From an uncultured Anaerolineales bacterium (GTDB lineage: Bacteria; Chloroflexota; Anaerolineae; Anaerolineales; UBA4823): a stretch of DNA of 64,000 nt. Positions within the stretch are counted from its first letter, which is position 1, and the number at the start of each line of letters is the position of its first letter. Below are positions 1-64,000 of the stretch, in pieces. The notes beneath the pieces were generated by a model that worked only from the letters and a program-made list of their open reading frames with translations, made no database searches and was not told the DNA's origin. Location: the NCBI GenBank assembly GCA_937928795.1, contig CALFWB010000040.1, positions 98,496 through 162,495 on the forward strand, read 5' to 3'. Both the position numbers and the translations under genes were made by a program.

Positions 1-249
1 GGGTTGTTGTTCTGTTATCCGCGTGCTAGTCGCTTGGATACGGGGATTCACATGCTTGGAGTACCTTTCCCGTTAGGGGTGATCTGGCTTGACGAGAGGC
101 AGACGGTCATCGATAAAAGGATTGCGCGCCCTTGGCAAATTGCCCTCATCCCCAAGCAGGCTGCCTCCTACGTCATTGAATGCCATCCACAACGCCTGAA
201 TGATTTTTTTGAGGGTCAAAGAGTAGATTTTCTTGAAAGGTCAATCTAG
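1..249 (+). CDS. DUF192 family protein, 5'-truncated by the window edge
   Basis: Frame is open from base 1 (GLLFCYP...IHMLGVPFPLGVIWLD...YVIE), matching the DUF192 pattern of IHM-F/L-x-V-x-FPL and a C-terminal V-I/L-E. Confidence 0.75.
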   Translation, partial: GLLFCYPRASRLDTGIHMLGVPFPLGVIWLDERQTVIDKRIARPWQIALIPKQAASYVIECHPQRLNDFFEGQRVDFLERSI

Positions 250-252
250 GTC

Positions 253-1668
253 ATGGCTTGGAAATCAATCCGCCCTGTTCTTTTTGGTATCCTCCTATTG
301 CTTCCTTTGTTTTCAGTAAAGGCGCAAAGCCCATCGGGTGCTGCCACCTATGTTGTCCAAGCGGGTGACTCGCTCTGGAGCATTGCCCAGCGTTTTCGCG
401 TTTCGGTAACTGAGCTTGCCGCAGTCAACAATATCCAAGACCCGAACCAATTAATGGCTGGCATGGAATTGACTCTGCCGGGGTTGGAAGGATTTTCGGG
501 TCGTCTGACCAGCCTGCCTCTCTCGTATGGAGAGGACTTGCAATGGATTAGCCGTAAGTATCAAACCTCAATCGAAGCGTTGATGCGGTTAAACCACATG
601 GTCACTTGGAATGAATTCTACGCAGGCGCTTTTTTGGTGTTGCCTGAAGAAAGAGTTGCAGGCGATTCCTTGCCTTGCATGTCCCTTCCTGAAGAACTTT
701 CCCCTCTGGAAGTCGCTATCCTTGCCCAAGCCAATCCCTGGCAGATGGTGGCGCAGAATCAACTGACCCAAACCATCTATGTCCTTCCCGGCGAACCCTA
801 CCTTGGTTTCGCTGAAGCTCAGAGCGAGGTGGATCAAGAGCTGGTTTGCCCTTTTACGCAGGTCAACCTATCTCCAACGCGCTTTTTGCAAGGGAAAACT
901 GCTGTCATCCATCTCAAAGGAAAAGAAGAAAGGAACCTAAAAGCCAACTTCATGGACCGAACTGTCCCATTTATAGAAGAGAAATCTGGAGAATATGTTG
1001 CGTTGCTCGGTGTTCATGCCATGGCTGAACCCGGTTTGTATCCTTTGGAGATTCATCTCCTTGCGGAAGAGAGTAGGCAATATGCCTTTTCTCAAATGGT
1101 TAACGTTGGCAGGGTGGATTATCCTTATGACAACCCGCTTACGGTTGATCCGGAGACGATTGATCCTTCGGTAACCGAACCGGAAAATGAATTGTGGGCT
1201 TCGTACGCACAAGCATTTACCCCTCAGAAGTATTGGCAAGGTGAGTTTGTCTTCCCCTCTCCACTCTCCAAAGAGTATTGTTTGACTACCGGAGATTGTT
1301 GGTCTTCGCGCTTTGGGAATCGGCGCTCCTATAATGGCGGCACGTATGACTATTTTCATACGGGCTTAGATATTGTGGGCAAAGAAGGAGTGGAAATTTA
1401 TGCACCCGCGGATGGCATCGTTGTCTTTGCTGGATCGCTCACCGTGCGGGGCAATGCGACCATGATTGACCATGGCTGGGGCGTTTATACCGGTTACTAT
1501 CATCAAAAAGAAATTTATGTTCAAGTCGGCGATCGGGTCAAGGCGGGGCAATTGATCGGTTTGGTAGGGTCAACCGGCCGCTCTCAGGGCCCTCATCTTC
1601 ATTTTGAAGTTTGGGTCAATGGCGTGCAAGTCGATCCGCTGGATTGGCTCACTCAAGTGTTCCCTTGA
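253..1668 (+). CDS. Secreted LysM-domain / M23 family metallopeptidase
   Basis: N-terminal signal peptide, LysM repeats (YVVQAGDSLWSIAQRF), and M23 motifs HTGLD and HLHFEV. Confidence 0.9.
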   Translation: MAWKSIRPVLFGILLLLPLFSVKAQSPSGAATYVVQAGDSLWSIAQRFRVSVTELAAVNNIQDPNQLMAGMELTLPGLEGFSGRLTSLPLSYGEDLQWISRKYQTSIEALMRLNHMVTWNEFYAGAFLVLPEERVAGDSLPCMSLPEELSPLEVAILAQANPWQMVAQNQLTQTIYVLPGEPYLGFAEAQSEVDQELVCPFTQVNLSPTRFLQGKTAVIHLKGKEERNLKANFMDRTVPFIEEKSGEYVALLGVHAMAEPGLYPLEIHLLAEESRQYAFSQMVNVGRVDYPYDNPLTVDPETIDPSVTEPENELWASYAQAFTPQKYWQGEFVFPSPLSKEYCLTTGDCWSSRFGNRRSYNGGTYDYFHTGLDIVGKEGVEIYAPADGIVVFAGSLTVRGNATMIDHGWGVYTGYYHQKEIYVQVGDRVKAGQLIGLVGSTGRSQGPHLHFEVWVNGVQVDPLDWLTQVFP

Positions 1669-1988
1669 TCCTTAGGGAATTCTTCGTCATCGGGTTCTGG
1701 TATCTGGTTTGCTTCTAGCTCTGAAAGGATGGCATCCAGCAATTCTTTGGCTCTGGAATAATCTTTTTGAGAGACAATAATCTCGCTCTCAGACAGTTTG
1801 CCGATATTCACCGGGTAGATGTGTTGTCCAACTGCTTCCTGAGAGAGGTAAGCTGGAATGTGATTCTCTTGCAAGCTTTCTACAATAAAATTGCATAGAA
1901 TGGGATTATTCGAACGATACAGAACAACCCCTTCAGATTGGCGTAAGAGTTTTTTAAGAAATTCAAGAAGGCGGGACGATTGAGTCAT
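1653..1988 (-). CDS. DUF2007-like small protein (putative signal-transducing family)
   Basis: 111 aa with a LQENHIPAYL...IIVSQKDYSRAKELL pattern and an acidic tail. TATACT lies 6 nt before the ATG. Confidence 0.6.
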   Translation of the reverse strand: MTQSSRLLEFLKKLLRQSEGVVLYRSNNPILCNFIVESLQENHIPAYLSQEAVGQHIYPVNIGKLSESEIIVSQKDYSRAKELLDAILSELEANQIPEPDDEEFPKDQGNT

Positions 1989-2064
1989 GGATAGAGTATA
2001 ATTAACTTTTGGAAAAACTGAAAGGCTTTTGACAAACTGAGTTGAACAATAAGGCGAGTTAGAG

Positions 2065-3648
2065 ATGGTTATTGCGTCAACAACCCTAAAAGAGGATTAT
2101 TGGGAACTCTTTGAACTGCGCGATCAGGATATTGAGTATTTATACAATTACCTGTTGGAAAACGAGACTCCGTTAACTTCTGCGGAGTTGTTGGCGGAGT
2201 TAGTTGAAGAACGCATTCGACAAGCGAAGACCGCGCAGGAGCTAGAACGCAGTCAAGGCTGTGAACTCTATCTGCCGAAAGAGCGCTATCAAGCCGGGCA
2301 GGAATTAGTCTTTCCGGCTCTGAGTTGGCGCAAGGGCAAGGTGATCGCTGTCCGCCCCGGACGTAATCCGGATCTAGGTCCATTTGAGGTCATTAAAGTC
2401 CAGTTTAGTCAAGGGGAGATTCGAGAGTTTGCGGCTGGCTTGCAGAATCATATCCTCAATCAGCCACAAGAGATCAAAGAGGATGAAGCGCAGTTTGACA
2501 AGCAAGCTATTCTAGCAACCTATGGCGATCTCCTCCAGCGGCGTCTTGAAGAAGGCTTGCGCGATCATTCGGATTTTGTCCAAATTGCTGGCAAGTGGTT
2601 TCCCCGCGCTCTTTTGGTGGACATTAACGTCGGTCACTTGAATTTGGCAGAGGCCGTTCTGGATATGGCGGGAGGTGGCCCGTTGCCAACCGTCAAATTA
2701 TTGGAACAAATCGAACTGCAGAGTAACGTGAATCCGAAGTTGCTTGAGTTTTCGATGGACTATGCCCTTCAAGAAGATGCACGTTTTGATGAGGTTGGGG
2801 CTGCAGGAGAAGTTTTATGGTTTCTAAAACGATTAGAACCGCCCGCTGTGTTGGAACCACCGTTGCATCTGCAGTATCATCCAATCGAAGAAGATCGTTC
2901 CCTGTTTACCGAAGAGATGCTGCGCTTAGAAGCCAGCTTGCAGGATGAATTGTCTCCTCCTCCGCAACGGGTTATGAAGGTCGATGAGACCCAAGTTTGC
3001 TTGATATATCCCCATTGGCGAGAAGGGACCTTGCCGTTGTCGGCCCAGACGCGTCTTCTCTTCCCGACCGCTTATGAAGCGCCGCGCATTCGGTTTACAA
3101 TTGTGGATGGAGAAACCAACGAGCGCTTTCCAGCGTGGGTTGTGCGCACTCATGGTTATGTTTATGGGCTTAAGGATTGGTATGAGAAGCGCGGCTTAAT
3201 ACCCGGCAGTTACGTCAAAATCCAACGCAGCAAGAAAGCCGGCGAGGTCATTCTTACCCGCCTAGCCCGACGCCCCGGTCGAGAATGGGTCAGGACGGTG
3301 TTGGTTGGCTCGGATGGCGGAATTGTCTTCGCAATGTTAAAACATAATGTGTCGGCGCAGTTTGATGAACGGATGGCTATCATGGTGCCAGATGTTGAAG
3401 GCGTTGACCAAGCTTGGGAAAAGACTCTAAAAGAGAGGATACCTTTTGAGAAAACGGTTGTCAGCATGTTGCGAGAATTGTCCAAGCTAAATCCGCAAGG
3501 GCATGCTCACGCCAGCGAGTTATATGCTGCAGTGAATCTCCTGCGGCGCTGTCCACCAGGGCCGCTGCTTTCCCTGTTAAATTCGCGTCCGTGGTTTGTC
3601 CATGTTGGCGATCAACATTATCGTTATACGGAAGGCGAAGAGCATTAA
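2065..3648 (+). CDS. Hypothetical protein, 527 aa, with probable winged-helix and beta-barrel nucleic-acid-binding modules
   Basis: Long ORF with normal composition. Module assignments are by-eye inference. Confidence 0.7.
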   Translation: MVIASTTLKEDYWELFELRDQDIEYLYNYLLENETPLTSAELLAELVEERIRQAKTAQELERSQGCELYLPKERYQAGQELVFPALSWRKGKVIAVRPGRNPDLGPFEVIKVQFSQGEIREFAAGLQNHILNQPQEIKEDEAQFDKQAILATYGDLLQRRLEEGLRDHSDFVQIAGKWFPRALLVDINVGHLNLAEAVLDMAGGGPLPTVKLLEQIELQSNVNPKLLEFSMDYALQEDARFDEVGAAGEVLWFLKRLEPPAVLEPPLHLQYHPIEEDRSLFTEEMLRLEASLQDELSPPPQRVMKVDETQVCLIYPHWREGTLPLSAQTRLLFPTAYEAPRIRFTIVDGETNERFPAWVVRTHGYVYGLKDWYEKRGLIPGSYVKIQRSKKAGEVILTRLARRPGREWVRTVLVGSDGGIVFAMLKHNVSAQFDERMAIMVPDVEGVDQAWEKTLKERIPFEKTVVSMLRELSKLNPQGHAHASELYAAVNLLRRCPPGPLLSLLNSRPWFVHVGDQHYRYTEGEEH

Positions 3649-3665
3649 AGTAGCGAGGAGGTAAA

Positions 3666-4103
3666 TTGGCCGAATTAAAACGTCCGCTAATCTCCAAACC
3701 GACCCTTCACACGCGCTTTCATATTGACTACGAATGGTGGCGGCAAAATGACCGCGACTGGCAAGTTTACCTTTATAATATTCTTTGTCCAGAACATCGA
3801 GAATTTTTTGGCGAAGGGGTAGCGGATGACATGCTGGATTGGGTTGACCCGCAGACTGCGGAAGTACAGCCTGTCAATGGTTTACAACATGTCTTGATCG
3901 AGCATTGTGCGAAGCGACCCGAGTTTTTAGCCCCCGGCACCCCTTTGGTAGATTTGATCTTTCGTGTGTTTTTGGCAAATGGGAATACCCCCCTCAGCCC
4001 ACTTGAATTGAGTGAGCGGTTAGGGAGGCCTGCCCAAACGATTTTAAGTGTCTTATCAGGCAGCCGTGTCTATCGCGGCTTGCGACCCGTAGCAGAAACT
4101 TAA
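3666..4103 (+). CDS. Hypothetical protein with C-terminal winged HTH-like segment
   Basis: SD-like GAGGAGG before a TTG start. C-terminus LIFRVFLANGNTPLSPLELSERLGRPAQTILSVL is HTH-like. Confidence 0.7.
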   Translation: MAELKRPLISKPTLHTRFHIDYEWWRQNDRDWQVYLYNILCPEHREFFGEGVADDMLDWVDPQTAEVQPVNGLQHVLIEHCAKRPEFLAPGTPLVDLIFRVFLANGNTPLSPLELSERLGRPAQTILSVLSGSRVYRGLRPVAET

Positions 4104-4104
4104 C

Positions 4105-4177
4105 GCCCCAGTAGCTCAATGGACAGAGCAGTAGCCTTCTAAGCTAACGGTTGTGGGTTCGAATCCCGCCTGGGGCG
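4105..4177 (+). tRNA. tRNA-Arg (anticodon TCT), CCA not encoded
   Basis: Acceptor stem GCCCCAG/CTGGGGC, D-arm AGCTCAATGGACAGAGC, anticodon loop CTTCTAA, T-loop GTTCGAATC. Confidence 0.95.
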
Positions 4178-4233
4178 CTGGTAGCAAGCACAGTGCTTGC
4201 TAAACGTTTCAAAATCTTATTGTTATTGAAGGA

Positions 4234-4770
4234 ATGGTTAAGATGACTACCGAAAGAAAGGGCCTACTTAAATTTCAAGACGTTGATGTAACTGTGGTTG
4301 GGGATGATCTCAAAGTTGGCGATCAGGCGCCTGATTTTATTGTCCATACTATGGATTGGAAACTCTGGCATGGCATCGAGGACACGCAAGGGAAGGTGCG
4401 GATTATTGGTTCGCTACCGAGCTTGAATACCCCGGTTTGCGACCGAGAAACTCGCCGCTTTAACGAGGAAGCCAGCAAATTGGGGGATGAGGTTGTGATT
4501 GAAATGATCAGCATGGATTTGCCTTTTACCCTCAAGAATTGGTGCGGCGCAGCCGGCGTTGAACGAGTTCTGGCGTTGTCCGATCACCTAGCGGCAGAGT
4601 TCGGTGAAAAATATGGGGTCTTAATCAAGGAGTTGCGCATCTTGCGTCGTGCAATTTTTGTGGTTGATCGCAAGGGTTTCTTAACGTATGTTGCTTACAT
4701 GCCTGCTTTAGGTGATGAGCCAGATTATGAAGCTGTGTTAGCTCACGCAAGAGCTGCGCTTGGCAGTTAG
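4234..4770 (+). CDS. tpx: Thiol peroxidase (atypical 2-Cys peroxiredoxin)
   Basis: PSLNTPVCDRETRRF peroxidatic motif, ISMDLPF, resolving Cys in WCGA, and RAIFVVD. Confidence 0.9.
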   Translation: MVKMTTERKGLLKFQDVDVTVVGDDLKVGDQAPDFIVHTMDWKLWHGIEDTQGKVRIIGSLPSLNTPVCDRETRRFNEEASKLGDEVVIEMISMDLPFTLKNWCGAAGVERVLALSDHLAAEFGEKYGVLIKELRILRRAIFVVDRKGFLTYVAYMPALGDEPDYEAVLAHARAALGS

Positions 4771-4802
4771 TTGCAACGGCTTAATCTTGTGGAGGGCGTT
4801 GG

Positions 4803-5228
4803 ATGTTGGAACTTTACCTAAAATCGAATCTCTCAAAGCCAGGTGTATATATTTTAGAAGGCTATCGACACTTGGGTGAAGGCTTTCCCCACTGGTATCT
4901 CACCGTGCGCCCGCACGTTTGGCGGCCACCTACAGATGTCTTTGAGACCGATGACGCCCTCATCGTGCGCTTGGAAGTTGCCGGGATGCGCGAAGACGAC
5001 TTCACCATCCTGTTAGATGGAAAGTATCTAACGGTGCAGGGTTCTCGGGTAGACACCCCGGAGCGTCGCGCTTACCATCAAATGGAGATTCGCTTTGGTG
5101 AATTTATCAGTGAAATCGAGTTGCCGTTTGCGATCGATGTTGAAAAGATCGAAGCCGTTTATCATGCGGGTTTTTTGCGCATCAAACTGCCCAAAAAAGC
5201 CCCTCAACATATTCCTATTCGGAAGTAA
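4803..5228 (+). CDS. Hsp20/alpha-crystallin small heat-shock protein
   Basis: PPTDVFETDD, EIRFGEF and AVYHAGFLRIKLPK motifs. Lies directly upstream of lon. Confidence 0.9.
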   Translation: MLELYLKSNLSKPGVYILEGYRHLGEGFPHWYLTVRPHVWRPPTDVFETDDALIVRLEVAGMREDDFTILLDGKYLTVQGSRVDTPERRAYHQMEIRFGEFISEIELPFAIDVEKIEAVYHAGFLRIKLPKKAPQHIPIRK

Positions 5229-5279
5229 GACGTCTCGATGATTTTCATGATTTGCGGAATAGTTTTGTAAAAGGAGCAC

Positions 5280-7934
5280 ATGTCTGCAACCCGTTGGTTA
5301 TCCGATATGATGGAACTTTTAGGATACTTCGATGCGGATGGAATGATGCTGAACGAGGTGATTTTGTCGTCCACTACCGAACCGACGCAAAGTCATGAGC
5401 CATCTGCCACCGAGGCGGTTAGCGAAGAGTCGAAGCAAAAGGAAGATATCCCTGAAATTTTGCCGATTTTACCCTTAAGGGGTTTGGTTGTATATCCTCA
5501 AACCGTTGTGCCTCTTACGATCGGTCAACCGCGCTCCATCCGTTTGGTGGATGATGTGGTGACTTCTGAGCAACGCATTATTGGTTTGGTGGCATCCAAG
5601 AATCCCGAAATGGAGCAACCCAACCCACCCGATTTGTACGAGTATGGAACCGCAGCGGTTGTTCATCGTCTATTCCGAGCCCCAGATGGCACAGTTCGTC
5701 TTGTGGTTCAGGGGATTTCCCGCTTTCGCACGGTCGAATATACTCAAGAAGAGCCTTATCTCAAGGCGCGCATCGAACTTCGCCCCGAAACTGTCGAAGA
5801 GGGAACGGAGGTCGAGGCCTTGGCGCGCAATGCTCGCTCTCAGTTTGAGCACATTGCCGAGATGATCCCCTCTATACCGCGGGAGTTAGTTGCGGCTGTC
5901 TTGTCTCTTGAAGACCCGCTGCAAATCGTCTATACCGTGGCGAATTTCCAACGCATGGATCTGAGCGATGCCGAGGCGATCTTGGAGCTGGATTCTGTTT
6001 CGCAAAAGCTGCACAAATTGGTGGGAATCCTAGCCCGCGAGATCGAAGTCTTAGAAATTGGGCAAAAGATTCAAAACGAAGCTCGCTCAGAAATCGAAAA
6101 GGTGCAAAGAGAATATTTCCTGCGCGAACAGTTGAAAGCCATTCAAAAAGAGCTGGGCGAGGCAGACGAACAACAGCAAGAGGTGGAAGAGTTCCGCCAG
6201 AAAATCGAAGCAGCCAAGATGCCCGAAGAGGCTGAAAAGCAAGCGCGGCGCGAACTCGACCGATTGGCACGCCTACCTACGGCTGCCGCTGAATATGGGG
6301 TCATCCGCACCTATTTAGATTGGCTGGTTACGTTGCCGTGGTCTATGACTACGGAGGACAATTTGGATATTGCCCATGCGCGGCAGGTTCTTGATCAAGA
6401 CCACTATGGTTTGGAGGATATCAAGGAGCGCATTTTGGAATATCTGGCGGTGCGCAAGCGCCGCCTAGAACGCGCTGCCGAAGAGAGCGAAAGCGCAGAA
6501 GACGACCAAATTCGCCGTGTGCGCGAAGGCGCTATCCTCTGTTTTGTCGGGCCGCCCGGCGTTGGCAAAACATCGCTGGGACGATCCATCGCACGCGCCA
6601 TGGGCCGTAAATTTGTGCGCATTTCCCTAGGCGGCATGCGCGATGAAGCGGAAATTCGCGGTCATCGGCGGACTTATATCGGGGCAATGCCGGGACGAAT
6701 TATCCAGGCGTTGCGCCGTGTTGAGACGCGCAATCCGGTCTTTATGCTAGATGAGGTTGATAAACTGGTCTTCGACTTCCATGGCGATCCGGCTTCGGCG
6801 CTGCTTGAAGTGTTGGACCCGGAGCAAAATTATGAGTTTCGCGATCACTATTTGGAAGTGCCTTTTGACCTCTCGCAAGTTTTATTCATCACAACTGCAA
6901 ATACCCTAGAAACGATTCCGGGTCCCCTGCGCGATCGCATGGAAGTCATCCAACTCTCCGGCTATACCGACCGGGAGAAGATCGCCATTGCTCGCTACTA
7001 CCTGATCCCGCGCCAAATCAAGGAAAATGGCTTGCGTCCGGAAGAAGTATCCTTCACCGATGAAGCTCTCGAAAAGATCATCCGTTCCTATACGAGGGAA
7101 GCCGGTGTGCGCAATTTGGAGAGGGAAATCGGGGCGGTGTGTCGCAAGGTGGTCACGCGCATTGCGGAAGGCAAAGAGACCACAATCGAAGTCACTCCAG
7201 AGAGAGTGAAAGAATTTCTAGGACGGGAAAAATTCTTCGGTACGGAAGAGATCGCCGAACGAACGGCTATCCCCGGCGTGGCGACCGGACTTGCTTGGAC
7301 ACCGGTTGGAGGAGATGTCCTCTTCATTGAGGCGACTTCGATGCCCGGCTCAAAGGGTTTTCAACTGACCGGTTCCTTGGGCAATGTGATGCAAGAATCG
7401 GCTCGCGCAGCTTTGTCCTATGTGCGCTCGCGTGCCCAAGACCTTGGAATTGATCCGAAGATTTTTGAGAAGATCGACATTCACCTGCATATCCCCTCCG
7501 GCGCACAGCCCAAAGATGGACCGTCAGCAGGCGTTACCATAGCCACGGCGTTGGTATCTCTCCTCACCCATCGATCGGTGCGCCCAGATTTGGCGATGAC
7601 GGGGGAAATTACCCTGCGCGGTCAAGTCTTACCCGTAGGAGGTATCAAAGAGAAGGTTCTGGCTGCTCACCGCTCTTGCCTGACAACGGTTATCTTGCCT
7701 TCCAAAAACGAACCCGATTTAGACGATTTACCTGAAGAGGTGCGCAATACCATGCAGTTTATCTTTGTTGATACGGTTGATGACGTCCTGAGAGCTGCAC
7801 TAGGTTTGCCGATCGAAGAGCAGAAGCCGCAGGCAAGCAGTGATGGCAAGGACGAGCAACCTAAGACCAGAAAGACAACCCGCAAGGGAAAGGAAGCCAA
7901 AGAACATGTCGTCGCCCAAAGTCGTCCTGATTGA
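5280..7934 (+). CDS. lon: ATP-dependent Lon protease (LonA)
   Basis: Lon N-domain ([13 protein letters not shown]), Walker [22 protein letters not shown], catalytic Ser in PKDGPSAG, and Lys in GGIKEK. Confidence 0.97.
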
Positions 7935-8274
7935 AGACGATGAAACCATGCGCACCCTGTTAGGTGAACTGTTGCGGATGGAAGGCTATCAAGTGGTGTC
8001 TTTGGGTTCGATTGAACCCGAAGAAGCCGTCTTGACTCAATTGATCGATCAACAACCCGACGTGGTCTTCCTCGATGTGAATATGCATGGGCGCGATACG
8101 TTTGCTTTTTTGCGCAAATTGCGTTCGAAGAAAGAGGGCATCCGCGTGTTAATGTCATCCGGTATGCCACTGGAAACCGAAAGCATCAATGTCGGAGCAG
8201 ATGGCTTTTTGATGAAGCCCTTCATGCCCAATGAGTTATTAACAAAACTCCATCATCTACTAGGAAGCGCTTAA
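7906..8274 (+). CDS. Single-domain response regulator (receiver only)
   Basis: Start reassigned to ATG 7906 ([12 protein letters not shown]). Phosphoacceptor Asp in VFLDVNM and Lys in MKPF. Confidence 0.85.
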
Positions 8275-8279
8275 GCCCC

Positions 8280-10022
8280 GTGGTCAAGAAACGCCCTCGC
8301 GCCGCCATGCAGTGGCATACCGTGGATTTACATTTGCATACGCCGGCTTCAAGTGACTACCAGCAAATGGAAGTCACTTTTTTGGAGATTCTGCAGCGCG
8401 CCGAAGCGCGTGGCTTGGAGATCATCGCCATTACCGATCACAATACCGTGGCGGGGTATCGGCGGATTGAGGAGGAGATCGAGCAACTTGAGCTGTTAGA
8501 GAGATTAAACCGCTTGTTGCCTGAAGAGCAAGGACGCCTTGCCGAGTATCGGCGGCTCAAAGAGAAAATTCTTATCTTACCCGGTTTTGAGTTTACAGCT
8601 ACGTTTGGATTTCATATTTTAGCCATCTTCTCACCGCAAAAGACAAGTCGTGAGATTGAACACTTACTCCTTGACTTGCGCATTCCCCCAGATCAATTGG
8701 ATGCCGGTTCTGCAACGGTTGGGGCAACAACCGACGTTTTGACAGCTTATCGCCTAATCCGTCAGGCAGGCGGAATTGTGATTGCAGCCCATGCCAACTC
8801 GAGCAATGGGGTTGCCATGCGCGGCTTTCCCCTCGGTGGCCAAACCAAAATTGCCTACACCCAAGATGAAAACCTCCATGCTTTGGAGGTCACTGATTTG
8901 GAGAATAAGAGCCGTAACTCGACTGCTGCGTTTTTCAATGGCAGCAAGCCCGAATATCCGCGCAGAATGCATTGCATCCAAGGTTCAGATGCCCATCGCC
9001 TGACCATGGACCCCCTGAAAAAAAAGCACCTTGGGGTGGGTGACCGTCCAACCGAGGTCCTTTTGCCGGAGGTTAGCTTTGAGGCTCTTAAGGAATTGTT
9101 TGAAAGCAAAGATTTTACCCGCACTCGGCCGCGCCGTATTGCCGAGGAGCCGGTTTTTGATTTGATCCGCAGCCTGCAGGAAGAGGGCCCCAATATCATT
9201 CAGGATTTTTATGAAACTTTTGAGACGCGCGGTGGAAAACTCAATAGCATCCTAGCAGATGTTTGTGCTTTTGCCAATACCAACGGCGGCACTCTCTACC
9301 TCGGTGTCGGACGCGATGTTCGCAAACCTATTGTGGGGATTGCCGATAGCGAGGCGGTGATGCAGATTCTGGAGCGTGAGATCGGGAAGCGAATCAATCC
9401 GCCGCTGCAATTTACCTTGGATACAATCGAAAGTGCGGGTAAAAAGATTGTGCGCGTGTTTGTGCCGCGCGGCGACGACCCTCCCTATGCGCTGGATGAG
9501 AATAAAATCTATGTTCGCTTTGAGGGGGAAACCGGTTTAGCCGTGCGTGATGAGATTGTCAATTTGGTCAAAAGGAGTTTGCAACCCTCATTGAGCTCTA
9601 CCACCTCTTCATCCCCAACAGCCGAACAAATTGAAGAGGATTGGGAGAGGCCTAAGCCGCCCAGCGAAGAGGAGTCCCCTCCCCGCACCGGCGTAGAAGT
9701 GGTTTCTATGAGCGAACGGGGTGGACAACGCGTGTATACCTTGCGGGATTTGAGAAACGGCAATGTTGTCCAGAATGTCACCTCGAAATCTGCAAGGCGG
9801 CTGTGGCAGTATGCCATTGAAAGGTATTCGCAACTTCCGGATGACCCGAGTCAGATTGAGTGGGTCGGTAATTTGGGGTTGCTTTCAAAGCGCGGCCGGC
9901 GCGGCCAACTCCGCTACGACCTCGTTTCTCGATCCGCGGAAGGTTATCGCTGGTTCTTTGGCGTGACCGAGGATGGAATTCACGGCAAATGGCGCCGCTT
10001 GGTGGGGCAAGAAGATGAATGA
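8280..10022 (+). CDS. PHP metallo-phosphoesterase fused to a Schlafen/AlbA_2-like domain and an uncharacterised C-terminal domain
   Basis: PHP motifs DLHLHT, TDHN, EFT..FHIL, AAHAN and GSDAH. AlbA_2-like [17 protein letters not shown]...PPY...IYVRFEGET. Confidence 0.85.
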
Positions 10023-10449
10023 GGTGGATTTTTCGATCCGCACTTTTGCATTCCCGCAAGACTTTGAAGCCGTCCTCGAACTCTGGAGGAACGCCGGAGA
10101 GGGAATTCATCTTGGTCAGTCGGATACTTATGATGAAATTGCCAAGAAGCTTGCCCGAGACCCGCAATTGACCTTAGTGGCGGAGAAAAAGGGGCGCATC
10201 GTCGGGGCAGTCATGGGAGGCTTTGATGGGCGAAGGGGCTTGGTCTATCATTTAGCCACCCACCCCTCGCAACGAAGGCGGGGCATTGCCGGCGCCTTAA
10301 TGGACGAACTGGAAAAGCGCTTTAGGGAGATCGGTTGTCGGCGCGTTTACTTATTGGTCACCCCTGAAAACACAACTGCCCAGCGTTTCTACGAGAAGCG
10401 CGGTTGGCAACGCATGGAGATCTTAACCTATGCAAAAAATCTTGAATGA
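10015..10449 (+). CDS. GNAT family N-acetyltransferase
   Basis: Start reassigned to ATG 10015, overlapping the upstream stop. Acetyl-CoA motifs QRRRGIAGAL and AQRFYEKRGW. Confidence 0.88.
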   Translation: MNEVDFSIRTFAFPQDFEAVLELWRNAGEGIHLGQSDTYDEIAKKLARDPQLTLVAEKKGRIVGAVMGGFDGRRGLVYHLATHPSQRRRGIAGALMDELEKRFREIGCRRVYLLVTPENTTAQRFYEKRGWQRMEILTYAKNLE

Positions 10450-10951
10450 TATTCGGTTTGGCGTGCTGACCGTTTCCGACCGCTCGGCGCGCGGTGAGAG
10501 AGAAGATGCTAGCGGGCCTGCCCTGAGAAGTGCGATCGAAGAGCGGGGTGGAACGGTCGCCTACCAAGCGATTGTGGCAGATGAATCAAGTGTGATTGAA
10601 CAAACTCTATGCGCTTGGTGTGACAGCACAGCAGTTGATGTGATCCTGACGACCGGCGGTACCGGTTGTGCGCCGCGCGACGTCACTCCCGAAGCTACTG
10701 TGGAAGTGATTGAACGGCCGGTGCCGGGCATTGCTGAAGCGATCCGCGCTGCTAGCTTAAAATTTACTCCTCATGCGATGTTGTCGCGCGGCGTAGCGGG
10801 TATTCGCAAGCGTACGCTTATCATTAACCTCCCCGGCAGTCCAAAGGGGGCTGTGCAAGGTTTTGAGGTGGTCTTAGCTGTGATCCCTCACGCTGTTCAG
10901 TTGTTGCGGGAAGATGCGGCGGCTGAAATAGGGCACACTGCTCAAACTTAA
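10430..10951 (+). CDS. mog: Molybdopterin adenylyltransferase, MogA/MoaB family
   Basis: LTVSDRS..G.REDASG, TTGGTGCAPRDVTPEAT, SRGVAGIR and INLPGSPK. Confidence 0.9.
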   Translation: MQKILNDIRFGVLTVSDRSARGEREDASGPALRSAIEERGGTVAYQAIVADESSVIEQTLCAWCDSTAVDVILTTGGTGCAPRDVTPEATVEVIERPVPGIAEAIRAASLKFTPHAMLSRGVAGIRKRTLIINLPGSPKGAVQGFEVVLAVIPHAVQLLREDAAAEIGHTAQT

Positions 10952-10986
10952 GATAAAATCGGAGCAAAGGAAATTATTTTAGAGAC

Positions 10987-11586
10987 ATGGAAGAGTTTCG
11001 CTCAGAAATCGTGCCAGACATTCCACCAGAGGATGAGCAAAACCGGGTTGGAAAGCTAAAACGCACGCTGGTGGATATTCTTGAAACGGTTCTTTTATCG
11101 TTGTTGCTTTATTTTGGCATCAATGCCGTCTCAGCGCGCATTCGCGTTGAGTCGATCAGCATGTTACCGACCTTAGAAGCGGGGAATTACGTGATTGTTA
11201 GCAAATTAGCCTATAAATTCGGCAAACCAGCCCGCGGCGACATCATCATCTTCCGCTATCCGCCCGACCCGCAGCGCGAGCCTTACATCAAGCGCGTGAT
11301 CGGTTTACCCGGCGATGTGGTTCGGGTGAGCGGCGGCAGGGTTTATGTCAATGATCAACCCTTGAACGAGCCCTATATCAGCGCTCCGCCCGATTATGAG
11401 GGCACTTGGACGGTCCCACCAGATTCGTTGTTCGTGTTGGGGGATAACCGTAATCGCTCTTCTGACTCCCACAGTTGGGGCATGGTGCCGCTGGAAAACG
11501 TGATTGGCAAAGCTTGGATCGTTTATTGGCCGCCCCAAGCCTGGAAAGTGTTGAACTACCATACAGCGGTAGCTGCTGGAGATTGA
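10987..11586 (+). CDS. lepB: Signal peptidase I
   Basis: One TM segment, catalytic Ser (SISMLPTL), catalytic Lys (YIKRVIGLPGD), and GDNRNRSSDS. Confidence 0.95.
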   Translation: MEEFRSEIVPDIPPEDEQNRVGKLKRTLVDILETVLLSLLLYFGINAVSARIRVESISMLPTLEAGNYVIVSKLAYKFGKPARGDIIIFRYPPDPQREPYIKRVIGLPGDVVRVSGGRVYVNDQPLNEPYISAPPDYEGTWTVPPDSLFVLGDNRNRSSDSHSWGMVPLENVIGKAWIVYWPPQAWKVLNYHTAVAAGD

Positions 11587-11609
11587 AAATAGCGAGCTAA
11601 AACGCGCCG

Positions 11610-12779
11610 TCAGCTTGCCGCTTTGAGCAATTGACGGGCGATCACGAGGCGTTGGATTTCACTTGTCCCTTCGCCGATGGTCATTAAGCGAGCATCGCGG
11701 TAGAGGCGTTCGACAGGATATTCGCGACTGTAGCCATAACCGCCGTGAATTTGGATAGCGTTGCGACAGACCCGCTCGGCCGTCTCGCTGGCGAAAAGTT
11801 TTGCCATGGCCGCCTCTTTGGTAAATCTTTTCCCTTGATCCTTCAGCCAAGCTGCGTAATAAACCATTAGGCGCGCAGCATGAATTTCGGTAGCGGCATC
11901 TGCTAACATCCATTGGATCGCTTCTTGTTCGGCAATTGGCAATCCAAAGGCTTTGCGTTCTTTGGCGTATCGAAGTGCTTCCTCGAAGGCAGCTTGAGCC
12001 AAACCGACCGAAAGCGCTGCAATCCCAATGCGTCCGCCATCTAACACTTGAAGGGTTTGTCTCAAGCCATCGCCGCTGTTCCCCAGCAGGTATTCTTGGG
12101 GAACACGCACTTGGTTAAGTGAAACGGCATGTGTGGGTGAGCCTTTCAGTCCCATTTTCTTTTCGGGCGGATCGATTTGTAATCCCTCTTGCGCCGTCGG
12201 CACCAAAATGAGGCTAAATTGCTCGGCGTTGATTTCGGATTCATGGCGCACGAGAGTAATAATATATTCAGCAATGCTGGCGTTGGTGCACCACATTTTT
12301 GTCCCGCTGATGACCCACTGATCCCCTTCAAGATGAGCCCGACAGGTGATACCGCGCAGGTCGGAGCCGGCGGCCGGCTCGGTTAGCGCAAGGGCTGCTA
12401 AACCGCTTGAACTGCCGTCGGGTCGCCGACCGCTGGCGACAATCGGCAGGTATTTGCGCTTGAGCTCTTCCTTGCCGAACAGCGCCAAAGGGGCACACCC
12501 TAGCCCGTTATGGGCTGCAATGGAGAGCGCCGTGCTGCCGCATCCCCAACCGAGCTCTTCGATCGCAATCGCTGCGCTGACGGCATCGACGCCGGCGCCC
12601 CCATACTCTTCCGGTACGTTCAATCCCAGGAGTCCAAGGTTGCCCATTTTATGGATGGCTGTCCAGTTCACCTCGCCCTTCTCGTCAACCTCTTTTGCTT
12701 TCGGTTTGACTTCGCGGGCGACAAACTCGTGCACAGCCTCTTTCCACATCCGTTGTTCAAACGTAAGCTCAAAATTCAT
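11610..12779 (-). CDS. Acyl-CoA dehydrogenase
   Basis: ALTEPAAGSD, GTKMWCTN, QIHGGYGY and IGEGTSEIQR. Confidence 0.95.
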   Translation of the reverse strand: MNFELTFEQRMWKEAVHEFVAREVKPKAKEVDEKGEVNWTAIHKMGNLGLLGLNVPEEYGGAGVDAVSAAIAIEELGWGCGSTALSIAAHNGLGCAPLALFGKEELKRKYLPIVASGRRPDGSSSGLAALALTEPAAGSDLRGITCRAHLEGDQWVISGTKMWCTNASIAEYIITLVRHESEINAEQFSLILVPTAQEGLQIDPPEKKMGLKGSPTHAVSLNQVRVPQEYLLGNSGDGLRQTLQVLDGGRIGIAALSVGLAQAAFEEALRYAKERKAFGLPIAEQEAIQWMLADAATEIHAARLMVYYAAWLKDQGKRFTKEAAMAKLFASETAERVCRNAIQIHGGYGYSREYPVERLYRDARLMTIGEGTSEIQRLVIARQLLKAAS

Positions 12780-12864
12780 TCTTTCCCTCCGTTGGTGTAA
12801 ATCTAGGAAATGTTTTTTGTTATCGCCTTCCGTCTCCTGCTGAATAGAGCTCCTTGCCGTGGTT

Positions 12865-13434
12865 CTACGCAGGCGGTATAGCCGAGTGGTTACCCCTCAG
12901 GGTAACCATAACTATACAGTGGAACGATGCCCTCCATAATCTTAAGAAACGTTCTTCCGGCAGCCAATCGATTTCTTTGCCAGGGGATTGGGTATTGGCG
13001 AAGCCGAATCCGCGACTAGGATGATAAGCGATGAGGGTCATCACATGTGCCCACAAAGGTCTCCAAGAGAGGAGAATGGGTAGACAAAGCGTTGGTGTTC
13101 CAAGGTGGTGGAATAGCGCTTCGATGGGTAAGAAAAGCTGCCAACGGGCTGCGAAACCATATTGGCGCAGGACATCCACAATCCCCCACGGGAACGTCGC
13201 CCAGTTGGGAATGCGGCGGATGACAGGTCTTACCCCCCGCCAAACCGGTTGGTTCATTTGCTGAGCGAGTTCAACGGGATCAATGCGCCGATCGGTAAAG
13301 GCATGGATGAGGGTGGCGGCGGTGAAAGGCGCACAATCATTACGGTTGCCTTGATAGAGAAGATGCTGGATGATTTGCCCGGCAAACGGAGAAACGATCT
13401 CAACAGATCCTGCCGCTTCCTCTTTGGCTTTCAT
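12865..13434 (-). CDS. Hypothetical protein, possibly papain-like peptidase (C39-like)
   Basis: Q-x(5)-C motif (QGNRNDCAPF), later AHVMTL and GFANT. Family call is inference. Confidence 0.55.
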   Translation of the reverse strand: MKAKEEAAGSVEIVSPFAGQIIQHLLYQGNRNDCAPFTAATLIHAFTDRRIDPVELAQQMNQPVWRGVRPVIRRIPNWATFPWGIVDVLRQYGFAARWQLFLPIEALFHHLGTPTLCLPILLSWRPLWAHVMTLIAYHPSRGFGFANTQSPGKEIDWLPEERFLRLWRASFHCIVMVTLRGNHSAIPPA

Positions 13435-13611
13435 TAAACTTATTGTACACCATTTGGGGAGGTAACCGCCTCTTATAGTTGGCAGAAAAGATTTTCATAG
13501 TGAGAGTACAGCCTGCCAAAAAATCCGCAGAGGACGCAGATTCCGCCGAAAAATTTGTTTTGGTTCTTCAAGTTCTGAACCATGCTTTTGCTGCGTGGAT
13601 GGCACGGTTCG

Positions 13612-13620
13612 TGCTATACT
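13612..13620 (+). promoter_or_regulatory. Extended -10 promoter candidate (TG-C-TATACT) for the SDR gene
   Basis: TGnTATACT about 75 nt upstream of the SDR start. Confidence 0.45.
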
Positions 13621-13694
13621 TTCGACATCCGAGCGAGATGCTGAAAGTTGATCGGTCTGCTCTGGATGTGGCACCATATTTGAGTTGATGAATC

Positions 13695-14489
13695 GTGAAC
13701 ACAATCCTTGTCACCGGTGCTTCTTCAGGGATTGGCGCAGCCATTGCCAGGTTAGCTGCCCAACAAGGCTATGATCTAGCCGTTACTGCCCGCCGCCTAG
13801 AGCGATTGCAATCGCTGTGTCAGGAGTGTGAACCTTATGGCGTGCGGGTTTTGCCGATTCAAGCCGACCTTGCCCAATGGGAGGGCGTGCAAGCGGTTGC
13901 CCATGCCGCTTTAGCTGCCTTCGGCAGAGTGGATGTTCTGATCAACAACGCCGGGTTTGGACGGCTAAATTGGTTAGAGACTCTGGACGGCGAAGCGGAT
14001 ATCGCGGCTCAAATTCAAGTTAACCTAATTGCTCCAATCCAGCTCACGCGGCAAATTTTGCCGAGCATGATTGCCAATCGTCGCGGTCACATCATCAATA
14101 TCGCTTCGATCGCCAGTTTGATAGCCACACCGACCTATAGTGTTTACGCAGCCAGTAAGTTCGGTTTACATGGCTTTACGGAGGCGTTGAGAAGGGAGGT
14201 AGCCATTTATGGCATCCGCGTTTCGGGGGTATACCCGGGCGGAGTGGAAACGGAATTTGGGGAGAAAGCGGGCATTCAGCGCAAGAGCGGCATCAAAACG
14301 CCCGATTGGATGCGCCTGACAGCCGAACAAGTTGCGAAACACACCCTGCGCCTGATTCAGCATCCCCGTCGGGAAATTGTCATGCCGGGTTACCTGAGGG
14401 TCATTGTGTGGTTAAACCGTTTCGCACCGACGCTGGTCGATTGGGTGATCCAACAATGGTTTGTAGCCCGCGAACGGTCGTTAACCTGA
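13695..14489 (+). CDS. Short-chain dehydrogenase/reductase (SDR)
   Basis: TGASSGIG, NNAG, and catalytic YAASK. Confidence 0.95.
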   Translation: MNTILVTGASSGIGAAIARLAAQQGYDLAVTARRLERLQSLCQECEPYGVRVLPIQADLAQWEGVQAVAHAALAAFGRVDVLINNAGFGRLNWLETLDGEADIAAQIQVNLIAPIQLTRQILPSMIANRRGHIINIASIASLIATPTYSVYAASKFGLHGFTEALRREVAIYGIRVSGVYPGGVETEFGEKAGIQRKSGIKTPDWMRLTAEQVAKHTLRLIQHPRREIVMPGYLRVIVWLNRFAPTLVDWVIQQWFVARERSLT

Positions 14490-14505
14490 GGAAGGTTGGA
14501 GCAGG

Positions 14506-15405
14506 TTAGCGGTCGATTTCGATGTCTTGATAGGAAAGGGGATCGTCAACGGGTTCAAGATGGGTGAAAACCGCTGCGCCGCTCAGCGCGTTGCGGATGT
14601 CGGCTTCTACTTCTTCGGCAAGATGATGGCTACGATGGGTGGACCAACGGCCCGGCACAAGGATGTGGAAGGAGATAAAACGTCGCCCGGCGGCTTGGCG
14701 GGTGCGTAAGGCGTGGAATTGTACCCCCTGAGGGCGGTACTTATCGAAGATGTCTAAGACGGTCTGCTGGTCTTCTAGGCTAAGGGCGGTATCCATTAAG
14801 CCATAGATCGAACGGCTTAGCAGAGAATAAGCCGTGCGGAGGATATTGAGCGCAACCAGTATAGCGATGATTGGATCAAGAAGTTGCCAGCCACTGACGG
14901 CAACGATTCCTACCGCTACAATGACCCCTAAAGAGGTATATACGTCAGTCATCAAGTGGTGAGCATCCGCTTCGAGGCTGATAGAGTTGTATTTTTTGCC
15001 CACTCTCAGCAAAACTCGCGCAACTACAAAATTAATAAGGGAAGCGATGATGGATACGAGGATTCCTAGGGGAACTTGAGCCAGTGGCTGAGGATTGAGG
15101 ATGCGTCCAATTGCAGAGTAAAGGATACCGAATGAAGCGACCAAGATTAAAGCTCCTTCGGTAAAACTGGCAAAATACTCCGCTTTGCTATGCCCATAAT
15201 TGTGTTGTTCATCGGCCGGTCGCGCAGCGATGACCAACATCATCAGCGTGACCACCGCAGCAAAGAGATTGACCAACGACTCAACTGCATCGGAGAGCAG
15301 ACCAATTGACCCGGTCAGCACATAAGCAATTGTCTTAAGGGTAATCGTGCTGAGAGCGGCTGCAATCGACAACCAGGCGTATTTTGTTAAGGATAAGCGG
15401 TCCAC
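14506..15405 (-). CDS. Cation diffusion facilitator (CDF) metal efflux transporter
   Basis: SIGLLSDAVESL, HNYGHSKAEY, HLMTDVYTS and HLEP. Confidence 0.93.
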   Translation of the reverse strand: MDRLSLTKYAWLSIAAALSTITLKTIAYVLTGSIGLLSDAVESLVNLFAAVVTLMMLVIAARPADEQHNYGHSKAEYFASFTEGALILVASFGILYSAIGRILNPQPLAQVPLGILVSIIASLINFVVARVLLRVGKKYNSISLEADAHHLMTDVYTSLGVIVAVGIVAVSGWQLLDPIIAILVALNILRTAYSLLSRSIYGLMDTALSLEDQQTVLDIFDKYRPQGVQFHALRTRQAAGRRFISFHILVPGRWSTHRSHHLAEEVEADIRNALSGAAVFTHLEPVDDPLSYQDIEIDR

Positions 15406-15529
15406 GTCTTACACCTATGTCAGTAGATTGGGCAAAAAACGGCATTAGAGTCCCAGCCGTCACGCGCTTTCTGGAAAATAAGTCTACTCGTTTTTCGTGA
15501 TCTTGTCGAGGAGTCGGGAAATGAGTCTC

Positions 15530-15594
15530 CACGCAAAAGTTGTAGGACAACTCATTGAGTTGTCCTACAAAGCAAGGTTGCCAACAACTTTTGG
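15530..15594. repeat. GTAG-tagged palindromic element (family 1), copy 1
   Basis: Palindrome GTAGGACAACTC-ATT-GAGTTGTCCTAC (15542-15568) with perfect 12-bp arms, inside imperfect AAAAGTTGT/ACAACTTTT ends. Nearly identical to the reverse complement of 23774-23841. Confidence 0.85.
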
Positions 15595-15600
15595 AAATAT

Positions 15601-15719
15601 TAACCCGAGTTTGGGATAAGCTTACCACTTGAACGTGTCACTTCGGGCGCAGTGAAAGTCTTGAGGATTTCTCCTCGCTGCGCTCGTCGAAAATCCGAAC
15701 TCCTCACCCAAACTCATGA
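15601..15719 (-). repeat. TGTCA-type palindromic MITE-like element (family 2), copy A
   Basis: Perfect 9-bp inverted ends GAGTTTGGG (15607) and CCCAAACTC (15707-15715). Internal arms TGTCACTTCG...GCAG and CTCGCTGCGCTCGTCGAAA are shared with copies B, C and D. Confidence 0.85.
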
Positions 15720-15791
15720 GAATGTTAGCCCTCATTTTGGAGCGTCGAGCTTGGCTTAGGGCAAACTGTGTGGTTTTGCCCCATCCCTAAG

Positions 15792-15907
15792 AGGTTGTCC
15801 AAAAAGTCAAAACCACTTTCCCACTTCACCCTTTTGGGGACTAAGCAGCAAAACTGCCGATGATTTTGCTATTTCCTCCCATTAAGGATTAGAATTTTGA
15901 AAAGCCT
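15792..15907. repeat. Possible third small TIR-bounded element
   Basis: Imperfect inverted ends AGGTTGTCCAAAA (15792-15804) and TTTTGAAAAGCCT (15895-15907). A similar single end lies at 57991-58006. Confidence 0.35.
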
Positions 15908-15921
15908 TGAAAGGAACTGAT

Positions 15922-16389
15922 TTATTTCTCTTCGGAGATTTGAAGGGGCTCGCTTTGAAGGTAGCTGATGCCATTGCGCACCTGAGTCAGGGAACGCTCC
16001 AATTCCATCTCTAGGCGGCGCAAGGTTTCTAGCACATAGGCATCGGCTTCCCGCCGCGCGTTTTCTTGTTCAGCTTTTGCTTCGGCAATGATCTGTTCGG
16101 CCCGCGCATGGGCTGCTTGGACAATGGCTTCCCGCTCGACCATTTGGTCGCGTTTCTCTTTGGCAATGGCAAGAGTTCGGTTAGCTTCTTCTTGAGCTTG
16201 GGCTAAGATGCGGTCTTTTTGGGCGAGGAGTTGTTGCGCTTTTTTGACTTCCTCGGGTATTAGAGCGCGCATTTGGTCAATGATCTCGAAGACTCGTTCT
16301 TCATCCACGATAATGTTGTGGGTGAAAGGTAATTGACGGCTTTCGTTTAGCACTTCTTCCAATCGATCGATTAAATGCATGATGTCCAT
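15922..16389 (-). CDS. Conserved coiled-coil protein typically found downstream of coaD (often annotated 'ATPase' or ATP synthase b-like)
   Basis: MDIMHLIDRLEEVLNESRQLPFT..IIVD...IPEEVKKAQQLL pattern, and its position after coaD. Confidence 0.75.
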   Translation of the reverse strand: MDIMHLIDRLEEVLNESRQLPFTHNIIVDEERVFEIIDQMRALIPEEVKKAQQLLAQKDRILAQAQEEANRTLAIAKEKRDQMVEREAIVQAAHARAEQIIAEAKAEQENARREADAYVLETLRRLEMELERSLTQVRNGISYLQSEPLQISEEK

Positions 16390-16496
16390 AAGAGTCTTCC
16401 CTAATTTGACGTGTCGATATCCGCTATCAATAGATTACACGCAAATGGCTATTTCGTCAACATGGATTGCAAGGAATATGCCATGTCTGCAATAAA

Positions 16497-17021
16497 TCAA
16501 TCACGTAAGGAAGTGGTCGGGACAATCTGTTGACCTTCACCCAATTCGCTGAAGCGCCGTCGCAGGGCTTCGGCGACCAACGGTGGCACCATTGTACTGA
16601 CATCGCCACCCAAGGAGGCAACTTCTCTGACGGTGGAAGACGAGAGGAAAGTATGTTCCTCGGCTGTAATAAAAGCCACCACTTCGATTTCTGGCGCCAG
16701 ATGATGGTTCGCCAATGCCATGCGAAACTCATATTCAAAGTCGGAAAAAACCCTTAAACCGCGCACGATCACCTGAGCGTTAATTTTACGGCAAAATTCG
16801 ACCGTTAGACCGCTATAACCCATCACGGTAATTTTGGGATTGCCTGCGAAGGTTGCTTTTGCCATTTGGATGCGCTCTTGAGGTGAAAACAGAAGAGTCT
16901 TCAACGGCCGATCGTAGACAGCGACGACTAACTCATCAAATAGATTAGCGGCTCTCTGAGCAATGTCAATGTGTCCAAAGTGGATGGGATCAAAAGTGCC
17001 GGGAAAAACTGCACGGATCAT
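16497..17021 (-). CDS. coaD: Pantetheine-phosphate adenylyltransferase
   Basis: PGTFDPIHFGHIDI, VRGLRVFSDFEYE and SSSTVREVA. Confidence 0.97.
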   Translation of the reverse strand: MIRAVFPGTFDPIHFGHIDIAQRAANLFDELVVAVYDRPLKTLLFSPQERIQMAKATFAGNPKITVMGYSGLTVEFCRKINAQVIVRGLRVFSDFEYEFRMALANHHLAPEIEVVAFITAEEHTFLSSSTVREVASLGGDVSTMVPPLVAEALRRRFSELGEGQQIVPTTSLRD

Positions 17022-17063
17022 AAAGCCTCATCGAAGTTGGGGGTATGGGATAGGGATCGGAGG

Positions 17064-19523
17064 CTAACTGATGTCACTGATCGCCTCCTGCCAAAAGCGC
17101 TGAATTCGCTCGGCGAGCAGCCGATGTTCGGGCTTTTCTAGAAGCGGGTCTTCGGCAAAGAGTGCTTGGGAATGCTCGCGGGCTTTTTCGATCAGGTGTA
17201 AATTGGTGAAATTGGCAAAGCGCAATTGGGCGAAGCCGGATTGCCGTTTCCCTAAGAAATCGCCGGGTCCGCGTTGTTGCAAATCGTGCTCTGCTAATAC
17301 GAAACCATTTTGAGTTTGAGCCATAACCATTAAGCGCTCATTCTCGGCTTCATCGGCGGTTTCGGGAATCAAAATACAATAGGCTGGATCGTTGCCACGC
17401 CCGACGCGACCGCGAAATTGATGAAGTTGGGCTAAACCGAAGCGGTTTGCCCCTTCGACGACCATGACAGTTGCCTGAGGTACATCAACGCCAACTTCGA
17501 CAACCGAGGTTGAGACTAAGATTTGCACCTCGCCGCGTTGGAATTGTAACATCACCGCTTCTTTTTCATCGCCTTTCAGGCGACCATGCAGTAAACCCAA
17601 GCGATAGTTCGGAAAGACCTCGCGCTGCAAGCGTTCATATTCTTCAACAGCCGAAAGGCTTTGCGTTTTTTCACTTTCTTCCACCAAAGGGTAGATGATA
17701 AAAGCTTGCTTGCCTTGATTGACTTGCGATTCGATCAGGCGATAGACCCGCTCGCGTTCATAGGGTAAAACTACATACGTGCTAATGGCTTGTCTACCCG
17801 GTGGCAATTCATCCAATAGGGTCAGATCCAGATCGCCGTAGATGGTCAACGCCAGCGAGCGCGGGATAGGCGTAGCTGTCATCACCAGCAGGTGGGGATT
17901 TTCCCCTTTGGCGCGCAGCAGAGCACGTTGTTCAACCCCGAAACGATGTTGTTCGTCAACGACAATAAATTGTAGGTCATGAAATTGGACCGCTTCTTCG
18001 ATCAGGGCATGGGTGCCGATCAGGATTTTGATCTGATTGTTTGCCAACTGCTCGAAGATCTCGCGCCGTTCGGAGTCAGGGGTTGCTCCGGTTAATAGAC
18101 GGATTGCGGATCGAGGCAGTTTGACTCCGTCGGTCTTGCCTTCAGATGTGTTTTCAAGCGCAAGAAGTTTTACAAAGGTGCGATAGTGCTGTTCGGCAAG
18201 GATGCTGGTGGGCGCCATAATGGCCGATTGAGCGTTATAATGGGCAATCAAAGCCGCAATGCCAGCGGCTACAACCGTCTTGCCCGATCCTACATCGCCT
18301 TGCAAGAGGCGGTTCATCGGTCTTCCAGAGGCTAAATCGCTAAAGATCTGTTGGAGCGCTTTTTCTTGAGCCTGAGTCAACGAGTAGGGAAGAATGGCTT
18401 TGAATTGGTCTAACCAGCCTGCGGGGGTTTGGAAAGGGCGGCCGGGGCGCTGCTGCCATTGGTATTTTTGATGCAACACGCCCATTTGTAAAAAGAAGAT
18501 TTCATCGAAGGCAAGGCGATAACGAGCTTGCTCCAAACTTTGGTTTGAGTCTGGGAAGTGGGCTTGATAGACTGCTTTGGACAATTCCATCAGTTGGGCA
18601 GATTTCCGAATGGAGAGCGGCAGGTAATCGACCAATTTAGGCGCATAACGATCCACAACCTGCTTTATGGTGCGCCGCAACCAGCGTTGGGTAACGTTCT
18701 CCGCTAGACGATAAACGGGCACGATGCGCCCGCTGTGCAACAGTTCTTTATCCAGGGGTTCAATTTCGGGATTGACGAAGACCAAGCGGCCTAGATATTG
18801 GTCGAGCTGGCCTGCAACGGCATAGGGTTCACCGATCTTAAGTTTTTGGGCTTGCCAAGGCTGGTTGAAAATAGTGATCCGAATTGCCCCTGTGCCATCG
18901 CTGAGAATAGCTTCCACAATCGATCGCTTCGAGGCGGACTTTCGTTCCGTAACGGACTGGATGACGCCGATAACGGTTACTTCTTCGCCGTACATCAAGC
19001 TGTGAATGGGCTTTAGGCTCGAATAATCATCGTAGCGGCGCGGAAAGTAATATAGCAAATCTTCTAAGGTGTGTAACCCCAATTTCGCCAAAACAGTGGC
19101 GTATTTCTGACCGACGCCCGGTAAGACCTTGATTGGGGATTGTAAAGCTTGGAGATCAAGTGGACCTTCAGGGCTAGCGGTTGGTTCTTTTGGGGGTATG
19201 GGTTGAGCCTTTGGTTGTGGGGTTGGTTTAGCCGCCGCTACGGGAGTGGATTGGGGGAGAGGTGGAATATCGTTGTATTGCTCCTGTAAGTGTTGCCAAA
19301 GTTGGTTGAGCGTTTGTTCCCGTTCTTGTATCGAGAATTGGGGGTAGAGCTGAAGGGAATGTTGGATTTCTTGGATGATGTTCTCGGCGATTTGATCCTG
19401 ATGAGCTTCGTCGGTCCATCGTTCTAAAATGCGATCGAGTCCCCCGATCACTGCTCGGTTGAAAAACTGATTTTCGACTTCGATGCGAAAGATGTTATAA
19501 AGTTTTTGGATGGAAGGCTTCAT
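17064..19523 (-). CDS. recG: ATP-dependent DNA helicase RecG with an N-terminal extension
   Basis: QGDVGSGKT, DEQHRFG, TATPIPR, QFRGRVGRG and DLQQRGPGD. Start reassigned to ATG 19523. Confidence 0.97.
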   Translation of the reverse strand: MKPSIQKLYNIFRIEVENQFFNRAVIGGLDRILERWTDEAHQDQIAENIIQEIQHSLQLYPQFSIQEREQTLNQLWQHLQEQYNDIPPLPQSTPVAAAKPTPQPKAQPIPPKEPTASPEGPLDLQALQSPIKVLPGVGQKYATVLAKLGLHTLEDLLYYFPRRYDDYSSLKPIHSLMYGEEVTVIGVIQSVTERKSASKRSIVEAILSDGTGAIRITIFNQPWQAQKLKIGEPYAVAGQLDQYLGRLVFVNPEIEPLDKELLHSGRIVPVYRLAENVTQRWLRRTIKQVVDRYAPKLVDYLPLSIRKSAQLMELSKAVYQAHFPDSNQSLEQARYRLAFDEIFFLQMGVLHQKYQWQQRPGRPFQTPAGWLDQFKAILPYSLTQAQEKALQQIFSDLASGRPMNRLLQGDVGSGKTVVAAGIAALIAHYNAQSAIMAPTSILAEQHYRTFVKLLALENTSEGKTDGVKLPRSAIRLLTGATPDSERREIFEQLANNQIKILIGTHALIEEAVQFHDLQFIVVDEQHRFGVEQRALLRAKGENPHLLVMTATPIPRSLALTIYGDLDLTLLDELPPGRQAISTYVVLPYERERVYRLIESQVNQGKQAFIIYPLVEESEKTQSLSAVEEYERLQREVFPNYRLGLLHGRLKGDEKEAVMLQFQRGEVQILVSTSVVEVGVDVPQATVMVVEGANRFGLAQLHQFRGRVGRGNDPAYCILIPETADEAENERLMVMAQTQNGFVLAEHDLQQRGPGDFLGKRQSGFAQLRFANFTNLHLIEKAREHSQALFAEDPLLEKPEHRLLAERIQRFWQEAISDIS

Positions 19524-19551
19524 TGTGATTATTTTACCAGCCAAATCTTGC

Positions 19552-20394
19552 TTATTTGAGAATTGCGGTGAAACCCAACCCGTTTGGGCCAACATGAGAG
19601 CCAATCACTGAGGTGACGTTTACGGTGAGAACCTGTGGTGGGAGAATGTCTCTAACCTCCTCGATAAGTTGACGGGCACGATCCTCGGCGTTCGTATGCA
19701 GAATAGCCAATTTTTCAAAGGGGCTGACCCGTCGCAAGATTTCTACTAGGCGATTAAACCCCTTACGATAGGTGCGAGCTTCCCCAAGGCTCATCACCTG
19801 TCCGTTTAGAACTTCCACGAAAGGTTTGATCCTAAACAGTTCTCCCAACCTCGCTTTTGCCCATGACACCCGCCCGCTGCGATGGATATACTCTAACGTA
19901 TCAAGCATTGCCACTAACTTGATGCGCTTGCGAAGTTCGGTTAACTTCGCTGTAATTGCTTCGACATTTGCTCCTTCCCAAGCTGCTTCTGCCGCAGCGA
20001 TGACTTGAAAGCCAAGACCCATACTAATGTTGTGGCTGTCGATGACTTTCACGCGCTCAAGAAAGGCGCCCGCTGCAGCAGAGGCTGCATTCATGATCCC
20101 GCTGAGACGGCTGGAAACATGGATTGAGAGAATGAATTCTTTCCCTTGAGAAAGTAATTGATCATAGAGATCTTGATAGATGCCAGAAGAAGCCGTTGCG
20201 GTGGTCGGGAAGGTTTTCATTTTGGGCAAAGCGGCATAGAATGCTTCTCGCGTAATATCTTTGCGGTCTTCGAGACTTTTTCCCTCGATGATGATGTAGT
20301 TGTTCACCATGTGAATCTCGTATTTTGTCAATAACTCATCGGGAATATCGGCCGTGCTATCGGTAACAATTGCAATGGATGGCTTAGATTTCAT
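19552..20394 (-). CDS. DegV family fatty-acid-binding protein (FakB-like)
   Basis: IVTDSTAD, SSRLSG, RSGRV and IGSHVGP motifs. Start reassigned to ATG 20394. Confidence 0.92.
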   Translation of the reverse strand: MKSKPSIAIVTDSTADIPDELLTKYEIHMVNNYIIIEGKSLEDRKDITREAFYAALPKMKTFPTTATASSGIYQDLYDQLLSQGKEFILSIHVSSRLSGIMNAASAAAGAFLERVKVIDSHNISMGLGFQVIAAAEAAWEGANVEAITAKLTELRKRIKLVAMLDTLEYIHRSGRVSWAKARLGELFRIKPFVEVLNGQVMSLGEARTYRKGFNRLVEILRRVSPFEKLAILHTNAEDRARQLIEEVRDILPPQVLTVNVTSVIGSHVGPNGLGFTAILK

Positions 20395-21244
20395 GTTTCC
20401 GGTCACTTTCTATCAAGACCACGCTGATCGATTGATCGCCCAAAATTCGATTTAGGTAAGGGCTCATCACTTGAGAGTCAATTGTGTTTTGTGCAAGCGT
20501 GGATTGTAATCGGCTTTGTAAGTTTTTTCGCTCATTAATGCCGATGGAGTTACCAAAATGCAAGCCAACATACTCGATCCGATTGAACTCATCGGCGTAT
20601 TCGATGATGCTGTCCACAACATTCTTGAAACTGCGAGTTTTTTGATAAGGGACAATTTGATCGTTCTCTAATAAAACGAGAGGGCGGATGCCAAGAAAAT
20701 CTCCAATAAAGGCTTGGTCTGGATCAAGGATTTTTGAGCAGCCGAGATTGCTGAGGTTGGGAAGGTAGATTAATGTATAGATGTGCGGGATTTTATGATA
20801 GAGGAGTCGTTTTACTTCGTTGAAATTTTCCCTTTTCGCTAACACGATTGAGCAGGTCTGGATGAGCCACCCAAGTCCGTACCCTAAACTGCGGCTATCG
20901 ATAATATCAAAAACAGTGGGTAAATTCATCTGTTGCAGGGTTTGGGTGACTAGTTCAAAGGAAGGGAAAAGGGTTTTGGTGGGCAATAAAAAGAGCACTT
21001 GTTGATATTCGTAAGCTAATTCTGCAAGGAAAGTCCTTAACTTATTTCGATCATTTCCATCCGATAGATGAGATTCTGAGGGATAAGATTCATCTACCAG
21101 CGATGGCAGCGTCTGTTGTGTTGAACGTGGAGCGAGGTTCTCCTCCATGAAACTTATCGGAAGGACTTTGACAAACTCCTGCCATCCAGCCTTATGCTTG
21201 GGAAATTGTGCTGTTGGATCCGTAACGATACAAGTTCGTCGCAT
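20384..21244 (-). CDS. Highly diverged DegV-family paralogue
   Basis: IVTD start, IIDSRSLGYGLG and GIRPLV retained, but most ligand-binding motifs are lost. Start reassigned to ATG 21244. Confidence 0.7.
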   Translation of the reverse strand: MRRTCIVTDPTAQFPKHKAGWQEFVKVLPISFMEENLAPRSTQQTLPSLVDESYPSESHLSDGNDRNKLRTFLAELAYEYQQVLFLLPTKTLFPSFELVTQTLQQMNLPTVFDIIDSRSLGYGLGWLIQTCSIVLAKRENFNEVKRLLYHKIPHIYTLIYLPNLSNLGCSKILDPDQAFIGDFLGIRPLVLLENDQIVPYQKTRSFKNVVDSIIEYADEFNRIEYVGLHFGNSIGINERKNLQSRLQSTLAQNTIDSQVMSPYLNRILGDQSISVVLIESDRKHEI

Positions 21245-21274
21245 GGCAATCACACAGTTTCTCGGTCGCGTCCC

Positions 21275-22960
21275 TTATTCGATCGAAATAATGAAATAAT
21301 AGTGGGGCTGTCCACCTTCTTGGACTTCGATTTCTTGATCTGGATAAGCAAAACGAACTTCATCTGCGATCTGGTTGGCTTCTTGTTTGGTTAGGTCTTT
21401 ACCATAAAAAAAGGTGATCAGTTCAAAGTGGTCGGCATGGGCAATTTGCATAAGCTCTAAGGTGACCTCTTTCAGCGAGTTAGAGGAGGCAACTAGTTTC
21501 CCGTTATGCAGGGCGATAAATTCGCCTTCTTTGACCGAGATGCCGTCAATTTCAACGCTGCGAGTTGCCCGCGTGATTTCACCGGTTTCAACTTGCAGTA
21601 ATGCGGCTTCCATTTCGCTGACGACTGCATCGAACTCCTCGTGAGGGGATAGACGCATCATTGCCGCCAAGCCTTGGGGTACCGAGCGGCTGTGGATTAC
21701 AGCCACTTTCTTAACGGTCAGCTCTCTAGCTGCTTCAGCGGTGCGGATGATGTTTTTATTGTTCGGCAGGATAACGATTTTATCCGTCGGTAGATTCTCG
21801 AAGGCTGAGAGGATTTCTTGGGTTGAAGGGTTCATCGTTTGCCCACCGTGTACGATAGCAGCCGCGCCGAGGCTGGCAAAAACCCTAGCAATGCCTGACC
21901 CAGGAGCTACTGCAACCGCCGCAATCTGGCCTGGTTCAACGGGGGCAAGCGTGAGTTGGGTCGGACTGCTTTTCTCTTCGATTTGCTCCATTTGAGCCGC
22001 TAGGTTTTCCATAGCCACCTTGGTGAAAATGCCCACGCGTTTGACATATTCAATGGGTTCATACTGCCGCCCATCAGCAACGTGAATGTGCAAACGGTAA
22101 ATTCCGTCTCCCTCACCGAGCTGAATTGAGGTGCCCATTTGTTCTAGGTCTCGGTAAAAGGCTTCGATATCGAGTTGGTTATAAGGACGAAAGTCAATGA
22201 CCACTTCCACATCCTGTCCTGGCTCGATAATCTCTGCAGCTCGTTGTAAGTTCATCGAAGCAATGGGCATGACGGTAGTGGTTGGGGCATCTAAAGGCAT
22301 TCCTTTGGTGTAGCGGAGCATCCCTTCAAGGATAAAAAATAACCCTTTTCCACCCGAGTCGACAACGCCGGCTTCTTTGAGCACGGGTAATAATTCCGGG
22401 GTGCGCTGAACTGAGCTATCTGCGGCTCTGACGATCCGTTCGAGTAGCTCGGTCAGATCGTTTGTTTCGGTTTGTGCTTCCTGTGCTGACTCGGCAACAT
22501 CTTTGATCACAGTCAAAATGGTGCCCTCTACGGGTCGCACAACGCCTTTGTAAGCAGTATCTCGAGCCGAAGCGAGTGCCTTAGCAAAAGAGGGTACGTC
22601 GAGCGTTTCAAAGTTGTCTACCGCACGGGCGAATCCGCGCCAAATTTGGGAAAGGATAACCCCAGAATTTCCTCTAGCGCCCATTAGAGCGCCATGGGCG
22701 ATGGCATGGGCAACTTTTCCGAAGTTCTTTTCGTTGCCGTTTGCCACTTCATCGAAAGCGGCTTGCATGGTCAAGACCATATTGGTGCCAGTGTCTCCAT
22801 CGGGCACCGGAAAGACGTTCAAGGAATTGACAATTTGCTGGTTTGTCCGCAGCCAAGTCAATCCGGCTTCGACCATTTTCCGTAAAACTTCACCGTTCAC
22901 GTCGGTTTTCTGACCCAAGGCGTGATCTGGGTTGTGTTCCTTCTTATGTTCAACCTTCAT
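21275..22960 (-). CDS. fakA: DAK2-domain fatty acid kinase subunit A (YloV-like)
   Basis: NSLNVFPVPDGDTGTNM, GARGNSG, GGQTMNPS and GGQPHY. Confidence 0.9.
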   Translation of the reverse strand: MKVEHKKEHNPDHALGQKTDVNGEVLRKMVEAGLTWLRTNQQIVNSLNVFPVPDGDTGTNMVLTMQAAFDEVANGNEKNFGKVAHAIAHGALMGARGNSGVILSQIWRGFARAVDNFETLDVPSFAKALASARDTAYKGVVRPVEGTILTVIKDVAESAQEAQTETNDLTELLERIVRAADSSVQRTPELLPVLKEAGVVDSGGKGLFFILEGMLRYTKGMPLDAPTTTVMPIASMNLQRAAEIIEPGQDVEVVIDFRPYNQLDIEAFYRDLEQMGTSIQLGEGDGIYRLHIHVADGRQYEPIEYVKRVGIFTKVAMENLAAQMEQIEEKSSPTQLTLAPVEPGQIAAVAVAPGSGIARVFASLGAAAIVHGGQTMNPSTQEILSAFENLPTDKIVILPNNKNIIRTAEAARELTVKKVAVIHSRSVPQGLAAMMRLSPHEEFDAVVSEMEAALLQVETGEITRATRSVEIDGISVKEGEFIALHNGKLVASSNSLKEVTLELMQIAHADHFELITFFYGKDLTKQEANQIADEVRFAYPDQEIEVQEGGQPHYYFIISIE

Positions 22961-22990
22961 AAATGGCTCCTCGTATTTGGCTGCGTGTCC

Positions 22991-23347
22991 TTAGTCTTCT
23001 TCGCTGATTCGCAGACCACGCACGTGCACATTCACACAAGCCACCGGTAATCCAAGGGCTTTCTCGACCTGATAGCGCACTGTGTCCCGTACGCTCGAGG
23101 CTACAGCAGAAATTCGCGTTCCATACTCAACGATAATGTAAATATCAATGCGGATTTCGACACCATCGTAGTTGACCTCAACCCCATGCAAAGGGTCTTT
23201 GACTAATTTTTGGCTGACGCCATTGAAAAAATTCTTGTGGGTGAGACCAACCACTCCGTAGGATTGCAAAGCTGCCTGATAAGCGATGGTGGCAATCACA
23301 CGGGGAGAGACATAAATGGTTCCAAGGGGAAGGACTTCTTTTGTCAT
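22991..23347 (-). CDS. Asp23/Gls24 family protein (YloU-like)
   Basis: GTIYVSPRVIATIA, YGVVG, IIVEYGTRI and VNVHVRG, in the conserved rpmB/DAK2 context. Confidence 0.92.
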   Translation of the reverse strand: MTKEVLPLGTIYVSPRVIATIAYQAALQSYGVVGLTHKNFFNGVSQKLVKDPLHGVEVNYDGVEIRIDIYIIVEYGTRISAVASSVRDTVRYQVEKALGLPVACVNVHVRGLRISEED

Positions 23348-23378
23348 ACGCTACCTCTGGGATCATTAACCATCAAAC

Positions 23379-23407
23379 TTGCCAAGAGATACGAATTGTG
23401 GTAAACT
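23379..23407 (+). promoter_or_regulatory. sigma70-type promoter for rpmB
   Basis: TTGCCA-17 nt-TAAACT, with TG two bases before the -10. Confidence 0.6.
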
Positions 23408-23461
23408 TCGCCTGCTCTGTGAAGGCAAGAGCTTAAGTTCTAACGGATAGGAAGTGAGCTT

Positions 23462-23644
23462 ATGGCTAAATGTGAACATTGCGGAAAGAAAACCGTATTT
23501 GGACAAAATCGACCATGGTCGAAGAAAGCCACAAACCGCACCTTTCGCCCTAACTTGCAGGTTGTGAGCCTTTACGAGGGCGGGAAAAAGGTCCGCAAAG
23601 TTTTGTGTGCAAAGTGCATTCGCACCTTGGCAAAGAGCGAGTAG
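23462..23644 (+). CDS. rpmB: 50S ribosomal protein L28 (Zn-binding CxxC...CxxC form)
   Basis: MAKCEHCGK...TNRTFRPNLQ...CAKCIRT. Confidence 0.95.
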   Translation: MAKCEHCGKKTVFGQNRPWSKKATNRTFRPNLQVVSLYEGGKKVRKVLCAKCIRTLAKSE

Positions 23645-23674
23645 ACTCTTCATTGTTTTTGCTGTAGCCTTCAG

Positions 23675-23710
23675 ATAAAAATCGCGGCGATCGCCGTGAT
23701 TTTTATTTTC
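23675..23710 (+). terminator. Intrinsic, probably bidirectional, terminator after rpmB
   Basis: ATAAAAATCGCGGC-GATC-GCCGTGATTTTTAT, followed by a further T-run. Confidence 0.75.
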
Positions 23711-23760
23711 GCCGCACGGGAGTAATGATAACCTCGGAAGGGATTTCTGGCAAGTCTTCA

Positions 23761-23874
23761 GTTTGCGAGGGTGCACGAAAAAGTTGTTGGCAACATTGCT
23801 TTGTAGGACAACTCATTGAGTTGTCCTACACCTTTTGCGTGGACACGTTTGCGAGGGTGAGCACGCAAAAGGTG
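23761..23874. repeat. GTAG-tagged palindromic element (family 1), copy 2, plus a truncated repeat of its left end
   Basis: GTAGGACAACTC-ATT-GAGTTGTCCTAC at 23803-23829. Direct repeat GTTTGCGAGGGTG at 23761 and 23847. Inverted pair CACCTTTTGCGTG/CACGCAAAAGGTG. Confidence 0.85.
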
Positions 23875-23902
23875 CCTTTGGAAGCCGTGCTTCCGCCATC
23901 AT

Positions 23903-25012
23903 TCACTGGTATAAAAAATAAACCCAAATCCACAAGGGAATTAACCCGCCAACGGCAAGAATGGCGATTAGGCCTAACAAGATGCTAATCCAATCCATTT
24001 GCGAGGGTCGGCTTTCTTGAGTGGTATAGGTAGGGGCAAATGTAGGCTGAGAAGGTAGATAGGGCGGAGAGAGGGTTCTTGAAGCGGAAGGATCATTGGT
24101 TCGGTATAGGGCTGAACTGGGTTGGGGTGTGGATGGGGAACCCCCAATTTTTTGTGAGTCGCTTTGTGTGGGGGAAGGTTTGCCATAGAGTTCATTTTGA
24201 AGGCTGAGTAAAATGCGTCCGAATTGATCTGCGGTGCGATAGCGAGCAGATGGTTCTTTGGAAAGTACCTTAAGAATGACCAATTCAAGGGTTGGGTGGA
24301 TAGCCGGATTATAGCGACTGGGCGGAGGGGGAGGGTCTTCACGATGCATACGGGCAAGCTCTTCGGCACTTGAGGCTTGAAAAGGTAACTGTCCTGTCAG
24401 CATCTCGTAGGCAACAATGCCGAGCGAATAGACATCGGAGGCAGGAGAAGGTGCCAAGCCGGCCGCTTGCTCAGGGGAGAAATACTGAGGCGATCCCCAG
24501 ACAACATCGCTCTTTTCTTCTGGATGAATCGAAGCCAAAGCACGGGCGATGCCGAAATCGGTGACTTTCAGGCGGTGGTCTGGGGTAATAATGAAGTTTT
24601 GGGACTTAATATCGCAATGAACAATGCCTGCTCTGTGCGCATAACCCACACCTGCACAAGCCTGAATCATCAAGGATAAGGTTTCACGGACGGAGAAATG
24701 GCCTTTGTGTTTTAGATAACTCTTTAGGTCGGTGCCGGGGATGTATTCCATGACGATATACAACCGTCCTTGGTCATAACCGAAATCGTGAACGGTCACA
24801 ATATTGGGGTGGGCAAGATTGGCGGCTGCCCGTGCTTCTTGGCGAAAGCGTTCTTGAAAAGCCGGATCGGGGGAGTAGTTTTCGCGCAGAATTTTTATGG
24901 CAACGTACCGATCGAGGCGTCGATCGTGAGCACGATAGACCACCGCCATCCCACCGCTGCCAAGGCGTTCAAGAAGTTGATACCGGTCGCTGAGGATCAC
25001 TTCTTGGGACAT
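23903..25012 (-). CDS. Hanks-type Ser/Thr protein kinase with a C-terminal TM anchor (non-RD)
   Basis: GSGGMAVV, VAIK, HCDIKSQN, DFG and YFSPEQ. The protein ends in a hydrophobic helix. Confidence 0.93.
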   Translation of the reverse strand: MSQEVILSDRYQLLERLGSGGMAVVYRAHDRRLDRYVAIKILRENYSPDPAFQERFRQEARAAANLAHPNIVTVHDFGYDQGRLYIVMEYIPGTDLKSYLKHKGHFSVRETLSLMIQACAGVGYAHRAGIVHCDIKSQNFIITPDHRLKVTDFGIARALASIHPEEKSDVVWGSPQYFSPEQAAGLAPSPASDVYSLGIVAYEMLTGQLPFQASSAEELARMHREDPPPPPSRYNPAIHPTLELVILKVLSKEPSARYRTADQFGRILLSLQNELYGKPSPTQSDSQKIGGSPSTPQPSSALYRTNDPSASRTLSPPYLPSQPTFAPTYTTQESRPSQMDWISILLGLIAILAVGGLIPLWIWVYFLYQ

Positions 25013-25076
25013 ATCTGATACAATCTCCTAGCAATTATTGTACCATGCTGTGTTTTTGCAGTTCGGTTGGGAAAAT

Positions 25077-25559
25077 ATGACACGAGCTAAGCCTTACCTT
25101 GGTTTAATCGGGGCAGTCTTTCTTGCTGGTTGTTTGGGGATAGGGGTCATTGCTCTTGTTAGGAGCGGAACGGCAACCCAAAGCGATCTCTATCCGACAG
25201 CGATCGTTGAAGTGATCCCTGCCCCGACCTTGACACCTTCTCCTCAACCTACCTTCTCAACGGCGCAACAAACAGGATCAACCGAGGTCGACAATGACAA
25301 CATCTCTGCAGACCAAATTCGGGTGGGCGATTCGGTTCAAATCTATGGCACCCAAGGGGATGGATTGCGGTTGCGGGCTGCGCCGGGTTTGGACGGTGAA
25401 ATCCTTTTTTTGGCTTTTGAGGGAGAAATTTTTCAGGTGGAAGATGGCCCTCGCCAAGCCTCCGGCTATGTATGGTGGTATCTAGCCGCACCATATGATG
25501 AAAACGTCCGGGGGTGGGCGGTTGAAAATTACCTCAAGGTTGTCGAAACTCAATACTAG
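25077..25559 (+). CDS. Membrane-anchored protein with a Pro/Thr linker and a C-terminal SH3b-like domain
   Basis: TM segment, then PTLTPSPQPT, then GLRLRAAPG...WWY....RGWAVENYL. Start reassigned to ATG 25077. Confidence 0.8.
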   Translation: MTRAKPYLGLIGAVFLAGCLGIGVIALVRSGTATQSDLYPTAIVEVIPAPTLTPSPQPTFSTAQQTGSTEVDNDNISADQIRVGDSVQIYGTQGDGLRLRAAPGLDGEILFLAFEGEIFQVEDGPRQASGYVWWYLAAPYDENVRGWAVENYLKVVETQY

Positions 25560-25599
25560 GTGATTGGTGCCCTACGGTAGGGTGTGTCCATTGAAAGGC

Positions 25600-26253
25600 T
25601 TATAAATAATCGCGCAAATTGTGTTCGACGGCATAGGCAGCAGCCTCAGCGCGATTGCTAACACCCAATTTGGATAGGATGCTGGAAACGTAATTCCTCA
25701 CCGTTCCCTCGCCCAAGAAGAGCGCTTTGGCGATCTCGCGGTTGGTTTTCCCTTCCGACACCAATAAAAGAACATGTCGTTCTTGTTGAGTGAGGGCAGA
25801 AAAAGCAGAAGCTTCTTCCTCTTTGGCAGCTTTGCGGACTTCTTGGAAAATGCGTTGGGTTACGGCGGGGTCTAGGAGAGCTTCTCCGCGTCCCACGGCT
25901 TCGATGGCACGCACCAGATCTTCACCCCCAATTTGCTTGAGGACATAACCCGACGCGCCGGCGCGGATAGCCGAGAAGAGCATCTCATCTTCAGCGTAAG
26001 AAGTAAGCATGATCACTTTGGTGTTGGGGTACTTTTCGGCAATCTCTTCACAGGCTTCGATTCCAGAACCGCCCGGCAGCCGAATGTCCATCACGACCAC
26101 ATCGGGCGCATGGGTAGCAACCCGTTCAATCGCTTCGCGCGCCGTGCTGGCTTCGGCAACCACCTCGAAGTTTGGATGCCGATCGAGAAGAGACTTCAAT
26201 CCTAGACGCACTACTTCATGATCATCTACCAGTAAGATTCTTTGCTTAGCCAT
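25600..26253 (-). CDS. NarL/LuxR family response regulator
   Basis: Start reassigned to ATG 26253 ([15 protein letters not shown]). Asp in VMDIRLP and [32 protein letters not shown]. Confidence 0.95.
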
Positions 26254-26275
26254 CTTATCTATCCTCCATGAGCGA

Positions 26276-27013
26276 TTAAGCTTTTGTTGCCACTTCTTTT
26301 TGGCGTCGAAAATCGACAAAGCGATACCCGACACCTCTTTCGGTGAGGATATACTGGGGATTTGCCGGGTCTTTTTCGATTTTCTTGCGCAGATAGTTGA
26401 TATATAAACGCACATAGTGGGGTTCATCGCGATACTCATAACCCCATACTTTGGTGAGTAATTGGTCGTGGGTCACCACCCAACCCGCATTTTGAACTAA
26501 ATGGTAAAGCAAACGATATTCGGTCGGACGCAATTGAACCAACTGGCCATCTACCCAAATTTCGCGCCGACCGAAATCTAGCTTGAGACGATCGTCCACT
26601 TCAATAACACCATGAGCCCCAGGGGTAGCCATTTCCACGCGGCGCAAAACCGCTCGGACACGGCTAACCAGCTCGCGGGGGCTAAAGGGTTTGGTGATGT
26701 AGTCATCAGCGCCGAGTTCTAAGCCGCGCACCCGGTCATCCTCTTCGCCTTTGGCGGTGAGCATAATCACCGGTACAGAACTCGTTTCGCGGATGATGCG
26801 CAAGACCTCAAAGCCATCTAGGTCGGGCAGCATAACATCGAGGATGACGAGGTCAGGGAGGAGCGTGCGCACTTTGTCAATGGCTTGCATGCCACGGTAA
26901 GCTTCACTCACCTTGAAGCCATCGTGTTCAAGGTTCAATCGAACAAAGCGCACCATTCGTTCTTCATCATCGACTACCAAAATATGTCGGTTAGTTAGGT
27001 TAACTTCTTCCAT
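26276..27013 (-). CDS. OmpR/PhoB family response regulator
   Basis: [22 protein letters not shown], and wHTH end [11 protein letters not shown]. Confidence 0.95.
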
Positions 27014-27022
27014 AAGCGATCC

Positions 27023-27265
27023 TTATTCCCTGACAAAACCGATGATTTCCTCTTCTTCACGCGGAGGAATGACTTCAATAAAGCTGATGCGATGAATGGG
27101 AAAAATAGCTACCATTGCCTCACGGTCGATATAGGGAACTTCTTTACCATCTCGTTGGCGCGGATCATGCAGGACGACTAGATTGTCGGTCGGTTGAGGA
27201 AGTTCATCCACTTCCCCGACAATTGGCTCAGCATTGGCAATGTGGACAATGAGCGTGTAAGACAT
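27023..27265 (-). CDS. Small hypothetical beta-rich protein, 80 aa
   Basis: In-operon ORF with short gaps on both sides and protein-like composition. Confidence 0.75.
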   Translation of the reverse strand: MSYTLIVHIANAEPIVGEVDELPQPTDNLVVLHDPRQRDGKEVPYIDREAMVAIFPIHRISFIEVIPPREEEEIIGFVRE

Positions 27266-27277
27266 CGTTCCTGCACC

Positions 27278-28180
27278 TTACTCCGAAGATGATTTTGAAA
27301 GAAATTTTACCAGAATCACCGAGATATTATCAGGACCACCGGCGTCATTAGCAAGTTGGATAAGGCGGTAACAGGACTCTTGTGGTTGTGAGGACTCTCG
27401 GATGGACTGGATGATTTGGCTCTCCGGCACAACGCTCCACAACCCATCTGAACAGAGGAGAAGATTGCCGGAGGATGGCAGGGGTATTGAAAAGATATCT
27501 GCTTCAAGTGGATCCGTTTGTCCTAATGCCCGATAAAGGACATTGCGTTGCGGATGATTTTGGGCTTCTTGTTCGGAAATTTGCCCTAATTCAACCAGAC
27601 GCTTAACCAAGGAGTGATCGCGAGTGTAGAGTTTGCTCTCTCCATCCTCGCCAATATAATAAGCGCGGCTGTCGCCAATATGGGCGATGGTCAAGGTTTT
27701 GGAAAAGACTAAACAGCAGGTCAAGGTAGTGCCACCTCCGCTGGCTTTTTGGATCACTTCCTGATGTGCCGTTAACATCGCTTCTTTGAGAATGGTGAGG
27801 AAGGAATTTTGAGGTTGGGGTGATGGCGGAGCAAATTGAGGGAAGAGCAATCGTTCGAGTAGGGTGGAAGCCAAACTGTGGATGGCTACTTTGCTGGCGA
27901 TTTCACCGTGCAGGTGTCCACCCATGCCGTCGGCAACGGCATAGATGCCGGCATTTCTGATCTGGTCTTGATAAGTGAGCGAGAACTCGAAAGTTAGGAG
28001 AGCGTCCTCGTTGAAATCGCGTTGCAGGCCTTTAGATTGAGCAAAGGCAGATTGCAGGCGCGGCTCTAAGATATCCACTGCCGAGTTGAGCGGCGGTTGG
28101 CTTGGAGGGGATTGATTGGGGGTTTGAGCAATCTTTTTGGGGGATCGTTGAAAGAGACTCTTCACACTGCTTATCTCCAA
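27278..28180 (-). CDS. PP2C/PPM family Ser/Thr phosphatase
   Basis: VADGMGGH, GTT, HIGDSRAY, CSDGL and GGPDN. Confidence 0.93.
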   Translation of the reverse strand: MEISSVKSLFQRSPKKIAQTPNQSPPSQPPLNSAVDILEPRLQSAFAQSKGLQRDFNEDALLTFEFSLTYQDQIRNAGIYAVADGMGGHLHGEIASKVAIHSLASTLLERLLFPQFAPPSPQPQNSFLTILKEAMLTAHQEVIQKASGGGTTLTCCLVFSKTLTIAHIGDSRAYYIGEDGESKLYTRDHSLVKRLVELGQISEQEAQNHPQRNVLYRALGQTDPLEADIFSIPLPSSGNLLLCSDGLWSVVPESQIIQSIRESSQPQESCYRLIQLANDAGGPDNISVILVKFLSKSSSE

Positions 28181-28183
28181 GAT

Positions 28184-30067
28184 TTAGGGTGAGGCCGGCA
28201 AGGCATACATCTTCCCATCCGTTGAACCGATATATACCCTGTCTTTGTCGATCAGAGGTGTTCCGGTAATCGGACCTGCGGTTTGGAATTTCCAAATTAA
28301 TGACCCGTTTTGGCTGTCGATGCAATAGAGATGCTGGTCAACCGAACCAAAATAAACCTTGCCCTCATAGGCAACCGCTGAGCCGGTAACTTGGTGTTCG
28401 GTCGTAAATCGCCATTGCTCTTTTCCACTGCGCATATCGATGCAATAAATGTTCCCATCGGTACACCCAATGAATAAATCGTTACCGCTCACACAAGGTG
28501 TTGAAATGGTAGGTTTTCCTAGGCGGAAACGCCAGACCTGCCAGCCGCTTTTAGCATCCAGAGCATAAACCATGCCGTCCAAAGAGCCGAAGTAAACGGT
28601 GCCGTTGACCACAATTGCCGAACCGGTAATTGCCCTTTTGGCTCTAAATCGCCAGCGAAGGATACCACGGAAGTCTAAGCAAAGAAAATCGCCATATTCA
28701 TTCCCAAAGAATAAGTTATCTTCGTAGATAAAGGGAGTAGTCCGAACAGGGGCGCCGCTGTCGAATTTCCAGGCTGCATTTCCCGAAGTCAGGTTGATGG
28801 CATGGATGTGAGTGTCATCCGACCCGATAAAAATGTGTCCACCGGACAAGACGGGAGAGGAATAGATTGGACCCTCCGTATAATACGACCAAAAAATCTT
28901 TCCGGAAAGTTGATTGACAACATGAAGGCGATGATCGGCAGATCCGACGATCACGTTACCATCTTCAATGATCGGGCGGCTGACAATAGGCCCATCGGTT
29001 TGATAGCGCCAAATCAGTTCGCCCTTGTTCCCATGCAGGGCATATAAGCTGCGATCGTAAGAACCGAAGAACAACCAACCGTCCTTATATGCCGCAGCGC
29101 CGCGAATTTCATCTTCGCAATTAAAGACCCAGAGAGGTTGGATTTTTTGAAGAGCAGTCTTGGCAGACTGATGAGGGGAATAAGTAGGTGCTCTCTTGCT
29201 CAGAATTGCTTCAAGCGCCATTTTCATATCTTTGGCAGATTGGAAGCGATCCATTGGGTCGTATTGCAGTGCCTTAAGGATGACTGCTTCTAACTCAGGC
29301 GGAACGGCGGGGTTGATCTGACGAATTGGTCTTTCTCCAAATGAAAAAGGCGCTTCTAGGCGCGGGTCACGTTTTGTTAAGAAGTGATGCAAGGTAGCTC
29401 CAAGAGAATAAATATCGGCAAGATGCGAGGCTTGGCCGCGGTATTGTTCGGGAGGCGAATAGCCTTCTGTCCCGACCATGGTGCCTTTTTGATCAGCTCG
29501 AAAAGGTTTGGCAATCCCAAAGTCGATTAGCATGACCCGCCCATATTGGTTGATCATCACATTCGAGGGTTTCATATCGCGAAAGATGATTGGTTCCGGT
29601 TGATGATTGTGGAGATAGCTTAGTACATCGCAGATTTCGATCGCCCATTGGATAACCTGTGGGATTGGAATGTTTTCTTCGATCAGGGCTTCTAGGGTCT
29701 TTCCATTGATTAGCTCTAAAACAAGGTAGGACCGGTCGTGGGCAGTAAAGTAATCGAAAATACGCGGGATGGCGGGATGGTCAAGGGTTGCCAACAAGTT
29801 CGCTTCTCGTTCGAAGTTGCGGATGATCGAAGCCCGCACAACCGGATCGCGCGTTTGGATGATCATTTCTTTTACGGCTACCTGCTTGACTACATTAGGA
29901 AAGTGCAGATCACGGGCTTTGTAAACGGCTCCCATCCCTCCAACCCCTAAGACACCCTCAATGAAATAGCGGTTGGCAAGGGTAGAGCCAATTTTGAGTT
30001 GATCGGTCGCAATATGCAACGATTGATCTACGGGTCTTTTTGAAGGATTAAACTGATCTTCAGTCAT
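28184..30067 (-). CDS. Ser/Thr kinase with a C-terminal PQQ-like beta-propeller
   Basis: GVGGMGAV, FRDMKPSN, DFG and YSPPEQ, followed by repeated W-x-F/Y...SSP...FGS..YAL units. Confidence 0.93.
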   Translation of the reverse strand: MTEDQFNPSKRPVDQSLHIATDQLKIGSTLANRYFIEGVLGVGGMGAVYKARDLHFPNVVKQVAVKEMIIQTRDPVVRASIIRNFEREANLLATLDHPAIPRIFDYFTAHDRSYLVLELINGKTLEALIEENIPIPQVIQWAIEICDVLSYLHNHQPEPIIFRDMKPSNVMINQYGRVMLIDFGIAKPFRADQKGTMVGTEGYSPPEQYRGQASHLADIYSLGATLHHFLTKRDPRLEAPFSFGERPIRQINPAVPPELEAVILKALQYDPMDRFQSAKDMKMALEAILSKRAPTYSPHQSAKTALQKIQPLWVFNCEDEIRGAAAYKDGWLFFGSYDRSLYALHGNKGELIWRYQTDGPIVSRPIIEDGNVIVGSADHRLHVVNQLSGKIFWSYYTEGPIYSSPVLSGGHIFIGSDDTHIHAINLTSGNAAWKFDSGAPVRTTPFIYEDNLFFGNEYGDFLCLDFRGILRWRFRAKRAITGSAIVVNGTVYFGSLDGMVYALDAKSGWQVWRFRLGKPTISTPCVSGNDLFIGCTDGNIYCIDMRSGKEQWRFTTEHQVTGSAVAYEGKVYFGSVDQHLYCIDSQNGSLIWKFQTAGPITGTPLIDKDRVYIGSTDGKMYALPASP

Positions 30068-30152
30068 CTTGAGTTCGTACGCTGATTGATTGAGTTATCA
30101 ATGTAATTGGCTATACTTTTTCTCTCCCCCTAAGTATAATTCGATTTTGACG

Positions 30153-31580
30153 ATGAACAAAGATGAGCTGAATTATCAATCTCCATTTTCGTGGAGGTAT
30201 GGTTCTGCTGAAATGCGGGCGATTTGGAGCGAGCGGCAGAAACACCTCCTTTGGCGCAAACTATGGTTCGTATTGGCAGAAACGCAAAGTGAATTTGGTT
30301 TAGTCAGTCCCGAGCAAATTCAGGATTTGAAGGTAAATCTTGAACGGATTGAACTGCAGCGGATTGCAGAAATCGAAGCGGAGCTCCAACACGACTTAAT
30401 GGCGGCTATAAAAGCGTATGCAGAACAATGTCCGCTAGGCGGAGGGATTCTTCACCTAGGGGCAACTTCTATGGACATCAAGGACAATGCCGATGCGATC
30501 CGAGTTTATGACTCACTGTTGGTAATTCGGCAAAGATTGGAGGAGTTGCTTGAAGCCTTTTGTGGGCAAATTGAAAGGTATGCTCAGGTGCCAGTGATGG
30601 CTGTCACCCATTTGCAACCTGCTGAGCCGACCACCTTAGGGTTTCGCTTGGCTCAGTATGCACAGGACTTGTGGATAGATTGGAAGGAACTGCTCCTCAG
30701 GTTGGAAGACTTTCGGATCAAGGGCTTTCGTGGGGCAGTGGGAAGCGATGCAGCCTACATAGAATTGATCGGTGAAGCCGAAATTGAGCGATTTCAAAGA
30801 CGTTTAGCCGAACGGATTGGATTAGCTTTCTTCGAGGTCACAACCCAAGTCTATCCGCGCAAGCAAGATTTTCGCATAGCCAGCCTATTGGCTGGAATTG
30901 GCGCTTCAGTTCATCGTTTTGCCCTGGATTTGCGCTTTTTACAGTCGGCGTTCATCGGTGAATGGGCAGAACCTTTTGGTGAGAGACAAGTGGGTTCGTC
31001 AGCCATGCCCTTTAAGCGTAATCCGATCCAGGCTGAAAAGATCAATGCTTTAGCCCGACAACTTGCCCAACTGCCACGTTTGGCTTGGGATCACGCTGCC
31101 CATTCGATGTTAGAGAACACGCTGGATGATTCGGCGAGCCGGCGTACCTTGTTGCCGGAGATGTTCCTGATCACGGATGAACTTCTCAAAACCGCTTTAC
31201 GAGTGGTGCGCAATTTGGTAATCCACGAGGAGAACCTGCGGCGCAATTTTGAACGTTTTGCATCCTTTGCCGCTACCGAAAGGGTACTTATGGCGGCTAC
31301 CCGAGCCGGGGCGAATCGCCAAGCAATCCATGAGGTATTGCGTCGCTTGTCCATGGAGGCTTGGGAGGACCTCCGCCAAAGCGGGATCAATCGGTTGGCT
31401 GAGAAAGTCATTCAGTCCCCCATCTTACTGAACTATCTAACCAAAGAACGGCTGGAGGAGTTGATGTCAGTCGAGGGGTATGTGGGTGATGCTCCACAGC
31501 GGAGCAGAAGACTTGTGGCTGCCATTCGCAGCGATTTAGAAAACGCTCGGGTGGACAACATTGGCAGAGTTCACCTATGA
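30153..31580 (+). CDS. purB: Adenylosuccinate lyase
   Basis: HDLMA, HLGATS, THLQPAEPTT and signature SSAMPFKRNP. Start reassigned to ATG 30153. Confidence 0.92.
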   Translation: MNKDELNYQSPFSWRYGSAEMRAIWSERQKHLLWRKLWFVLAETQSEFGLVSPEQIQDLKVNLERIELQRIAEIEAELQHDLMAAIKAYAEQCPLGGGILHLGATSMDIKDNADAIRVYDSLLVIRQRLEELLEAFCGQIERYAQVPVMAVTHLQPAEPTTLGFRLAQYAQDLWIDWKELLLRLEDFRIKGFRGAVGSDAAYIELIGEAEIERFQRRLAERIGLAFFEVTTQVYPRKQDFRIASLLAGIGASVHRFALDLRFLQSAFIGEWAEPFGERQVGSSAMPFKRNPIQAEKINALARQLAQLPRLAWDHAAHSMLENTLDDSASRRTLLPEMFLITDELLKTALRVVRNLVIHEENLRRNFERFASFAATERVLMAATRAGANRQAIHEVLRRLSMEAWEDLRQSGINRLAEKVIQSPILLNYLTKERLEELMSVEGYVGDAPQRSRRLVAAIRSDLENARVDNIGRVHL

Positions 31581-31597
31581 TGTCCACCCGTTAGAGA

Positions 31598-32593
31598 TCA
31601 TTCTCGCCAATCTTTTTCGGGGCGAGGTTTGTTATCCAAAATTTCTTCGATTTTTGCCATGACTTCGTCTGTAAGCTTGGGGACGACTTCCAACGCGTGC
31701 ATGTTCTCGCGAACTTGCTGCGGCTTGGATGCACCGGTAATCACGGTGCTGACATTGGGATTTTTCAGGCACCAGGCAATGGCAAGTTGAGCCAAGGTAC
31801 AGCCGACTTCTTTGGCAATGTCGGCTAAACGCTTGACAGCCGCCACTTTTTTCTCAAAAGCCTCGCCTTGAAAGCGCTGACGCAGCCATTCGTAACCCGG
31901 CAGAGAAAGACGGCTGCCTTCTGGAATGCCTTCATTATACTTCCCGGTCAGCAAGCCGCTGGCGAGTGGGCTCCAAATGGTAGTCCCCAATCCAATCGTA
32001 CGATACAGATGGGCATATTCAGCCTCAACTCGCTGGCGAGCGAACATGTTGTATTCGGGCTGCTCCATCACCGGCGGGATGAGGTGCTCTCGGCGGGCTA
32101 TGCCGTAAGCCTCCATGATTTGGGCTGCGCTCCACTCACTCGTGCCCCAGTAAAAAGCCTTCCCTTGCTGGATCAGCAAATTCATTGCCCAAACGGTTTC
32201 TTCAATGGGAGTATACAGGTCGGGACGGTGGCAGAAGACCAAATCGACATAGTCCATTTGTAGCCGTTTCAGCGAGGCGTTCATGCCTTCCATGATGTGC
32301 TTCATGGATAAGCCTCGATCGTTGGGTCCCTCACCCCCCCAAAAAATTTTGGTGGAAATGACCAAGTCAGATCGTTTCCAACCAGCTTTTTTGATGATAT
32401 TCCCCATCATGATCTCGGCTTTGCCCTTCGAGTAGACTTCAGCGTTATCGAAGAAGTTGACTCCTGCCTCGTAAGCTTCTTTCATACAAGCAAAAGCGAC
32501 ATCCTCATCAACTTGGTCTCCAAAGGTTACCCATGAACCAAAAGAGAGAGCAGAGAGCTTTAAGCCAGTTTTGCCGAGAAAGCGATATTCCAT
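31598..32593 (-). CDS. Aldo/keto reductase (Kv-beta-like)
   Basis: [15 protein letters not shown] and [13 protein letters not shown]. Confidence 0.93.
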
Positions 32594-32612
32594 AGTTGCA
32601 CTCCTTTCTTTG

Positions 32613-33422
32613 TTAGTTTGAAGTTTGTTTCAATTGAATTTTATCCATTCCTTCCTTAAGGTATTGTGGAGAAGCGGCGGCCAAAATGGCATAATCTTGT
32701 GAGGAATAGTCAACACCGCCTTGGATAGGAAAGGGCGAACTGCCATTTAGGGGGGCAATTACGCCGCCGGCTTGAGGGACAAGCAGCCAGGCGCCGGCGA
32801 TGTCCCAAATCTTGGCTTGAGCATCAAAAGCAATCCGAGCTGCACCGCGAGCGACACTTGCCATAGAATAGCCAGCACTGCCCAAAATTCGCATTTTGTA
32901 CCGAAGATGGATTTCATACTTCCTCGTTGCTCGAGAACAGCAGGAGAAGAACGATGTTCTTTGATCATTGTTCGATTCTTCGACATGAATAATCCGATCG
33001 TTGAGTCTCGATGGCTCACCCAACTGAGCTTGGTAGAACTCTTCCAACGCCGGGAAATACTGGACGGTGAACGCGGGATACCCGTTTTCAATCCGACTGA
33101 CTAGGACACCCCAATAATGCAAACCTAGAGCAAAGTTAGTTGTTCCATCTAAAGGGTCTATAATCCATCCCCATTTTGAGGCGGACTGGAAGGTCGGCGA
33201 TACTTCCTCACTCAAGATGAAATCGTGGCTGAAATTCTTTTGAATTTCTGTGTGGATCAGTTCATCAGCAGCAAGGTCGGCTTGGGTGACAAGGGTATGG
33301 TCTTTCTTTCGTTGAACAGATAGTTGTCCTTTTTGGAAATACTCCAAGAGCAGTTTACCCACCCTTCTGGTCAGGTATGTGGCAAATTCGATTTCTGCTG
33401 GGGCGGTTGAGAAGGATAGCAA
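32613..33422 (-). CDS. Inositol monophosphatase family phosphatase
   Basis: [17 protein letters not shown] and WDIAGA. Confidence 0.9.
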
Positions 33423-33436
33423 AGTCGGTGATTCTC

Positions 33437-35425
33437 CTATGCTGGATAGATCATTTCGATATAGTCTTTGGTGACGTTGTTTTCCGGTGACCCACCCAGT
33501 AAACGGATAAGGTTAGCGGCGATTTCCGCTTTATATTCGGCATCGCGCTTGCTCCACGTGCGGCTCTTGACTTCTAGGAAATAGCCGAGGTTAGGGTTCT
33601 CGAGATGGTCAAGGTTGATGTAAACTTCTGTGCCCTGAAACAGTACCCGCCAGCGGAGGCGGTCTTTCACAATCGAGACTTCTTGAATGGGTTTGAAATA
33701 TTCACGATAGAAGCGCAAGCTATGCGTGGCAGGGGCAATATAGCGACTTCGGGAGAGTAAAACATCTCCATCAAATCGGGCTTCGCGTGGATGACCTAAT
33801 AAAGTTAGGCGATAACGAACATTGGCGATGTTTCCTTTCTCATCAAGTAATTCATCTTCCCGATAACGCAAATATCCCTGCTTGGGATCGGAGAAGAAGA
33901 AGTAGGTGTCATATTCATGGTAGTGGCGAAAGTAGAGAATTTCTAGATCATTTCGAGAGATAGCTTCAAGGATCGGTTTGGGGTCTTGAATCTGAACCTT
34001 GACCTGAACCTCAAAACTTTCCGCTTCTGTGGCACCGCCAATGGCAATCAGTTTTGAGAGAACAGATTGTTCTCTTTTGATGAGGAAGAGATCAACTTTT
34101 CGAGCAACCTCTTGAGCTTGACTCCTTAATTCGTCCTCATCTAAGCCGATCAATTGGCGATTGCGCATCAACCACTTACCGTTGACCATCACATCGGTTA
34201 CATCATTTTTGTTTGCTGCGTAAACCAATTGAGCGTAAATTCCGTGATCGTCGCGGCGGAAGTGAGGTACATTGTGCAGGGAATTGATGTCTACCAAAAT
34301 TAAGTCGGCGCGCTTTCCCACCTCTAGGGAGCCGGTTAAGTGAGCGATGTGAAGCGCTTTTGCTCCTAAATGGGTTGCCATACTTACCGCTTGATGGGCT
34401 GGCAACGCAGTGGGGTCGTTGCTGACCCCTTTTGCTAATAAAGCAGCTAAACGCATTTCCTCGAACATGTCTAAATCGTTATTTGAAGCGGGCCCGTCTG
34501 TACCGATTCCGACATTGAGCCCGACCTCTAACATTCTACGCACTGGAGCAAACCCAGAGGCTAATTTTAGGTTCGAGGAAGGATTATGCGCAACGCCCGC
34601 GTTGTGATGGCGTAAGGTGTGAATTTCGCCATCGTCAACGTGAACGCAGTGGGCAGCTAATACTTTTGCTTCAAATAGGTTTTGTTTTTTTACGTAAGGA
34701 ATGACCGGCATCCCATGTGCAGCGCGCGATTCTTCAACTTCGTTGGCTGTCTCTGCCAAATGAATGTGGAGCGGGACGTCGAATTCTTGGGCTAATGCGG
34801 CTGAAGCGCGCAAGATTTCGGCAGTGCAGGTATAGGGAGCATGGGGGGCGACAGAAGGGACAATGAGAGGGTGTCCAACCCAATGTGAGATATAATCACG
34901 AGCAATGGCTAACGATTCCTCGTAGTACGGCGCATCGGGAGCCGGAAACTTAAGCACGGTTTGAGAACAAACGGCTCTCATCCCAACCTCTGCGGTGGTT
35001 TTGGCGATATGCTCTTCAAAATAGTACATATCGGCGAAACAAGTGACCCCACAGCGGATCATCTCAGCAAGGGCTAGCTTTGTGCCGAGAGTCACAAAGT
35101 CCGGTGAGACGAATTCCCTCTCAACGGGCATCATATAGCCTAGCAGCCATACATCGAGGCGCAAGTCATCTGCCAAGCCGCGTAACAAAGTCATGGGAAC
35201 ATGCGTATGGGCATTGATCAAACCCGGCATGATCACTTTGTTTCCACAATCGATTGTCGTTGGGGATTCATAACGCTCCAGGATTTGTTTTTCGTCTCCC
35301 ACGGCAAGAATTTGATCTCCCTGGATTGCAATAGCGCCACATGCATATTGCGTCAGGTTCTCATCCATCGTCAAGATGATCCCATTCGTCAAGAGTATAT
35401 CGACCGTTATTTTTGAAGTGTCCAC
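33437..35425 (-). CDS. MTA/SAH-deaminase-like amidohydrolase fused to a C-terminal CYTH domain
   Basis: HTH, HAPYT, HLAET, AHCVH and GTDGPASNN in the amidohydrolase part. C-terminal ~190 aa carry EVQVK, DTYF, LRYR and FLEVK. Confidence 0.85.
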   Translation of the reverse strand: MDTSKITVDILLTNGIILTMDENLTQYACGAIAIQGDQILAVGDEKQILERYESPTTIDCGNKVIMPGLINAHTHVPMTLLRGLADDLRLDVWLLGYMMPVEREFVSPDFVTLGTKLALAEMIRCGVTCFADMYYFEEHIAKTTAEVGMRAVCSQTVLKFPAPDAPYYEESLAIARDYISHWVGHPLIVPSVAPHAPYTCTAEILRASAALAQEFDVPLHIHLAETANEVEESRAAHGMPVIPYVKKQNLFEAKVLAAHCVHVDDGEIHTLRHHNAGVAHNPSSNLKLASGFAPVRRMLEVGLNVGIGTDGPASNNDLDMFEEMRLAALLAKGVSNDPTALPAHQAVSMATHLGAKALHIAHLTGSLEVGKRADLILVDINSLHNVPHFRRDDHGIYAQLVYAANKNDVTDVMVNGKWLMRNRQLIGLDEDELRSQAQEVARKVDLFLIKREQSVLSKLIAIGGATEAESFEVQVKVQIQDPKPILEAISRNDLEILYFRHYHEYDTYFFFSDPKQGYLRYREDELLDEKGNIANVRYRLTLLGHPREARFDGDVLLSRSRYIAPATHSLRFYREYFKPIQEVSIVKDRLRWRVLFQGTEVYINLDHLENPNLGYFLEVKSRTWSKRDAEYKAEIAANLIRLLGGSPENNVTKDYIEMIYPA

Positions 35426-35437
35426 GGGTTTTCCTTT

Positions 35438-36580
35438 CTAGAGATTACGAAGAATGTCAAACGCGTGATTAACAGCCCAACGAGGCGCGTTTTGTGGCGG
35501 TCCTCCATAAGGTTTGGTGAAGGTTTGTTGAGTGTGGGGAGTGATCAGGTGAAGATAGACTTCCTGCGTCTGAACGCCAGAGAGAATAAGAACCCCCAAG
35601 CCACATTCAGCTTTGGAATACTGGCGAAACGAGGCGGTTAGAGCAAAAAAATCCTCAGGCAGATAGGATGTTGTTAAGTACTGGCCTGCAATGAAGGGTT
35701 CCCCATGCGGGGAAAGACGTTGGATGAGCATCCCCTGAGTGCCGCTTTCACAGGTTGCCAAGTGCCAACGATTCTCCTTGATTGGGCGTAGAGCGATGGT
35801 TTCAATGGACTCGTCATCTGCCCCATAGATCCAATTGCCCATGCGCTTACGAATTTCTTGTTCCATTTGCCAAATCTGCTGGTCGGCTTCGGTTTGACTA
35901 GATGCTTTTACTGCAATGCGGATATCAACCTGACCTGCGTGAGCAGCTAGGCCGACCGTTGGGTTTGAGGAGGTTTCTAGATCGGCAATTTTGCTGTCGA
36001 TCAACGACTCTCCGATCCCAATTGTATGCAGAACCCGTGTTTTGATGAATTCCTGTAAGTTAAGTCGCTTTCTAAGATAGGGAAGTACACTGCTCTGCAT
36101 CAGGTATTCCATTTCCCGAGGGACTCCGGGGAGACAGATAACGATTTTGTCTTCCCGATCGACAATAAAAGCCGGGGCAGTCCCCACCGGATTTTCTATT
36201 GGGATGGCTCCTTGAGGTAGAAATGCCTGCCTGCGATTATTTTCGGTGGGAATCCTACCAAAGCGACGAAAACGTTCTTGGATTTGTTCCCATAAGGCAG
36301 GGTGGTACTCAAGATCGACCCCAAACGCTAGGGCAACAGCTTCTCGGGTAGGATCATCAATAGTTGGACCCAATCCACCGGTCGACAAGATCACCTGACA
36401 ACGAGAGAAAGCTTCGCGAAGAAAAGCCGCAATTCGCTGAGGGTTATCTCCGACAGTGGTTTTGCGGTAAACATCCAACCCGATGTCCCGCAGTTGTCGA
36501 GCGAGATAAGAGGCATTGGTATCGGTGATTTCACCTAATAGGATTTCGGTTCCAATGGTCAGAATTTCTGCAGATGTCAT
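35438..36580 (-). CDS. cinA: CinA family protein (intact molybdopterin-binding-like N-domain, degenerate PncC C-domain)
   Basis: GTEILLG..DTN, VGDN, GGLGPTIDDPT and LPGVPREM. Confidence 0.88.
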   Translation of the reverse strand: MTSAEILTIGTEILLGEITDTNASYLARQLRDIGLDVYRKTTVGDNPQRIAAFLREAFSRCQVILSTGGLGPTIDDPTREAVALAFGVDLEYHPALWEQIQERFRRFGRIPTENNRRQAFLPQGAIPIENPVGTAPAFIVDREDKIVICLPGVPREMEYLMQSSVLPYLRKRLNLQEFIKTRVLHTIGIGESLIDSKIADLETSSNPTVGLAAHAGQVDIRIAVKASSQTEADQQIWQMEQEIRKRMGNWIYGADDESIETIALRPIKENRWHLATCESGTQGMLIQRLSPHGEPFIAGQYLTTSYLPEDFFALTASFRQYSKAECGLGVLILSGVQTQEVYLHLITPHTQQTFTKPYGGPPQNAPRWAVNHAFDILRNL

Positions 36581-36657
36581 AAGCTACCGAGATTTCTTAG
36601 ATTGTATCAGCCTTTTGTGAAGCTTGATGACCGATTCTACACCCTCTTAAGGGGGTT

Positions 36658-37674
36658 ATGGTAGAATCTTTTGGTATGGATGTGCAGAGTGAGCCTATAA
36701 AGCCAGAGCCGCCGAGCTTAGTTGGCGCCTTGCGTAAGGGTTTCGATGCGGTCGCCAATCATCTCTTTGTCGTTTTGTTTCCGATCGGATTGGATGTTTT
36801 TTTGTGGTTGGGTCCTCGTCTTAAGGTTACGCGCTTGGTGGAGCGGATCCTCTTGAGTTGGAATGAGTTCTATTCAAACAGTTCATTCCCGAACGAAGAC
36901 GCCCTAAACGTGGGGCAGCAAGCATGGAATATAATTGGAGAGCGGTTAAATCTTTTTATTTTTCTACGCTCTTATCCGGTCGGTGTATTTAGCTTAATGG
37001 CAGGGGTTCAACCGCTGCGCTCGCCTCTGGGCGAGCAATTTGTGATCCAGGTTAATTCGTTTGAGGCAGTGCTCCTTGCATGGTTTGCTTGCTCCCTGGT
37101 TGGCATCTTGGCAGCCAGCATTTATTTTGCACTCGTTGCACAAGCGGCAGTAAATGAGTCAGTCAATTGGATTGATTCGGTGAAATCTTGGATTCGAAAT
37201 AGCCTACAGGTTTTGCTTTTGACGATCTTCTGGTTTTCGGTTATTGCAATGGTCGGCTTGCCATGTAGTTGTTTGATTTCTTTTTTGACCTTTGGGAATT
37301 TAGCCGCAGCTCAATTTGGGATTCTTGTCCTGATAGGTGTTCTAGTGTGGTTGCTGCTGCCGTTGTTTTTCTCTCCTCATGGTATTTTTGTCAATCGCGA
37401 GGATGTTTGGAAGGCAATTAAGCGAAGCATTAACCTGACTCGATTTACTTTTCCAAATACGCTATTTTTAGTCGTGATAGTGTTTGCAATTGGGGAAGTA
37501 ATGGACATAATCTGGCGATTTCCAGAAGAAACCTCATGGTTGACCTTGATAGGAATTGCCGGGCATGGTTTTGTTACCAGCGCTCTACTGGCGACAACCT
37601 TTGTGTATTACCGAGATGCAATGCTCTGGATGAATGCGGTTCTACGAAGAGTAGAAACCGTCTCAGCATCCTAA
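36658..37674 (+). CDS. Multi-pass membrane hypothetical protein (start may be ATG 36676)
   Basis: About six hydrophobic segments. Extended -10 TGG-TAGAAT at 36659-36667. Confidence 0.75.
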   Translation: MVESFGMDVQSEPIKPEPPSLVGALRKGFDAVANHLFVVLFPIGLDVFLWLGPRLKVTRLVERILLSWNEFYSNSSFPNEDALNVGQQAWNIIGERLNLFIFLRSYPVGVFSLMAGVQPLRSPLGEQFVIQVNSFEAVLLAWFACSLVGILAASIYFALVAQAAVNESVNWIDSVKSWIRNSLQVLLLTIFWFSVIAMVGLPCSCLISFLTFGNLAAAQFGILVLIGVLVWLLLPLFFSPHGIFVNREDVWKAIKRSINLTRFTFPNTLFLVVIVFAIGEVMDIIWRFPEETSWLTLIGIAGHGFVTSALLATTFVYYRDAMLWMNAVLRRVETVSAS

Positions 37675-37692
37675 GCGTTGAAAAGCAATTGA

Positions 37693-39621
<1,929 letters not shown>

Positions 39622-39731
39622 AACGGTTCGTTATAAATTTAATCTCCTTTTTATAGCCAATTTATATCCAGATGTTTAAGATTGAGTTATATAATATAGA
39701 TTAAACTCGCTTACATTATTAAAATATCACC

Positions 39732-41810
39732 ATGGTGCTTGAGCGCGGTGCGTTAGTCAATCAGCGTTATCGAATCATCGAAATCCTCGGGCAGGGGGGG
39801 ATGGGCGCAGTCTACCGCGCCATTGACGAGAATTTAGGGGTTGAGGTTGCCTTAAAAGAAAATTTGTTTACCACTGAGGAGTATGCGCGTCAGTTTCACC
39901 GCGAGGCAGTCATCCTAGCCAATTTACGTCATCCGAACTTAACCCGAGTCACCGATCACTTCATCATCGAAGGGCAAGGGCAATACTTAGTGATGGATTA
40001 TGTAGAAGGGGAAGATTTGCGCGATCGGATGGAGCGGCTGGGGGTGATCTCAGAGGAGGAAGCGGTGCAAATTGGGGCTGCAATTTGTGATGCGTTAACC
40101 TACCTCGATACTCGAACCGAGCCGATTGTCCATCGCGATATCAAGCCGGGTAACGTGAAAATCTCTCCCAATGGTCACATCTACTTAGTAGATTTTGGCT
40201 TGGCGAAAATCATTGAAGGGAATGAGGTAACAACTACTGGGGCGCGAGCGATGACGCCCGGCTATTCTCCGCCCGAACAATATGGCACTGCTCGCACCGA
40301 TCATCGTTCGGATATTTATTCGCTCGGGGCTACGCTTTATGCTGCGGTAACCGGCCATCTACCTGAAGATGGCTTGGCAAGATTAATGGGTCAAGCAGAA
40401 TTGACCAAAGTGCGAGTGAGGAACCCAAAGATTTCTCCAGCCTTTGCTGCGGTAATTGAGAAAGCCCTAGAAGTTAAGCCAGAAGACCGCTACGCCAATG
40501 CAAGAGAGTTCAAGGAGGCTCTGCTTGAGTCCCAGCGCAACCGAGACAAAGTAACTCAGCAAGAAATCAACCAGCATCTCTCCGCAACCCGTCCAAAAAC
40601 ATCTCCAGCAGAGTATGTAAGAACGCTGCAACGTTTCTTGCCGATTTTTTTTCAAAAAAGATGGTTTTATTTACCGTTGTGGGTTTGGGGCATACTAGCA
40701 TTGTTTGTGATCGGATCGGCAATCTGGTTACCATCCAGAGGTACGTCCCCCGCAATGTCTGTCTCGCCTTTGGCAGGAACGACCATGCCCTTTCCAATGG
40801 TTGCCACTCCATCCCAAACGATGAAAGTCACAACTTTTCAACCGACCGGCCAAGCGTCGTTGGTTAACACATCAACCCCCACCTTTCTTCCTTCCCTGAC
40901 CCCCCTTGGGGGAATTGTAGCCGAGGAAACCCCAACTCCGACGGTCTCGCCCACACCCTTTGGTGGTAGTCAGGGGCAAATTGCCTTTGCTTCTAATCGC
41001 TCGGGTACTAATCAGATTTGGTTAATGAATCTGGATGGTAGCGGTTTAACCCAAGTGACCGATATTCCAGAAGGAGCTTGTCAACCCAATTTTTCTTCGG
41101 ATGGAATGAGGTTGATTTTCATCTCTCCGTGTCCGGATGATAGTGAAAGCTATCCGGGCTCTGGGATGTTTCTGATCAATGTAGATGGGACGAACTTAAC
41201 TCCTTTACCCAATGTGCCGGGGGGCGATTATGACCCGGCTTGGTCTCCGGATGGGAACTGGATTGTCTTTACATCATTGCGGGTGACCAATCGCCCGCGC
41301 ATTTACTTGATGAATACCCAAACTTTGGAGGTGAAAAGGTTATCAGATGAGTTTAGCCGCGACTATCAACCCTCTTGGTCTCCGGATGGTACGAGGATTG
41401 TTTTTGTCTCGCGCCGCCAAGGACCTACTGATCTGTGGGTTATGAATCCTGACGGTTCTGGACAGCAACGGTTGACTCTGAGTGGAACCAAAATTAATGC
41501 TTCGCCTAAATGGTCGCCGGATGGGAAGTTGATTGTCTTTACCCAAGCCTTAAAACCCGGTGGAGTACCCAACTTGGCGGTATTTTCGAACGTGGAAGGT
41601 AAAACCGTTGAGTATGGTTTCAATCTGGGACCTACCCCGGTTCGTGACCCGGTATTTTCTCCCGATGGCTTGTGGATTCTCTTCACCAGTTGGCCAAGTG
41701 GAAGAAATCATGATATTTACCTGATTGCAGCCAACGGCGCAGTTAAAACCCAAATAACGGATTTCCCATCCAAAGAATTTGATCCGGCGTGGCGACCGAT
41801 TGGGCCTTAA
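39732..41810 (+). CDS. Transmembrane Ser/Thr kinase with an extracellular TolB/PD40-like beta-propeller
   Basis: HRDIKPGN, DFG and YSPPEQ, then a TM segment, a Pro/Thr linker, and repeated PxWSPDG motifs. Confidence 0.93.
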   Translation: MVLERGALVNQRYRIIEILGQGGMGAVYRAIDENLGVEVALKENLFTTEEYARQFHREAVILANLRHPNLTRVTDHFIIEGQGQYLVMDYVEGEDLRDRMERLGVISEEEAVQIGAAICDALTYLDTRTEPIVHRDIKPGNVKISPNGHIYLVDFGLAKIIEGNEVTTTGARAMTPGYSPPEQYGTARTDHRSDIYSLGATLYAAVTGHLPEDGLARLMGQAELTKVRVRNPKISPAFAAVIEKALEVKPEDRYANAREFKEALLESQRNRDKVTQQEINQHLSATRPKTSPAEYVRTLQRFLPIFFQKRWFYLPLWVWGILALFVIGSAIWLPSRGTSPAMSVSPLAGTTMPFPMVATPSQTMKVTTFQPTGQASLVNTSTPTFLPSLTPLGGIVAEETPTPTVSPTPFGGSQGQIAFASNRSGTNQIWLMNLDGSGLTQVTDIPEGACQPNFSSDGMRLIFISPCPDDSESYPGSGMFLINVDGTNLTPLPNVPGGDYDPAWSPDGNWIVFTSLRVTNRPRIYLMNTQTLEVKRLSDEFSRDYQPSWSPDGTRIVFVSRRQGPTDLWVMNPDGSGQQRLTLSGTKINASPKWSPDGKLIVFTQALKPGGVPNLAVFSNVEGKTVEYGFNLGPTPVRDPVFSPDGLWILFTSWPSGRNHDIYLIAANGAVKTQITDFPSKEFDPAWRPIGP

Positions 41811-41879
41811 TAAATCCGCCGGTTAGGAAAAACTGAACCTAGTTCAAATGTTAACACAGAAAGGGAGAAGGATGGGGAG

Positions 41880-44666
41880 ATGATGGCGATGATTGGCTGG
41901 ATTCTGGCGATCCTTGGGCAGGGGGGTATCTTTTACTTGGTGTTTCGGTTTTTACGGCTAACTCGGCGCCGAGGTTTATGGTTTGGATTGCTAGGATTGC
42001 CTCTCTTGGTAATCCTTTGGTTTGGGTATGAACTATTTCAACCGGGGCGGGAGCGTCTTTTATCTGCGTTTTTAGCGGCAGGAATCTCTATACTCAGTTC
42101 TGGGTTACTTTGGTTTCTGTTACCCTCAACAAAGGATGCTTTCACACAGTATGACCAAATCCTTGCCGAAAAAGATGAGTACCAACGAATCTTGGAACAG
42201 TTAGCGGCTCCTGTCGTCCTCAAAGACCTTGCTTTGAATTATCGCAAAGTGAACTTGAGCTTTGCTCACATGATCGGGAAGGCCGTTGAGCTACTGATCG
42301 GCCGTTCGGATGCCGATTTCTTCCCGCCAAAAATTGCCCAAGTGCTTGAGGAAGACGAAAGGAGAGCTATTGAAAGCAAGCAACCGGTAACTCGCCGAAT
42401 CGAATTAATGACGGTCAAAGGCAAACGCTGGTTTGACTTAACGTTTACACCCTTGATGGATAAATTAGGAATGACGCTGGGGGTGATCGTTGACGGTCAT
42501 GATCTCACCGATCTTGTTGAAAGAAATCAAATCTTAGAGAGCGACCTTCACCTGAAGGACGTTTTAGTTGATGCGGTTCGGAAGGTATTTGCTTGTGATA
42601 GCGAAGCGGAGCTTTGGGATGTTACGTTAGAGTTGATGGAGGAAATTGGTGATACCCCATATGTGGCTTTGGCAGTTGCCTCAGAAAATGGAGAGTTCTT
42701 CATCGTTGAAGGTTCTCGCAAAGCGGAGGTCTTTCAAATTGGGAGGTCTATTCGAGCTGCGGGGAGTCTCTTTGAGAAAGTTGCTCGGAGCGGCCAAATC
42801 CAAATATTTGAGGACACCTCAAGTTGGAGAGATGTTGTTCAGGGGGAGGAGGGAGCTGGATTGCAATGGGCAATTGGGCTGCCAATTGATCTGGATGACC
42901 GTGTTTTGTGCGTAGTGGCTTTGTTTTATCATCAGCCAGAAAAAGAGATGGTTGAACGCAGGAAGGGGGTATTTCTTGAAGGAGTTAGGCTGGTGAGTTT
43001 AGCCTTGAGGGAGCTATACGCTAAGCGTACAATGGAACAACGCTTAGCGCACGCCCGCAAGGACTTAGAACAGACTATATTGCGTCAACGCGTCGATCAC
43101 TTCCTAACTGCCTTAGCGATTCGGTTAGTGAATACGTCACCACGTCAAGTTGATCCTTTATTAGAAAAGGCAGTAGGAAGTTTTGCAGAATATTTTGACG
43201 CCGAAAAAAGTTATGTCTATCTATTCAAAAAAGAAGAAGGGGGGTTACAAGCACAATATCGTTGGTCTCGGTTCAATAGATTGTTACCACCTACAGAGAT
43301 TCCGGAGCCTTTCGATGCGGCAGTCTCGTGGTTATTAGAGAAGATTAATCGTCAAGAAGTTGTTGTCCTTTCTCGGTCGGGCGAGATTCCAGAGGCATTT
43401 CAAGTCTATTTTGATGCTCAGCAAATTGATATTCTCATAGCTGTTCCAATGGTTTTGCGCCGAACCGTGGTCGGCTATTTTGGACTAGAGGGCAATCACG
43501 ATGCGGTGGAAAAAATTTCCGATCAGATTGGCGCGATAAAGTCTATGGCCGATTTGATCATCAATGCTTTGGATCGAAAATGGAGCTCGGATGAGTTGGA
43601 AGAACGAATGAAAAGTTTGACCGAGAAAATGTCGCACCTTGAATTGCACAATCAACGGAATAAAATGTTAGCAGAGATGAGTGATTTGCTGCAATCTTGT
43701 CGGACGGCCGATGAGGCTTATCCAATTGTGGCCCGTTATGCCCAAATGCTGATGCCCCAAAGTGTCGGATCACTTTATTTGTTGCGCTCGCTTCAAGACG
43801 TGGCAGAAAAGGTCTCTCACTGGGGAAATGAGCCTAGTGGTGAGAATGAGTTGGTGTTGGACGAGTGCTGGGGGATTAGGCGAGGGAAAGTCCATCTCGC
43901 TCGAGATGCGCAGGGACCTCTCTGTGACCACTTAGGAACTCCGCTTCCTAAGCGATATATCTGTGTGCCATTGATCGCTCAAGGTGAAACGATTGGGTTG
44001 TTACACATTCGGCAAGCAGGGGATGGATCTGACAATGAGGATGGCTTGGAAGAGATGAGCAAGATCGGGGTGTCAATCGCCGAGCATGTTGCTCCGGCAT
44101 TATCGAATTTGAGTCTGAGGGATAAGCTGCGTAGCCAAGCCATTCGTGACCCATTAACTGGCTTATTCAACCGAAGATATATGGAAGAGACGTTAGATCG
44201 CGAAATCCGACGGGCAGCTCGCCATAAATATTCGGTTGGATTGATCATGGTTGACGTTGACAAAATGAAACCGATCAACGATCGCTATGGCCATGATGCG
44301 GGGGATGCGGTGCTCCGTCAGATGGGTGCCTTAATGAAAAAGATCTTCCGCGGGGAGGATGTTGCCTGCCGCTATGGAGGAGATGAGTTCATGGTAATCC
44401 TACCCGAAGCTTCTCTCTCGGATGTTTGGCAAAGGGCAGAACATTTGCGTGAAATGGTCAAGAAGGCCCAATTTGAGTACGAGGGCAAACCGATAGGACC
44501 GCTTACCCTCTCAATCGGCGTTGCGGCTTATCCCGATCTCGGATCAACTGTCGAGCGGTTGATCCAAGTCAGTGATGCAGCCGCCTATTTAGCCAAGCAT
44601 GAGGGGGGCGATCGCGTGATGATCGCTCACCATACCGACGAGAATAACAACAACAGTAGTTCTTAG
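41880..44666 (+). CDS. Membrane-anchored diguanylate cyclase (PAS, GAF-like domains, GGDEF)
   Basis: DPLTGLFNRRY, I-site RGED, and an intact RYGGDEF. Confidence 0.92.
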   Translation: MMAMIGWILAILGQGGIFYLVFRFLRLTRRRGLWFGLLGLPLLVILWFGYELFQPGRERLLSAFLAAGISILSSGLLWFLLPSTKDAFTQYDQILAEKDEYQRILEQLAAPVVLKDLALNYRKVNLSFAHMIGKAVELLIGRSDADFFPPKIAQVLEEDERRAIESKQPVTRRIELMTVKGKRWFDLTFTPLMDKLGMTLGVIVDGHDLTDLVERNQILESDLHLKDVLVDAVRKVFACDSEAELWDVTLELMEEIGDTPYVALAVASENGEFFIVEGSRKAEVFQIGRSIRAAGSLFEKVARSGQIQIFEDTSSWRDVVQGEEGAGLQWAIGLPIDLDDRVLCVVALFYHQPEKEMVERRKGVFLEGVRLVSLALRELYAKRTMEQRLAHARKDLEQTILRQRVDHFLTALAIRLVNTSPRQVDPLLEKAVGSFAEYFDAEKSYVYLFKKEEGGLQAQYRWSRFNRLLPPTEIPEPFDAAVSWLLEKINRQEVVVLSRSGEIPEAFQVYFDAQQIDILIAVPMVLRRTVVGYFGLEGNHDAVEKISDQIGAIKSMADLIINALDRKWSSDELEERMKSLTEKMSHLELHNQRNKMLAEMSDLLQSCRTADEAYPIVARYAQMLMPQSVGSLYLLRSLQDVAEKVSHWGNEPSGENELVLDECWGIRRGKVHLARDAQGPLCDHLGTPLPKRYICVPLIAQGETIGLLHIRQAGDGSDNEDGLEEMSKIGVSIAEHVAPALSNLSLRDKLRSQAIRDPLTGLFNRRYMEETLDREIRRAARHKYSVGLIMVDVDKMKPINDRYGHDAGDAVLRQMGALMKKIFRGEDVACRYGGDEFMVILPEASLSDVWQRAEHLREMVKKAQFEYEGKPIGPLTLSIGVAAYPDLGSTVERLIQVSDAAAYLAKHEGGDRVMIAHHTDENNNNSSS

Positions 44667-45328
44667 GGTTCGAGCGTTGTTTGACAGATGGGGGGTGAAT
44701 TTGCGGCACCTGGCGCAATTAAGAGCTTCCATTCGATAGTGTCTGGTGGTATATCGAACGCCAGATAGGTTCGCCAAATGGAGGAGGGCTTGATCTTATC
44801 TTGATAAAAATTATCACCTCTCACTAGGTATAGATAGTTTGTGGCAGCCTGATGTGGCGCAAGGGTAAGTTCATTGTTTTCTCGATGGAGGATTAAGGCA
44901 TAGTCTTGGCTGAAAATCTGAATGGGGTTTCGAGTGAGGTTGATGGCTTCCAAATGGAGGATTAAGAAGGTTCCCTTGGCGTGGTGTTCGAACAGGTCTT
45001 TGGTTTGCTCAGGCAAGCCGAGCAAACGGAAAGCGATGATGTTTTCACAACCTGAAAAGGTGGTTAGTTGAGCAGGGGTGAACGTTGGGGGAGGGGAAGG
45101 AGCACCGGGGATGGTTGCAGTTAGGAGGAGCGTTGCGCTGGGCAAAGGTGGAAGGGGGGTGTTGATTTTCGTGGAAGACAGGGGCGTTGAAGTTGAGGGC
45201 GAGGAAAAATTGGCGGTTGCCTGACAGGCTAAATTGAGCAAAATAAGCACGATAAGTGACACGATTGACCGTGGAGAACCGTTTAGGAAGTCCCAAAATT
45301 TCTGCACTTCACTTATCCTTAAGACCAT
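44663..45328 (-). CDS. Putative lipoprotein or exported protein with a DUF4352-like Ig-fold domain
   Basis: Hydrophobic leader ending LAC, Pro/Thr linker, then FLILHLEAINLT...YLAFDIP. Confidence 0.6.
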   Translation of the reverse strand: MVLRISEVQKFWDFLNGSPRSIVSLIVLILLNLACQATANFSSPSTSTPLSSTKINTPLPPLPSATLLLTATIPGAPSPPPTFTPAQLTTFSGCENIIAFRLLGLPEQTKDLFEHHAKGTFLILHLEAINLTRNPIQIFSQDYALILHRENNELTLAPHQAATNYLYLVRGDNFYQDKIKPSSIWRTYLAFDIPPDTIEWKLLIAPGAANSPPICQTTLEP

Positions 45329-45389
45329 AGCGGATTGTAAGGTAACCCCGCTGGGGAGCTCCGGTTGACAATTTTATCTAAAATATGGT

Positions 45390-45574
45390 TAGTTTGGGTT
45401 AGAAATTCGGATTTGTCATTTCGACGAGCGCAGCGAGGAATTCCTGTCTGTCATTTCGGCGAGCGCGGCGAGGAAAAATCTTGAGGACTTCTGCTTCGCT
45501 CGAAGTGACATGCCACGGCGCTACGCTCGAAGTGACAGGGTGACTTGTCAAGGTGGTAAGCTTATCCCGAACAC
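45390..45574 (+). repeat. TGTCA-type palindromic MITE-like element (family 2), copy B, with duplicated nested arms
   Basis: Two TGTCATTTCG-x-CGAGCGC-x-GCGAGGA left arms and two GCTCGAAGTGACA right arms, ending GGTAAGCTTATCCCGAA. Confidence 0.85.
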
Positions 45575-45594
45575 AGGTGCCTTTAGTGGTTTTT

Positions 45595-46296
45595 CTAGAT
45601 TGAAAAATCTTCTCCGTGCCAAACGCCCTGAATTGGACTATGGATTTCGGGCTCTTTGTGGTGATGACCATCAATCCTTTCCTCTAATCGCTTTACGTGC
45701 TCAATGAGCTGGGCTAGAGTTTCGCCGATAGCGTCGGGTAAACGCCCATGATCTAAGTCGGGCTTACCGTTCTGGCGTGGTTGGCTGCGCAGAAGGATCT
45801 GCCCGGGTACACCGACCACCACAGAGTTGGGGGGTACATCCTTAACCACAACAGCGTTTGCCCCAATCCGACTGTTATCACCGATCGTAATCGCTCCTAA
45901 TACTTTTGCTCCTGCCCCAACAACCACATTATTGCCTAAGGTAGGGTGCCGTTTCCCTTTATTGAGACTTGTTCCCCCCAAGGTGACACCATGGTAGAGA
46001 GTTACATTATCACCGATTTCGGTGGTCTCACCGATCACAACACCCATCCCATGATCGATAAAGAAACGTTTGCCGATTTTGGCGCCCGGATGGATTTCGA
46101 TGCCGGTTAATCCCCGCATCAGTTGTGAAAACCATCTGGCGAACAATTTAAGGCGATGAGTCCACAGCCAATGCGCTATGCGATGTCCCCAAACTGCATG
46201 TAAACCTGGATAGCAAAAAAGGACTTCTAGGAAACTGCGCGCAGCCGGATCGCGCTCAAAGACGGATTGAATATCTTCTCGAAGTGATGTAAACAT
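45595..46296 (-). CDS. cysE: Serine O-acetyltransferase
   Basis: [39 protein letters not shown] and GKRHPT. Confidence 0.97.
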
Positions 46297-46418
46297 AGCA
46301 TTATCCCTGAAAACTACCTGCTGTTTGATACCGAATGATTGAGGTTCTGCTGGTTATTTAGAACGCATGAATGAAGTGCACAACTGCACGGATTTCAGCG
46401 TACCGCTTTGGGAGGTTT

Positions 46419-46496
46419 GGCGGGGATTTAGCCGCCGTTGACTTTGTGATTTGGAAAACACAAGGGGAACAACGGCGGTAATTATCCCCGCCGTTT
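46419..46496 (-). promoter_or_regulatory. Alternative-pairing leader structure (attenuator-like segments 1-4) upstream of cysE
   Basis: Segment 1 is 46496-46484, segment 2 is 46479-46470, segment 3 is 46440-46432, segment 4 is 46427-46419. Complementarities are 1:2 (8 bp), 2:3 (9 bp), 3:4 (5 bp) and 1:4 (9 bp). Confidence 0.6.
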
Positions 46497-46535
46497 ACAG
46501 GAGCATGTAAGGTGAGAGTAAATCCTTTTCATCAT
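46482..46535 (-). CDS. Putative cysteine leader peptide MMKRIYSHLTCSCKRRG (17 aa), absent from the ORF track
   Basis: ATG ATG AAA AGG ATT TAC TCT CAC CTT ACA TGC TCC TGT AAA CGG CGG GGA TAA, lying between the promoter and cysE. Confidence 0.6.
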   Translation of the reverse strand: MMKRIYSHLTCSCKRRG

Positions 46536-46558
46536 TGCATGATTGTCTATTGGTTGTA

Positions 46559-46587
46559 ATTGTAAGAAAGAAGATAAAGAATGTCAA
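46559..46587 (-). promoter_or_regulatory. Near-consensus sigma70 promoter for the cysE leader
   Basis: TTGACA (46587-46582), 17-nt spacer, TACAAT (46564-46559). Confidence 0.85.
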
Positions 46588-46650
46588 GACTTTGCGTTTT
46601 TATTAATCTCTCTCTAGTAACTTAATCTAGGGTATAATCGAATTATGAGC

Positions 46651-46724
46651 GGGCGGATAGCTCAGTTGGTTAGAGCGCCTCTCTTACACAGAGGAGGTCG
46701 GGGGTTCGAGTCCCTTTCCGCCCA
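46651..46724 (+). tRNA. tRNA-Val (anticodon TAC), CCA not encoded
   Basis: Acceptor stem GGGCGGA/TCCGCCC, anticodon arm CCTCT-CTTACAC-AGAGG, T-loop GTTCGAGTC. TATAAT at 46633-46638. Confidence 0.96.
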
Positions 46725-46731
46725 TCTGCAG

Positions 46732-46770
46732 TCATCCTATGAAGTTTATCCTTCATAGGATGATTTTATT
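46732..46770 (+). terminator. Intrinsic terminator after tRNA-Val
   Basis: 13-bp perfect stem TCATCCTATGAAG/CTTCATAGGATGA followed by TTTTATT. Confidence 0.8.
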
Positions 46771-46830
46771 AACTTGACCGAAAGCATTCAAAGGACTAGA
46801 ATTGAGGCAGAGCGCATCCGCGAGGGAAGT

Positions 46831-47232
46831 ATGTCTCTACCGGAGAAGTCGTCAAGGACAGGACTGGCTTGGCAAATTTTGGTGATCGCTTTGGTATTAG
46901 GGGTTGGGGCTTTAATTTTTTATTTCCTTGGAGCTTTCAATTCAAGACCGCAGGGATACCGCTCGATTACCTATCGAGTGGAAGGGACTGCTTCAACCGC
47001 GGTTGTCACCTATACCCAGCCCAACGGATCCAAGACAGAGTTAATCGAGATTGGCGTGCCCTGGCATAAAACCATGAATTTTCCTAAAGGGATGATCGTT
47101 GTTCTGACGGTTGGTAATCCAACCCAAACAGGAGATTTAAAGTGCAAATTATTACTCGATGGAAAAGAATGGAAAGAGCAATTTGCCAAATCACCCAAGG
47201 ACAAGGTCTCTTGTGGGGGAATTATCCCGTAA
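46831..47232 (+). CDS. Single-TM protein with an MmpS-like beta-sandwich domain
   Basis: TM segment, then ITYRVEG...VTY...PW...LKCKLLLDG...VSC. Start reassigned to ATG 46831. Confidence 0.6.
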   Translation: MSLPEKSSRTGLAWQILVIALVLGVGALIFYFLGAFNSRPQGYRSITYRVEGTASTAVVTYTQPNGSKTELIEIGVPWHKTMNFPKGMIVVLTVGNPTQTGDLKCKLLLDGKEWKEQFAKSPKDKVSCGGIIP

Positions 47233-47326
47233 ACGGAGGAAAACTTTACCCTTTTCGAGACAAAGCCGAAACAATCCGTATCATCCGAGCACAACATCTA
47301 AAAAAACAATCTAAAAGGAGCATAAC

Positions 47327-50300
47327 ATGACAGATTATTTATTCCGGGGTTCTATTGAGGACTTCGATCGCGATCTCAAGGAACTAATAGAGCTGGAAAC
47401 TGAACGACAGGTGCGCAAATTGATCTTGATTCCCAGCGAAAGCACAGCACCTTTGGCGGTTCGTGAAATCCTAAGTTCTGCTTTTCAAAACATCTATGCC
47501 GAAGGATATCCTCCGGAGGAAAGCCGCAGATATAGCGAAAATGAAATCTTCGATTATGATTTTCAACTTTCGTTATATCGGCGATATTCTGATCTGCGCT
47601 ACTATAAGGGGGTCGAATACGCTAACATTGTGGAGATGTTAGCTAGGCGTCGCTGTGCTGAGCTGTTTGCCAACGATAGGGTGAAGGTTGATGATGTTTT
47701 TGTTAACGTCCAAGCGCTCTCGGGTGCACCGGCAAATAATGCCGTTTTCCATGCCTTACTAAACCCCGGTGACCCTATCTTAGGAATGAGTCTGGTACAT
47801 GGGGGGCATCTGACCCATGGCTCTCCGGTCAATCGTTCAGGAAAACTTTATCAAGCTTATCATTACACCGTTGATCCTGAAACAGAACAAATCAATTATG
47901 AAAGCGTTCAAGAATTAGCTGAGCAAGTTCGCCCAAAAATCCTTATTGCGGGCTACTCGTCCTATCCTTGGGCGGTAGATTGGGAGCGCTTTGCTCAAAT
48001 TGCCCATTCTGTGGGTGCTATCTTGATGGCGGACATTGCCCACGTGGCAGGTTTGGTTGCGGCGGGTGTTTATCCCTCTCCGTTGGGTTATGCAGACGTC
48101 ATCACCTTTACAACGCATAAATCCCTCTGCGGTCCGCGCGGGGCGTGTATCCTAACCACCGATGCAACTTTGGCAAAGAAAATCGATCGGGCGGTTTTCC
48201 CAGGCGAGCAGGGTGGTCCGCATGTGAATACCTTTGCAGCCATGGCTTTAGCCTTCAAACTTGCCCAAAGCGAACAATTTCGCCAATTGCAAGCGCAGGT
48301 GGTCAAAAATTGTGCTGCCTTGACCCACAGATTGCGAGAGTTGGGTTGTCGGATTGCTTATGGTGGGAGCAATACCCACCTGACCAATTTGGATTGTCGC
48401 ACGTTTGTCGGTCCAGACGGGACGACCCTTTCAGGTGACCAAGCCGCCCGCATCTTAGATATCGCCGGAATTGTGGTCAATCGCAATACCATCCCCGGTG
48501 ATACATCGGCAGCCGATCCTTCCGGAATACGTATGGGAACACCGTGGATCACCCAACGCGGTCTCAAAGAAGAACAAATGCACAAGATCGCCGAGTTGAT
48601 TGTGGAGTTGTTGCGAGCAACCAAGCCCTATACTTATGCTGTGCGGGTAGCGAATCTACGGCGCGCAAAAGTGGATTTTGATACCCTAGAGACGGTCAAA
48701 ATTCAAGTTCGGCAGTTAGCCGAGCAAGCAGGTTCTGACGAAAAAATTGGCAATCATGGTTATCCGCACTTTTACTTCATTGACGACTCCTATGCTTCCG
48801 ACTCTGGAATGGTTTCATTTGTTATCAAGGGAGATACCGTGCGTCAGTTTTTGAATTACGCTACCGATGTCGATGTTTCTACCCTGGAGCCAGATGAAGC
48901 TTGTCCGGTTCACATTTCTGCGCCGAAATTGAGTGTGGAAGGAATTTTAGCCTGCCGTGCAGAGAGAGAATTTGTTTTATCCTTGCCGGTCAAAGAAGCT
49001 GCCCATATCGCGGCTTGGTTGCGCGCCCTTTCGGATGGGTACGTTGACTTTGAGCACAAAGAAGGGGCAACCGATCGGGTCATGAAAAAACTGCCCGGCC
49101 CAGTGATTGTCAAAGAAACAGAAAGTAGCCCATTACCGCAAGTGTCCCAGAAGTCCAGTAGCCTCGAAAAGCCCTACTTCATTGGGCTTGGTGGCGGGAA
49201 TGGTGAAGCAAAGCCCGATTTCCAGTGGGTCCAAAGCGAAGGCGAGCTGAAGCGCACTCCCCTGTACGAATTACACCGCCAATTGGGGGCAAAATTGATC
49301 CCCTTTGCCGGGTGGGAGATGCCGGTTTGGTATAGCTCGGTGATTGAGGAACATCAAGCCACCCGCACGGCTGCCGGGTTGTTCGATGTCGCTCATATGG
49401 GGGTTTATCAAGTGGAAGGAGCGGATTCAGCCGCTTTTCTGGATAGCGTATGCGGAAATGACATTGGCGGCTTAGAAGTTGGTGAGTCTTGCTATACCCA
49501 TTTCCTTGATCCCGATGCAAATGTGATTGACGATACGCTGGTTTATCGCCGTGCCCTGGATGCCTTTCTGGTCGTGGTCAATGCTTCCAATGACGATAAG
49601 AATTGGGCCTGGCTGAATGCGGTTTTGGAAGGCAAGGTTTGCATCGATCGCCAACGTCCCTGGGCGCGAGCTTTTGGACGCAAAGCCCGCCTGCGCAACT
49701 TGCGAGACCCCAAAGAAGGCAATGATATGCGGGTAGATATTGCCCTACAGGGTCCAAGATCACGAGAGATCTTATTAGCGTTGGGGGTTGACAACGAAAC
49801 GCGCAAGAAGATCGTAGCCCTGAAGCGTACAGAATTGTGTGATGCGATTGTGGGCGGTTTTGACTTGATCATCTCCCGCACCGGTTATACGGGCGAAAAG
49901 ATGGCATTTGAGCTTTTTGTTCATCCACAGCGCGCTGCCGAGCTGTTTAAAGCCCTACTGGAAAAAGGTGAACCGTTTGGGATCAAACCGGTGGGATTGG
50001 GGGCACGCGATTCGCTCCGCACCGAAGCCGGCTTGCCGCTTTATGGACACGAGATGGGCGAGGGTTCCGGTAAACGCGGTGAACGGGATTTGGGGGTGGC
50101 AGAGGGTGGCTTTGGCAGTTATGTTAAACTCCACAAGCCGTGGTTCATCGGCCGGCAAGCGTTTGTAGAACGCGAAAAGACGCGCAAAGGGGTCGTTGTA
50201 CGCTTTCAGTTTTTGGAGAAGGGCGTGCGGATGGCGCATGGTGGAGATCCGGTCTTGGATAAGCGCGGTCGGGTGATCGGCTGGGTTACCAGTTGTGCTG

Positions 50301-50485
50301 TGGATCAACAAGGTTTTCTAACCGGGCAGGCTTATGTCGAGTTGAAATATGCCGAAGAAGGCACGCGGCTCTTAATCTATCAAGGCTCTCCAGAAAAAGA
50401 GATCAAAGCACCGGCAGCTTTGGCATTGGGAGAGAAATCTGTTTTACCGAGCGAAGCGGTAGTTCTAAGCCGTTTTCCAAAATGA
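47327..50485 (+). CDS. glyA-gcvT: Fusion of serine hydroxymethyltransferase and glycine-cleavage T protein (aminomethyltransferase)
   Basis: SHMT motifs LIPSES, YAEGYP, GGHLTHG, TTHKSLCGPRG and SGIRMGT. GcvT motifs KRTPLY, GLFDVAHMG, RTGYTGE and GLGARDSLRTEAG. One uninterrupted 1052-aa ORF. Confidence 0.93.
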   Translation: MTDYLFRGSIEDFDRDLKELIELETERQVRKLILIPSESTAPLAVREILSSAFQNIYAEGYPPEESRRYSENEIFDYDFQLSLYRRYSDLRYYKGVEYANIVEMLARRRCAELFANDRVKVDDVFVNVQALSGAPANNAVFHALLNPGDPILGMSLVHGGHLTHGSPVNRSGKLYQAYHYTVDPETEQINYESVQELAEQVRPKILIAGYSSYPWAVDWERFAQIAHSVGAILMADIAHVAGLVAAGVYPSPLGYADVITFTTHKSLCGPRGACILTTDATLAKKIDRAVFPGEQGGPHVNTFAAMALAFKLAQSEQFRQLQAQVVKNCAALTHRLRELGCRIAYGGSNTHLTNLDCRTFVGPDGTTLSGDQAARILDIAGIVVNRNTIPGDTSAADPSGIRMGTPWITQRGLKEEQMHKIAELIVELLRATKPYTYAVRVANLRRAKVDFDTLETVKIQVRQLAEQAGSDEKIGNHGYPHFYFIDDSYASDSGMVSFVIKGDTVRQFLNYATDVDVSTLEPDEACPVHISAPKLSVEGILACRAEREFVLSLPVKEAAHIAAWLRALSDGYVDFEHKEGATDRVMKKLPGPVIVKETESSPLPQVSQKSSSLEKPYFIGLGGGNGEAKPDFQWVQSEGELKRTPLYELHRQLGAKLIPFAGWEMPVWYSSVIEEHQATRTAAGLFDVAHMGVYQVEGADSAAFLDSVCGNDIGGLEVGESCYTHFLDPDANVIDDTLVYRRALDAFLVVVNASNDDKNWAWLNAVLEGKVCIDRQRPWARAFGRKARLRNLRDPKEGNDMRVDIALQGPRSREILLALGVDNETRKKIVALKRTELCDAIVGGFDLIISRTGYTGEKMAFELFVHPQRAAELFKALLEKGEPFGIKPVGLGARDSLRTEAGLPLYGHEMGEGSGKRGERDLGVAEGGFGSYVKLHKPWFIGRQAFVEREKTRKGVVVRFQFLEKGVRMAHGGDPVLDKRGRVIGWVTSCAVDQQGFLTGQAYVELKYAEEGTRLLIYQGSPEKEIKAPAALALGEKSVLPSEAVVLSRFPK

Positions 50486-50511
50486 TGTTTTTCACAAATG
50501 TTTTTCACAAA
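50486..50511. repeat. Perfect tandem duplication of TGTTTTTCACAAA (13 bp x 2)
   Basis: Read directly in the 42-bp intergenic gap. Confidence 0.9.
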
Positions 50512-50527
50512 GGAAGGAGGTTTATAA

Positions 50528-51814
50528 ATGGTAAAGCCCGCGGTTAAGGTAACGGGTGCTTTTCGAGACGAAAGAGGATTACAAACTCCGTGGGATCATC
50601 GTTACGCGCATCGCACAAAACGCATGGGAAGCTCTGCAGTGAGGGAGTTGTTAAAACTTACCGAACAACCCGATATTATCTCATTTGCGGGGGGCTTACC
50701 TGCCCCAGATGTCTTCCCGATTGAGAGGTTTGCAGAAGCCTGTCAAAAAGTTCTCCGCGATCATGGCGCTCAGGCATTGCAATATAGCACAACCGAAGGA
50801 TTGTTACCCTTGCGGGAACAGATTGCTCGGCATACGGCGCGTTACGGCATTACCGTTAATCCAGAGAATATCCTCATTACCTCGGGTTCACAACAAGCGC
50901 TTGACCTAATTGGTAAGGTCTTTATCAATCGGGGGGATCGCATCTTGGTCGAATCTCCCACGTATTTGGGGGCACTTCAGGCTTGGAATGCCTATGGGGC
51001 TGAATACGTAGCCGTTCCCTCGGATAAGCACGGCATGATCACGGATGCCCTAGAAGAGGCTTTGCGTTATGGGCCAAAATTTATCTATGTGTTACCCAAC
51101 TTTCAGAATCCGACCGGGGTAACCCTTTCACTAGAGCGTCGTTATCAATTGGTTGAGCTGGCAAACCGCTTTGGGGTGCCCATCGTCGAGGATGATCCCT
51201 ATGGTCAGTTGCGTTTTGAGGGGGAGCATTTGCCTTCAATCGTGGTCGTTGACAGCCAATATCGAGGCAACCATGATCGGTGTTATCGCGGCAACGTAAT
51301 CTATCTTAGCACCTTCTCGAAAATCCTTGCGCCTGGATTGCGCTTAGCGTGGGTGATTGCTCCTCCAGAAGTCATCCGCAAGATGGTGGAAGCCAAGCAA
51401 GGGGAAGATTTGCATACTGCAACCTTCAATCAATTGGTTGCTCATGAAGTTTCCAAAGGCGGCTTTCTGGATGAGCATGTGAAACTGATCCGCCAAGTCT
51501 ATCGCCAGCGGCGCGATGTCATGCTCTCCGCTATGGACCGCTACTTCCCGCCAGAGGTGGATTGGACGCAACCTGAAGGAGGGCTCTTTTTGTGGGGAAC
51601 GATGCCGGAATATCTCAATTCTAAAGAGGTTCTCAAGGATGCCATTGAGCAAAAAGTGGCCTTTGTGCCCGGCGAAAGTTTTTACCCCGGCGGCGGGGGT
51701 CATAACACGATGCGATTGAATTTCTCGAACGCAACACCGCAAAAAATTGAGGAGGGCATCTATCGCTTGGGGAATGTTATTCGAGCAAAAATGCAGGAAT
51801 TAGCTCCTGCCTAA
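50528..51814 (+). CDS. PLP-dependent class I aminotransferase (LysN/MocR-type)
   Basis: ISFAGGLP, ITSGSQQAL, PNFQNPTG, EDDPYG and PLP-Lys STFSKILAPGLR. Confidence 0.92.
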   Translation: MVKPAVKVTGAFRDERGLQTPWDHRYAHRTKRMGSSAVRELLKLTEQPDIISFAGGLPAPDVFPIERFAEACQKVLRDHGAQALQYSTTEGLLPLREQIARHTARYGITVNPENILITSGSQQALDLIGKVFINRGDRILVESPTYLGALQAWNAYGAEYVAVPSDKHGMITDALEEALRYGPKFIYVLPNFQNPTGVTLSLERRYQLVELANRFGVPIVEDDPYGQLRFEGEHLPSIVVVDSQYRGNHDRCYRGNVIYLSTFSKILAPGLRLAWVIAPPEVIRKMVEAKQGEDLHTATFNQLVAHEVSKGGFLDEHVKLIRQVYRQRRDVMLSAMDRYFPPEVDWTQPEGGLFLWGTMPEYLNSKEVLKDAIEQKVAFVPGESFYPGGGGHNTMRLNFSNATPQKIEEGIYRLGNVIRAKMQELAPA

Positions 51815-51833
51815 GCCTACTGACGAAGAGCTA

Positions 51834-51882
51834 AGCTCATGGAGTAAAGCATGACATCTTGCTCCATGAGCTTTTTGTTTTT
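51834..51882 (+). terminator. Intrinsic terminator after the aminotransferase gene
   Basis: AGCTCATGGAG...CTCCATGAGCT stem followed by TTTTGTTTTT. Confidence 0.7.
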
Positions 51883-53023
51883 AGGGGCAAGCATTATCGA
51901 GGTGTTCGGCGTAGGTTTTCGCAAAGACATGACGTCCGCTACCGTCACAGGCTGTCCGAAAGTAAAAATAATCGCTTTGGGGGGCTTCGGCAACCGCAAG
52001 GATAGCTGCTAAGCCGGGGTTGCAGATTGGCGTGGGGGGCAAACCGGTATAGAGGTAAGTATTATAAGGCGAGTCGATTGAAAAATCTGCACTTTTCAGA
52101 GGGTTGGTCCACCAAGTGTTTTGGTCTTGATTAAAGCCAAGTGCGAATTGAACGGTAGCATCCGAGTCGAGTTTCATTTGAGCACGCCAGCGGTTGAGAA
52201 ACACCGAAGCGATCAGCGGCATCTCCTCTTCCAGAACGCTTTCCCGCTGCACAATCGAGGCGAGGATAATGCCTTCATAGAGGGATAAGCCTTGTTGCTG
52301 CAACTTTTGTTCGATTTCCACCGAAACAGTAGTGTCAAAGTTTTGGGTGAACTGACGGAGCAAATCATCTACGGAAGCAGTTTTTTGGATGCGGTAAGAA
52401 GCTGGCAAGAGAAAACCTTGTAAACCCTGAATGGGTGAGTATCTGGGGTAGGGAAGAAAATTCGCAAGCGGTTGATTAGCAGCAGCAACGAATTCTGGCG
52501 CCGAGAATCTAAGACCAGAAGCCTCCAGAGCAGAGGCTACTTCTTCAATGCGCCAGCCGGCCAGCAGATCAAATTGGATCAGCAAATTGGATGGATCGAC
52601 TAGAGCTTGGGCGATTTGGTAAGGGCTCATTGCGGGGCTGAGGTAATGTTCGCCGGTTTGAATTTGAGTGTCGTAACCAAGGTATTGGAGTAAAACCTGC
52701 ATGGCTTGCGGATCTGAAATCAAGCCATCCTGCGCCAATCTGATCAAGATGGTTGGAGTAGGCTCATTGGAGGAGATGGCAAAAGATTGCGGTGGGGCAT
52801 AAGGATTAAGCGGAGTAGTTAGTTGTTCTTTATGAGCATACAGAAGGGCTTGAAACCACAATTTTTGCGTATAGCCAAGAGATGGATGCGGCTCTCCAAA
52901 GGTTCTTTCAACCTCGGTTTGGAGCGAACCAAACGCTAAGAGTACGATGGCTGTTGATAGGCTACAAAGCGCAACCAGGATAGCGATCAGGAAGCAAGAG
53001 AAAGGCAGTCTTTTTCTATTCAT
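51881..53023 (-). CDS. mltG: Endolytic transglycosylase MltG (YceG family)
   Basis: N-terminal TM, LQGFLLPASY, LASIVQRE, SPYNTYLYTGLPPTPICNPG and YFYF. Start reassigned to ATG 53023. Confidence 0.93.
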   Translation of the reverse strand: MNRKRLPFSCFLIAILVALCSLSTAIVLLAFGSLQTEVERTFGEPHPSLGYTQKLWFQALLYAHKEQLTTPLNPYAPPQSFAISSNEPTPTILIRLAQDGLISDPQAMQVLLQYLGYDTQIQTGEHYLSPAMSPYQIAQALVDPSNLLIQFDLLAGWRIEEVASALEASGLRFSAPEFVAAANQPLANFLPYPRYSPIQGLQGFLLPASYRIQKTASVDDLLRQFTQNFDTTVSVEIEQKLQQQGLSLYEGIILASIVQRESVLEEEMPLIASVFLNRWRAQMKLDSDATVQFALGFNQDQNTWWTNPLKSADFSIDSPYNTYLYTGLPPTPICNPGLAAILAVAEAPQSDYFYFRTACDGSGRHVFAKTYAEHLDNACP

Positions 53024-53441
53024 GGTCGAGAGAAGTGGAATGTTCGATGTAGGATTGCAAAAGGACCGCAGCCGAGAGCGCATCCAGACGATAGCTTCGT
53101 TTTTTGGGATTGACTCCCATTTCTCTGCGAGCGTTCAAGGCAATTTGGGTTGTCTCAAATTCATCCCATAAGACTACTGGAATCTTCGTTTGAGCTCGGA
53201 TGGATTGGGCTAGATTGAAGGATCGGCGGCTCTGCAGGGTGGGCTGTTGGTCAATACCTAGTGCCTGTCCAATAAGAATTAACTCGGCTTGGTTTTGCTC
53301 TGCCAAAGCGATAATTCGTTTCGCATCTTCCTCCTTAGAGCGATGGGAAAATTCGGTAAGGGGGAATGCCACCTTGCCGCTGGGATCGCTAATAGCTACC
53401 CCGATTCGGCGTTGTCCTGGATCGATGGCAAGGATTTTCAT
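53016..53441 (-). CDS. ruvX: YqgF/RuvX RNase H-fold nuclease
   Basis: ILAIDPGQRRIGVAISD and LDALSAAVLLQSY. Confidence 0.92.
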   Translation of the reverse strand: MKILAIDPGQRRIGVAISDPSGKVAFPLTEFSHRSKEEDAKRIIALAEQNQAELILIGQALGIDQQPTLQSRRSFNLAQSIRAQTKIPVVLWDEFETTQIALNARREMGVNPKKRSYRLDALSAAVLLQSYIEHSTSLDHE

Positions 53442-54952
53442 TTTTCTATCACGATCTCAATTCGCATGGGGAGCCATGGCAGGACCGGAAACCATTGCGG
53501 AAATATTTCAAAAGTGGGCGGCTTGGAAAGCGGATAAGTCTGATTCAATTGTTGAGAAACACTATGAATCGGTTTGCCCACCACAAGGTTGCGCACCTGT
53601 TCAGGATCAACCTTGAGTTGAATTTGTCTAGAGATTTCAATTGTGCAACGATAATCTTCGTTTTCTGTTTGAGCAAACGCATCTAGACAATGGGCAACAA
53701 ATGTATCCTGTAATGGAATATATCCATTAGGTAAAGAGGAAGCAAGGAGTTGATTGCCCAACTCCATAAGGGTTTGACGAGCTACGATCCCAAAACCGAC
53801 TTCGAGTTCTAGGTCTAGAGAGAGCAAATCAGTGGCAATTGTCTCATCAGGCGTGTATTGTTGTCGGAGCACGCGGCTTTCAATCGCCGAATCGGGCAGG
53901 AGAAGATCTCCATCTATCATCTCTTCGGATACTTTTCTTTTGGCTTTTTCGATCAGTTCAGCTTCTAACTCTCGAAAAAGCAGTTGGCGATCCTGAGCAC
54001 TTGGCGCAGGGGCAAGCATGTCGCTTCCACCCTCGATGGGTTGGGGATTATCTACGCTAACCCTTAAGCCAAGCAACCCTTCGAGGGATTTGATCTCATT
54101 CGGTTGAGCATTTTGAGCAGAGCCCGCCTCTAATGCCTTAACCTTTATGGTGGCACTTTTCTCATCGCCGCTCTTAAGAAGAACGTTTTGCAGGGTGGCA
54201 TAGCGCCGAGGCTTGGCATCCAGCGTCCGCACGACACTGCCGGCGGGGACTTCGATGGGTTGGTCGGTTAGATTGGTTAGGACGACCTCCCCTTGCGCAA
54301 AATCTTTCGGGAGACGGATCGTTCCACTGACTTTGATCGTTTTTTGCCCGCTAACCGAGATCCGCACCATAGAAATTGGCACTTCGCCGGAGAGGCGCGC
54401 TTGTTGTACCCGCTGAGTTGCAACAAGCGGGATTGAAACGCTTTGTTGTTGGAAAGGGGGCGTGATGTGGATAGTGGCGCTTGGCGCAAGGATGCCGAGC
54501 AAGCTGATGACGGCAAGGATGGCGATGCTAAACCAAACTACTCTTGCCCAAAGCGGTAAAATGCTTTGATGGCTTGCTCGCAAGGCTTGAATTGTGGATA
54601 TTTGAGCGCTAAGAGGAGGTTTGCTTAGGGTGGCGGAGGCGCTTCGCGCAGATAATTCCGCAGAATTCTGTCTAGGCCAATCCGCTTGGTGAGCTTTTTG
54701 GATTGAATGGTAAGTGGGGATGTTGCTCTCCCGCGCAAGTGCTTTGATCAGGGGGTCATGGGTCACGAGAGCAAGTTGACAACCCTTTTTTTGGCTCTGT
54801 CTTTTAAGCCGCAGGAGATCGAGTTTATGGTTCAGGACTCTCCTGCGGCGGGGTAGGACAAGTAAGACGCGCTCAGTCTGAATCCAGCCGATTTTATCGA
54901 GAATAGAAATCACATCATCGTGCGCTTCTACTTGCAGGATTTGGGTTTTCAT
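53438..54952 (-). CDS. Membrane-anchored baseplate J/gp47-like domain protein
   Basis: TM around aa 135-155, then AQGEVVLTN...VPAGSVV...VKALEAG...N...DNPQPIEGGSD. ATGA overlap with ruvX. Confidence 0.75.
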   Translation of the reverse strand: MKTQILQVEAHDDVISILDKIGWIQTERVLLVLPRRRRVLNHKLDLLRLKRQSQKKGCQLALVTHDPLIKALARESNIPTYHSIQKAHQADWPRQNSAELSARSASATLSKPPLSAQISTIQALRASHQSILPLWARVVWFSIAILAVISLLGILAPSATIHITPPFQQQSVSIPLVATQRVQQARLSGEVPISMVRISVSGQKTIKVSGTIRLPKDFAQGEVVLTNLTDQPIEVPAGSVVRTLDAKPRRYATLQNVLLKSGDEKSATIKVKALEAGSAQNAQPNEIKSLEGLLGLRVSVDNPQPIEGGSDMLAPAPSAQDRQLLFRELEAELIEKAKRKVSEEMIDGDLLLPDSAIESRVLRQQYTPDETIATDLLSLDLELEVGFGIVARQTLMELGNQLLASSLPNGYIPLQDTFVAHCLDAFAQTENEDYRCTIEISRQIQLKVDPEQVRNLVVGKPIHSVSQQLNQTYPLSKPPTFEIFPQWFPVLPWLPMRIEIVIEK

Positions 54953-54970
54953 GGACGGTCTTAGAGAAAA

Positions 54971-57715
54971 TCACCTTTGCCGGCTTTTGATCCATTCTTC
55001 CGCACGCGCCATGGCTTCAGGGAGCTTGGCCCCATCTTTGCCGCCAGCTTGGGCCAGATTGGGACGGCCGCCCCCTCCACCGCCAAGCGGCTCAGCCAGA
55101 TAACGGACGAGGTCAACGGCATTCCAACCCTCCTTAACCAGGTCATCGGTGATCCCAACAAATAATTGCGGGCGCTGATTGAGTTCGCTTGATAGGACAA
55201 TGATCCCTCTTTGGGGTGTTTTTTGGCGGAATAAATCGACAATTTGACGCAAAGTTTGAGCTTCAGCTTCAGGGAAATGCATTGCCAGGAAAGTGATACT
55301 GCCAATTTGTGTTTTGCGACTCTGCCAATGTTTTTCAAATTCTTGCTGCACTGCGTGTTGTTTAAGCGCCAAAATTTGCTTTTGAGAACTTTCCAGCTCC
55401 TCGAGGATGCGTTGCACCTTTGGTAACAGTTTATCGGGAGGAACAGATAGGTTCTCTGCTAGGTTGGATAAGATATTCATTCGGTTGGCCACAAGTTCAT
55501 AGGCTTTTCGACCTGTAACTGCTTCAATGCGCCGAATTCCCGCGGCTGCGCTTCCCTCCGAAGTGATCACGAATAGGCAAATTTCGCCAGTATGTTCCAC
55601 ATGCGTCCCACCACATAGCTCATTGGAAAGGATTTCTCGATCACCAATTTTAATATTGCGAACGATTTCGGCGTACTTCTCACCAAATAGAGCAATTGCG
55701 CCTTCTTCGATAGCCTTTTGAAGAGGCTTGAATTCGATGTGGAGAGGAAAGTCCTCAAGGATATCCTGATTGACGCCATCTTGAATGGCTTGGAGCTGTT
55801 CGGGGGTGAGCGGCTCTGGATGGGTAAAGTCGAAACGCAGGCGATCGGGGGCAACTAGTGAGCCAGCTTGGCGAGCATGTTCACCGAGCACGCGCCGCAG
55901 ATGACGGTGGAGGAGATGGGTTGCGGTATGGTTCCTCATAATGTCTTTGCGGCGCTGGCGATCAACAGCAGCAATCGCGCGATCGCCTACTTTTGGTTCG
56001 CCTTTTACAACCTTGCCGAGATGAACGAGGATGCCGGCGGCGGGTTTACGCACGTCTTCAACTTCGATTTGCCACTCGTTGCCGTTCAACGAATCAATCC
56101 AGCCGGTGTCCGAGACTTGTCCACCGCTTTCTAGGTAAAAGCAAGTTTGCGGTAGGATAACCTCGACTTGCTGACCGGGTTGAGCGGAGGCAACCGGCCT
56201 CCCATCGCTGACAATTGCCAGCACTTCTCCTTGAGTAGAGAGTCGTGAGTACGGATCATGCTTAACCCCTTCGGGGTCTAATTTGTTTTGGGCGGTGAGT
56301 TGTTCAAAGAGTTCGCGGTAAATGTCAACGTCCTCACCGCCTAATTCCCCGAAGGCATCGCCAGCACCAGATGCCAGGCGATGTTCTTCCATCGCTCGAT
56401 GAAAACCCGTTTCATCGACGGTGAAGCGGTTTTCTGAAAGAACATCTTTGGTGATCTCCAAAGGCAACCCATAGGTAGCGTACAGGTCAAAAGCCAAGTT
56501 GCCCGCTAGCTCGCTCTGACCCTGCTCCTGCAAGCTCTCCATGAGATTTTCTAGTTTGGTCAAACCCGTTTCGAGCGTTTTGTGGAAGCGGATTTCCTCG
56601 CGAGTGATAGAATCACAAATCGCCTTGCGATTGCGTTCAAGTTCGGGGTAGAACTCTCCGTAATGGTCAATAACAACCTCCGCCACTTTGGCAAGGAAGG
56701 GTTCTCGTAAGCCAATTTTGCTGCCAAAGCGGGCAGCGCGGCGAATAATCATGCGACAAATATAGTTGCGACCGACGTTACCGGGGACAACTCCATCGGC
56801 GATTAGGAAAGTTGCGGCGCGTGAGTGATCGGCAATTACCCGATAGGGAGTAAGGTTAGCTTCACGTTCTGCGTCCGAGTGTCCGCTTAGAGATTGGACA
56901 CATTGCATCATCGGCCAAAAGAGATCGGTGCGATAATTGGAGGACACGTTCTGCAAAACCGAGACGATCCGTTCCAGGCCCATCCCGGTATCCACGTGTT
57001 TTTCGGGAAGCGGTTCAAGCTCAGTTGGGCTGAGGCGGTTGTATTGAATAAAGACCAAATTCCATAGTTCTAAAAATCGTTGGCAACCACCGTTGACCCG
57101 ACACACGTGTCCCGGTTGATCTTTTTTGTCGCAGTATTCTGGCCCGCGGTCAATATGAATTTCGCTGCAGGGACCGCAGGGCCCGATTTCAGCCATCTCC
57201 CAGAAATTTTCCTTCCTGCCGAAAAAGAGGATGTGGCTTGGGTCCATGCCGGGTTGTGCCTGCCAGTTTTCGGCAGCTTCTGCATCTTCAGGGATATTCC
57301 CTTGGTCATCACGGAAACAGGTTGCCCACAAGCGTTCTTTGGGGATTTTCCATACCTCGGTTAGCAATTCCCAAGCCCAGGCAATGGCTTCTTTTTTATA
57401 GTAGTCACCAAACGACCAATTGCCCAGCATTTCAAAGAAGGTGTGGTGGGTATCATCGCGACCAACGTCGTCCAAATCGTTGTGTTTCCCTGCCACGCGC
57501 ATACATTTTTGAGAGTTGGCAGCCCGCCTATAAGGACGTTTGTCAATTCCTAGGAAGACATCCTTGAATTGAACCATTCCTGAATTTGTGAACAGGAGCG
57601 TTTGATCTCCACCCGGCACCAAACTGGAGGATGGAACAAACGTATGACCACGCGCAGTGAAAAAATCAATAAATTCTTTGCGGATTCTGGCACCAGAAAA
57701 TCTTTCTGACGACAT
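54971..57715 (-). CDS. alaS: Alanine--tRNA ligase
   Basis: LLFTNSGM, HHTFFEMLGNWSFGDY, DTGMGLER, editing HTATH and ELCGGTH, C-terminal GGGGG. Start reassigned to ATG 57715 with SD GAGGTG. Confidence 0.98.
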   Translation of the reverse strand: MSSERFSGARIRKEFIDFFTARGHTFVPSSSLVPGGDQTLLFTNSGMVQFKDVFLGIDKRPYRRAANSQKCMRVAGKHNDLDDVGRDDTHHTFFEMLGNWSFGDYYKKEAIAWAWELLTEVWKIPKERLWATCFRDDQGNIPEDAEAAENWQAQPGMDPSHILFFGRKENFWEMAEIGPCGPCSEIHIDRGPEYCDKKDQPGHVCRVNGGCQRFLELWNLVFIQYNRLSPTELEPLPEKHVDTGMGLERIVSVLQNVSSNYRTDLFWPMMQCVQSLSGHSDAEREANLTPYRVIADHSRAATFLIADGVVPGNVGRNYICRMIIRRAARFGSKIGLREPFLAKVAEVVIDHYGEFYPELERNRKAICDSITREEIRFHKTLETGLTKLENLMESLQEQGQSELAGNLAFDLYATYGLPLEITKDVLSENRFTVDETGFHRAMEEHRLASGAGDAFGELGGEDVDIYRELFEQLTAQNKLDPEGVKHDPYSRLSTQGEVLAIVSDGRPVASAQPGQQVEVILPQTCFYLESGGQVSDTGWIDSLNGNEWQIEVEDVRKPAAGILVHLGKVVKGEPKVGDRAIAAVDRQRRKDIMRNHTATHLLHRHLRRVLGEHARQAGSLVAPDRLRFDFTHPEPLTPEQLQAIQDGVNQDILEDFPLHIEFKPLQKAIEEGAIALFGEKYAEIVRNIKIGDREILSNELCGGTHVEHTGEICLFVITSEGSAAAGIRRIEAVTGRKAYELVANRMNILSNLAENLSVPPDKLLPKVQRILEELESSQKQILALKQHAVQQEFEKHWQSRKTQIGSITFLAMHFPEAEAQTLRQIVDLFRQKTPQRGIIVLSSELNQRPQLFVGITDDLVKEGWNAVDLVRYLAEPLGGGGGGRPNLAQAGGKDGAKLPEAMARAEEWIKSRQR

Positions 57716-57743
57716 TTTCTCACCTCGAATAAGGATTACAAGT

Positions 57744-57752
57744 ATTATACCA
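57744..57752 (-). promoter_or_regulatory. Extended -10 promoter (TG-G-TATAAT) for alaS
   Basis: Perfect TATAAT with the TG extension, about 28 nt upstream of the ATG. Confidence 0.7.
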
Positions 57753-57975
57753 AGTTCGGGTTTTAGGCGTGTCGCTTCGAGCGCGGCGAGACTTCTTGAC
57801 GTTCTAAGGGCAAGATTTCTCCTCGCTGCGCTCGTCGAAATGACAAGCTTGCCTTGTCCCTTCGAGTGAGGCGAGCAACGTGTCACTTCGAGCGCAGCGA
57901 GAAGTCCCGATGATTTCGGGTGAAAGGATAGGATTTCTCCTCACTGTGTTTGTCGAAATCCGAATTTCCCAATAC
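57752..57975 (-). repeat. TGTCA-type palindromic MITE-like element (family 2), copy C, with two tandem hairpin units
   Basis: TGTC(G/A)CTTCGAGCGC-x-GCGAGA...GATTTCTCCTC-x-CTG-x-G...GTCGAAA occurs twice, ending ATCCGAATTT. Confidence 0.85.
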
Positions 57976-58138
57976 GGACTCACGATACTCTTTTTAGACA
58001 GCTCCTAGAGAGCGACAGCGTCAACCATTCCTAGGCGCGCACTCTAGGTTACCTGCCTAAGGATGAATTGAAGTATAATCTGGCTTTAGAAAACAAAGTT
58101 AGTCGGATGATCGAATCTCTTCCTTCAGTGAGGTCCGC

Positions 58139-58831
58139 TTGACCGCTGCTCATTCCTTGAACAATTGGGTTTTACCTTCTATAGCAGTTATTATTCCTGT
58201 CTATAACGAGGGGAGAGGAATAAAGCAGGTTTTGGATGTCGTGTGTAAAGTTCCGATGGTTGCAGAAATCGTTGTTGTCGATGATGGTTCAACAGACGGA
58301 AGCGTAGGAATGGTTGTTCGAGCTCAGGAGTGTGATGCCCGCATTCGCCTGATCACCCATGCAAAAAATCGTGGGAAAGGTCAGGCAATCTATTCGGGTT
58401 TACAATCAACTCAGGCGGAGTCGATCGTTTTGTTGGACGCAGATTTGAGAGGTCTAGATGTTCAACACCTCGAAAACCTTATAGATCCGTTGATTAGCGA
58501 TGATTTGGACATGACGATTGGAATTTTCAGAGGGGGAAAGTTTTATTCCGATTTCAGCCATTGGGTGACCCCTTGGCTCTCCGGGCAGCGTTGTTTATGG
58601 AGAGCACATCTGGAAAGGATTTGTTGGAAAGCTGCTGAGGGATATGGCCTGGAGACAGCAATCACTGTTGCTTGCTTACGCAATCATTGGCGATGTAGAA
58701 AGGTTTTCTGGCGGGGAGTATCCCATCCACCAAGCGAGATTCACCGTAACTTCTTCGGCGGCCTGATCAATCGGGTAAAAATGTATTCCCAGATCGGGCG
58801 GGCTTTTCTCATTGCCAGTCTTGATCACTGA
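58139..58831 (+). CDS. Glycosyltransferase family 2
   Basis: VIIPVYNE, VVDDGSTD, NRGKG, DAD and SGQR. Confidence 0.9.
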   Translation: MTAAHSLNNWVLPSIAVIIPVYNEGRGIKQVLDVVCKVPMVAEIVVVDDGSTDGSVGMVVRAQECDARIRLITHAKNRGKGQAIYSGLQSTQAESIVLLDADLRGLDVQHLENLIDPLISDDLDMTIGIFRGGKFYSDFSHWVTPWLSGQRCLWRAHLERICWKAAEGYGLETAITVACLRNHWRCRKVFWRGVSHPPSEIHRNFFGGLINRVKMYSQIGRAFLIASLDH

Positions 58832-58849
58832 CCCAATAGCGAAGGATTC

Positions 58850-60424
58850 ATGAGCTTAGCCGAGAGGAAATACGTTTACTTTGTCGTGTTCATAACCGGG
58901 ATGACCGCTCTTGCCGTTGAAATGAGCGCTTCTCGTTTGATCGGCAATGTGTATGGGAATAGCAACCTAGTTTGGGCTTCGATTATCGGGTTAATTTTGA
59001 TCTTTTTGGCGGCCGGCTATTTTGTCGGTGGTAACTTCGCCGATCGTTTTCCTTCTCTCACTTTCATGTACCAACTCTTGGGGTGGGGAGGGTTCACCAC
59101 CGGTTTGATTCCGCTTGTTTCTCAACCCATCCTGCATCTTGCTTCGCAAGCATTTGATGAACTGAATATTGGTATTTTGTTCGGGTCGTTTAGTGTCGTG
59201 TTGATTTTGTTCAGTATTCCTGTGACCTTGTTAGGCACCATCTCACCTTTTGCCATCCGTTTACTTGTCGAGGATCGGACTTCGTCGGGGAAAACCGCAG
59301 GTCGCCTTTATGCGCTTTCAACCTTGGGCTCGTTTCTCGGTGCTTTTTTGCCCGTTTTGGTTTTGATTCCGCTAATCGGCACTTATCGCACATTCTATCT
59401 TTTGGGGTTCTTGGTTTGTGTGACCTGTTTGGTTGGAGCATGGAAACAAGGTGCAAAACTCAAATGGATGTTTGGTGGAATGTCTCTCTTTTTGCTTGTT
59501 TGCCTGATCTTTCTAGGCGGAAAGCCGCTCAAGAACAGTGTGGGTCAAATTTTCGAAGGTGAATCGGCTTACAACTACATTCAAGTATTGGAAAATGACG
59601 GCTATCGTTATTTGCGTTTGAACGAGGGGCAAGGGATTCATTCGATCTGGCATGAACGAGAATTATTCTACGGCGGACCGTGGGAGCAGTTTCTTGCTGC
59701 GCCGTTTTTCAACCTTGCTCCGAATGGGGGAATTTATGAGTTATCCAATGTCAAGCGGATAGCCATTATCGGCTTGGCAGCGGGGACAACCGCCCGGCAA
59801 GCAACCGCTGTGTTTGGTGAGATTCCCATTGATGGATACGAGATTGACCCTGAAATTATCCAGATTGGTGAACGTTATTTTGGCATGAACCTTTCCAATC
59901 TAAATGCCATTGCCCAAGACGGTCGCTGGGGAATTGCCCACAGCCCGCACCGCTATCAATTGATCGCAGTGGATGCATATCGCCCGCCGTATATCCCTTG
60001 GCACTTGACCACGCTAGAATTTTTCCAACTGCTGTCTGACCACTTAACCGCAGATGGCGTCGTTGCCGTCAATGTCGGGCGGGCGCCGGGCGATCGGCGA
60101 TTGATTGATGGCTTTGTTGGCACCTTAGGCTCGGTCTTTCCCTCCATCTATGTGATGGATTTACCGGGCACCTTCAATTCGATCATCTATGCGACCAAAG
60201 CGCCAACCCGCGTGGAAAATTTTTATCAAAATCTACTGGCTTTCTATCAGCGCCAAGACATCCATCCCTTACTGATCGAGGTGATGCAGCGCTTTGTCCT
60301 ATATCAACAAGCCCTTCCTCAAGCCGAGATCGTTTTTACGGATGATCGGGCGCCGATTGAATGGATGACCAATCAACTCATGTTGCGTTTTTTATTTTCC
60401 GGAGAAGTGGAGAAGTTGCAATGA
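58850..60424 (+). CDS. Membrane (MFS-like) domain fused to a spermidine-synthase-like SAM-binding domain
   Basis: About seven TM helices, then IIGLAAGT, YEIDPEI, DGRWG and AVDAY. Confidence 0.88.
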   Translation: MSLAERKYVYFVVFITGMTALAVEMSASRLIGNVYGNSNLVWASIIGLILIFLAAGYFVGGNFADRFPSLTFMYQLLGWGGFTTGLIPLVSQPILHLASQAFDELNIGILFGSFSVVLILFSIPVTLLGTISPFAIRLLVEDRTSSGKTAGRLYALSTLGSFLGAFLPVLVLIPLIGTYRTFYLLGFLVCVTCLVGAWKQGAKLKWMFGGMSLFLLVCLIFLGGKPLKNSVGQIFEGESAYNYIQVLENDGYRYLRLNEGQGIHSIWHERELFYGGPWEQFLAAPFFNLAPNGGIYELSNVKRIAIIGLAAGTTARQATAVFGEIPIDGYEIDPEIIQIGERYFGMNLSNLNAIAQDGRWGIAHSPHRYQLIAVDAYRPPYIPWHLTTLEFFQLLSDHLTADGVVAVNVGRAPGDRRLIDGFVGTLGSVFPSIYVMDLPGTFNSIIYATKAPTRVENFYQNLLAFYQRQDIHPLLIEVMQRFVLYQQALPQAEIVFTDDRAPIEWMTNQLMLRFLFSGEVEKLQ

Positions 60425-61083
60425 AAAATCGGATGCTAAATTTAGCGTGGTGGATCATTTCGTTTTTTACGCCGGTTGTCCTCACCCTCACGGCGGTGCG
60501 CTTGCTGATGACGCCGCTCTTTTTGCTGGTCGAATATAACCTACCAGCCTTTCCGCCCGACCCCTACGGCTTTACGAAAGAGGAGCGCCTCTATTGGTCG
60601 GGAATTGCTTTGGAATATCTGCTGAACGATGCCGGCATCGAGTTTTTAGCCGACTTGCGCTTTGAGGATGGCAGCCCGGTTTATAACCAACGAGAATTGC
60701 GCCACATGGTTGACGTCAAAAACGTTGTTCAAGGGGCCTTACGCATCTGGTATGCATTGCTAGTCGTTTTCATCGGCGTCGGCTTTTTGGCATGGAGAGG
60801 CGGTCGCTGGTTGGAGTTTCGACTAGCTTTGCGGCGCGGTGGCTTATGGACGTTGATCTTGCTTGGGGGAATTCTGGTTTTTGTCTTGATCGGGTTTGGG
60901 GTCTTTTTTGTAGCTTTTCATAATGTCTTCTTTGAGCCGGGCACTTGGACATTTCTCTGGTCGGATACTCTGATTCGGTTGTTCCCGGAACGCTTCTGGC
61001 GGGATACTTTCTTATTTGTAGGCGGTATGGCTATGCTAGGGGGGGTATTGCTTTGGAAATGGAAAACGAGCCAACGGGAATAA
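60421..61083 (+). CDS. TIGR01906/DUF1461 membrane protein (lipoprotein intramolecular transacylase Lit-like)
   Basis: ELRHMVDVK and FHNVFF His motifs, W-x-F..D.LI.LFPE.FW. ATGA overlap with the upstream gene. Start reassigned to ATG 60421. Confidence 0.8.
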   Translation: MKNRMLNLAWWIISFFTPVVLTLTAVRLLMTPLFLLVEYNLPAFPPDPYGFTKEERLYWSGIALEYLLNDAGIEFLADLRFEDGSPVYNQRELRHMVDVKNVVQGALRIWYALLVVFIGVGFLAWRGGRWLEFRLALRRGGLWTLILLGGILVFVLIGFGVFFVAFHNVFFEPGTWTFLWSDTLIRLFPERFWRDTFLFVGGMAMLGGVLLWKWKTSQRE

Positions 61084-61117
61084 CCGCTTATTGCGCAACG
61101 GGCGGTTCTTAACCTCA

Positions 61118-61288
61118 TCATGAGTTCGGATTTGTCGTTTTGACGAGCGCAGCGAGGAATACGCACTTGTCATTTCGACCAGCGTGGCGAGGAGAAATCT
61201 CGTTTTTTCTGTTTGAGACCCAAAAGACTGCTCACTGCGCTCGAAGTGACACGCTAAGATGGTAAGCTTATCCCGAAACTCGGGCTAA
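61118..61288 (+). repeat. TGTCA-type palindromic MITE-like element (family 2), copy D
   Basis: GAGTTCGGATTTGTC...GACGAGCGCAGCGAGGA...GCTCGAAGTGACA...GGTAAGCTTATCCCGAAACTCGGG, lying between convergent genes. Confidence 0.85.
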
Positions 61289-61310
61289 GCCGCTCAAGGA
61301 ACCGAAATGA

Positions 61311-62075
61311 TTATGTTTTTGCTTTCCCTTGGGCAGCCACTGCTTCCGCCGCTTTGCGAACGGTCTCCTCGTCGGCTAAGTAATAATGGGTGATCGGTTT
61401 CAAGTCTTCGTCTAGCTCATAGACAAGCGGAATGCCGGTGGGGATGTTCAATTCGACAATATCTTCATCTGAAATATCGTCCAGATATTTGACAAGGGCG
61501 CGCAGGCTGTTCCCGTGAGCAGAAATTAAGACCCGTTTGCCACTTTGGATCGTCGGCGCAATGGTACTGAACCAATAGGGTAACATCCGATTGACGGTGT
61601 CCTTCAAGGATTCACAACTGGGAAGTTGTTCGCGAGTTAGGGAAGCGTAGCGGGGATCGAAACGGGGGTGACGTGGATCGTCCCAATCCAGAGCGGGGGG
61701 AGGTACGTCGTAGCTCCGCCGCCAAAGTTTAACCTGCGCTTCACCATATTTGACTGCCATCTCTGCTTTATTTAAACCTTGCAGCGCGCCATAATGACGT
61801 TCGTTGAGTTGCCAGGCGTTGATGATCGGCAACCATTCCAAATTCATCTCTTCGAGGATGATCCAGAGCGTCTTGATAGCTCTCTTGAGCACAGAGGTAA
61901 AAGCAATGTCAAATTGGTAGTTTTGTTCGCGTAACATCCTCCCGGAGTTGATCGCTTCTTGAACCCCTTGTTCGGTTAAGCCAACGTCGGTCCACCCGGT
62001 AAAACGATTCTCGAGATTCCAGATGCTTTGTCCGTGACGGACTAAAACAAGTTTATGAGCAGGCACTGTTGACAT
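61311..62075 (-). CDS. gpmA: 2,3-bisphosphoglycerate-dependent phosphoglycerate mutase
   Basis: [27 protein letters not shown] and NIPTG. Confidence 0.97.
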
Positions 62076-62148
62076 GGATGCAAACTCCGATTCGTTGAGA
62101 TACGCTGAAGGTGAATCAGCGTTTTGATTCTATAGACTGTTTCGCATG

Positions 62149-63249
62149 TTAACGAACGGCAAGCTCGGTTGTTGGATCAAAGATATGCATATTTGCCATA
62201 TTGAAAACGACCTGAGTCCGTTCGTTGATGGTGTAGCGCGAGCGCGGGTCGACCCGAGCGATAAAGCTATGCTCGCCGCTCTTAAGATATACAAAGATTT
62301 CATTGCCCATCAATTCGGTCACATCAACTACAGCCTCGACCGGTTGGGCGATAATTCCCGGTGGGGCGAATTCGGGGTTATAAATGTCTTCGGGGCGGAT
62401 TCCCAGAATGACAGGTTTGTCAATATAGGGCGCATAGGCGTTATGACGCTCACTGGGGACCTCAACGGCAAAAGTTTTCCCATCCACATACATTTTGCCA
62501 TTGTCGCGGCGGATATGCGCAGGGAAGAAATTCATTGCAGGCGATCCGATGAAGCCAGCCACAAAGAGATTATTGGGTTTGTCGTATAGATTCTGCGGCG
62601 TGTCAATCTGTTGTAGAACGCCGAAGTTAATGACGGCTATTCGTGAAGCCATCGTCATCGCTTCGACTTGATCGTGCGTGACGTAGATGAAAGTCGTTTG
62701 AAGTTGAAGATGCAGTTTACTAATGTTCGCTCGCGTCTCCACGCGCAGTTTGGCATCTAAGTTGGAAAGAGGTTCATCAAAGAGAAAAACCTTAGGCTCG
62801 CGCACAATGGCTCGACCAACAGCTACTCTTTGGCGTTGTCCACCCGAAAGCTGGCGCGGACGGCGATTCAGCAAATCTTGAATGCCCAACAGTTCGGCTG
62901 CCTGCTGCACGCGGCGTTTGATTTCATCTTTGGGTACTTTGCGCAGCTTTAGGGCAAATGCCATGTTGTCGAAAACGGTCATGTGCGGGTAGAGGGCGTA
63001 CGATTGAAAGACCATTGCGATATCGCGGTCTTTAGGGGGAATATCATTGACGACCTGATCGCCGATCAAGATGCGCCCTGAGGTGACATCCTCCAAACCG
63101 GCTAGGCAGCGCAGTGCTGTAGATTTTCCGCAACCTGAGGGTCCCACCAAAACGAGAAACTCTTTATCCTCAATGTGAATGTTCAGGTCGTTGACTGCAA
63201 CGACATCGCCAAATTTTTTGGTGACGTGGTCAAAAGTGACGCTCGCCAT
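62149..63249 (-). CDS. Carbohydrate ABC transporter ATP-binding subunit (MsmX/MalK/UgpC type), stand-alone
   Basis: [34 protein letters not shown] and FIGSP. Start reassigned to ATG 63249. Confidence 0.95.
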
Positions 63250-63286
63250 GGGGTTTTTCTCCTTTCTTCTTGTGTATAGTGGCTGT

Positions 63287-63315
63287 ATTATAGCCTTACT
63301 TGGCAAAAAAGACAA
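63287..63315 (-). promoter_or_regulatory. sigma70-type promoter for the ABC ATPase gene
   Basis: TTGTCT-17 nt-TATAAT on the minus strand. Confidence 0.6.
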
Positions 63316-63338
63316 ATCTTTTTTGTCTTTCTGCTCTC

Positions 63339-63367
63339 TTGCCGAAAGTGTCATCACCCTTTAGAAT
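63339..63367 (+). promoter_or_regulatory. sigma70-type promoter for mutS
   Basis: TTGCCG-17 nt-TAGAAT, ending 6 nt before the mutS ATG. Confidence 0.65.
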
Positions 63368-63373
63368 GAAAGT

Positions 63374-64000
63374 ATGTCAAAGAACGATGAGATTTCTCCC
63401 ATCCGAAAGCAGTACTTGGAAATCAAAAAACAATACCCTCATGCGATTCTCTTCTTCCGCTTGGGCGATTTCTATGAGACTTTCGATGGAGACGCAGAGA
63501 TCACTTCGCGGGAACTCGACATCGTCTTGACTTCACGCAGCGTTGCTAAGGGAGTGCGTGTCCCGATGGCCGGTATCCCTTATCATGCCGTCGAAAATTA
63601 CTTAGCACGCTTGATCGAAAAAGGTTACCACGTTGCCATTTGCGAGCAAGTTGGTGACCAACCAAACCGCGGTCTATTCCAACGCCAGGTGGTTCGGGTG
63701 GTGACGCCCGGTACGGTCATTGAGCCCAACTTGTTACCCTCCCATTCGAACAATTATTTAGCCAGCGTTGCCGTTGACCCAGAAAACCGACGGGCTGGAA
63801 TTGCTTATGCTGACATCACCACCGGTGAGTTTCAAGTGGCTGAGTTTCACGGTGGGGACGTTTTGGGAGCTTTGCGGGCAGAGCTAAACCGTTTGCAGCC
63901 GGCTGAAACCCTCTGTGCAGAAACCTTGATCGATGATCTGGGTTTTGCGGGACATCGCACATCTCTGCCGAGTTGGCGATTTGAGCTTGGACGATGTGAA
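63374..64000 (+). CDS. mutS: DNA mismatch repair protein MutS, 3'-truncated by the window edge and absent from the ORF track
   Basis: Translated by hand: MSKNDEISPIRKQYLEIKKQYPHAILFFRLGDFYETF...PMAGIPYHA...YHVAICEQ...RQVVRVVTPGT. Confidence 0.95.
   Translation, partial: MSKNDEISPIRKQYLEIKKQYPHAILFFRLGDFYETFDGDAEITSRELDIVLTSRSVAKGVRVPMAGIPYHAVENYLARLIEKGYHVAICEQVGDQPNRGLFQRQVVRVVTPGTVIEPNLLPSHSNNYLASVAVDPENRRAGIAYADITTGEFQVAEFHGGDVLGALRAELNRLQPAETLCAETLIDDLGFAGHRTSLPSWRFELGRCE

Follow-up and report, generated by a model that had tools for sequence, protein, structure and literature searches.

A conserved fusion of an MtaD-type deaminase with a divergent CYTH domain carrying an altered metal site in Anaerolineae-type Chloroflexota

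Introduction

CYTH domains are ancient and widespread, but few bacterial members have a known physiological role; nearly all those that have been studied have been treated as enzymes. The locus described here raises the question of what such a domain does when it forms the C-terminal part of a deaminase. In the 64,000-nucleotide stretch of DNA that we analysed (the window), one gene on the reverse strand (positions 33437..35425; 662 codons plus a stop, with a GTG start, from the list of open reading frames and the translation) was initially annotated as an intact amidohydrolase, resembling MTA/SAH deaminases, that continues in frame into a CYTH domain. This architecture was confirmed: both parts lie in one open reading frame of 662 amino acids, which continues beyond the amidohydrolase without a stop codon for 216 further residues. 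Annotation of such a protein as 'amidohydrolase' or 'MTA/SAH deaminase' conceals a third of it.

The fused gene is conserved in Chloroflexota

The distribution of the fusion, which the initial annotation had suggested surveying, is broad. The fused gene is present as a single copy in 81 of the 401 Chloroflexota genomes searched, and the same architecture was found in 7706 of 8000 candidates scored, so the fusion is not an artefact of assembly or of a frameshift. At least 583 species genomes carry it, and in several families it is present in every genome sampled. The fused gene is thus a real and strongly conserved gene of Anaerolineae-type Chloroflexota. Open frames of at least 657 amino acids were found for 79 of the 81 matches in the phylum. 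We considered split genes as an explanation for the two shorter frames (347 and 474 amino acids) and rejected it, as both end at contig ends.

To look for stand-alone copies of the tail, we compared it with 1.84 billion representative sequences using phmmer, which gave 251 matches at E ≤ 1e-3. The short matches among the 20 that were aligned (of 150 listed) either start with the end of the amidohydrolase (MRDRQLLTLDE...) or are truncated. When 15 representatives were scanned for known families, 11 contained Amidohydro_1, one (P0240) contained Glyco_hydro_77 alone, and three (P0261, P0156 and P0155) contained no family. Since P0156, with 228 amino acids on a contig of 1996 nucleotides, could be either stand-alone or cut, we say that no clear stand-alone form of the CYTH tail was seen among the phmmer matches aligned and the representatives scanned, rather than that none exists. 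Five close relatives without the fusion have no unfused orthologue of the deaminase either; the best homologue there is 33-40% identical. Pairwise distances for the N-terminal and C-terminal domains are correlated (r 0.75 over 5356 pairs). A literature search on CYTH fusions and architectures, and on the deaminase residues, returned no paper that describes the fusion; the family may already belong to one of the sequence-network clusters of PMC8233210.

The N-terminal domain belongs to the MtaD group

The deaminase domain comprises residues 1-445 (positions 34091..35425, reverse strand) and is defined by matches to Pfam, NCBIfam and PDB entries. Pfam family Amidohydro_1 matches residues 64-419 with an E-value of 1.3e-73. 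The best solved relative is the MTA/SAH deaminase 4f0r (E 7.1e-95 over residues 29-439), and the other solved matches are 4dzh (E 7e-94), 4dyk (E 2.2e-87) and Tm0936 (E 1.5e-68). Taken together, the solved MtaDs 4f0r/4f0s, 4dzh, 4dyk/4gbd and Thermotoga Tm0936 (1p1m/2plm) resemble residues 8-444, with E-values from 7e-95 to 1.5e-68, and every metal and catalytic residue is also present in the fused protein. Unlike the fused protein, these deaminases are about 400-470 amino acids long and have no C-terminal domain. The first three come from Chromobacterium violaceum, Xanthomonas and P. aeruginosa (PA3170), respectively.

We assessed conservation in a set of 104 full-length sequences with tail identities down to 26%, which includes a deeply divergent second clade (P0233/P0280) that is 26-30% identical in the tail. 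The two histidines of the HxH metal-binding motif, H73-T-H75 (35201..35209, reverse strand; translated as HTH), are kept in 103 of the 104 sequences, with a gap in the remaining one, and E102, H222, E225, H259 and D310 are kept in all. The mononuclear metal site and the catalytic set (HxH, His, the Glu of HxxE, His and Asp) are therefore complete in the window's protein. Judged by these residues, the domain is a zinc amidohydrolase with an intact catalytic site, in the MTA/SAH/adenosine deaminase (MtaD) group, and its most likely role would be to convert adenosine-type nucleosides, which are by-products of S-adenosylmethionine use, to their inosine forms.

The fused family also differs from known MtaDs in score and sequence. 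It stays below every curated NCBIfam equivalog cut-off: the best model (PRK09045) gives 469.4 bits where 540 are required, and the bifunctional MTA/SAH deaminase model (PRK15493) 318.5 where 779 are required. In addition, the fused family has residues of its own that the solved MtaDs do not share. Position 103 is R or K in all 104 sequences, while the aligned solved MtaDs have G/A/A/G. Position 159 is K in 100 of 104 sequences, as compared with E/D/D/D in the solved MtaDs, and in none of eight unfused homologues. Of the 15 conserved N-domain positions that are specific to the fusion, seven fall within residues 89-110, beside E102. The latter residue aligns with the conserved P-x-E of MtaDs, whose Glu we take to bind the free ribose hydroxyls. 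Furthermore, the same genome encodes AhcY, three PNP-family phosphorylases, an Add-type adenosine deaminase and a second MtaD/DadD-like paralogue. The usual roles of MtaD could thus be covered by other enzymes, and the substrate of the fused enzyme may be a different one.

The C-terminal tail is a divergent CYTH domain

Residues 466-662 (33440..34030, reverse strand) were assigned to a divergent CYTH, or triphosphate-tunnel, domain on the basis of an AlphaFold model, Foldseek, VIA-align and hhalign. Sequence similarity to single-domain CYTH proteins is too low for Pfam to detect the copy in the window: at E ≤ 10, the window's own tail matched no Pfam family and, using phmmer, no PDB sequence, and an hmmsearch of the PDB with the family profile gave two matches at chance level only (E 0.52 and 1.8). 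Of 21 homologues, 11 match PF01928 at E ≤ 1, with a best E-value of 6.9e-6, and the gathering score of this family (23.2 bits) is exceeded by P0136 (27 bits) and by the fused genes in L147, L148 and L151 (33.5-35.9 bits). The sole family matched by the window's own tail is TIGR00318 (cyaB), with an E-value of 6.5e-4 and 19.6 bits over tail residues 140-213, as compared with an equivalog cut-off of 57.95 bits. Weak cyaB-like matches of this kind should not be taken to indicate an adenylate cyclase. Since hhalign gave a probability of only 5% for the tail against a single canonical CYTH sequence, we used a profile of nine canonical CYTH proteins of the same class instead, against which the tail profile aligned over 162 columns with a probability of 90.6% and an E-value of 1.3e-6.

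The AlphaFold model of the tail (pLDDT 91.1, pTM 0.86) matched 2fjt, 3n0z and 7ns9 with a Foldseek E-value of 4e-8. In VIA-align, the model gave Z-scores of 17.8 with 2een (rmsd 2.5 Å, 169 residues), 16.6 with 3n0z and 16.1 with 7ns9. SaTTM (7ns8/7ns9), PH1819 (2een) and Y. pestis CyaB (2fjt/3n0z) thus share the predicted eight-stranded tunnel fold of the tail, with Z-scores of 16-18 and rmsd values of 2.2-2.6 Å over 164-169 residues. Lower scores were obtained for 7z67 (Z 14.4) and for Mediator Med18/Med20 (Z 11-13). By sequence profile and structural model, the tail is a CYTH domain, consisting of an eight-stranded barrel with a C-terminal plug helix. Tyr655 of the plug helix is kept in 100 of 104 sequences.

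The tunnel is conserved, and its metal site is altered

The unusual reading of the ExExK hallmark as EVQVK in the initial annotation is correct. The motif E472-V-Q474-V-K476 (33998..34012, reverse strand; translated as EVQVK) aligns with canonical E5-x-E7-x-K9, and E472, Q474 and K476 are present in all 104 sequences, such that the second Glu of the hallmark is replaced by Gln throughout. A second change affects the beta-8 ExE motif, E618-V-K620-S-R622 (33560..33574, reverse strand; translated as EVKSR), in which E618 and K620 align with canonical E134 and E136. E618, K620 and R622 are likewise present in 104 of 104 sequences, and the second Glu is replaced by Lys. The nine single-domain canonical CYTH proteins compared, all from the same class, have Glu at both of the changed positions.

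The remainder of the site is largely that of a canonical CYTH protein. The phosphate-binding xRxR motif R520-Y-R522 (33860..33868, reverse strand; translated as RYR), which aligns with canonical R56/R58, and the KxR residues K587 and R589, which also align with canonical residues, are kept in all 104 sequences. The tail therefore has in common with single-domain CYTH proteins the first Glu and the Lys of ExExK, RxR, KxR, the first Glu of ExE and the plug-helix Tyr. Five of the six canonical basic residues are invariant; the exception is the Lys of LTxK, whose position is I, L, V or T in all 104 sequences. Apart from the two replaced glutamates and this hydrophobic position, the tail differs from single-domain CYTH proteins in having extra invariant arginines and in always being found fused. 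Its family-specific basic residues are R537, R539, R559, R561, R591, K620 and R622, of which R559 and R561, like K620 and R622, are kept in 104 of 104 sequences. Based on the alignment with solved CYTH proteins, we infer that the invariant Arg and Lys residues face the tunnel.

PMC8233210 states that the first Glu of ExE is the central ligand of metal 1 and is conserved family-wide, that metal 1 serves in binding and charge neutralization, and that, in TTMs and ThTPases, the second Glu binds metal 2 and is needed for catalysis. The combination of ExQxK and ExK in all 104 sequences thus means that the water-activating metal-2 ligand has been replaced, while the metal-1 glutamates, RxR and KxR are invariant. 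The initial annotation had regarded a lack of tunnel basic and metal residues, together with an absence of activity, as a sign that the tail is an inert appendage. Half of the metal ligands are indeed gone, but the basic residues are kept. Moreover, the invariance of charged residues across such divergent sequences argues for a working binding site rather than a decaying one. A whole bacterial lineage keeps a strictly conserved tunnel with a rebuilt water-activating metal site (Glu to Lys and Glu to Gln), joined to a nucleoside-salvage deaminase.

Is the tail an enzyme or a scaffold?

The initial annotation had implied that the tail still works as an enzyme on triphosphates, which the universal Q474 and K620, the latter in place of the metal-2 ligand, do not support. 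A related explanation is that the tail is active as an atypical phosphohydrolase (a tripolyphosphatase or pyrophosphatase) with one metal on E472 and E618, and with Lys620 partly replacing metal 2. Such an enzyme could clear PPPi or PPi in step with the deamination of adenosyl by-products. Catalysis would account for the strict conservation of the site just as well as binding would, and the invariance of both metal-1 glutamates and of five of the six canonical basic residues could make some one-metal chemistry possible. On the other hand, the canonical proteins of the class all have Glu at the two changed positions, and replacement of any of these glutamates by Ala reportedly abolishes the activity of the Clostridium thermocellum TTM. 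The Glu that is needed in TTMs and ThTPases (PMC8233210) is Lys in every member of the fused family, although TTM family members are described as using one or two metal ions, and AtTTM1/2 as having low pyrophosphatase activity in vitro despite their Gln replacements (PMC9582702). On balance, we consider an active phosphohydrolase, and with it the clearance of PPPi or PPi, to be unlikely, though deserving of serious consideration. The tail is in any case not the only tunnel enzyme of the cell, since the same genome encodes P0276, a canonical CYTH protein with intact ExExK and ExE motifs. Thiamine triphosphatase was rejected as a specific candidate on motif tests: the second Glu of ExE is Lys, and the aromatic residue of W/YxRxR is absent as a conserved feature, since residue 518 varies (R 51, Y 13, W 13, Q 8, others; n=104).

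The initial annotation had also speculated that the tail acts like a class IV adenylate cyclase, whose product the deaminase would convert to an inosine-type cyclic nucleotide. In line with this idea, the Y. pestis class IV cyclase is among the best structural matches (Foldseek E 4e-8; Z 16.1-16.6), cyaB is the one family that the window's own tail matches, and the second ExE position is not Glu, as is also the case in cyclases. However, that family match falls far below its cut-off, and class IV cyclases have three signatures, namely HF four residues before ExExK, a small residue in place of the first Arg of xRxR, and Ala at the second position of ExE (PMC8233210). All three fail in the fused family. 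The HF positions are variable or mostly Glu (466: M38/T21/E11/I7, others; 467: E88/Q14), R520, the first Arg of xRxR, is found in all 104 sequences, and all 104 likewise have Lys rather than Ala as the second ExE residue. Furthermore, the invariant E102 of the deaminase, if it binds free ribose hydroxyls as we assume, would be unfit for a 3',5'-cyclic substrate. We therefore rejected the cyclase reading on these motif tests and regard a cyclic-nucleotide function as highly improbable.

In Med18/20, which are among the structural matches, the CYTH fold serves purely for protein interaction. By analogy, the tail could be a ligand-free structural or oligomerization scaffold that stabilizes the deaminase, and the partial loss of acidic catalytic residues would agree with this. 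A mere scaffold would, however, have no need for the dozen charged residues that are invariant at tunnel-lining positions (as defined by solved CYTH enzymes) among 104 sequences, including the clade with 26-30% identity. The plug-helix Tyr is also nearly always kept. We give this explanation only a slim chance.

Resemblance to plant TTM1/2 and a proposed role

The two domains are connected by a predicted helical linker (residues 446-465, LFLIKREQSVLSKLIAIGGA; 34031..34090, reverse strand), which was delimited using the full-length model and conservation. The model has helices at residues 430-451 and 455-462, and linker residues F447, L448, R451, S454, K458 and L459 are each at least 97% conserved. 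For all 662 residues, the model has a pLDDT of 91.6 and a pTM of 0.88. The latter value is above what would be expected if the 197-residue tail were freely placed, and thus suggests that the arrangement of the domains is fixed.

This build resembles that of Arabidopsis TTM1 and TTM2. PMC9582702 describes AtTTM1/2 as consisting of a nucleoside kinase, a short rigid helical linker and a TTM domain with Gln in place of the ExExK glutamates. This TTM domain is catalytically incompetent, holds citrate between conserved basic residues and is in tight contact with the kinase, and the authors propose that it binds a (tri)phosphate metabolite and so controls its partner. The fused protein likewise has an N-terminal nucleoside enzyme, a short linker (helical in our model) and a C-terminal CYTH barrel that has Gln for an ExExK Glu and retains its basic tunnel residues. 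When the tail is matched to the AtTTM1 structure (7z67), the alignment extends across the linker helix. There are also several differences. The fused protein begins with a zinc amidohydrolase deaminase, and AtTTM1/2 with a P-loop domain resembling uridine/cytidine kinases. Only the second ExExK Glu is changed in the fused protein, as opposed to both in AtTTM1/2, and it is the fused protein whose beta-8 ExE reads ExK. The fused protein, which we know from its sequence and model, is also bacterial and has no predicted membrane anchor. Since its N-terminal domain is Amidohydro_1, the resemblance is one of build and not of family membership.

The retention of phosphate-binding residues, together with the partial loss of the catalytic metal site, suggests that the tail probably binds a phosphate-bearing molecule without cleaving it. 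We therefore favour, with somewhat better than even confidence, the hypothesis that the tail packs on the deaminase as a module that binds a phosphate ligand without hydrolysing it, for which the conserved residues, the model and the plant analogy all speak. The barrel retains the metal-1 glutamates E472 and E618 and the basic residues K476, R520, R522, K587 and R589, and has Gln474 and Lys620 in place of the ExExK Glu and the water-activating metal-2 Glu. It would thus hold a small ligand with phosphate groups (for example, tripolyphosphate, pyrophosphate or the triphosphate of a nucleotide) and neither hydrolyse nor cyclize it. Packed rigidly on the deaminase, the tail could then tune or gate deaminase activity, which would make it a metabolite sensor comparable to the inactive TTM domain of plant TTM1/2. 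If so, the fusion would be a bacterial counterpart of the plant arrangement, and a tractable soluble system for finding out what inactive tunnel domains bind and how a partner enzyme is controlled.

A more far-reaching version of this hypothesis, which we consider rather unlikely, is that the altered tunnel is a dedicated receptor. It would read a triphosphate signal (ATP, PPPi, polyphosphate or a (p)ppGpp alarmone) and switch the clearance of adenosyl by-products accordingly, or else grip the polyphosphate of an adenine nucleotide for deamination. In either event, the use of Lys620 in place of metal 2 would define a metal-sparing, binding-only bacterial CYTH tunnel.

Gene context and the possibility of a nucleotide substrate

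As the initial annotation had noted, the fused gene is co-oriented with cinA, an IMPase-family phosphatase gene and an aldo-keto reductase gene, with gaps of 12, 14 and 19 nucleotides. The cinA-like gene (35438..36580, reverse strand; MoCF_biosynth and CinA_KH by Pfam and NCBIfam matches) is directly upstream and is probably co-transcribed with the fused gene. The start of the latter lies 12 nucleotides past the cinA stop, and is immediately preceded by a ribosome-binding-like stretch, AAAGGAA. Directly downstream is the IMPase-family gene (32613..33422, reverse strand; Pfam Inositol_P, E 5.5e-45), for which every NCBIfam equivalog scores below its cut-off. The co-oriented run ends with an aldo-keto reductase of the Kv-beta type (31598..32593, reverse strand; Aldo_ket_red, E 5.6e-76), which scores 408.7 bits with TIGR01293, above the cut-off. 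A scan of positions 31300-36900 gave two promoter-like sites, as compared with 5.4 expected, and nine terminator-like sites, as compared with 5.9 expected, and none at gene borders.

The further proposal that these genes form a 'metabolite-repair operon' is weakly supported by gene contexts elsewhere. A cinA gene is directly upstream on the same strand in 35 of the 65 loci with enough upstream DNA. An IMPase gene adjoins the fused gene in 11 of 76 loci, and an aldo-keto reductase gene is nearby in 14 of 73; within three genes of the fusion, they are found in 25 and 23 of 79 loci, respectively. The operon linkage of the fusion is thus only partly conserved.

A final explanation is that the tail is a substrate holder: an adenine nucleotide (ATP, Ap4A or similar) would have its polyphosphate end gripped by the tunnel and its adenine bound in the deaminase site, and the enzyme would deaminate this phosphorylated adenosine rather than the free nucleoside used by MtaDs. 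No MtaD-type deaminase is known to have this activity, and ITP-type nucleotides would presumably be harmful unless tightly controlled. The characterized relative Tm0936, according to PMC5676521, deaminates only SAH, MTA and adenosine. Nonetheless, the fused family, unlike the solved unfused MtaDs, has the basic residues R103 and K159 near the active-site loops, although these could equally contact the other domain or the carboxylate of SAH. The clustering of fusion-specific positions beside E102, the apparently fixed domain arrangement and the presence in the genome of other enzymes for the standard MtaD substrates would also be in keeping with a substrate holder, which we nevertheless judge to be doubtful. 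In 13 of 79 loci, the fused gene is directly followed by a gene for a calcineurin-type phosphoesterase that is a distant relative of Ap4A hydrolase, an association that would fit a substrate of this kind.

Fold of the C-terminal domain

The fusion is encoded by a single uninterrupted open reading frame of 662 codons (33437-35425, minus strand), which begins with GTG 12 nt past the stop codon of a cinA-like gene and has the sequence AAAGGAA just 5′ of its start. Pfam places Amidohydro_1 at residues 64-419 (E 1.3e-73), and 216 more residues continue in frame beyond the amidohydrolase part of the protein (sequence P0005).

The tail of this protein on its own matched no Pfam family at E≤10, found no useful match in sequence searches of the PDB, and gave only a weak cyaB match (19.6 bits, with a cut-off of 57.95). 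Among its relatives, 11 of 21 family members matched PF01928 at E≤1, and several passed the cut-off of that family (27 bits for protein P0136, and 33.5-35.9 bits for the fused genes in loci L147, L148 and L151). We also compared a profile of the family with a profile of nine canonical CYTH proteins, which are single-domain proteins from the same class as the host, and obtained a probability of 90.6% (E 1.3e-6, 162 columns). An AlphaFold model of the tail based on 21 sequences (pLDDT 91.1, pTM 0.86) has long strands in a run and a C-terminal helix, and matches solved CYTH/TTM structures with a Foldseek E of 4e-8. In VIA-align comparisons with this model, PH1819 (2een) reached Z 17.8 with an rmsd of 2.5 Å over 169 residues, followed by the Yersinia pestis class IV cyclase (3n0z, Z 16.6), SaTTM (7ns9, Z 16.1) and Arabidopsis TTM1 (7z67, Z 14.4). 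The top cluster of look-alikes in the ESM Atlas (0.92) is from Chloroflexota, with CYTH on 15% of its members. Because four independent lines (PF01928 matches, profile-profile comparison, AlphaFold model and structure matches) agree, the fold of the C-terminal domain is settled as a CYTH barrel.

An altered CYTH site

Using the profile alignment of the family with the canonical CYTH proteins, we transferred the motif positions to the fusion protein. The ExExK position reads E472-V-Q474-V-K476 (33998-34012, minus strand), exactly the EVQVK string quoted in the initial annotation, while xRxR corresponds to R520-Y-R522, the KxR pair to K587-x-R589, and the ExE of strand beta-8 to E618-V-K620. Conservation was assessed in 104 full-length sequences (the fusion itself, 101 genome loci, P0128 and P0233), whose CYTH domains fall to as little as 26% identity to that of the fusion. 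E472, Q474, K476, D506, Y508, R520, R522, E523, T541, R559, R561, K587, R589, N604, D606, E618, K620, R622 and W624 are each present in 104/104. All nine canonical CYTH proteins of the class carry Glu where the fused family has Q474 and K620.

Published signatures, as given in the SaTTM paper (PMC8233210), bear on what this site could do. True class IV cyclases are recognised there by HFxxxxExExK, and also have a small residue in place of the first Arg of xRxR. In the family alignment, HF was not found ahead of ExExK (residue 466 is M, T, E or I, among others, and residue 467 is E or Q). The tail fails every class IV cyclase signature, so the cyclic-nucleotide role entertained in the initial annotation is not supported, and it is extremely improbable that the tail is a cyclase. 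Thiamine triphosphatases carry W or Y two residues ahead of xRxR (PMC8233210); this position, 518, is variable in the fused family (R in 51, Y in 13, W in 13, Q in 8, and others, n=104).

The same paper describes the first Glu of the beta-8 ExE as the central metal-1 ligand family-wide, and the second as the ligand of metal 2, which TTMs and ThTPases require for catalysis (PMC8233210). In the fused family, the metal-2 ligand of the CYTH site has become a lysine (K620), the lysine of the canonical LTxK is replaced by I, L, V or T, and Tyr655 of the plug helix is kept in 100/104. By sequence comparison, then, the domain has retained all that the literature ties to metal-triphosphate binding, namely its metal-1 glutamates and basic residues, and additional invariant arginines (537, 539, 559, 561, 591 and 622) are predicted to face the tunnel. 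Judged by these patterns, the catalytic site has been rebuilt and has not fallen into decay. With the metal-1 glutamates in place and lysine at the metal-2 position, one might also see in the tail an atypical phosphohydrolase working with one metal, a reading that we regard as unlikely.

A possible regulatory role for the tail

On balance, we lean towards the view that the fusion is an MtaD-type deaminase whose CYTH tail would take up a phosphate-bearing ligand without cleaving it, and that the ligand-bound tail would thereby tune the deaminase. In design, the nearest parallel is Arabidopsis TTM1/2, which, according to the structural report (PMC9582702), joins a nucleoside kinase to a TTM domain through a short rigid helical linker. 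The ExExK glutamates of these proteins are changed to Gln, the structure has no visible metal, citrate lies between conserved basic residues, and the tunnel domain pushes into the substrate site of the kinase (PMC9582702). Its authors regard the TTM domain as catalytically incompetent; in their proposal, the kinase is controlled by a (tri)phosphate metabolite bound by this domain (PMC9582702). In the fusion, a CYTH domain whose site is rebuilt and probably non-catalytic is joined to a new partner enzyme.

A full-length model of the fusion based on 70 sequences (pLDDT 91.6, pTM 0.88) is weak only around residues 545-565, and forms helices at 430-451 and 455-462 in the linker region. A pTM of 0.88 for domains of 445 and 197 residues suggests that the arrangement of the two domains is confidently fixed. 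A tail serving as a scaffold that holds its partner without any ligand is, in our estimation, very doubtful.

The deaminase domain

Along its whole length, the N-terminal domain (residues 1-445) is similar to solved MTA/SAH deaminases (4f0r, E 7.1e-95; 4dzh, 7e-94; 3lnp, 6e-90; 4dyk/4gbd, 2e-87; Tm0936, 1p1m, 1.5e-68). The full set of metal and catalytic residues is present in the fusion; of the 104 full-length sequences of the family, 103 have H73 and H75, and all have E102, H222, E225, H259 and D310. The N-domain reached none of the NCBIfam equivalog cut-offs (the best was PRK09045, at 469 bits with a cut-off of 540), and we therefore call it MtaD-type and leave its substrate unnamed. The characterised relative Tm0936 is reported to act on SAH, MTA and adenosine only (PMC5676521).

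Near the active-site loops, the fused family has basic residues of its own, R103 (R or K in 104/104) and K159 (K in 100/104), at positions where solved MtaDs carry G or A and E or D, respectively. These lend some support to the notion that the tail holds the substrate while the deaminase acts on phosphorylated adenosine, but they could equally be interface contacts, and we consider this notion quite unlikely.

The host genome (3.29 Mb, 128 contigs, 93% complete) encodes AhcY, three PNP-family phosphorylases and an Add-type adenosine deaminase, together with a second MtaD/DadD-like deaminase (below cut-off) and an 8-oxoguanine deaminase and SsnA (both exceeding cut-off). Other host genes thus provide the standard routes for SAH, MTA and adenosine, which leaves room for a specialised role of the fusion. 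The genome also has a canonical CYTH protein of 203 aa with intact ExExK and ExE (L008:1495-2103, contig C59). It lies directly 3′ of ORFs resembling the C-terminal part of biotin carboxylase and a biotinyl-carrier-like protein.

Distribution of the fusion

A word-indexed search with the tail scored 8000 candidates, of which 7706 matched at E≤1e-3. Among the 120 matches listed, tail identity is 69-100%, the proteins mostly measure ~640-675 aa apart from a few shorter fragments, a precomputed CYTH match is on one, and names, where given, are ‘amidohydrolase’ (Anaerolineae/Chloroflexota MAGs) or ‘MTA/SAH deaminase’. An exhaustive phmmer search of 1.84 billion representatives at 50% identity returned only 251 matches at E≤1e-3; this marks a compact family with a sharp boundary to other CYTH proteins. 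Amidohydro_1 was present in 11 of 15 representatives scanned, the others being P0240 (Glyco_hydro_77 only) and P0261, P0156 and P0155 (no family). The short representatives that were aligned (20 of 150 listed) start within the amidohydrolase tail or are cut.

The family profile matches 81 of 401 Chloroflexota genomes (80 of 323 high-quality genomes, and 36 of 218 genera), always in one copy and with every E below 1e-85. Open frames of at least 657 aa are found in 79 of the 81, and the other two stop at contig ends. Some families are complete (24/24, 25/25, 8/9) and others empty (0/17, 0/16, 0/28). Five close relatives without the fusion have N-domain homologues that are only 33-40% identical, so a genome has the fused gene either whole or not at all. 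In species-representative genomes, at least 583 relatives were confirmed by a pattern scan, and 79 of the 80 best loci have Chloroflexota-lineage titles (the other is ‘uncultured bacterium’). The tree used 105 rows, that is, the conservation set of 104 and P0280, with 102 distinct; distances in the N- and C-domains are correlated (r 0.75, 5356 pairs). A second, deeply divergent clade (P0233/P0280, 40% overall identity) keeps E-x-Q-x-K and E-V-K-S-R, and its cluster includes one partial member, bearing the name ‘CYTH domain-containing protein’, whose label gives a Thermotogota MAG as its source.

Word searches for papers on CYTH fusions and architectures, and on residue details of the deaminases, turned up none that describes the deaminase-CYTH fusion; the sequence network of PMC8233210 may, in its supplements, list the family. 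A different CYTH fusion of 659 aa (L150:115-2091, minus strand, genome G428) has a canonical CYTH domain first, beginning MEIETKF.

Gene neighbourhood

The cinA-like gene, the fusion, an IMPase-family gene and an AKR gene share one strand and follow one another at distances of 12, 14 and 19 nt. We surveyed the neighbourhood in 80 related loci, and counted genes within three positions of the fusion in 79 (L081, where no fusion ORF was found, was left out). Of the 65 loci that extend far enough upstream, 35 have cinA immediately 5′ of the fusion on the same strand, IMPase adjoins the fusion in 11/76, and AKR lies within 1.5 kb in 14/73; within three genes, the counts are 44, 25 and 23 of 79, respectively. 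The link to cinA is thus real but not universal, and the metabolite-repair operon suggested earlier stays hypothetical. A purB-like adenylosuccinate lyase gene (Lyase_1 and ADSL_C; 30090-31580, plus strand) is convergent with AKR, with 17 nt between the gene ends, and a homologue is found downstream on the opposite strand in 16/80 loci.

Directly 3′ of the fusion, 13/79 loci have a calcineurin-like metallophosphoesterase gene (median gap 3 nt; for example L053:7665-8516 and L073:7657-8511; none in the window). Among solved structures, 3rqz is the closest to its product (E 3e-14), and the SapH Ap4A hydrolase (3qfm, E 2e-5) is a distant match. In 12/79 loci this place is taken by a predicted membrane protein of 343 aa (for example L071:1732-2763; median gap 13 nt), which matched no Pfam or NCBIfam family.

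The only domains of the cinA-like protein itself (35438-36580, minus strand, 380 aa) are MoCF_biosynth and CinA_KH. Over the final ~125 residues there is no Pfam CinA/PncC deamidase match at E≤0.1, and its NMN-deamidase half may, judging from the sequence, be missing or divergent.

Three ORFs of the window matched no Pfam family at E≤1e-6: 36658-37674 (plus strand, 338 aa), 25038-25559 (plus, 173 aa) and 44663-45328 (minus, 221 aa). The 338-aa ORF is divergent from cinA; 10 related loci also have it, next to gyrB. Three Ser/Thr kinases of the Hanks type, of which one carries a PQQ-like beta-propeller and another PD40 repeats, and a PP2C phosphatase are encoded in the 18 kb around the operon, at 23903-25012, 27278-28180 and 28184-30067 (all minus strand) and 39732-41810 (plus strand). 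A protein of 928 aa with PAS-GAF-GAF-GGDEF architecture (41880-44666, plus strand) may be a diguanylate cyclase that carries sensor domains. Finally, a co-oriented run at 17064-22960 (minus strand) comprises a RecG helicase gene, two DegV-family genes and a gene for a FakA-like fatty-acid kinase.

Follow-up and report, generated by a model that had tools for sequence, protein, structure and literature searches.

In the window (the whole stretch of DNA analysed, 64,000 nt), the serine O-acetyltransferase gene cysE is preceded by a promoter, a short open reading frame with two Cys codons and four complementary RNA segments. This raises the question of whether a ribosome translating the short frame could adjust cysE expression to the supply of cysteine and, if so, through which output. 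The best explanation overall, to which we give a probability of about 0.8 on comparison of sequences, is a ribosome-read cysteine sensor placed before cysE. The features concerned are:

45595..46296, minus strand: cysE, presumed to be the controlled gene, encoding a serine O-acetyltransferase of 233 aa (TIGR01172, E = 5.3e-79, 263.9 bits, above the cut-off)
46582..46587, minus strand: –35 hexamer TTGACA, read directly from the sequence
46559..46564, minus strand: –10 hexamer TACAAT, 17 nt past the –35 hexamer, read directly
46482..46535, minus strand: leader mini-gene MMKRIYSHLTCSCKRRG followed by a stop, 17 codons, ATGATG...TAA, read directly and conserved in the genus
46497..46505, minus strand: sensor codons TGC-TCC-TGT (Cys11-Ser12-Cys13), with Cys11 TGC at 46505-46503 and Cys13 TGT at 46499-46497
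46484..46496, minus strand: segment 1, AAACGGCGGGGAU, partner of segment 2 or 4; its last U opens the stop codon
46470..46479, minus strand: segment 2, ACCGCCGUUG, partner of segment 1 or 3; the stop codon lies inside the 1:2 loop
46444..46463, minus strand: apical region, C/U-rich and G-poor, with an inner helix UUGUG (46463-46459)/CACAA (46448-46444), from the fold
46432..46440, minus strand: segment 3, CAACGGCGG, partner of segment 2 or, weakly, of segment 4
46419..46427, minus strand: segment 4, AUCCCCGCC, partner of segment 1 (9 bp) or segment 3 (GGCGG/CCGCC, 5 bp)
46297..46418, minus strand: non-conserved spacer reaching to the cysE start, rich in C and poor in G, and by this composition a candidate for Rho loading
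46367..46389, minus strand: weak local hairpin GUGCA-GUUG-UGCAC (46389-46376), then UUCAUUCAU, a possible degenerate terminator, from folds

An earlier note on this DNA had described a TTGACA-17-TACAAT promoter, an ORF with Cys codons, four complementary segments and the inner helix, and the sequence agrees with this description base for base. The mini-gene ATG lies 23 nt past the –10 hexamer and ~16 nt past the expected transcription start, so the distance of about 16 nt given in that note is right from the transcription start and wrong from the hexamer. CTTGACA is unchanged across 20/20 aligned leaders from 10 genera, and the –10 hexamer of relatives is TACAAT, TAAAAT or TATAAT at unchanged spacing from the –35 hexamer. 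In the congeners the mini-gene ATG follows the –10 hexamer by 10-17 nt; the range of 10-23 nt in the genus implies a 5' UTR of ~3-16 nt, the start positions being predicted.

Within the genus, the block from the promoter to segment 4, comprising promoter, ORF and hairpins, is kept in 6/6 congeneric genomes, while the adjacent spacer is beyond alignment. An in-frame ATG and one stop position are found in 7/7 genomes of the genus, the stop itself being TAA, TGA or TAG. Changes inside the mini-gene include synonymous ones (Leu CTT/CTC/CTG, Thr ACA/ACT/ACC), a 3-nt in-frame deletion in one genome and a start moved by 3 nt in another. The kept frame, the synonymous changes and the use of three stop codons at one site point strongly to a coding signature in the mini-gene. 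No Shine-Dalgarno sequence was found before the mini-gene in this copy or its genus, so its translation is predicted from the evolutionary signature. The middle sensor codon is UCC in 7/7 genomes. Retention of the mini-gene and four segments in seven species, next to a spacer that has diverged, is not expected without selection.

To place this copy among its relatives, 30 loci of cysM-like orthologues (~28 genera) were chosen by protein orthology alone, which makes them an unbiased sample for the Cys codons; in a separate pattern-based collection both Cys codons were demanded, and their presence among the pattern matches is by construction. All 30 cysM-like loci carry a mini-gene of the form M-x-x-C-x-C-x-[RGK]-[RQ]-G-x-stop. 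TGC serves as the first Cys codon in 29 of them and TGT in the remaining one; the second is always TGT (30/30), and the codon between them varies (ATG, ACG, TCC, ATC, TCG, AGC). The Cys codons and the ORF, on whose conservation the earlier note had staked its proposal, are thus conserved in 7/7 genomes of the genus and at 30/30 cysM-like loci. A GGAG-type Shine-Dalgarno sequence is present in 25/30 of these leaders and a downstream run of at least five T in 27/30. The spacing is also fixed across the family: segment 1 begins 4 nt past the second Cys codon, the stop falls 0-1 codon past segment 1, and in 29/30 cysM-like leaders the stop lies 21 or 24 nt past the first Cys codon. This spacing fits the earlier proposal that a ribosome on the Cys codons masks segment 1 and one on the stop masks segment 2.

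The genes downstream of the family leaders are cysK, cysK-cysE, cysM-like, cysE, rhodanese-sufE and DUF4395-thioredoxin. The copy studied here (46587-46419) has all of the family elements, namely the TTGACA promoter, TGC-NNN-TGT, one codon, [N]GGCGGGG, a stop within 0-1 codon, a CCRCC segment 2, a complementary segment 3, a CCCCGC segment 4 and a cysteine/sulfur gene. Covariance model R1 found the leader in 9 genera of the source's taxonomic family, and the sequence pattern adds further families of the class. Among the metagenome-assembled genomes with the leader are some named as Anaerolinea and Bellilinea. R1 was built from one genus and gave 6 matches at E 0.01 against 80 pattern-derived loci; it is therefore too narrow, and sequences were analysed directly. 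Taken across the class, the comparison argues strongly for a large Anaerolineae family of ribosome-read cysteine sensors with leaders of the C-x-C type.

Folding of the leader RNA gave a stability exceeding that of 200 shuffles (z = –3.8). The long hairpin formed by 1:4 and 2:3 together, of ~23 bp, has a predicted energy of –39.2 kcal/mol, compared with –26.9 for 1:2 plus 3:4. In constrained folds helices 1:2 and 2:3 are mutually exclusive, and their positions are such that a ribosome on the Cys codons would cover segment 1 and one on the stop would cover segment 2. The G content of the apical loop is 9% in this genus versus 21% in other members. Direct reading of this copy showed no U-tract after segment 4, and composition bears out the C-rich, G-poor stretch before cysE, both as the earlier note had reported.

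Pairing was then compared across the family. In A7, a MAFFT alignment that is jittered at its 3' end and was used for pair counts only, GGCGGGG of segment 1 is invariant, and 86% of cells for 1:4 and 90.5% for 1:2 hold a pair; as both helices are nearly invariant, they give little information for or against themselves. One relative has a compensatory change in 1:4 (GCAGGG/CCCUGC), and CCCCGC of segment 4 is present in nearly all members. For the 2:3 helix, both sides are changed in 5/9 pairs, with a covariation score of 0.151 against 0.111 for shuffled data (0/500 reach the observed value), relatedness being only partly controlled in these covariation tests. Within the genus, the base of this helix changes from U-A to C-G or U-G. 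Given its conservation in 6/6 congeners and across the family, the predicted four-segment pairing is judged to be beyond chance.

Outside the genus, pairing between the segment-3 region and the 6 nt ahead of the U-tract is seen in 57/69 members. Cognate duplexes between segment 3 and the terminator (3:6) are more stable than non-cognate ones (0/5000 permutations), and cognate 2:3 duplexes are also more stable than non-cognate ones. These comparisons strongly suggest that most members use segment 3 for the 5' arm of their U-tract terminator, and that the leaders follow a trp-type logic of 1:2, a 2:3 antiterminator, and segment 3 with the terminator. The attenuation geometry of the earlier note therefore stands, with the correction that the family terminator is formed by segment 3 and a distal segment by the U-tract and not by 3:4. 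A chain in which segment 4 pairs with the downstream terminator arm (4:5) as an antiterminator is possible in some genera, as in genome G111; it is not general, and minimum-energy folds disfavour it.

Loose pattern and model searches found two leader copies in the genome, the other, at G000:C73:53940-53680, preceding a cysM-like gene and having the canonical terminator form. In other genera the order is leader-cysK-cysE, and cysE lies directly behind cysK at 25/28 usable loci; among the loci compared across genera, the leader stands directly before cysE only in this genus. Here the sequence that would run from the end of segment 4 through cysK is evidently missing, and the family terminator was evidently lost with it. 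No U-tract terminator conserved in the genus was found in the 7 cysE leaders, so this copy lacks the output element by which a classical attenuator is defined. A segment-6-like partner of segment 3 followed by U's was also sought in these leaders, giving candidates that are weak and non-conserved.

We hypothesize the following mechanism. A strong sigma-70-type promoter would give a transcript whose first product is the 17-codon mini-gene with Cys codons 11 and 13. A shortage of Cys-tRNA would stall the ribosome with Cys13 in the A site, where it covers segment 1, so that 2:3 pairs. When Cys-tRNA is plentiful, the ribosome would reach the stop in the 1:2 loop, cover segment 2 and depart, after which the RNA would adopt 1:2 plus 3:4, or the long 1:4 plus 2:3 hairpin. 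In the usual form of the family, as the comparisons strongly suggest, 2:3 would serve as the antiterminator, and the sulfur genes downstream, cysK-cysE and the cysM-like gene among them, would be turned on by cysteine shortage. In the present copy, the sensor lies 120 nt from cysE without an intrinsic terminator, apparently kept intact by selection.

The spacer (117 nt) contains 30% C and 18% G, ~95th percentile among the upstream regions of this genome. The spacers of the 7 congeneric genomes are unalignable, yet C exceeds G in 7/7; the C over G skew is modest. A rho gene is present in the genome (602.8 bits, above the cut-off). Hairpins followed by U-rich stretches occur at a similar distance in G006 (CCUUCC..GGAAGG, then UUUUUCU) and G003 (CUGUUC..GAGCAG, then AUUUUU), and a weaker one in the congener G005 (CAGGAUG..CAUCCUG, then UUCACUC). 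No terminator comparable to the local spacer hairpin was found in G004, G001 or G002, and the feature is not conserved genus-wide. A loose UUCAYNC motif is repeated among the spacers of the congeners.

How the sensor might act on cysE is less clear than the sensor itself. Our leading guess, a tentative one, is that Rho terminates transcription within the leader, which is rich in C and poor in G: a stall would let helix 2:3 form, and this helix would enclose the C-rich apical region in a loop and thereby reduce Rho loading. The rho gene, the excess of C over G in all seven spacers and the G-depleted apical loop are in its favour. With segment 4 and the spacer as the rut site the polarity is wrong, as more C-rich RNA would be single-stranded during the stall; it is correct only if the apical region matters. 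Intrinsic termination could instead persist at the weak hairpin GUGCA-GUUG-UGCAC and its interrupted U-stretch, as a decayed or re-evolved terminator. The hairpin and U-rich run seen in folds, the counterparts in three congeners and the recurring UUCAYNC speak for this, but the stem has 5 bp only, the U-run is interrupted by C and A, three other congeners have nothing comparable, and no alternative pairing of correct polarity was found between segments 1-4 and the hairpin, which leaves the reading unlikely. Translational control, in which the anti-Shine-Dalgarno-like Cys-codon stretch GCUCCUGU or segment 4 masks the cysE ribosome-binding site until a stall frees it, appears likewise unlikely. 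CUCCU of the mini-gene pairs with the cysE ribosome-binding region in minimum-energy folds of several congeners, the UCC middle codon is invariant in the genus, and there is a precedent in Canestrari et al. (10.1101/834739). CUCCU is, however, complementary to every Shine-Dalgarno sequence, so this pairing carries little information; moreover, the partners are 200 nt apart, the Cys region adds little pairing at the ribosome-binding site in 5/7, and ensemble accessibility of the site in the free, stalled and at-stop states, by thermodynamic folding alone, shows no consistent change in the 7 leaders. The long hairpin might also be cut by a processing enzyme such as RNase III, which would destabilize cysE mRNA when cysteine is plentiful. 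This hairpin is the dominant fold and would form only with segment 1 free of ribosomes, giving the correct polarity, and helix 1:4, which the trp-type scheme can do without, is conserved throughout the family; however, this conservation is equal in the terminator-bearing members, and we regard processing as improbable.

Two further readings do without a working sensor at this locus. After the deletion, the leader might be a relic that regulates nothing and serves as promoter and 5' UTR, as could be expected where the terminator and cysK of the leader-cysK-cysE order in other genera are absent. Against this, seven species retain the mini-gene and all four segments, invariant blocks included, beside the diverged spacer, and we consider a relic very improbable. 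Least probable by far is a REP-like palindrome, or a ligand- or protein-binding RNA unrelated to translation. The four segments can indeed make one long imperfect palindrome, but variation in the middle codon and the N-terminus contrasts with a conserved frame, start, stop position and pair of Cys codons, and the only two copies both precede cysteine genes. Recurrence of the GGCGGGGAT...CCGCCGTTG unit across the genome, which the earlier note had raised against its own proposal, is not seen beyond these two copies. In a blastn search the element matched itself only, and 9-mer counts in the 3.29-Mb genome are without excess, so a REP or other dispersed repeat is rejected. No T-box or other Rfam family matched at E up to 10 except for the neighbouring tRNA, in line with the absence of a T-box remarked on before. 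Returning to the cysteine sensor, the cysE copy may be a natural experiment in which the sensor survived deletion of its terminator and was re-coupled to another output, a proposal we hold to be doubtful; it might now act by way of Rho, loaded on the C-rich apical loop and the spacer, or by having the long hairpin cleaved. If true, the sensor and expression platform of an attenuator can evolve separately, with the cysM-like copy as a built-in control. With a terminator-bearing leader at the cysM-like gene and a terminator-less one at cysE, this genome offers a clean comparison of what such a sensor can do when the intrinsic terminator is gone.

The classical leader-peptide transcription attenuators are trpL, hisL, leuL, thrL and pheL of E. 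coli and Salmonella. The Anaerolineae leaders resemble the trpL type in having a promoter-proximal mini-gene whose regulatory codons specify the amino acid that the controlled genes produce, a stop between segments 1 and 2, overlapping 1:2 and 2:3 helices and, in most members, a U-tract terminator. Unlike the trpL type, they would sense cysteine, with two regulatory codons only and a variable codon between them (C-x-C), and segment 1 can also pair with a fourth segment that is conserved, making the long 1:4 plus 2:3 hairpin possible; they also belong to the phylum Chloroflexota, and the cysE copy lacks a terminator. In E. coli tnaC and Salmonella mgtL/mgtA and mgtP/mgtCBR, a leader ORF decides Rho termination in a C-rich leader without an intrinsic terminator. 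The stalled ribosome of tna physically covers the rut site beside the stop codon. In contrast, the stall site in the cysE leader is upstream of a G-rich segment, so that a Rho effect at cysE, where the role of Rho is inferred, would have to act through RNA structure.

The leaderless polycysteine short ORFs of mycobacteria, which form a 'Cys ribulon', were described by Canestrari et al. (2020, bioRxiv 10.1101/834739) following a prediction by Seliverstov et al. (2005, PMC1262725). As proposed for the Anaerolineae family, a short Cys-codon ORF senses Cys-tRNA at several cysteine/sulfur loci per genome, and the present cysE copy shares with these ORFs the lack of an intrinsic terminator and, in this genus, a 5' UTR that is predicted to be short or absent. 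The mycobacterial ORFs differ from the Anaerolineae leaders in their runs of adjacent Cys codons and in beginning with the first base of the transcript, and there is no sequence relationship; among the Anaerolineae leaders compared, consecutive Cys codons (CC) were not found, the arrangement always being C-x-C. Upstream of cysS in Rhodobacterales, the uORFC-8-2 motif (Brewer et al. 2021, PMC8632094) likewise combines stems with an upstream ORF in which two Cys codons are conserved, has an intrinsic terminator as in the wider Anaerolineae family, and is read as ribosome-mediated attenuation answering Cys-tRNA. It differs in its tandem Cys codons inside the first stem, its control of cysteinyl-tRNA synthetase and its occurrence in Alphaproteobacteria, and both its sequence and its architecture are distinct from those of the Anaerolineae leader.

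In the literature covered, which is incomplete, no description was found of such cysteine regulation in Chloroflexota, as the earlier note had supposed, nor of this leader family. The motif can serve as a flag for sulfur/cysteine genes in uncultured Anaerolineae genomes. Cys-codon attenuators are already known in mycobacteria and Rhodobacterales, and the Anaerolineae/Chloroflexota member is new. It would extend ribosome-mediated amino-acid sensing to the cysteine genes of Chloroflexota, pointing to a ribosome-directed cysteine regulon without a regulator in Anaerolineae that resembles the mycobacterial 'ribulon' but has a different, terminator-based design.

Upstream of cysE, on the minus strand, lies what is probably (about 80%) a cysteine-sensing leader-peptide regulatory element. 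Read downwards from 46600, the leader and its surroundings contain the following features:

46651-46724, plus strand: tRNA-Val, transcribed divergently from the cysE leader
46587-46582 and 46564-46559, minus strand: promoter, TTGACA and TACAAT separated by 17 nt
46535-46482, minus strand: mini-gene, ATGATG...TAA, product MMKRIYSHLTCSCKRRG followed by the stop
46505-46503 and 46499-46497, minus strand: Cys codons of the mini-gene, TGC and TGT
46496-46484, minus strand: segment 1
46479-46470, minus strand: segment 2
46440-46432, minus strand: segment 3
46427-46419, minus strand: segment 4
Inner helix: UUGUG with CACAA
46296-45595, minus strand: cysE, 233 aa (TIGR01172, 5e-79)

All the features on which the earlier note had based its proposal of a cysteine-sensing attenuator (promoter, ORF, segments, inner helix, C-rich spacer and missing U-tract) were found in the sequence. 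No U-tract follows segment 4 of the cysE leader, and the 117-nt spacer between segment 4 and cysE contains 30% C and 18% G. An Rfam search of the leader region matched the tRNA-Val alone, in agreement with the view that the leader holds no T-box. On the other side of the tRNA, a 1052-aa ORF (47327-50485, plus strand) begins like a serine hydroxymethyltransferase and continues with a GcvT-like aminomethyltransferase part.

None of 200 shuffled sequences folds as well as the leader (z = -3.8). In the free RNA, a long hairpin combining the 1:4 and 2:3 pairings is predicted at -39.2 kcal/mol, compared to -26.9 kcal/mol for the alternative with 1:2 and 3:4. With a ribosome holding Cys13 in the A site the predicted structure is 2:3 (-19.2 kcal/mol), and with one at the stop codon it is 3:4 with the inner helix (-12.0 kcal/mol).

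The element lies directly upstream of cysE in each of the six congeneric genomes, and the conservation of Cys ORF and stems, which the earlier note proposed as a check, is borne out. In an oriented alignment, the promoter, ORF and segments 1-4 are conserved, with long invariant blocks, and the stretch from segment 4 to cysE (110-190 nt) is unalignable. An in-frame ATG is present in every genome, with differing N-termini (MMKRIY, MNRIS, MTRIW, MERTS, MTQRTC and MLTHRFGF); a Leu codon varies between CTT, CTC and CTG and a Thr codon between ACA, ACT and ACC, the His codon is missing from one genome, where 3 nt are deleted, and the stop (TAA, TGA or TAG) keeps a fixed position. By its codon changes, in-frame deletion and stop position, the mini-gene bears the hallmarks of a translated frame. 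The base of the 2:3 helix is U-A in the own genome; among the congeners, five have C-G there and one has U-G. One congener (genome G004, loci L002/L008) carries GUCCCCGCC a second time, ~49 nt past segment 4, with UUUGGG behind it and ACAGGAGU, the complement of the mini-gene's GCUCCUGU, ahead of it. This second GUCCCCGCC could stem from a partial duplication or be what is left of a terminator arm.

The alternative that the element is an inverted REP doublet or other dispersed repeat is refuted by its copy number, two in the 3.29-Mb draft genome: blastn returned the self-match alone, and a covariance model and a loose pattern added just one copy (contig C73:53760-53876, minus strand; L032/L154). 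That copy precedes a 321-aa cysM-like cysteine synthase (TIGR01138, 348.6 bits, under the cut-off of 394) and is canonical, with the mini-gene MVEGALLINCMCSRRGK and stop followed by a terminator ending in UUUCUUUUUUG.

Both copies belong to a wider family of Anaerolineae leaders with a Cys-x-Cys mini-gene, here called C-x-C leaders. The covariance model built from this genus matches the element in nine genera of the same taxonomic family. Collection with the pattern TGCNNNTGTNNNNGGCGGGGNNNNNNNCCRCC gave ~66 true members in public genomes, defined by an upstream TTGACA and by a stop codon that follows the first Cys codon at exactly 21 or 24 nt; their genomes are all labelled Anaerolineales, Anaerolineae or Chloroflexota and include Brevefilum, Bellilinea and Anaerolinea. 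Of 401 genomes sampled evenly across the class, 20 matched the strict pattern, mostly in the same order plus three families of other orders, against 3 for a reversed control. The genes behind the leaders include cysK (TIGR01139 above cut-off), cysM-like genes, cysK-cysE operons, rhodanese then SufE, and DUF4395 then a thioredoxin-like protein. At locus L072 (DAOUMJ010000182.1), the cysM-like gene is followed by one for a 141-aa protein that has a JAMM/MPN-like HSHPDHPSRPSEFD motif; the pair is reminiscent of CysM-CysO-Mec in M. tuberculosis, a pathway whose sulfur donor is a thiocarboxylated carrier protein.

Because the pattern itself demands Cys codons, a second sample was chosen by protein alone (the best 30 cysM-like orthologues, from 30 genomes and ~28 genera), and the upstream DNA was then inspected. 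An ATG mini-gene M-x-x-C-x-C-x-[R/G/K]-[R/Q]-G-x-stop, mostly of 11 codons, was present at 30/30 loci, with a GGAG-type Shine-Dalgarno sequence 5-10 nt upstream in 25 and a downstream run of at least five T in 27. At 29 loci the first Cys codon is TGC and at the remaining one TGT; the second is TGT in all 30, and the codon between them is ATG (20), ACG (3), TCC (3), ATC (2), TCG (1) or AGC (1). One tRNA reads both TGC and TGT, and codon sensing alone leaves these near-fixed synonymous positions (46497-46505 in the window) unexplained.

Across the family, segment 1 begins 4 nt past the second Cys codon and the 1:2 loop contains the stop codon. A ribosome protects ~12 nt beyond the codon in its A site; one with the second Cys codon there would thus cover segment 1, and one at the stop codon would cover segment 2. 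The U-tract, e.g. GCCGUCUUUUUGUU, lies 30-75 nt downstream of segment 4, and in 57/69 members outside the genus the segment-3 region pairs with the six bases that directly precede a true U-tract. Since segment 3 is part of the terminator and the ribosome spacing is fixed, we infer from anatomy and covariation that the family follows a trp-type logic: 1:2 would be the anti-antiterminator, 2:3 the antiterminator, and segment 3 with the distal arm the terminator, so that cysteine shortage would stall the ribosome at Cys, favour 2:3 and allow read-through.

In a 37-sequence alignment, both sides of the 2:3 helix have changed at 5/9 pairs (A-U 16, G-C 12 and G-U 4 at one, U-A 10 and C-G 8 at another). 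With shared ancestry not fully removed from these statistics, the 2:3 covariation score is 0.151 versus 0.111 for shuffled alignments (reached by 0/500; slid registers 0.05-0.10), and cognate duplexes exceed non-cognate ones in stability both for 2:3 (-16.3 versus -13.8 kcal/mol) and for segment 3 with the terminator (-11.8 versus -9.0 kcal/mol; 0/5000 permutations each). The 1:2 and 1:4 pairings, present in 90.5% and 86% of cells, are uninformative through near invariance; one relative has a compensatory 1:4 change, GCAGGG with CCCUGC instead of GCGGGG with CCCCGC. This conserved 1:4 pairing is not accounted for by the trp scheme. In many members outside the genus, YCAAC(A/U)G in the segment 2-3 loop is complementary to GUUGR right after the U-tract (columns 540-620 of the family alignment; for example CGGCCAACAG with CUGUUGGCCG), so the terminator would be embedded in a much longer helix with the U-tract also paired.

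The cysE copy is an atypical member of this family, without a terminator. Among 28 usable loci from other genera in a cysE-orthology sample, 25 have cysK directly before cysE in the same orientation, and the strict motif pattern places a C-x-C leader 150-250 nt ahead of cysK in 18 of these 25, most with a distal U-tract. In this sample, a leader directly before cysE, with neither an intervening cysK nor a U-tract, is confined to this genus. On the simplest history, a piece of DNA beginning right behind segment 4 and extending through cysK was lost or relocated, and the terminator would have gone with it. The genome's own cysK lies elsewhere, at contig C71:15087-15992 (plus strand), without a Cys leader, and the genus appears to have rewired its control. 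A gene for an Rrf2-family regulator resembling CymR or IscR (MKVSKKCDYALRAL...; assigned by eye) precedes it (C71:14400-15992, plus strand). After the tRNA-Val, a canonical intrinsic terminator is present at 46728-46770 (plus strand; UCAUCCUAUGAAG...CUUCAUAGGAUGA then UUUUAUU); the organism therefore uses such terminators, making their absence from the cysE leader meaningful. Judged by its conservation, the sensor half is still selected in all seven species and so must still do something.

Several outputs were considered for the cysE copy. Intrinsic termination at a local hairpin would fit the better hairpin-plus-U elements of two congeners, but three have no such element and the own copy offers a mere 5-bp hairpin followed by UUCAUUCAU (46389-46367). 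Masking of the cysE ribosome-binding site, as in mycobacteria, is suggested by minimum-energy folds, which often pair CUCCU of the mini-gene with that region; its predicted ensemble accessibility, however, shows no consistent difference between the free RNA and the stalled or at-stop states. Rho-dependent output can be proposed tentatively as the leading candidate, though we consider it less likely than not. The genome encodes rho (602.8 bits), C exceeds G in 7/7 genus spacers despite their differing sequences (87th-95th percentile of upstream regions for six, ~68th for the seventh), and the apical loop that separates segments 2 and 3 is G-poor in this genus (9% versus 21% in other members). 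The polarity would be correct only if, during a stall, 2:3 closed this C-rich loop and so lowered Rho loading. Processing of the long hairpin, which would form only with segment 1 free, would give the correct polarity but is improbable.

The reading of the cysE leader as a cysteine sensor, supported by features present in the window and conserved in genus and family, has precedents elsewhere. A full-text literature search, with many subscription papers outside its coverage, found no such elements in Chloroflexi or Anaerolineae, in line with the earlier note. In Actinobacteria, Cys-codon leader ORFs were predicted before cys and cbs genes, without terminators, and Rho was suggested (Seliverstov et al. 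2005, PMC1262725). In Mycobacterium smegmatis, leaderless polycysteine short ORFs are cysteine-responsive translational attenuators (Canestrari et al. 2020, 10.1101/834739), and cysS of Rhodobacterales is preceded by an upstream ORF with two Cys codons and a terminator (Brewer et al. 2021, PMC8632094). Systems of this kind are known, and the C-x-C leader family appears to be an undescribed instance of them.

What the first reader, a model, noticed from the sequence alone, without database searches (positions are those of the whole stretch)
47327..50485. SHMT-GcvT fusion linking two folate one-carbon enzymes
Seen: a single 1052-aa ORF with intact motifs of both enzymes. The SHMT part has an insertion after YAEGYP. 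No gcvH or gcvP is nearby, and a class I aminotransferase follows 42 bp downstream. Established: GcvT makes 5,10-methylene-THF from glycine cleavage, and SHMT uses it to convert glycine to serine. Inference: channelling of methylene-THF or a scaffolded glycine/serine interconversion complex, with the aminotransferase possibly feeding the same route.
Basis: partly seen in the sequence, partly recalled or inferred. Interest (0 to 1): 0.55.

Follow-up and report, generated by a model that had tools for sequence, protein, structure and literature searches.

The report
Natural SHMT–pseudoGcvT–GcvT fusion enzyme
One real, conserved 1052-residue gene joins serine hydroxymethyltransferase, through a dead leftover piece of a second T-protein copy, to the complete T-protein of the glycine cleavage system; it is this bacterium's only copy of either enzyme, is common in Anaerolineae, and I found no study of it.

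Summary
Window 47327-50485 (+) is one uninterrupted 1052-aa ORF holding a full SHMT (with a 28-aa insert after YAEGYP) and a full GcvT. Residues ~493-600 are a cut-down, catalytically dead copy of GcvT "domain 2", and structure models place it as the dock that holds the real T module.

The fusion is not an assembly artefact. The same frame is open in 39 of 61 sampled genomes of the class, and it also occurs in other Chloroflexota families and in MAGs labelled Planctomycetota. In this genome it is the only SHMT and the only T-protein-type GcvT. gcvH-gcvPA-gcvPB lie on another contig behind a glycine riboswitch, without gcvT.

Both halves keep their catalytic residues, so I read it as a bifunctional housekeeping enzyme (confidence about 0.72). 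Channelling of methylene-THF is plausible but untested.

The downstream aminotransferase is LysN/KAT-II-like and is adjacent only in close relatives, so a link to this route is not supported.

I found no paper describing the fusion. This scan has already reported the same fusion on other genomes (for example e1-3240786, e1-1227952); I reached the same reading independently.

Verdict: an uncharacterised variant of known enzymes, of moderate interest.

The parts
47327..50485 (+). Whole fusion gene, 1052 aa (P0001)
   Evidence: One ORF without stops. Full-length homologues of 1038-1082 aa at 65-88% identity. The same frame is open in relatives.
47327..48727 (+). SHMT module, res 1-467: catalytic fold to about res 432, then a beta-hairpin and helix extension (res 433-467)
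   Evidence: PF00464 at 409.6 bits and NF000586 at 433 bits, above its cut-off. Foldseek TM 0.92-0.96 to solved SHMTs. Schiff-base K265 in TTHKS, Y57/E59, Y92/Y93, H161, D236, H239, R271 and R402 are invariant or nearly so in 60 homologues.
47513..47596 (+). 28-aa insert (res 63-90) after YAEGYP; specific to the fused-type SHMT clade
   Evidence: Gap in the alignments to solved SHMTs. Pfam SHMT hits are split at the same place in every fused-type gene of the class. R86, D89 and R91 are invariant. The model shows three short helices. Its function is unknown.
48803..49126 (+). Vestigial GcvT 'domain 2' copy (pseudo-GcvT), res ~493-600
   Evidence: hhalign against the protein's own GcvT half gives probability 98.7% and E 1.5e-16, matching res 493-600 to about 689-795. 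An HMM of the GcvT half hits this module in every fused homologue. A model of res 433-640 (pLDDT 84) matches GcvT-family folds almost exclusively in the PDB (all 18 matches with E <= 0.001), e.g. 1yx2, 3gir, 3a8k, at rmsd 1.7-2.2 A over about 75 residues. The catalytic Asp-Asp is absent.
49127..49246 (+). Connector, res 601-640, with the conserved KPYFIG motif (res 615-620)
   Evidence: K615 and P616 are nearly invariant. The motif repeats KPWFIG (res 937-942) of the real GcvT half, which suggests a second remnant of the decayed copy; this is my inference from the sequence.
49247..50485 (+). Complete GcvT (T-protein) module, res 641-1052, with an insert of about 25 aa at res ~778-803
   Evidence: TIGR00528 at 258.7 bits, above the cut-off of 235.85. 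PF01571 at 255.7 bits. E 7e-63 to B. subtilis 1yx2 and 4e-51 to T. maritima 1woo. D735/D736, N752, GYTGE857 and R894-D895 are conserved.
50528..51814 (+). Neighbouring class I/II aminotransferase (LysN/KAT-II-like); probably co-transcribed, not shown to belong to the system
   Evidence: PF00155 at 135.8 bits. PDB best hits are 1x0m, 3aov, 1wst and 2egy at E about 1e-113. Adjacent only in L010, L011, L013 and L014. No terminator-like site in the 42-nt gap.

Best explanation
The gene encodes a bifunctional folate enzyme built as SHMT, then pseudo-GcvT, then GcvT.

The N-terminal module is the cell's only serine hydroxymethyltransferase (Ser + THF <-> Gly + 5,10-CH2-THF). The C-terminal module is the cell's only T-protein. 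It works with the separately encoded, glycine-riboswitch-controlled H and P proteins and with L (aminomethyl-H + THF <-> CH2-THF + NH3).

The middle module is a decayed second GcvT copy that no longer catalyses anything. It serves as a rigid dock that holds the T module on the C-terminal side of SHMT.

Because SHMT is an obligate dimer (established for bacterial GlyA; not tested here), the particle is expected to be (SHMT-T)2.

Inferred benefit: the two folate sites are made in 1:1 amounts and kept together. In glycine catabolism (2 Gly -> Ser + CO2 + NH3) the CH2-THF made at T can then be used by SHMT, and THF returned, without relying on the bulk folate pool.

Shown here: the architecture, its conservation, the catalytic residues, the genomic complementarity, and the predicted middle-domain/T interface.

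Inferred only: both activities, the dimer, and any kinetic coupling or channelling.
For: (1) Both enzyme signatures pass curated cut-offs. The catalytic residues of both halves are invariant or nearly so across 60 homologues down to 37% identity.

(2) In this genome (93% complete) the fusion is the only SHMT hit. The only other GCV_T is a DAO-FAO_M-GCV_T dehydrogenase.

(3) gcvH-gcvPA-gcvPB sit on contig C42 behind a glycine riboswitch (RF00504, 70 bits) with no gcvT. lpdA, folD, fhs and serC are present.

(4) Complementarity across 61 genomes of the class. All 17 genomes with only a canonical SHMT have a high-scoring GCV_T match outside any SHMT fusion (16 in open frames of 368-491 aa, G290 in a 1432-aa open frame). 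Of the 39 genomes with the fusion, 31 have no canonical SHMT, and most have no high-scoring stand-alone gcvT.

(5) The middle module is homologous to GcvT domain 2 by profile and by fold. Long relatives of 1190-1340 aa still carry a nearly whole second GCV_T domain, scoring 90-170 bits. That gives a visible decay series.

(6) The AF2 full-length model has pLDDT 89.8 and pTM 0.87. In the controlled complex prediction of res 8-600 against res 645-1050, ipSAE was 0.77 and the best of 3 controls 0.00. That mark was reached by 58 of 80 solved complexes and 2 of 110 mismatched pairs. The runs shared at least 88% of contacts and the partner pLDDT was at least 87. The contacts are middle-domain res 503-519, 546-547 and 576-590, plus 437-439, against GcvT res 699-715, 781-787 and 931-947.

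(7) On an SHMT-domain tree, fused-type SHMTs form one clade (100/100) apart from the canonical SHMTs of the phylum.
Against: - No activity, expression or oligomer data exist.
- Pfam GCV_T_C (the C-terminal barrel) is not detected in this copy at E <= 0.001. However, TIGR00528 aligns to position 343 of 362, and the model has the barrel strands.
- The T half has a variant GEKMAFE where T-proteins have GED-GFE, and it carries a 25-aa insert.
- In the serine-to-glycine direction both sites consume THF, so no folate hand-over is needed. The predicted interface does not bring the SHMT catalytic core against T.
- Eight class genomes keep a canonical SHMT beside the fusion, so the fusion is not always the sole provider.
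- Structure predictions are model confidence, not measurement, and I could not inspect coordinates.
Confidence: 0.72

Rival explanations
1. Neutral or merely stoichiometric fusion. Both halves are active, but the fusion gives no kinetic coupling. It only ties the expression of two housekeeping folate enzymes together, and the middle domain is just evolutionary debris.
For: The predicted interface involves the vestigial domain, not the SHMT catalytic core. Fission into adjacent or separate genes is tolerated in family f6 (G346, G121). Complete loss of T is tolerated in f65 (G283, G323), and both nest inside the fused clade. From my own knowledge, not checked here: work on pea mitochondria found no true channelling between GDC and SHMT.
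Against: The middle region keeps strongly conserved motifs (GYPH; W564 invariant within WLRxLSDG; KPYFIG). It is retained with SHMT even where T is split off or lost. The compact, confident inter-domain geometry argues against debris on a floppy tether. The fusion persists across very divergent lineages, down to 36-45% identity.
Confidence: 0.2
2. The C-terminal GcvT-family module is not the glycine-cleavage T-protein. It has another role: a different THF-dependent aminomethyl or demethylase reaction, or a regulatory folate-binding domain, as in DmdA, LigM or YgfZ.
For: It scores below the NF001567 subfamily cut-off (284.8 against 300). It has a 25-aa insert and an altered GEKMAFE motif. It is not in the gcv operon and has no glycine riboswitch.
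Against: It passes the gcvT equivalog cut-off, and its best solved relatives are bona fide T-proteins. The catalytic Asp pair and the folate-site residues are conserved. The genome keeps H, P and L but has no other T-type gene. Across the class, stand-alone gcvT disappears where the fusion is present.
Confidence: 0.06
3. Artefact: two adjacent genes joined by an assembly or sequencing error, or one half is a decaying pseudogene.
For: The window comes from a 128-contig draft genome.
Against: The same uninterrupted frame occurs in dozens of independent genomes, including complete single-contig ones such as G043, G076, G412 and G358. Full-length homologues are reported from several sources. Both halves are under strong residue conservation.
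Confidence: 0.01

Closest known systems
Stand-alone bacterial serine hydroxymethyltransferase GlyA (EC 2.1.2.1; e.g. PDB 1dfo E. coli, 7v3d E. faecium, 2dkj T. thermophilus)
   Same: The whole fold-type I PLP fold (Foldseek TM 0.92-0.96 on the target; 38-44% identity). The Schiff-base Lys and the substrate and folate-site residues are present.
   Different: A 28-aa insert after YAEGYP. A C-terminal beta-hairpin and helix extension. About 585 further residues carrying pseudo-GcvT and GcvT. It forms its own clade apart from the canonical SHMTs of the same phylum.
Stand-alone glycine-cleavage T-protein GcvT/AMT (EC 2.1.2.10; PDB 1yx2, 1woo, 3a8i, 1wsr)
   Same: The full-length alignment passes the TIGR00528 cut-off. 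The catalytic Asp pair, N752, GYTGE and the ARD motif are present. H, P and L partners are in the genome.
   Different: It is fused behind SHMT. It has an insert of about 25 aa (res ~778-803) that takes part in the predicted contact with the vestigial domain. It is encoded away from the riboswitch-controlled gcvH-PA-PB operon.
FAD-dependent amine oxidases/dehydrogenases with a fused GcvT-like folate domain (dimethylglycine oxidase 1pj5, DMGDH 4p9s, sarcosine oxidase alpha 2gag, TMAO demethylase 9q59)
   Same: A GcvT-family THF domain is covalently joined to the enzyme that handles the neighbouring one-carbon step. This is the precedent for intramolecular hand-over of a C1 unit (known for DMGO; from my own knowledge).
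   Different: This ORF has no DAO/FAD domain. The partner is a PLP enzyme that itself uses THF, so what could be passed on is the folate cofactor, not an iminium or formaldehyde. This genome has such a DAO-GcvT protein as a separate gene.
Plant mitochondrial glycine decarboxylase + SHMT couple (photorespiration); synthetic reductive glycine pathway modules
   Same: The same two reactions are linked through CH2-THF/THF cycling (established biochemistry).
   Different: There the proteins are separate. Here T and SHMT are one chain, with a dedicated docking module.

Membership tests
SHMT / GlyA (PF00464; NF000586) | Full-length match above the curated cut-offs | tested here: met
   PF00464 at 409.6 bits (cut-off 27). 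NF000586 at 433.4 bits (cut-off 335).
SHMT / GlyA (PF00464; NF000586) | PLP Schiff-base lysine in the T-T-H-K motif, and the active-site set: Tyr/Glu of YAEGYP, RYY, HGGHLTHG, the Asp/His pair, and the carboxylate-binding Arg | tested here: met
   K265, Y57/E59, Y92/Y93, H161, D236/H239, R271 and R402 are aligned to solved SHMTs and are invariant or nearly so in 60 homologues.
SHMT / GlyA (PF00464; NF000586) | SHMT fold | tested here: met
   AF2 model against 1dfo, 7v3d and 9j4h: target TM 0.95-0.96, rmsd 1.8-2.4 A.
SHMT / GlyA (PF00464; NF000586) | Obligate dimer; Ser/Gly interconversion activity | not testable with these tools
   A dimer of the full protein exceeds the size limit of the complex tool. 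There is no biochemistry.
Glycine-cleavage T-protein GcvT (TIGR00528; PF01571 + PF08669) | Equivalog-level match over the whole T-protein | tested here: met
   TIGR00528 at 258.7 bits against a cut-off of 235.85, res 641-1017 to model positions 1-343 of 362. The NF001567 subfamily is just missed (284.8 against 300).
Glycine-cleavage T-protein GcvT (TIGR00528; PF01571 + PF08669) | C-terminal barrel domain (PF08669) | tested here: inconclusive
   Not reported by Pfam for this copy. It is detected in the relatives L025 and L029. Barrel-like strands at res 955-1047 are modelled with high confidence.
Glycine-cleavage T-protein GcvT (TIGR00528; PF01571 + PF08669) | Catalytic Asp (E. coli D97 / human D101 position) and the folate-site residues | tested here: met
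   D735/D736, N752, E857 and R894/D895 are aligned to 1yx2 and 1woo and conserved in the family. The E. coli and human residue numbers are from memory.
Glycine-cleavage T-protein GcvT (TIGR00528; PF01571 + PF08669) | Genomic partners H, P and L present, and no other T | tested here: met
   gcvH, gcvPA and gcvPB on C42. lpdA at 574.7 bits. The only other GCV_T is DAO-fused. The genome is 93% complete.
Glycine-cleavage T-protein GcvT (TIGR00528; PF01571 + PF08669) | Binds lipoyl-H protein and releases NH3 and CH2-THF | not tested
   I ran no further search on the textbook T-H pair. There is no biochemistry.
DAO-GcvT amine dehydrogenases/oxidases (DMGDH, SARDH, DMGO, SoxA) | N-terminal FAD (DAO) domain joined to a GcvT-like domain | tested here: not met
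   This ORF has no DAO, FAO_M or FAD family. It is not a member and resembles them only in design logic.

The most novel reading that the evidence does not exclude
The fusion is a dedicated folate-cycling machine. In a (SHMT-T)2 particle, a polyglutamyl-folate stays bound while its pterin head shuttles between the T and SHMT sites. The vestigial T domain and the clade-specific SHMT insert shape this shared path and perhaps also recruit H or P. That would make it a natural glycine-to-serine metabolon that canonical organisms lack, and a ready-made scaffold for the reductive glycine pathway.
Probability: 0.2. Interest if true: 0.75.

Novelty: new variant of a known kind. Interest (0 to 1): 0.52.

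Why it matters
SHMT and the glycine cleavage system are the two main entry points of one-carbon units into folate metabolism. Whether they hand folate to each other has been argued for plant mitochondria without a clean test system.

A natural covalent SHMT-T enzyme offers that system. It comes with a dedicated docking domain and with natural split forms (f6) and T-less forms (f65) as built-in controls, so fused versus separated halves can be compared directly.

It also matters for annotation. Databases name these proteins either 'SHMT' or 'GcvT'. Pathway reconstructions of Anaerolineae and related MAGs will therefore wrongly score one of the two enzymes as missing.

The pair of steps it covers (CH2-THF -> glycine -> serine) is the core of the reductive glycine pathway used in synthetic C1 assimilation.

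Tried and rejected
- **Search for relatives in named genomes.** The search for related loci with the middle-domain alignments A2 and A3 failed because no stretch was conserved enough. I therefore have no systematic list of organism names. Taxon labels come only from source names (Anaerolineae, Anaerolineales, Chloroflexota; one Planctomycetota-labelled cluster).
- **Conserved gene neighbourhood.** Only the aminotransferase recurs, and only in four close relatives. Other flanks are unrelated: a helicase, a nucleoside hydrolase, an RRM protein, zinc-ribbon proteins.
- **Riboswitch in front of the fusion.** There is none in the window. The glycine riboswitch is at gcvH on another contig.
- **Promoter and terminator scan.** Nothing decisive; terminator-like sites occur at chance level.
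- **Reverse-order GcvT-SHMT fusion in this phylum.** Earlier scan notes report such fusions elsewhere. The two long open frames around canonical SHMTs that I checked (L050 829 aa, L051 958 aa) hold only an SHMT domain, so they are over-extended frames and not fusions. The reverse-order fusion therefore remains untested here.
- **Literature.** Six full-text searches found no description of the fusion. Two candidate papers that I opened do not mention it.
- **Whole-model Foldseek.** It returns only SHMTs and gives no information on the domain arrangement.
Full report
**1. The observation**

Window 47327-50485 (+) is a single ATG-started ORF of 1052 codons with no internal stop.

- Pfam finds SHMT (409.6 bits, split into two stretches) and GCV_T (255.7 bits, res 646-912).
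- NCBIfam finds SHMT NF000586 (433 bits, cut-off 335) and the gcvT equivalog TIGR00528 (258.7 bits, cut-off 235.85, res 641-1017).
- Alignments to solved SHMTs break between query residues 63 and 91, while the solved chain advances by only two residues. The insert after YAEGYP is therefore real and about 28 aa long.
- The next ORF (50528-51814) is a class I/II aminotransferase, 42 nt downstream.
- The genome's only GCV_H and GDC-P genes are on another contig.

**2. It is not an artefact, and it is common**

A search of 5.8 billion clustered proteins returned full-length homologues of 1038-1082 aa at 65-88% identity as the best 120 hits. All carry both Pfam domains. Their sources name them either "serine hydroxymethyltransferase" or "GcvT" of Anaerolineae, Anaerolineales or Chloroflexota MAGs.

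In 400 Chloroflexota genomes, one open frame aligning over res 1-1052 is found as follows:

- in nearly all sampled genomes of the same order;
- in several other families of the class;
- in other families of the phylum (f28, f56, f71, f31, f13) at 36-47% identity.

That sample includes six unpublished genomes (G227, G173, G145, G272, G344, G038). No claim here rests on them.

I also searched an even sample of 61 genomes of the class with PF00464:

| SHMT type found | Genomes |
|---|---|
| Fused type | 39 (8 of them also have a canonical SHMT) |
| Split or broken form | 4 |
| Canonical SHMT only | 17 |
| No match | 1 (94% complete) |

A profile of the middle region alone finds 148 clusters (at 50% identity) at E <= 1e-30 among 1.8 billion representatives. 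The complete proteins among them are 1027-1339 aa. One 1173-aa cluster is labelled Planctomycetota in NCBI.

**3. A third module: a dead remnant of a second GcvT**

Res ~433-640 has no Pfam hit but is conserved. Its motifs are GYPH, the invariant W564 within WLRxLSDG, and KPYFIG.

- Profile-profile comparison aligns res 493-600 with res ~689-795 of the protein's own GcvT half (probability 98.7%, E 1.5e-16).
- An HMM of the GcvT half hits this module in every fused homologue at HMM positions ~50-150.
- In the 1211-aa relative L025 the hit spans HMM positions 37-300, and the Asp-Asp motif is still there.
- Other long relatives (1190-1270 aa) give a second Pfam GCV_T hit of 90-170 bits.
- A separate AF2 model of res 433-640 (pLDDT 84.4) matches GcvT-family folds almost exclusively in the PDB (all 18 matches with E <= 0.001): T-proteins 1yx2, 3gir, 1v5v, 1woo and 3a8k, as well as DMGDH, SoxA, LigM and YgfZ. 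About 75 residues align at rmsd 1.7-2.2 A.

In the window's protein the catalytic Asp pair is gone, and the rest of the folate-binding domain and the barrel are missing. This copy cannot be an enzyme. The KPYFIG motif in the connector mirrors KPWFIG of the real T half and is probably another remnant; that is my inference.

The architecture is therefore SHMT, then pseudo-GcvT, then GcvT. The family shows a graded series from a nearly whole proximal copy down to the short form seen here.

**4. Both real enzymes look active**

In the SHMT module these residues are invariant or nearly so in 60 homologues down to 37% identity: the Schiff-base lysine (K265 in TTHKS), Y57/E59, Y92/Y93, H161, D236/H239, R271 and R402. 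The model superposes on solved SHMTs with target TM 0.92-0.96.

In the T module, D735/D736, N752, GYTGE857 and R894/D895 are conserved. The best solved relatives are genuine T-proteins (1yx2 E 7e-63; 1woo E 4e-51).

The T module differs from canonical T-proteins in three ways:

- an insert of about 25 aa at res ~778-803;
- GEKMAFE in place of GED-GFE;
- no Pfam GCV_T_C hit in this copy, although TIGR00528 aligns into that region and the model shows the barrel strands.

**5. Genomic complementarity**

In this genome (3.29 Mb, 93% complete):

- The fusion is the only SHMT.
- The only other GCV_T domain belongs to an 828-aa DAO-FAO_M-GCV_T-GCV_T_C dehydrogenase next to ETF genes.
- gcvH, gcvPA and gcvPB form a cluster on contig C42, preceded by a glycine riboswitch (RF00504, 70 bits) and not by gcvT.
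- lpdA, folD, fhs and serC are present.

The glycine cleavage system is therefore complete only if the fused T half is its T-protein.

The same pattern holds across the class. All 17 canonical-SHMT-only genomes have a high-scoring GCV_T match outside any SHMT fusion; in 16 the open frame is 368-491 aa, and in G290 it is 1432 aa. In most genomes with the fusion, the best or only T-type hit is the one inside the fusion.

One regulatory consequence follows. P and H are glycine-induced through the riboswitch, while T rides on the SHMT gene, which has no riboswitch.

**6. Evolution**

I built a maximum-likelihood tree of the SHMT domain (50 rows, LG+C20+F+G4 PMSF, midpoint root for drawing only).

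- The 38 fused-type sequences form one clade (UFBoot/SH-aLRT 100/100), apart from 12 canonical SHMTs of the phylum.
- The two split forms of family f6 lie inside a 26-row fused clade (97/92). These are G346, where SHMT+pseudo-GcvT (606 aa) is directly followed by GcvT (416 aa), and G121, where the two genes are on different contigs. Their position indicates secondary fission.
- The 646-aa SHMT+pseudo-GcvT of f65 is sister to a fused form (97/88). G283 (a complete genome) and G323 have no GCV_T at all. This indicates secondary loss of T with retention of the vestigial domain.

The vestigial domain thus travels with SHMT.

**7. How the parts sit together (predictions only)**

The full-length AF2 model has mean pLDDT 89.8 and pTM 0.87, which suggests a defined inter-domain arrangement rather than beads on a string.

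I ran a controlled complex prediction of res 8-600 against res 645-1050.

- ipSAE was 0.77 in each of three runs, against 0.00 for the best of three controls.
- That mark was reached by 58 of 80 solved complexes and 2 of 110 mismatched pairs. These counts hold only roughly because my own alignment was used.
- The runs share at least 88% of contacts, and the partner pLDDT is at least 87.
- I know of no solved SHMT-T complex, so the pass is unlikely to come from memory.
- The confident contacts join the vestigial domain (res 503-519, 546-547, 576-590) and the SHMT tail (437-439) to GcvT res 699-715, 781-787 (within the T-specific insert) and 931-947.
- The helix at res 505-512 of the remnant meets the homologous helix at res 701-708 of the real domain 2. 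This is a pseudo-symmetric contact, as expected after a tandem duplication.
- No residue of the SHMT catalytic core is among the confident contacts.

I could not inspect coordinates. The distance between the two folate sites, the role of the 28-aa insert and the dimer geometry all remain unknown.

**8. Mechanism**

Established biochemistry: SHMT interconverts Ser + THF and Gly + CH2-THF. T converts aminomethyl-H + THF to CH2-THF + NH3.

Folate cycles between the two sites only when glycine is converted to serine (2 Gly -> Ser + CO2 + NH3) or in the exact reverse. In serine breakdown both sites consume THF, and in the reductive glycine direction both consume CH2-THF.

The glycine riboswitch on gcvH-PA-PB points to glycine catabolism as the condition under which P and H join the constitutively made SHMT-T.

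My best reading (0.72) is a bifunctional housekeeping enzyme whose fusion fixes 1:1 stoichiometry and proximity of the two folate sites. True channelling is possible but unproven (about 0.2).

**9. The aminotransferase**

The downstream gene is most similar to P. horikoshii KAT-II homologues (1x0m, 3aov), a Thermococcus multiple-substrate aminotransferase (1wst) and T. thermophilus LysN (2egy), all at E about 1e-113. An alanine-glyoxylate transaminase (2zc0) is a more distant hit at 1e-65.

It follows the fusion only in four close relatives. The other 15 loci have unrelated neighbours. A role in the same route is not supported, although a glyoxylate-to-glycine activity cannot be excluded.

**10. 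Novelty**

Six full-text searches and two opened papers gave no description of this fusion.

Earlier reports of this scan describe the same SHMT-pseudoGcvT-GcvT architecture on other genomes, and also a reverse-order GcvT-SHMT fusion. I had reached the architecture independently before reading them. I did not verify the reverse-order fusion: the two candidates I checked were over-extended frames.

I class the finding as a new, uncharacterised variant of known enzymes. It is of moderate interest, mainly as a natural test system for SHMT/GCS coupling and as an annotation trap.

Noticed in passing
L008:6094-6195 (G000 contig C42, outside the window): A single glycine riboswitch aptamer (RF00504, 70 bits) sits about 160 nt upstream of gcvH-gcvPA-gcvPB. 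That operon lacks gcvT. About 870 nt between the preceding ORF and the riboswitch hold no ORF of 100 aa or more.
   Followed up: partly
L009:3132-5618 (G000 contig C40:9132-11618, outside the window): An 828-aa DAO-FAO_M-GCV_T-GCV_T_C protein (dimethylglycine/sarcosine dehydrogenase type), followed by an ETF gene. It is the genome's only other GcvT-family domain.
   Followed up: partly
L028:3890-5830 (G283, complete genome, family f65): A 646-aa SHMT plus vestigial GcvT domain in genomes (G283, G323) with no GCV_T match at all. The dead domain is kept with SHMT after the T-protein is lost, which suggests it also has a role for SHMT itself.
   Followed up: partly
G414 (C111 and C93) and G338 (C5 and C56): Two paralogous copies of the fusion, one short and one long form, occur in a single genome.
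   Followed up: no
window 46774-47232 (+): A 152-aa ORF between a tRNA gene (46651-46724) and the fusion gives a weak Mycobact_memb match (E 1.4e-5). It has no counterpart next to the fusion in any of the 20 related loci, so it may not be a real gene.
   Followed up: partly
window 45595-46296 (-): A serine acetyltransferase (cysE-like: hexapeptide repeats plus SATase_N) lies divergently upstream, so two serine-consuming or serine-producing genes are neighbours here. A cysE homologue also lies near the fusion in L023.
   Followed up: no
window 53438-54952 (-): A Baseplate_J-like 504-aa protein sits next to a YceG/MltG gene with no other phage genes around.
   Followed up: no
L050:2030-4519 and L051:1369-4245: Canonical SHMT genes of other Chloroflexota lie in open frames of 829 and 958 aa whose N-terminal 400-550 residues have no Pfam domain. 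These are probably over-extended frames in GC-rich DNA, and they can mimic fusions in open-frame lengths.
   Followed up: yes
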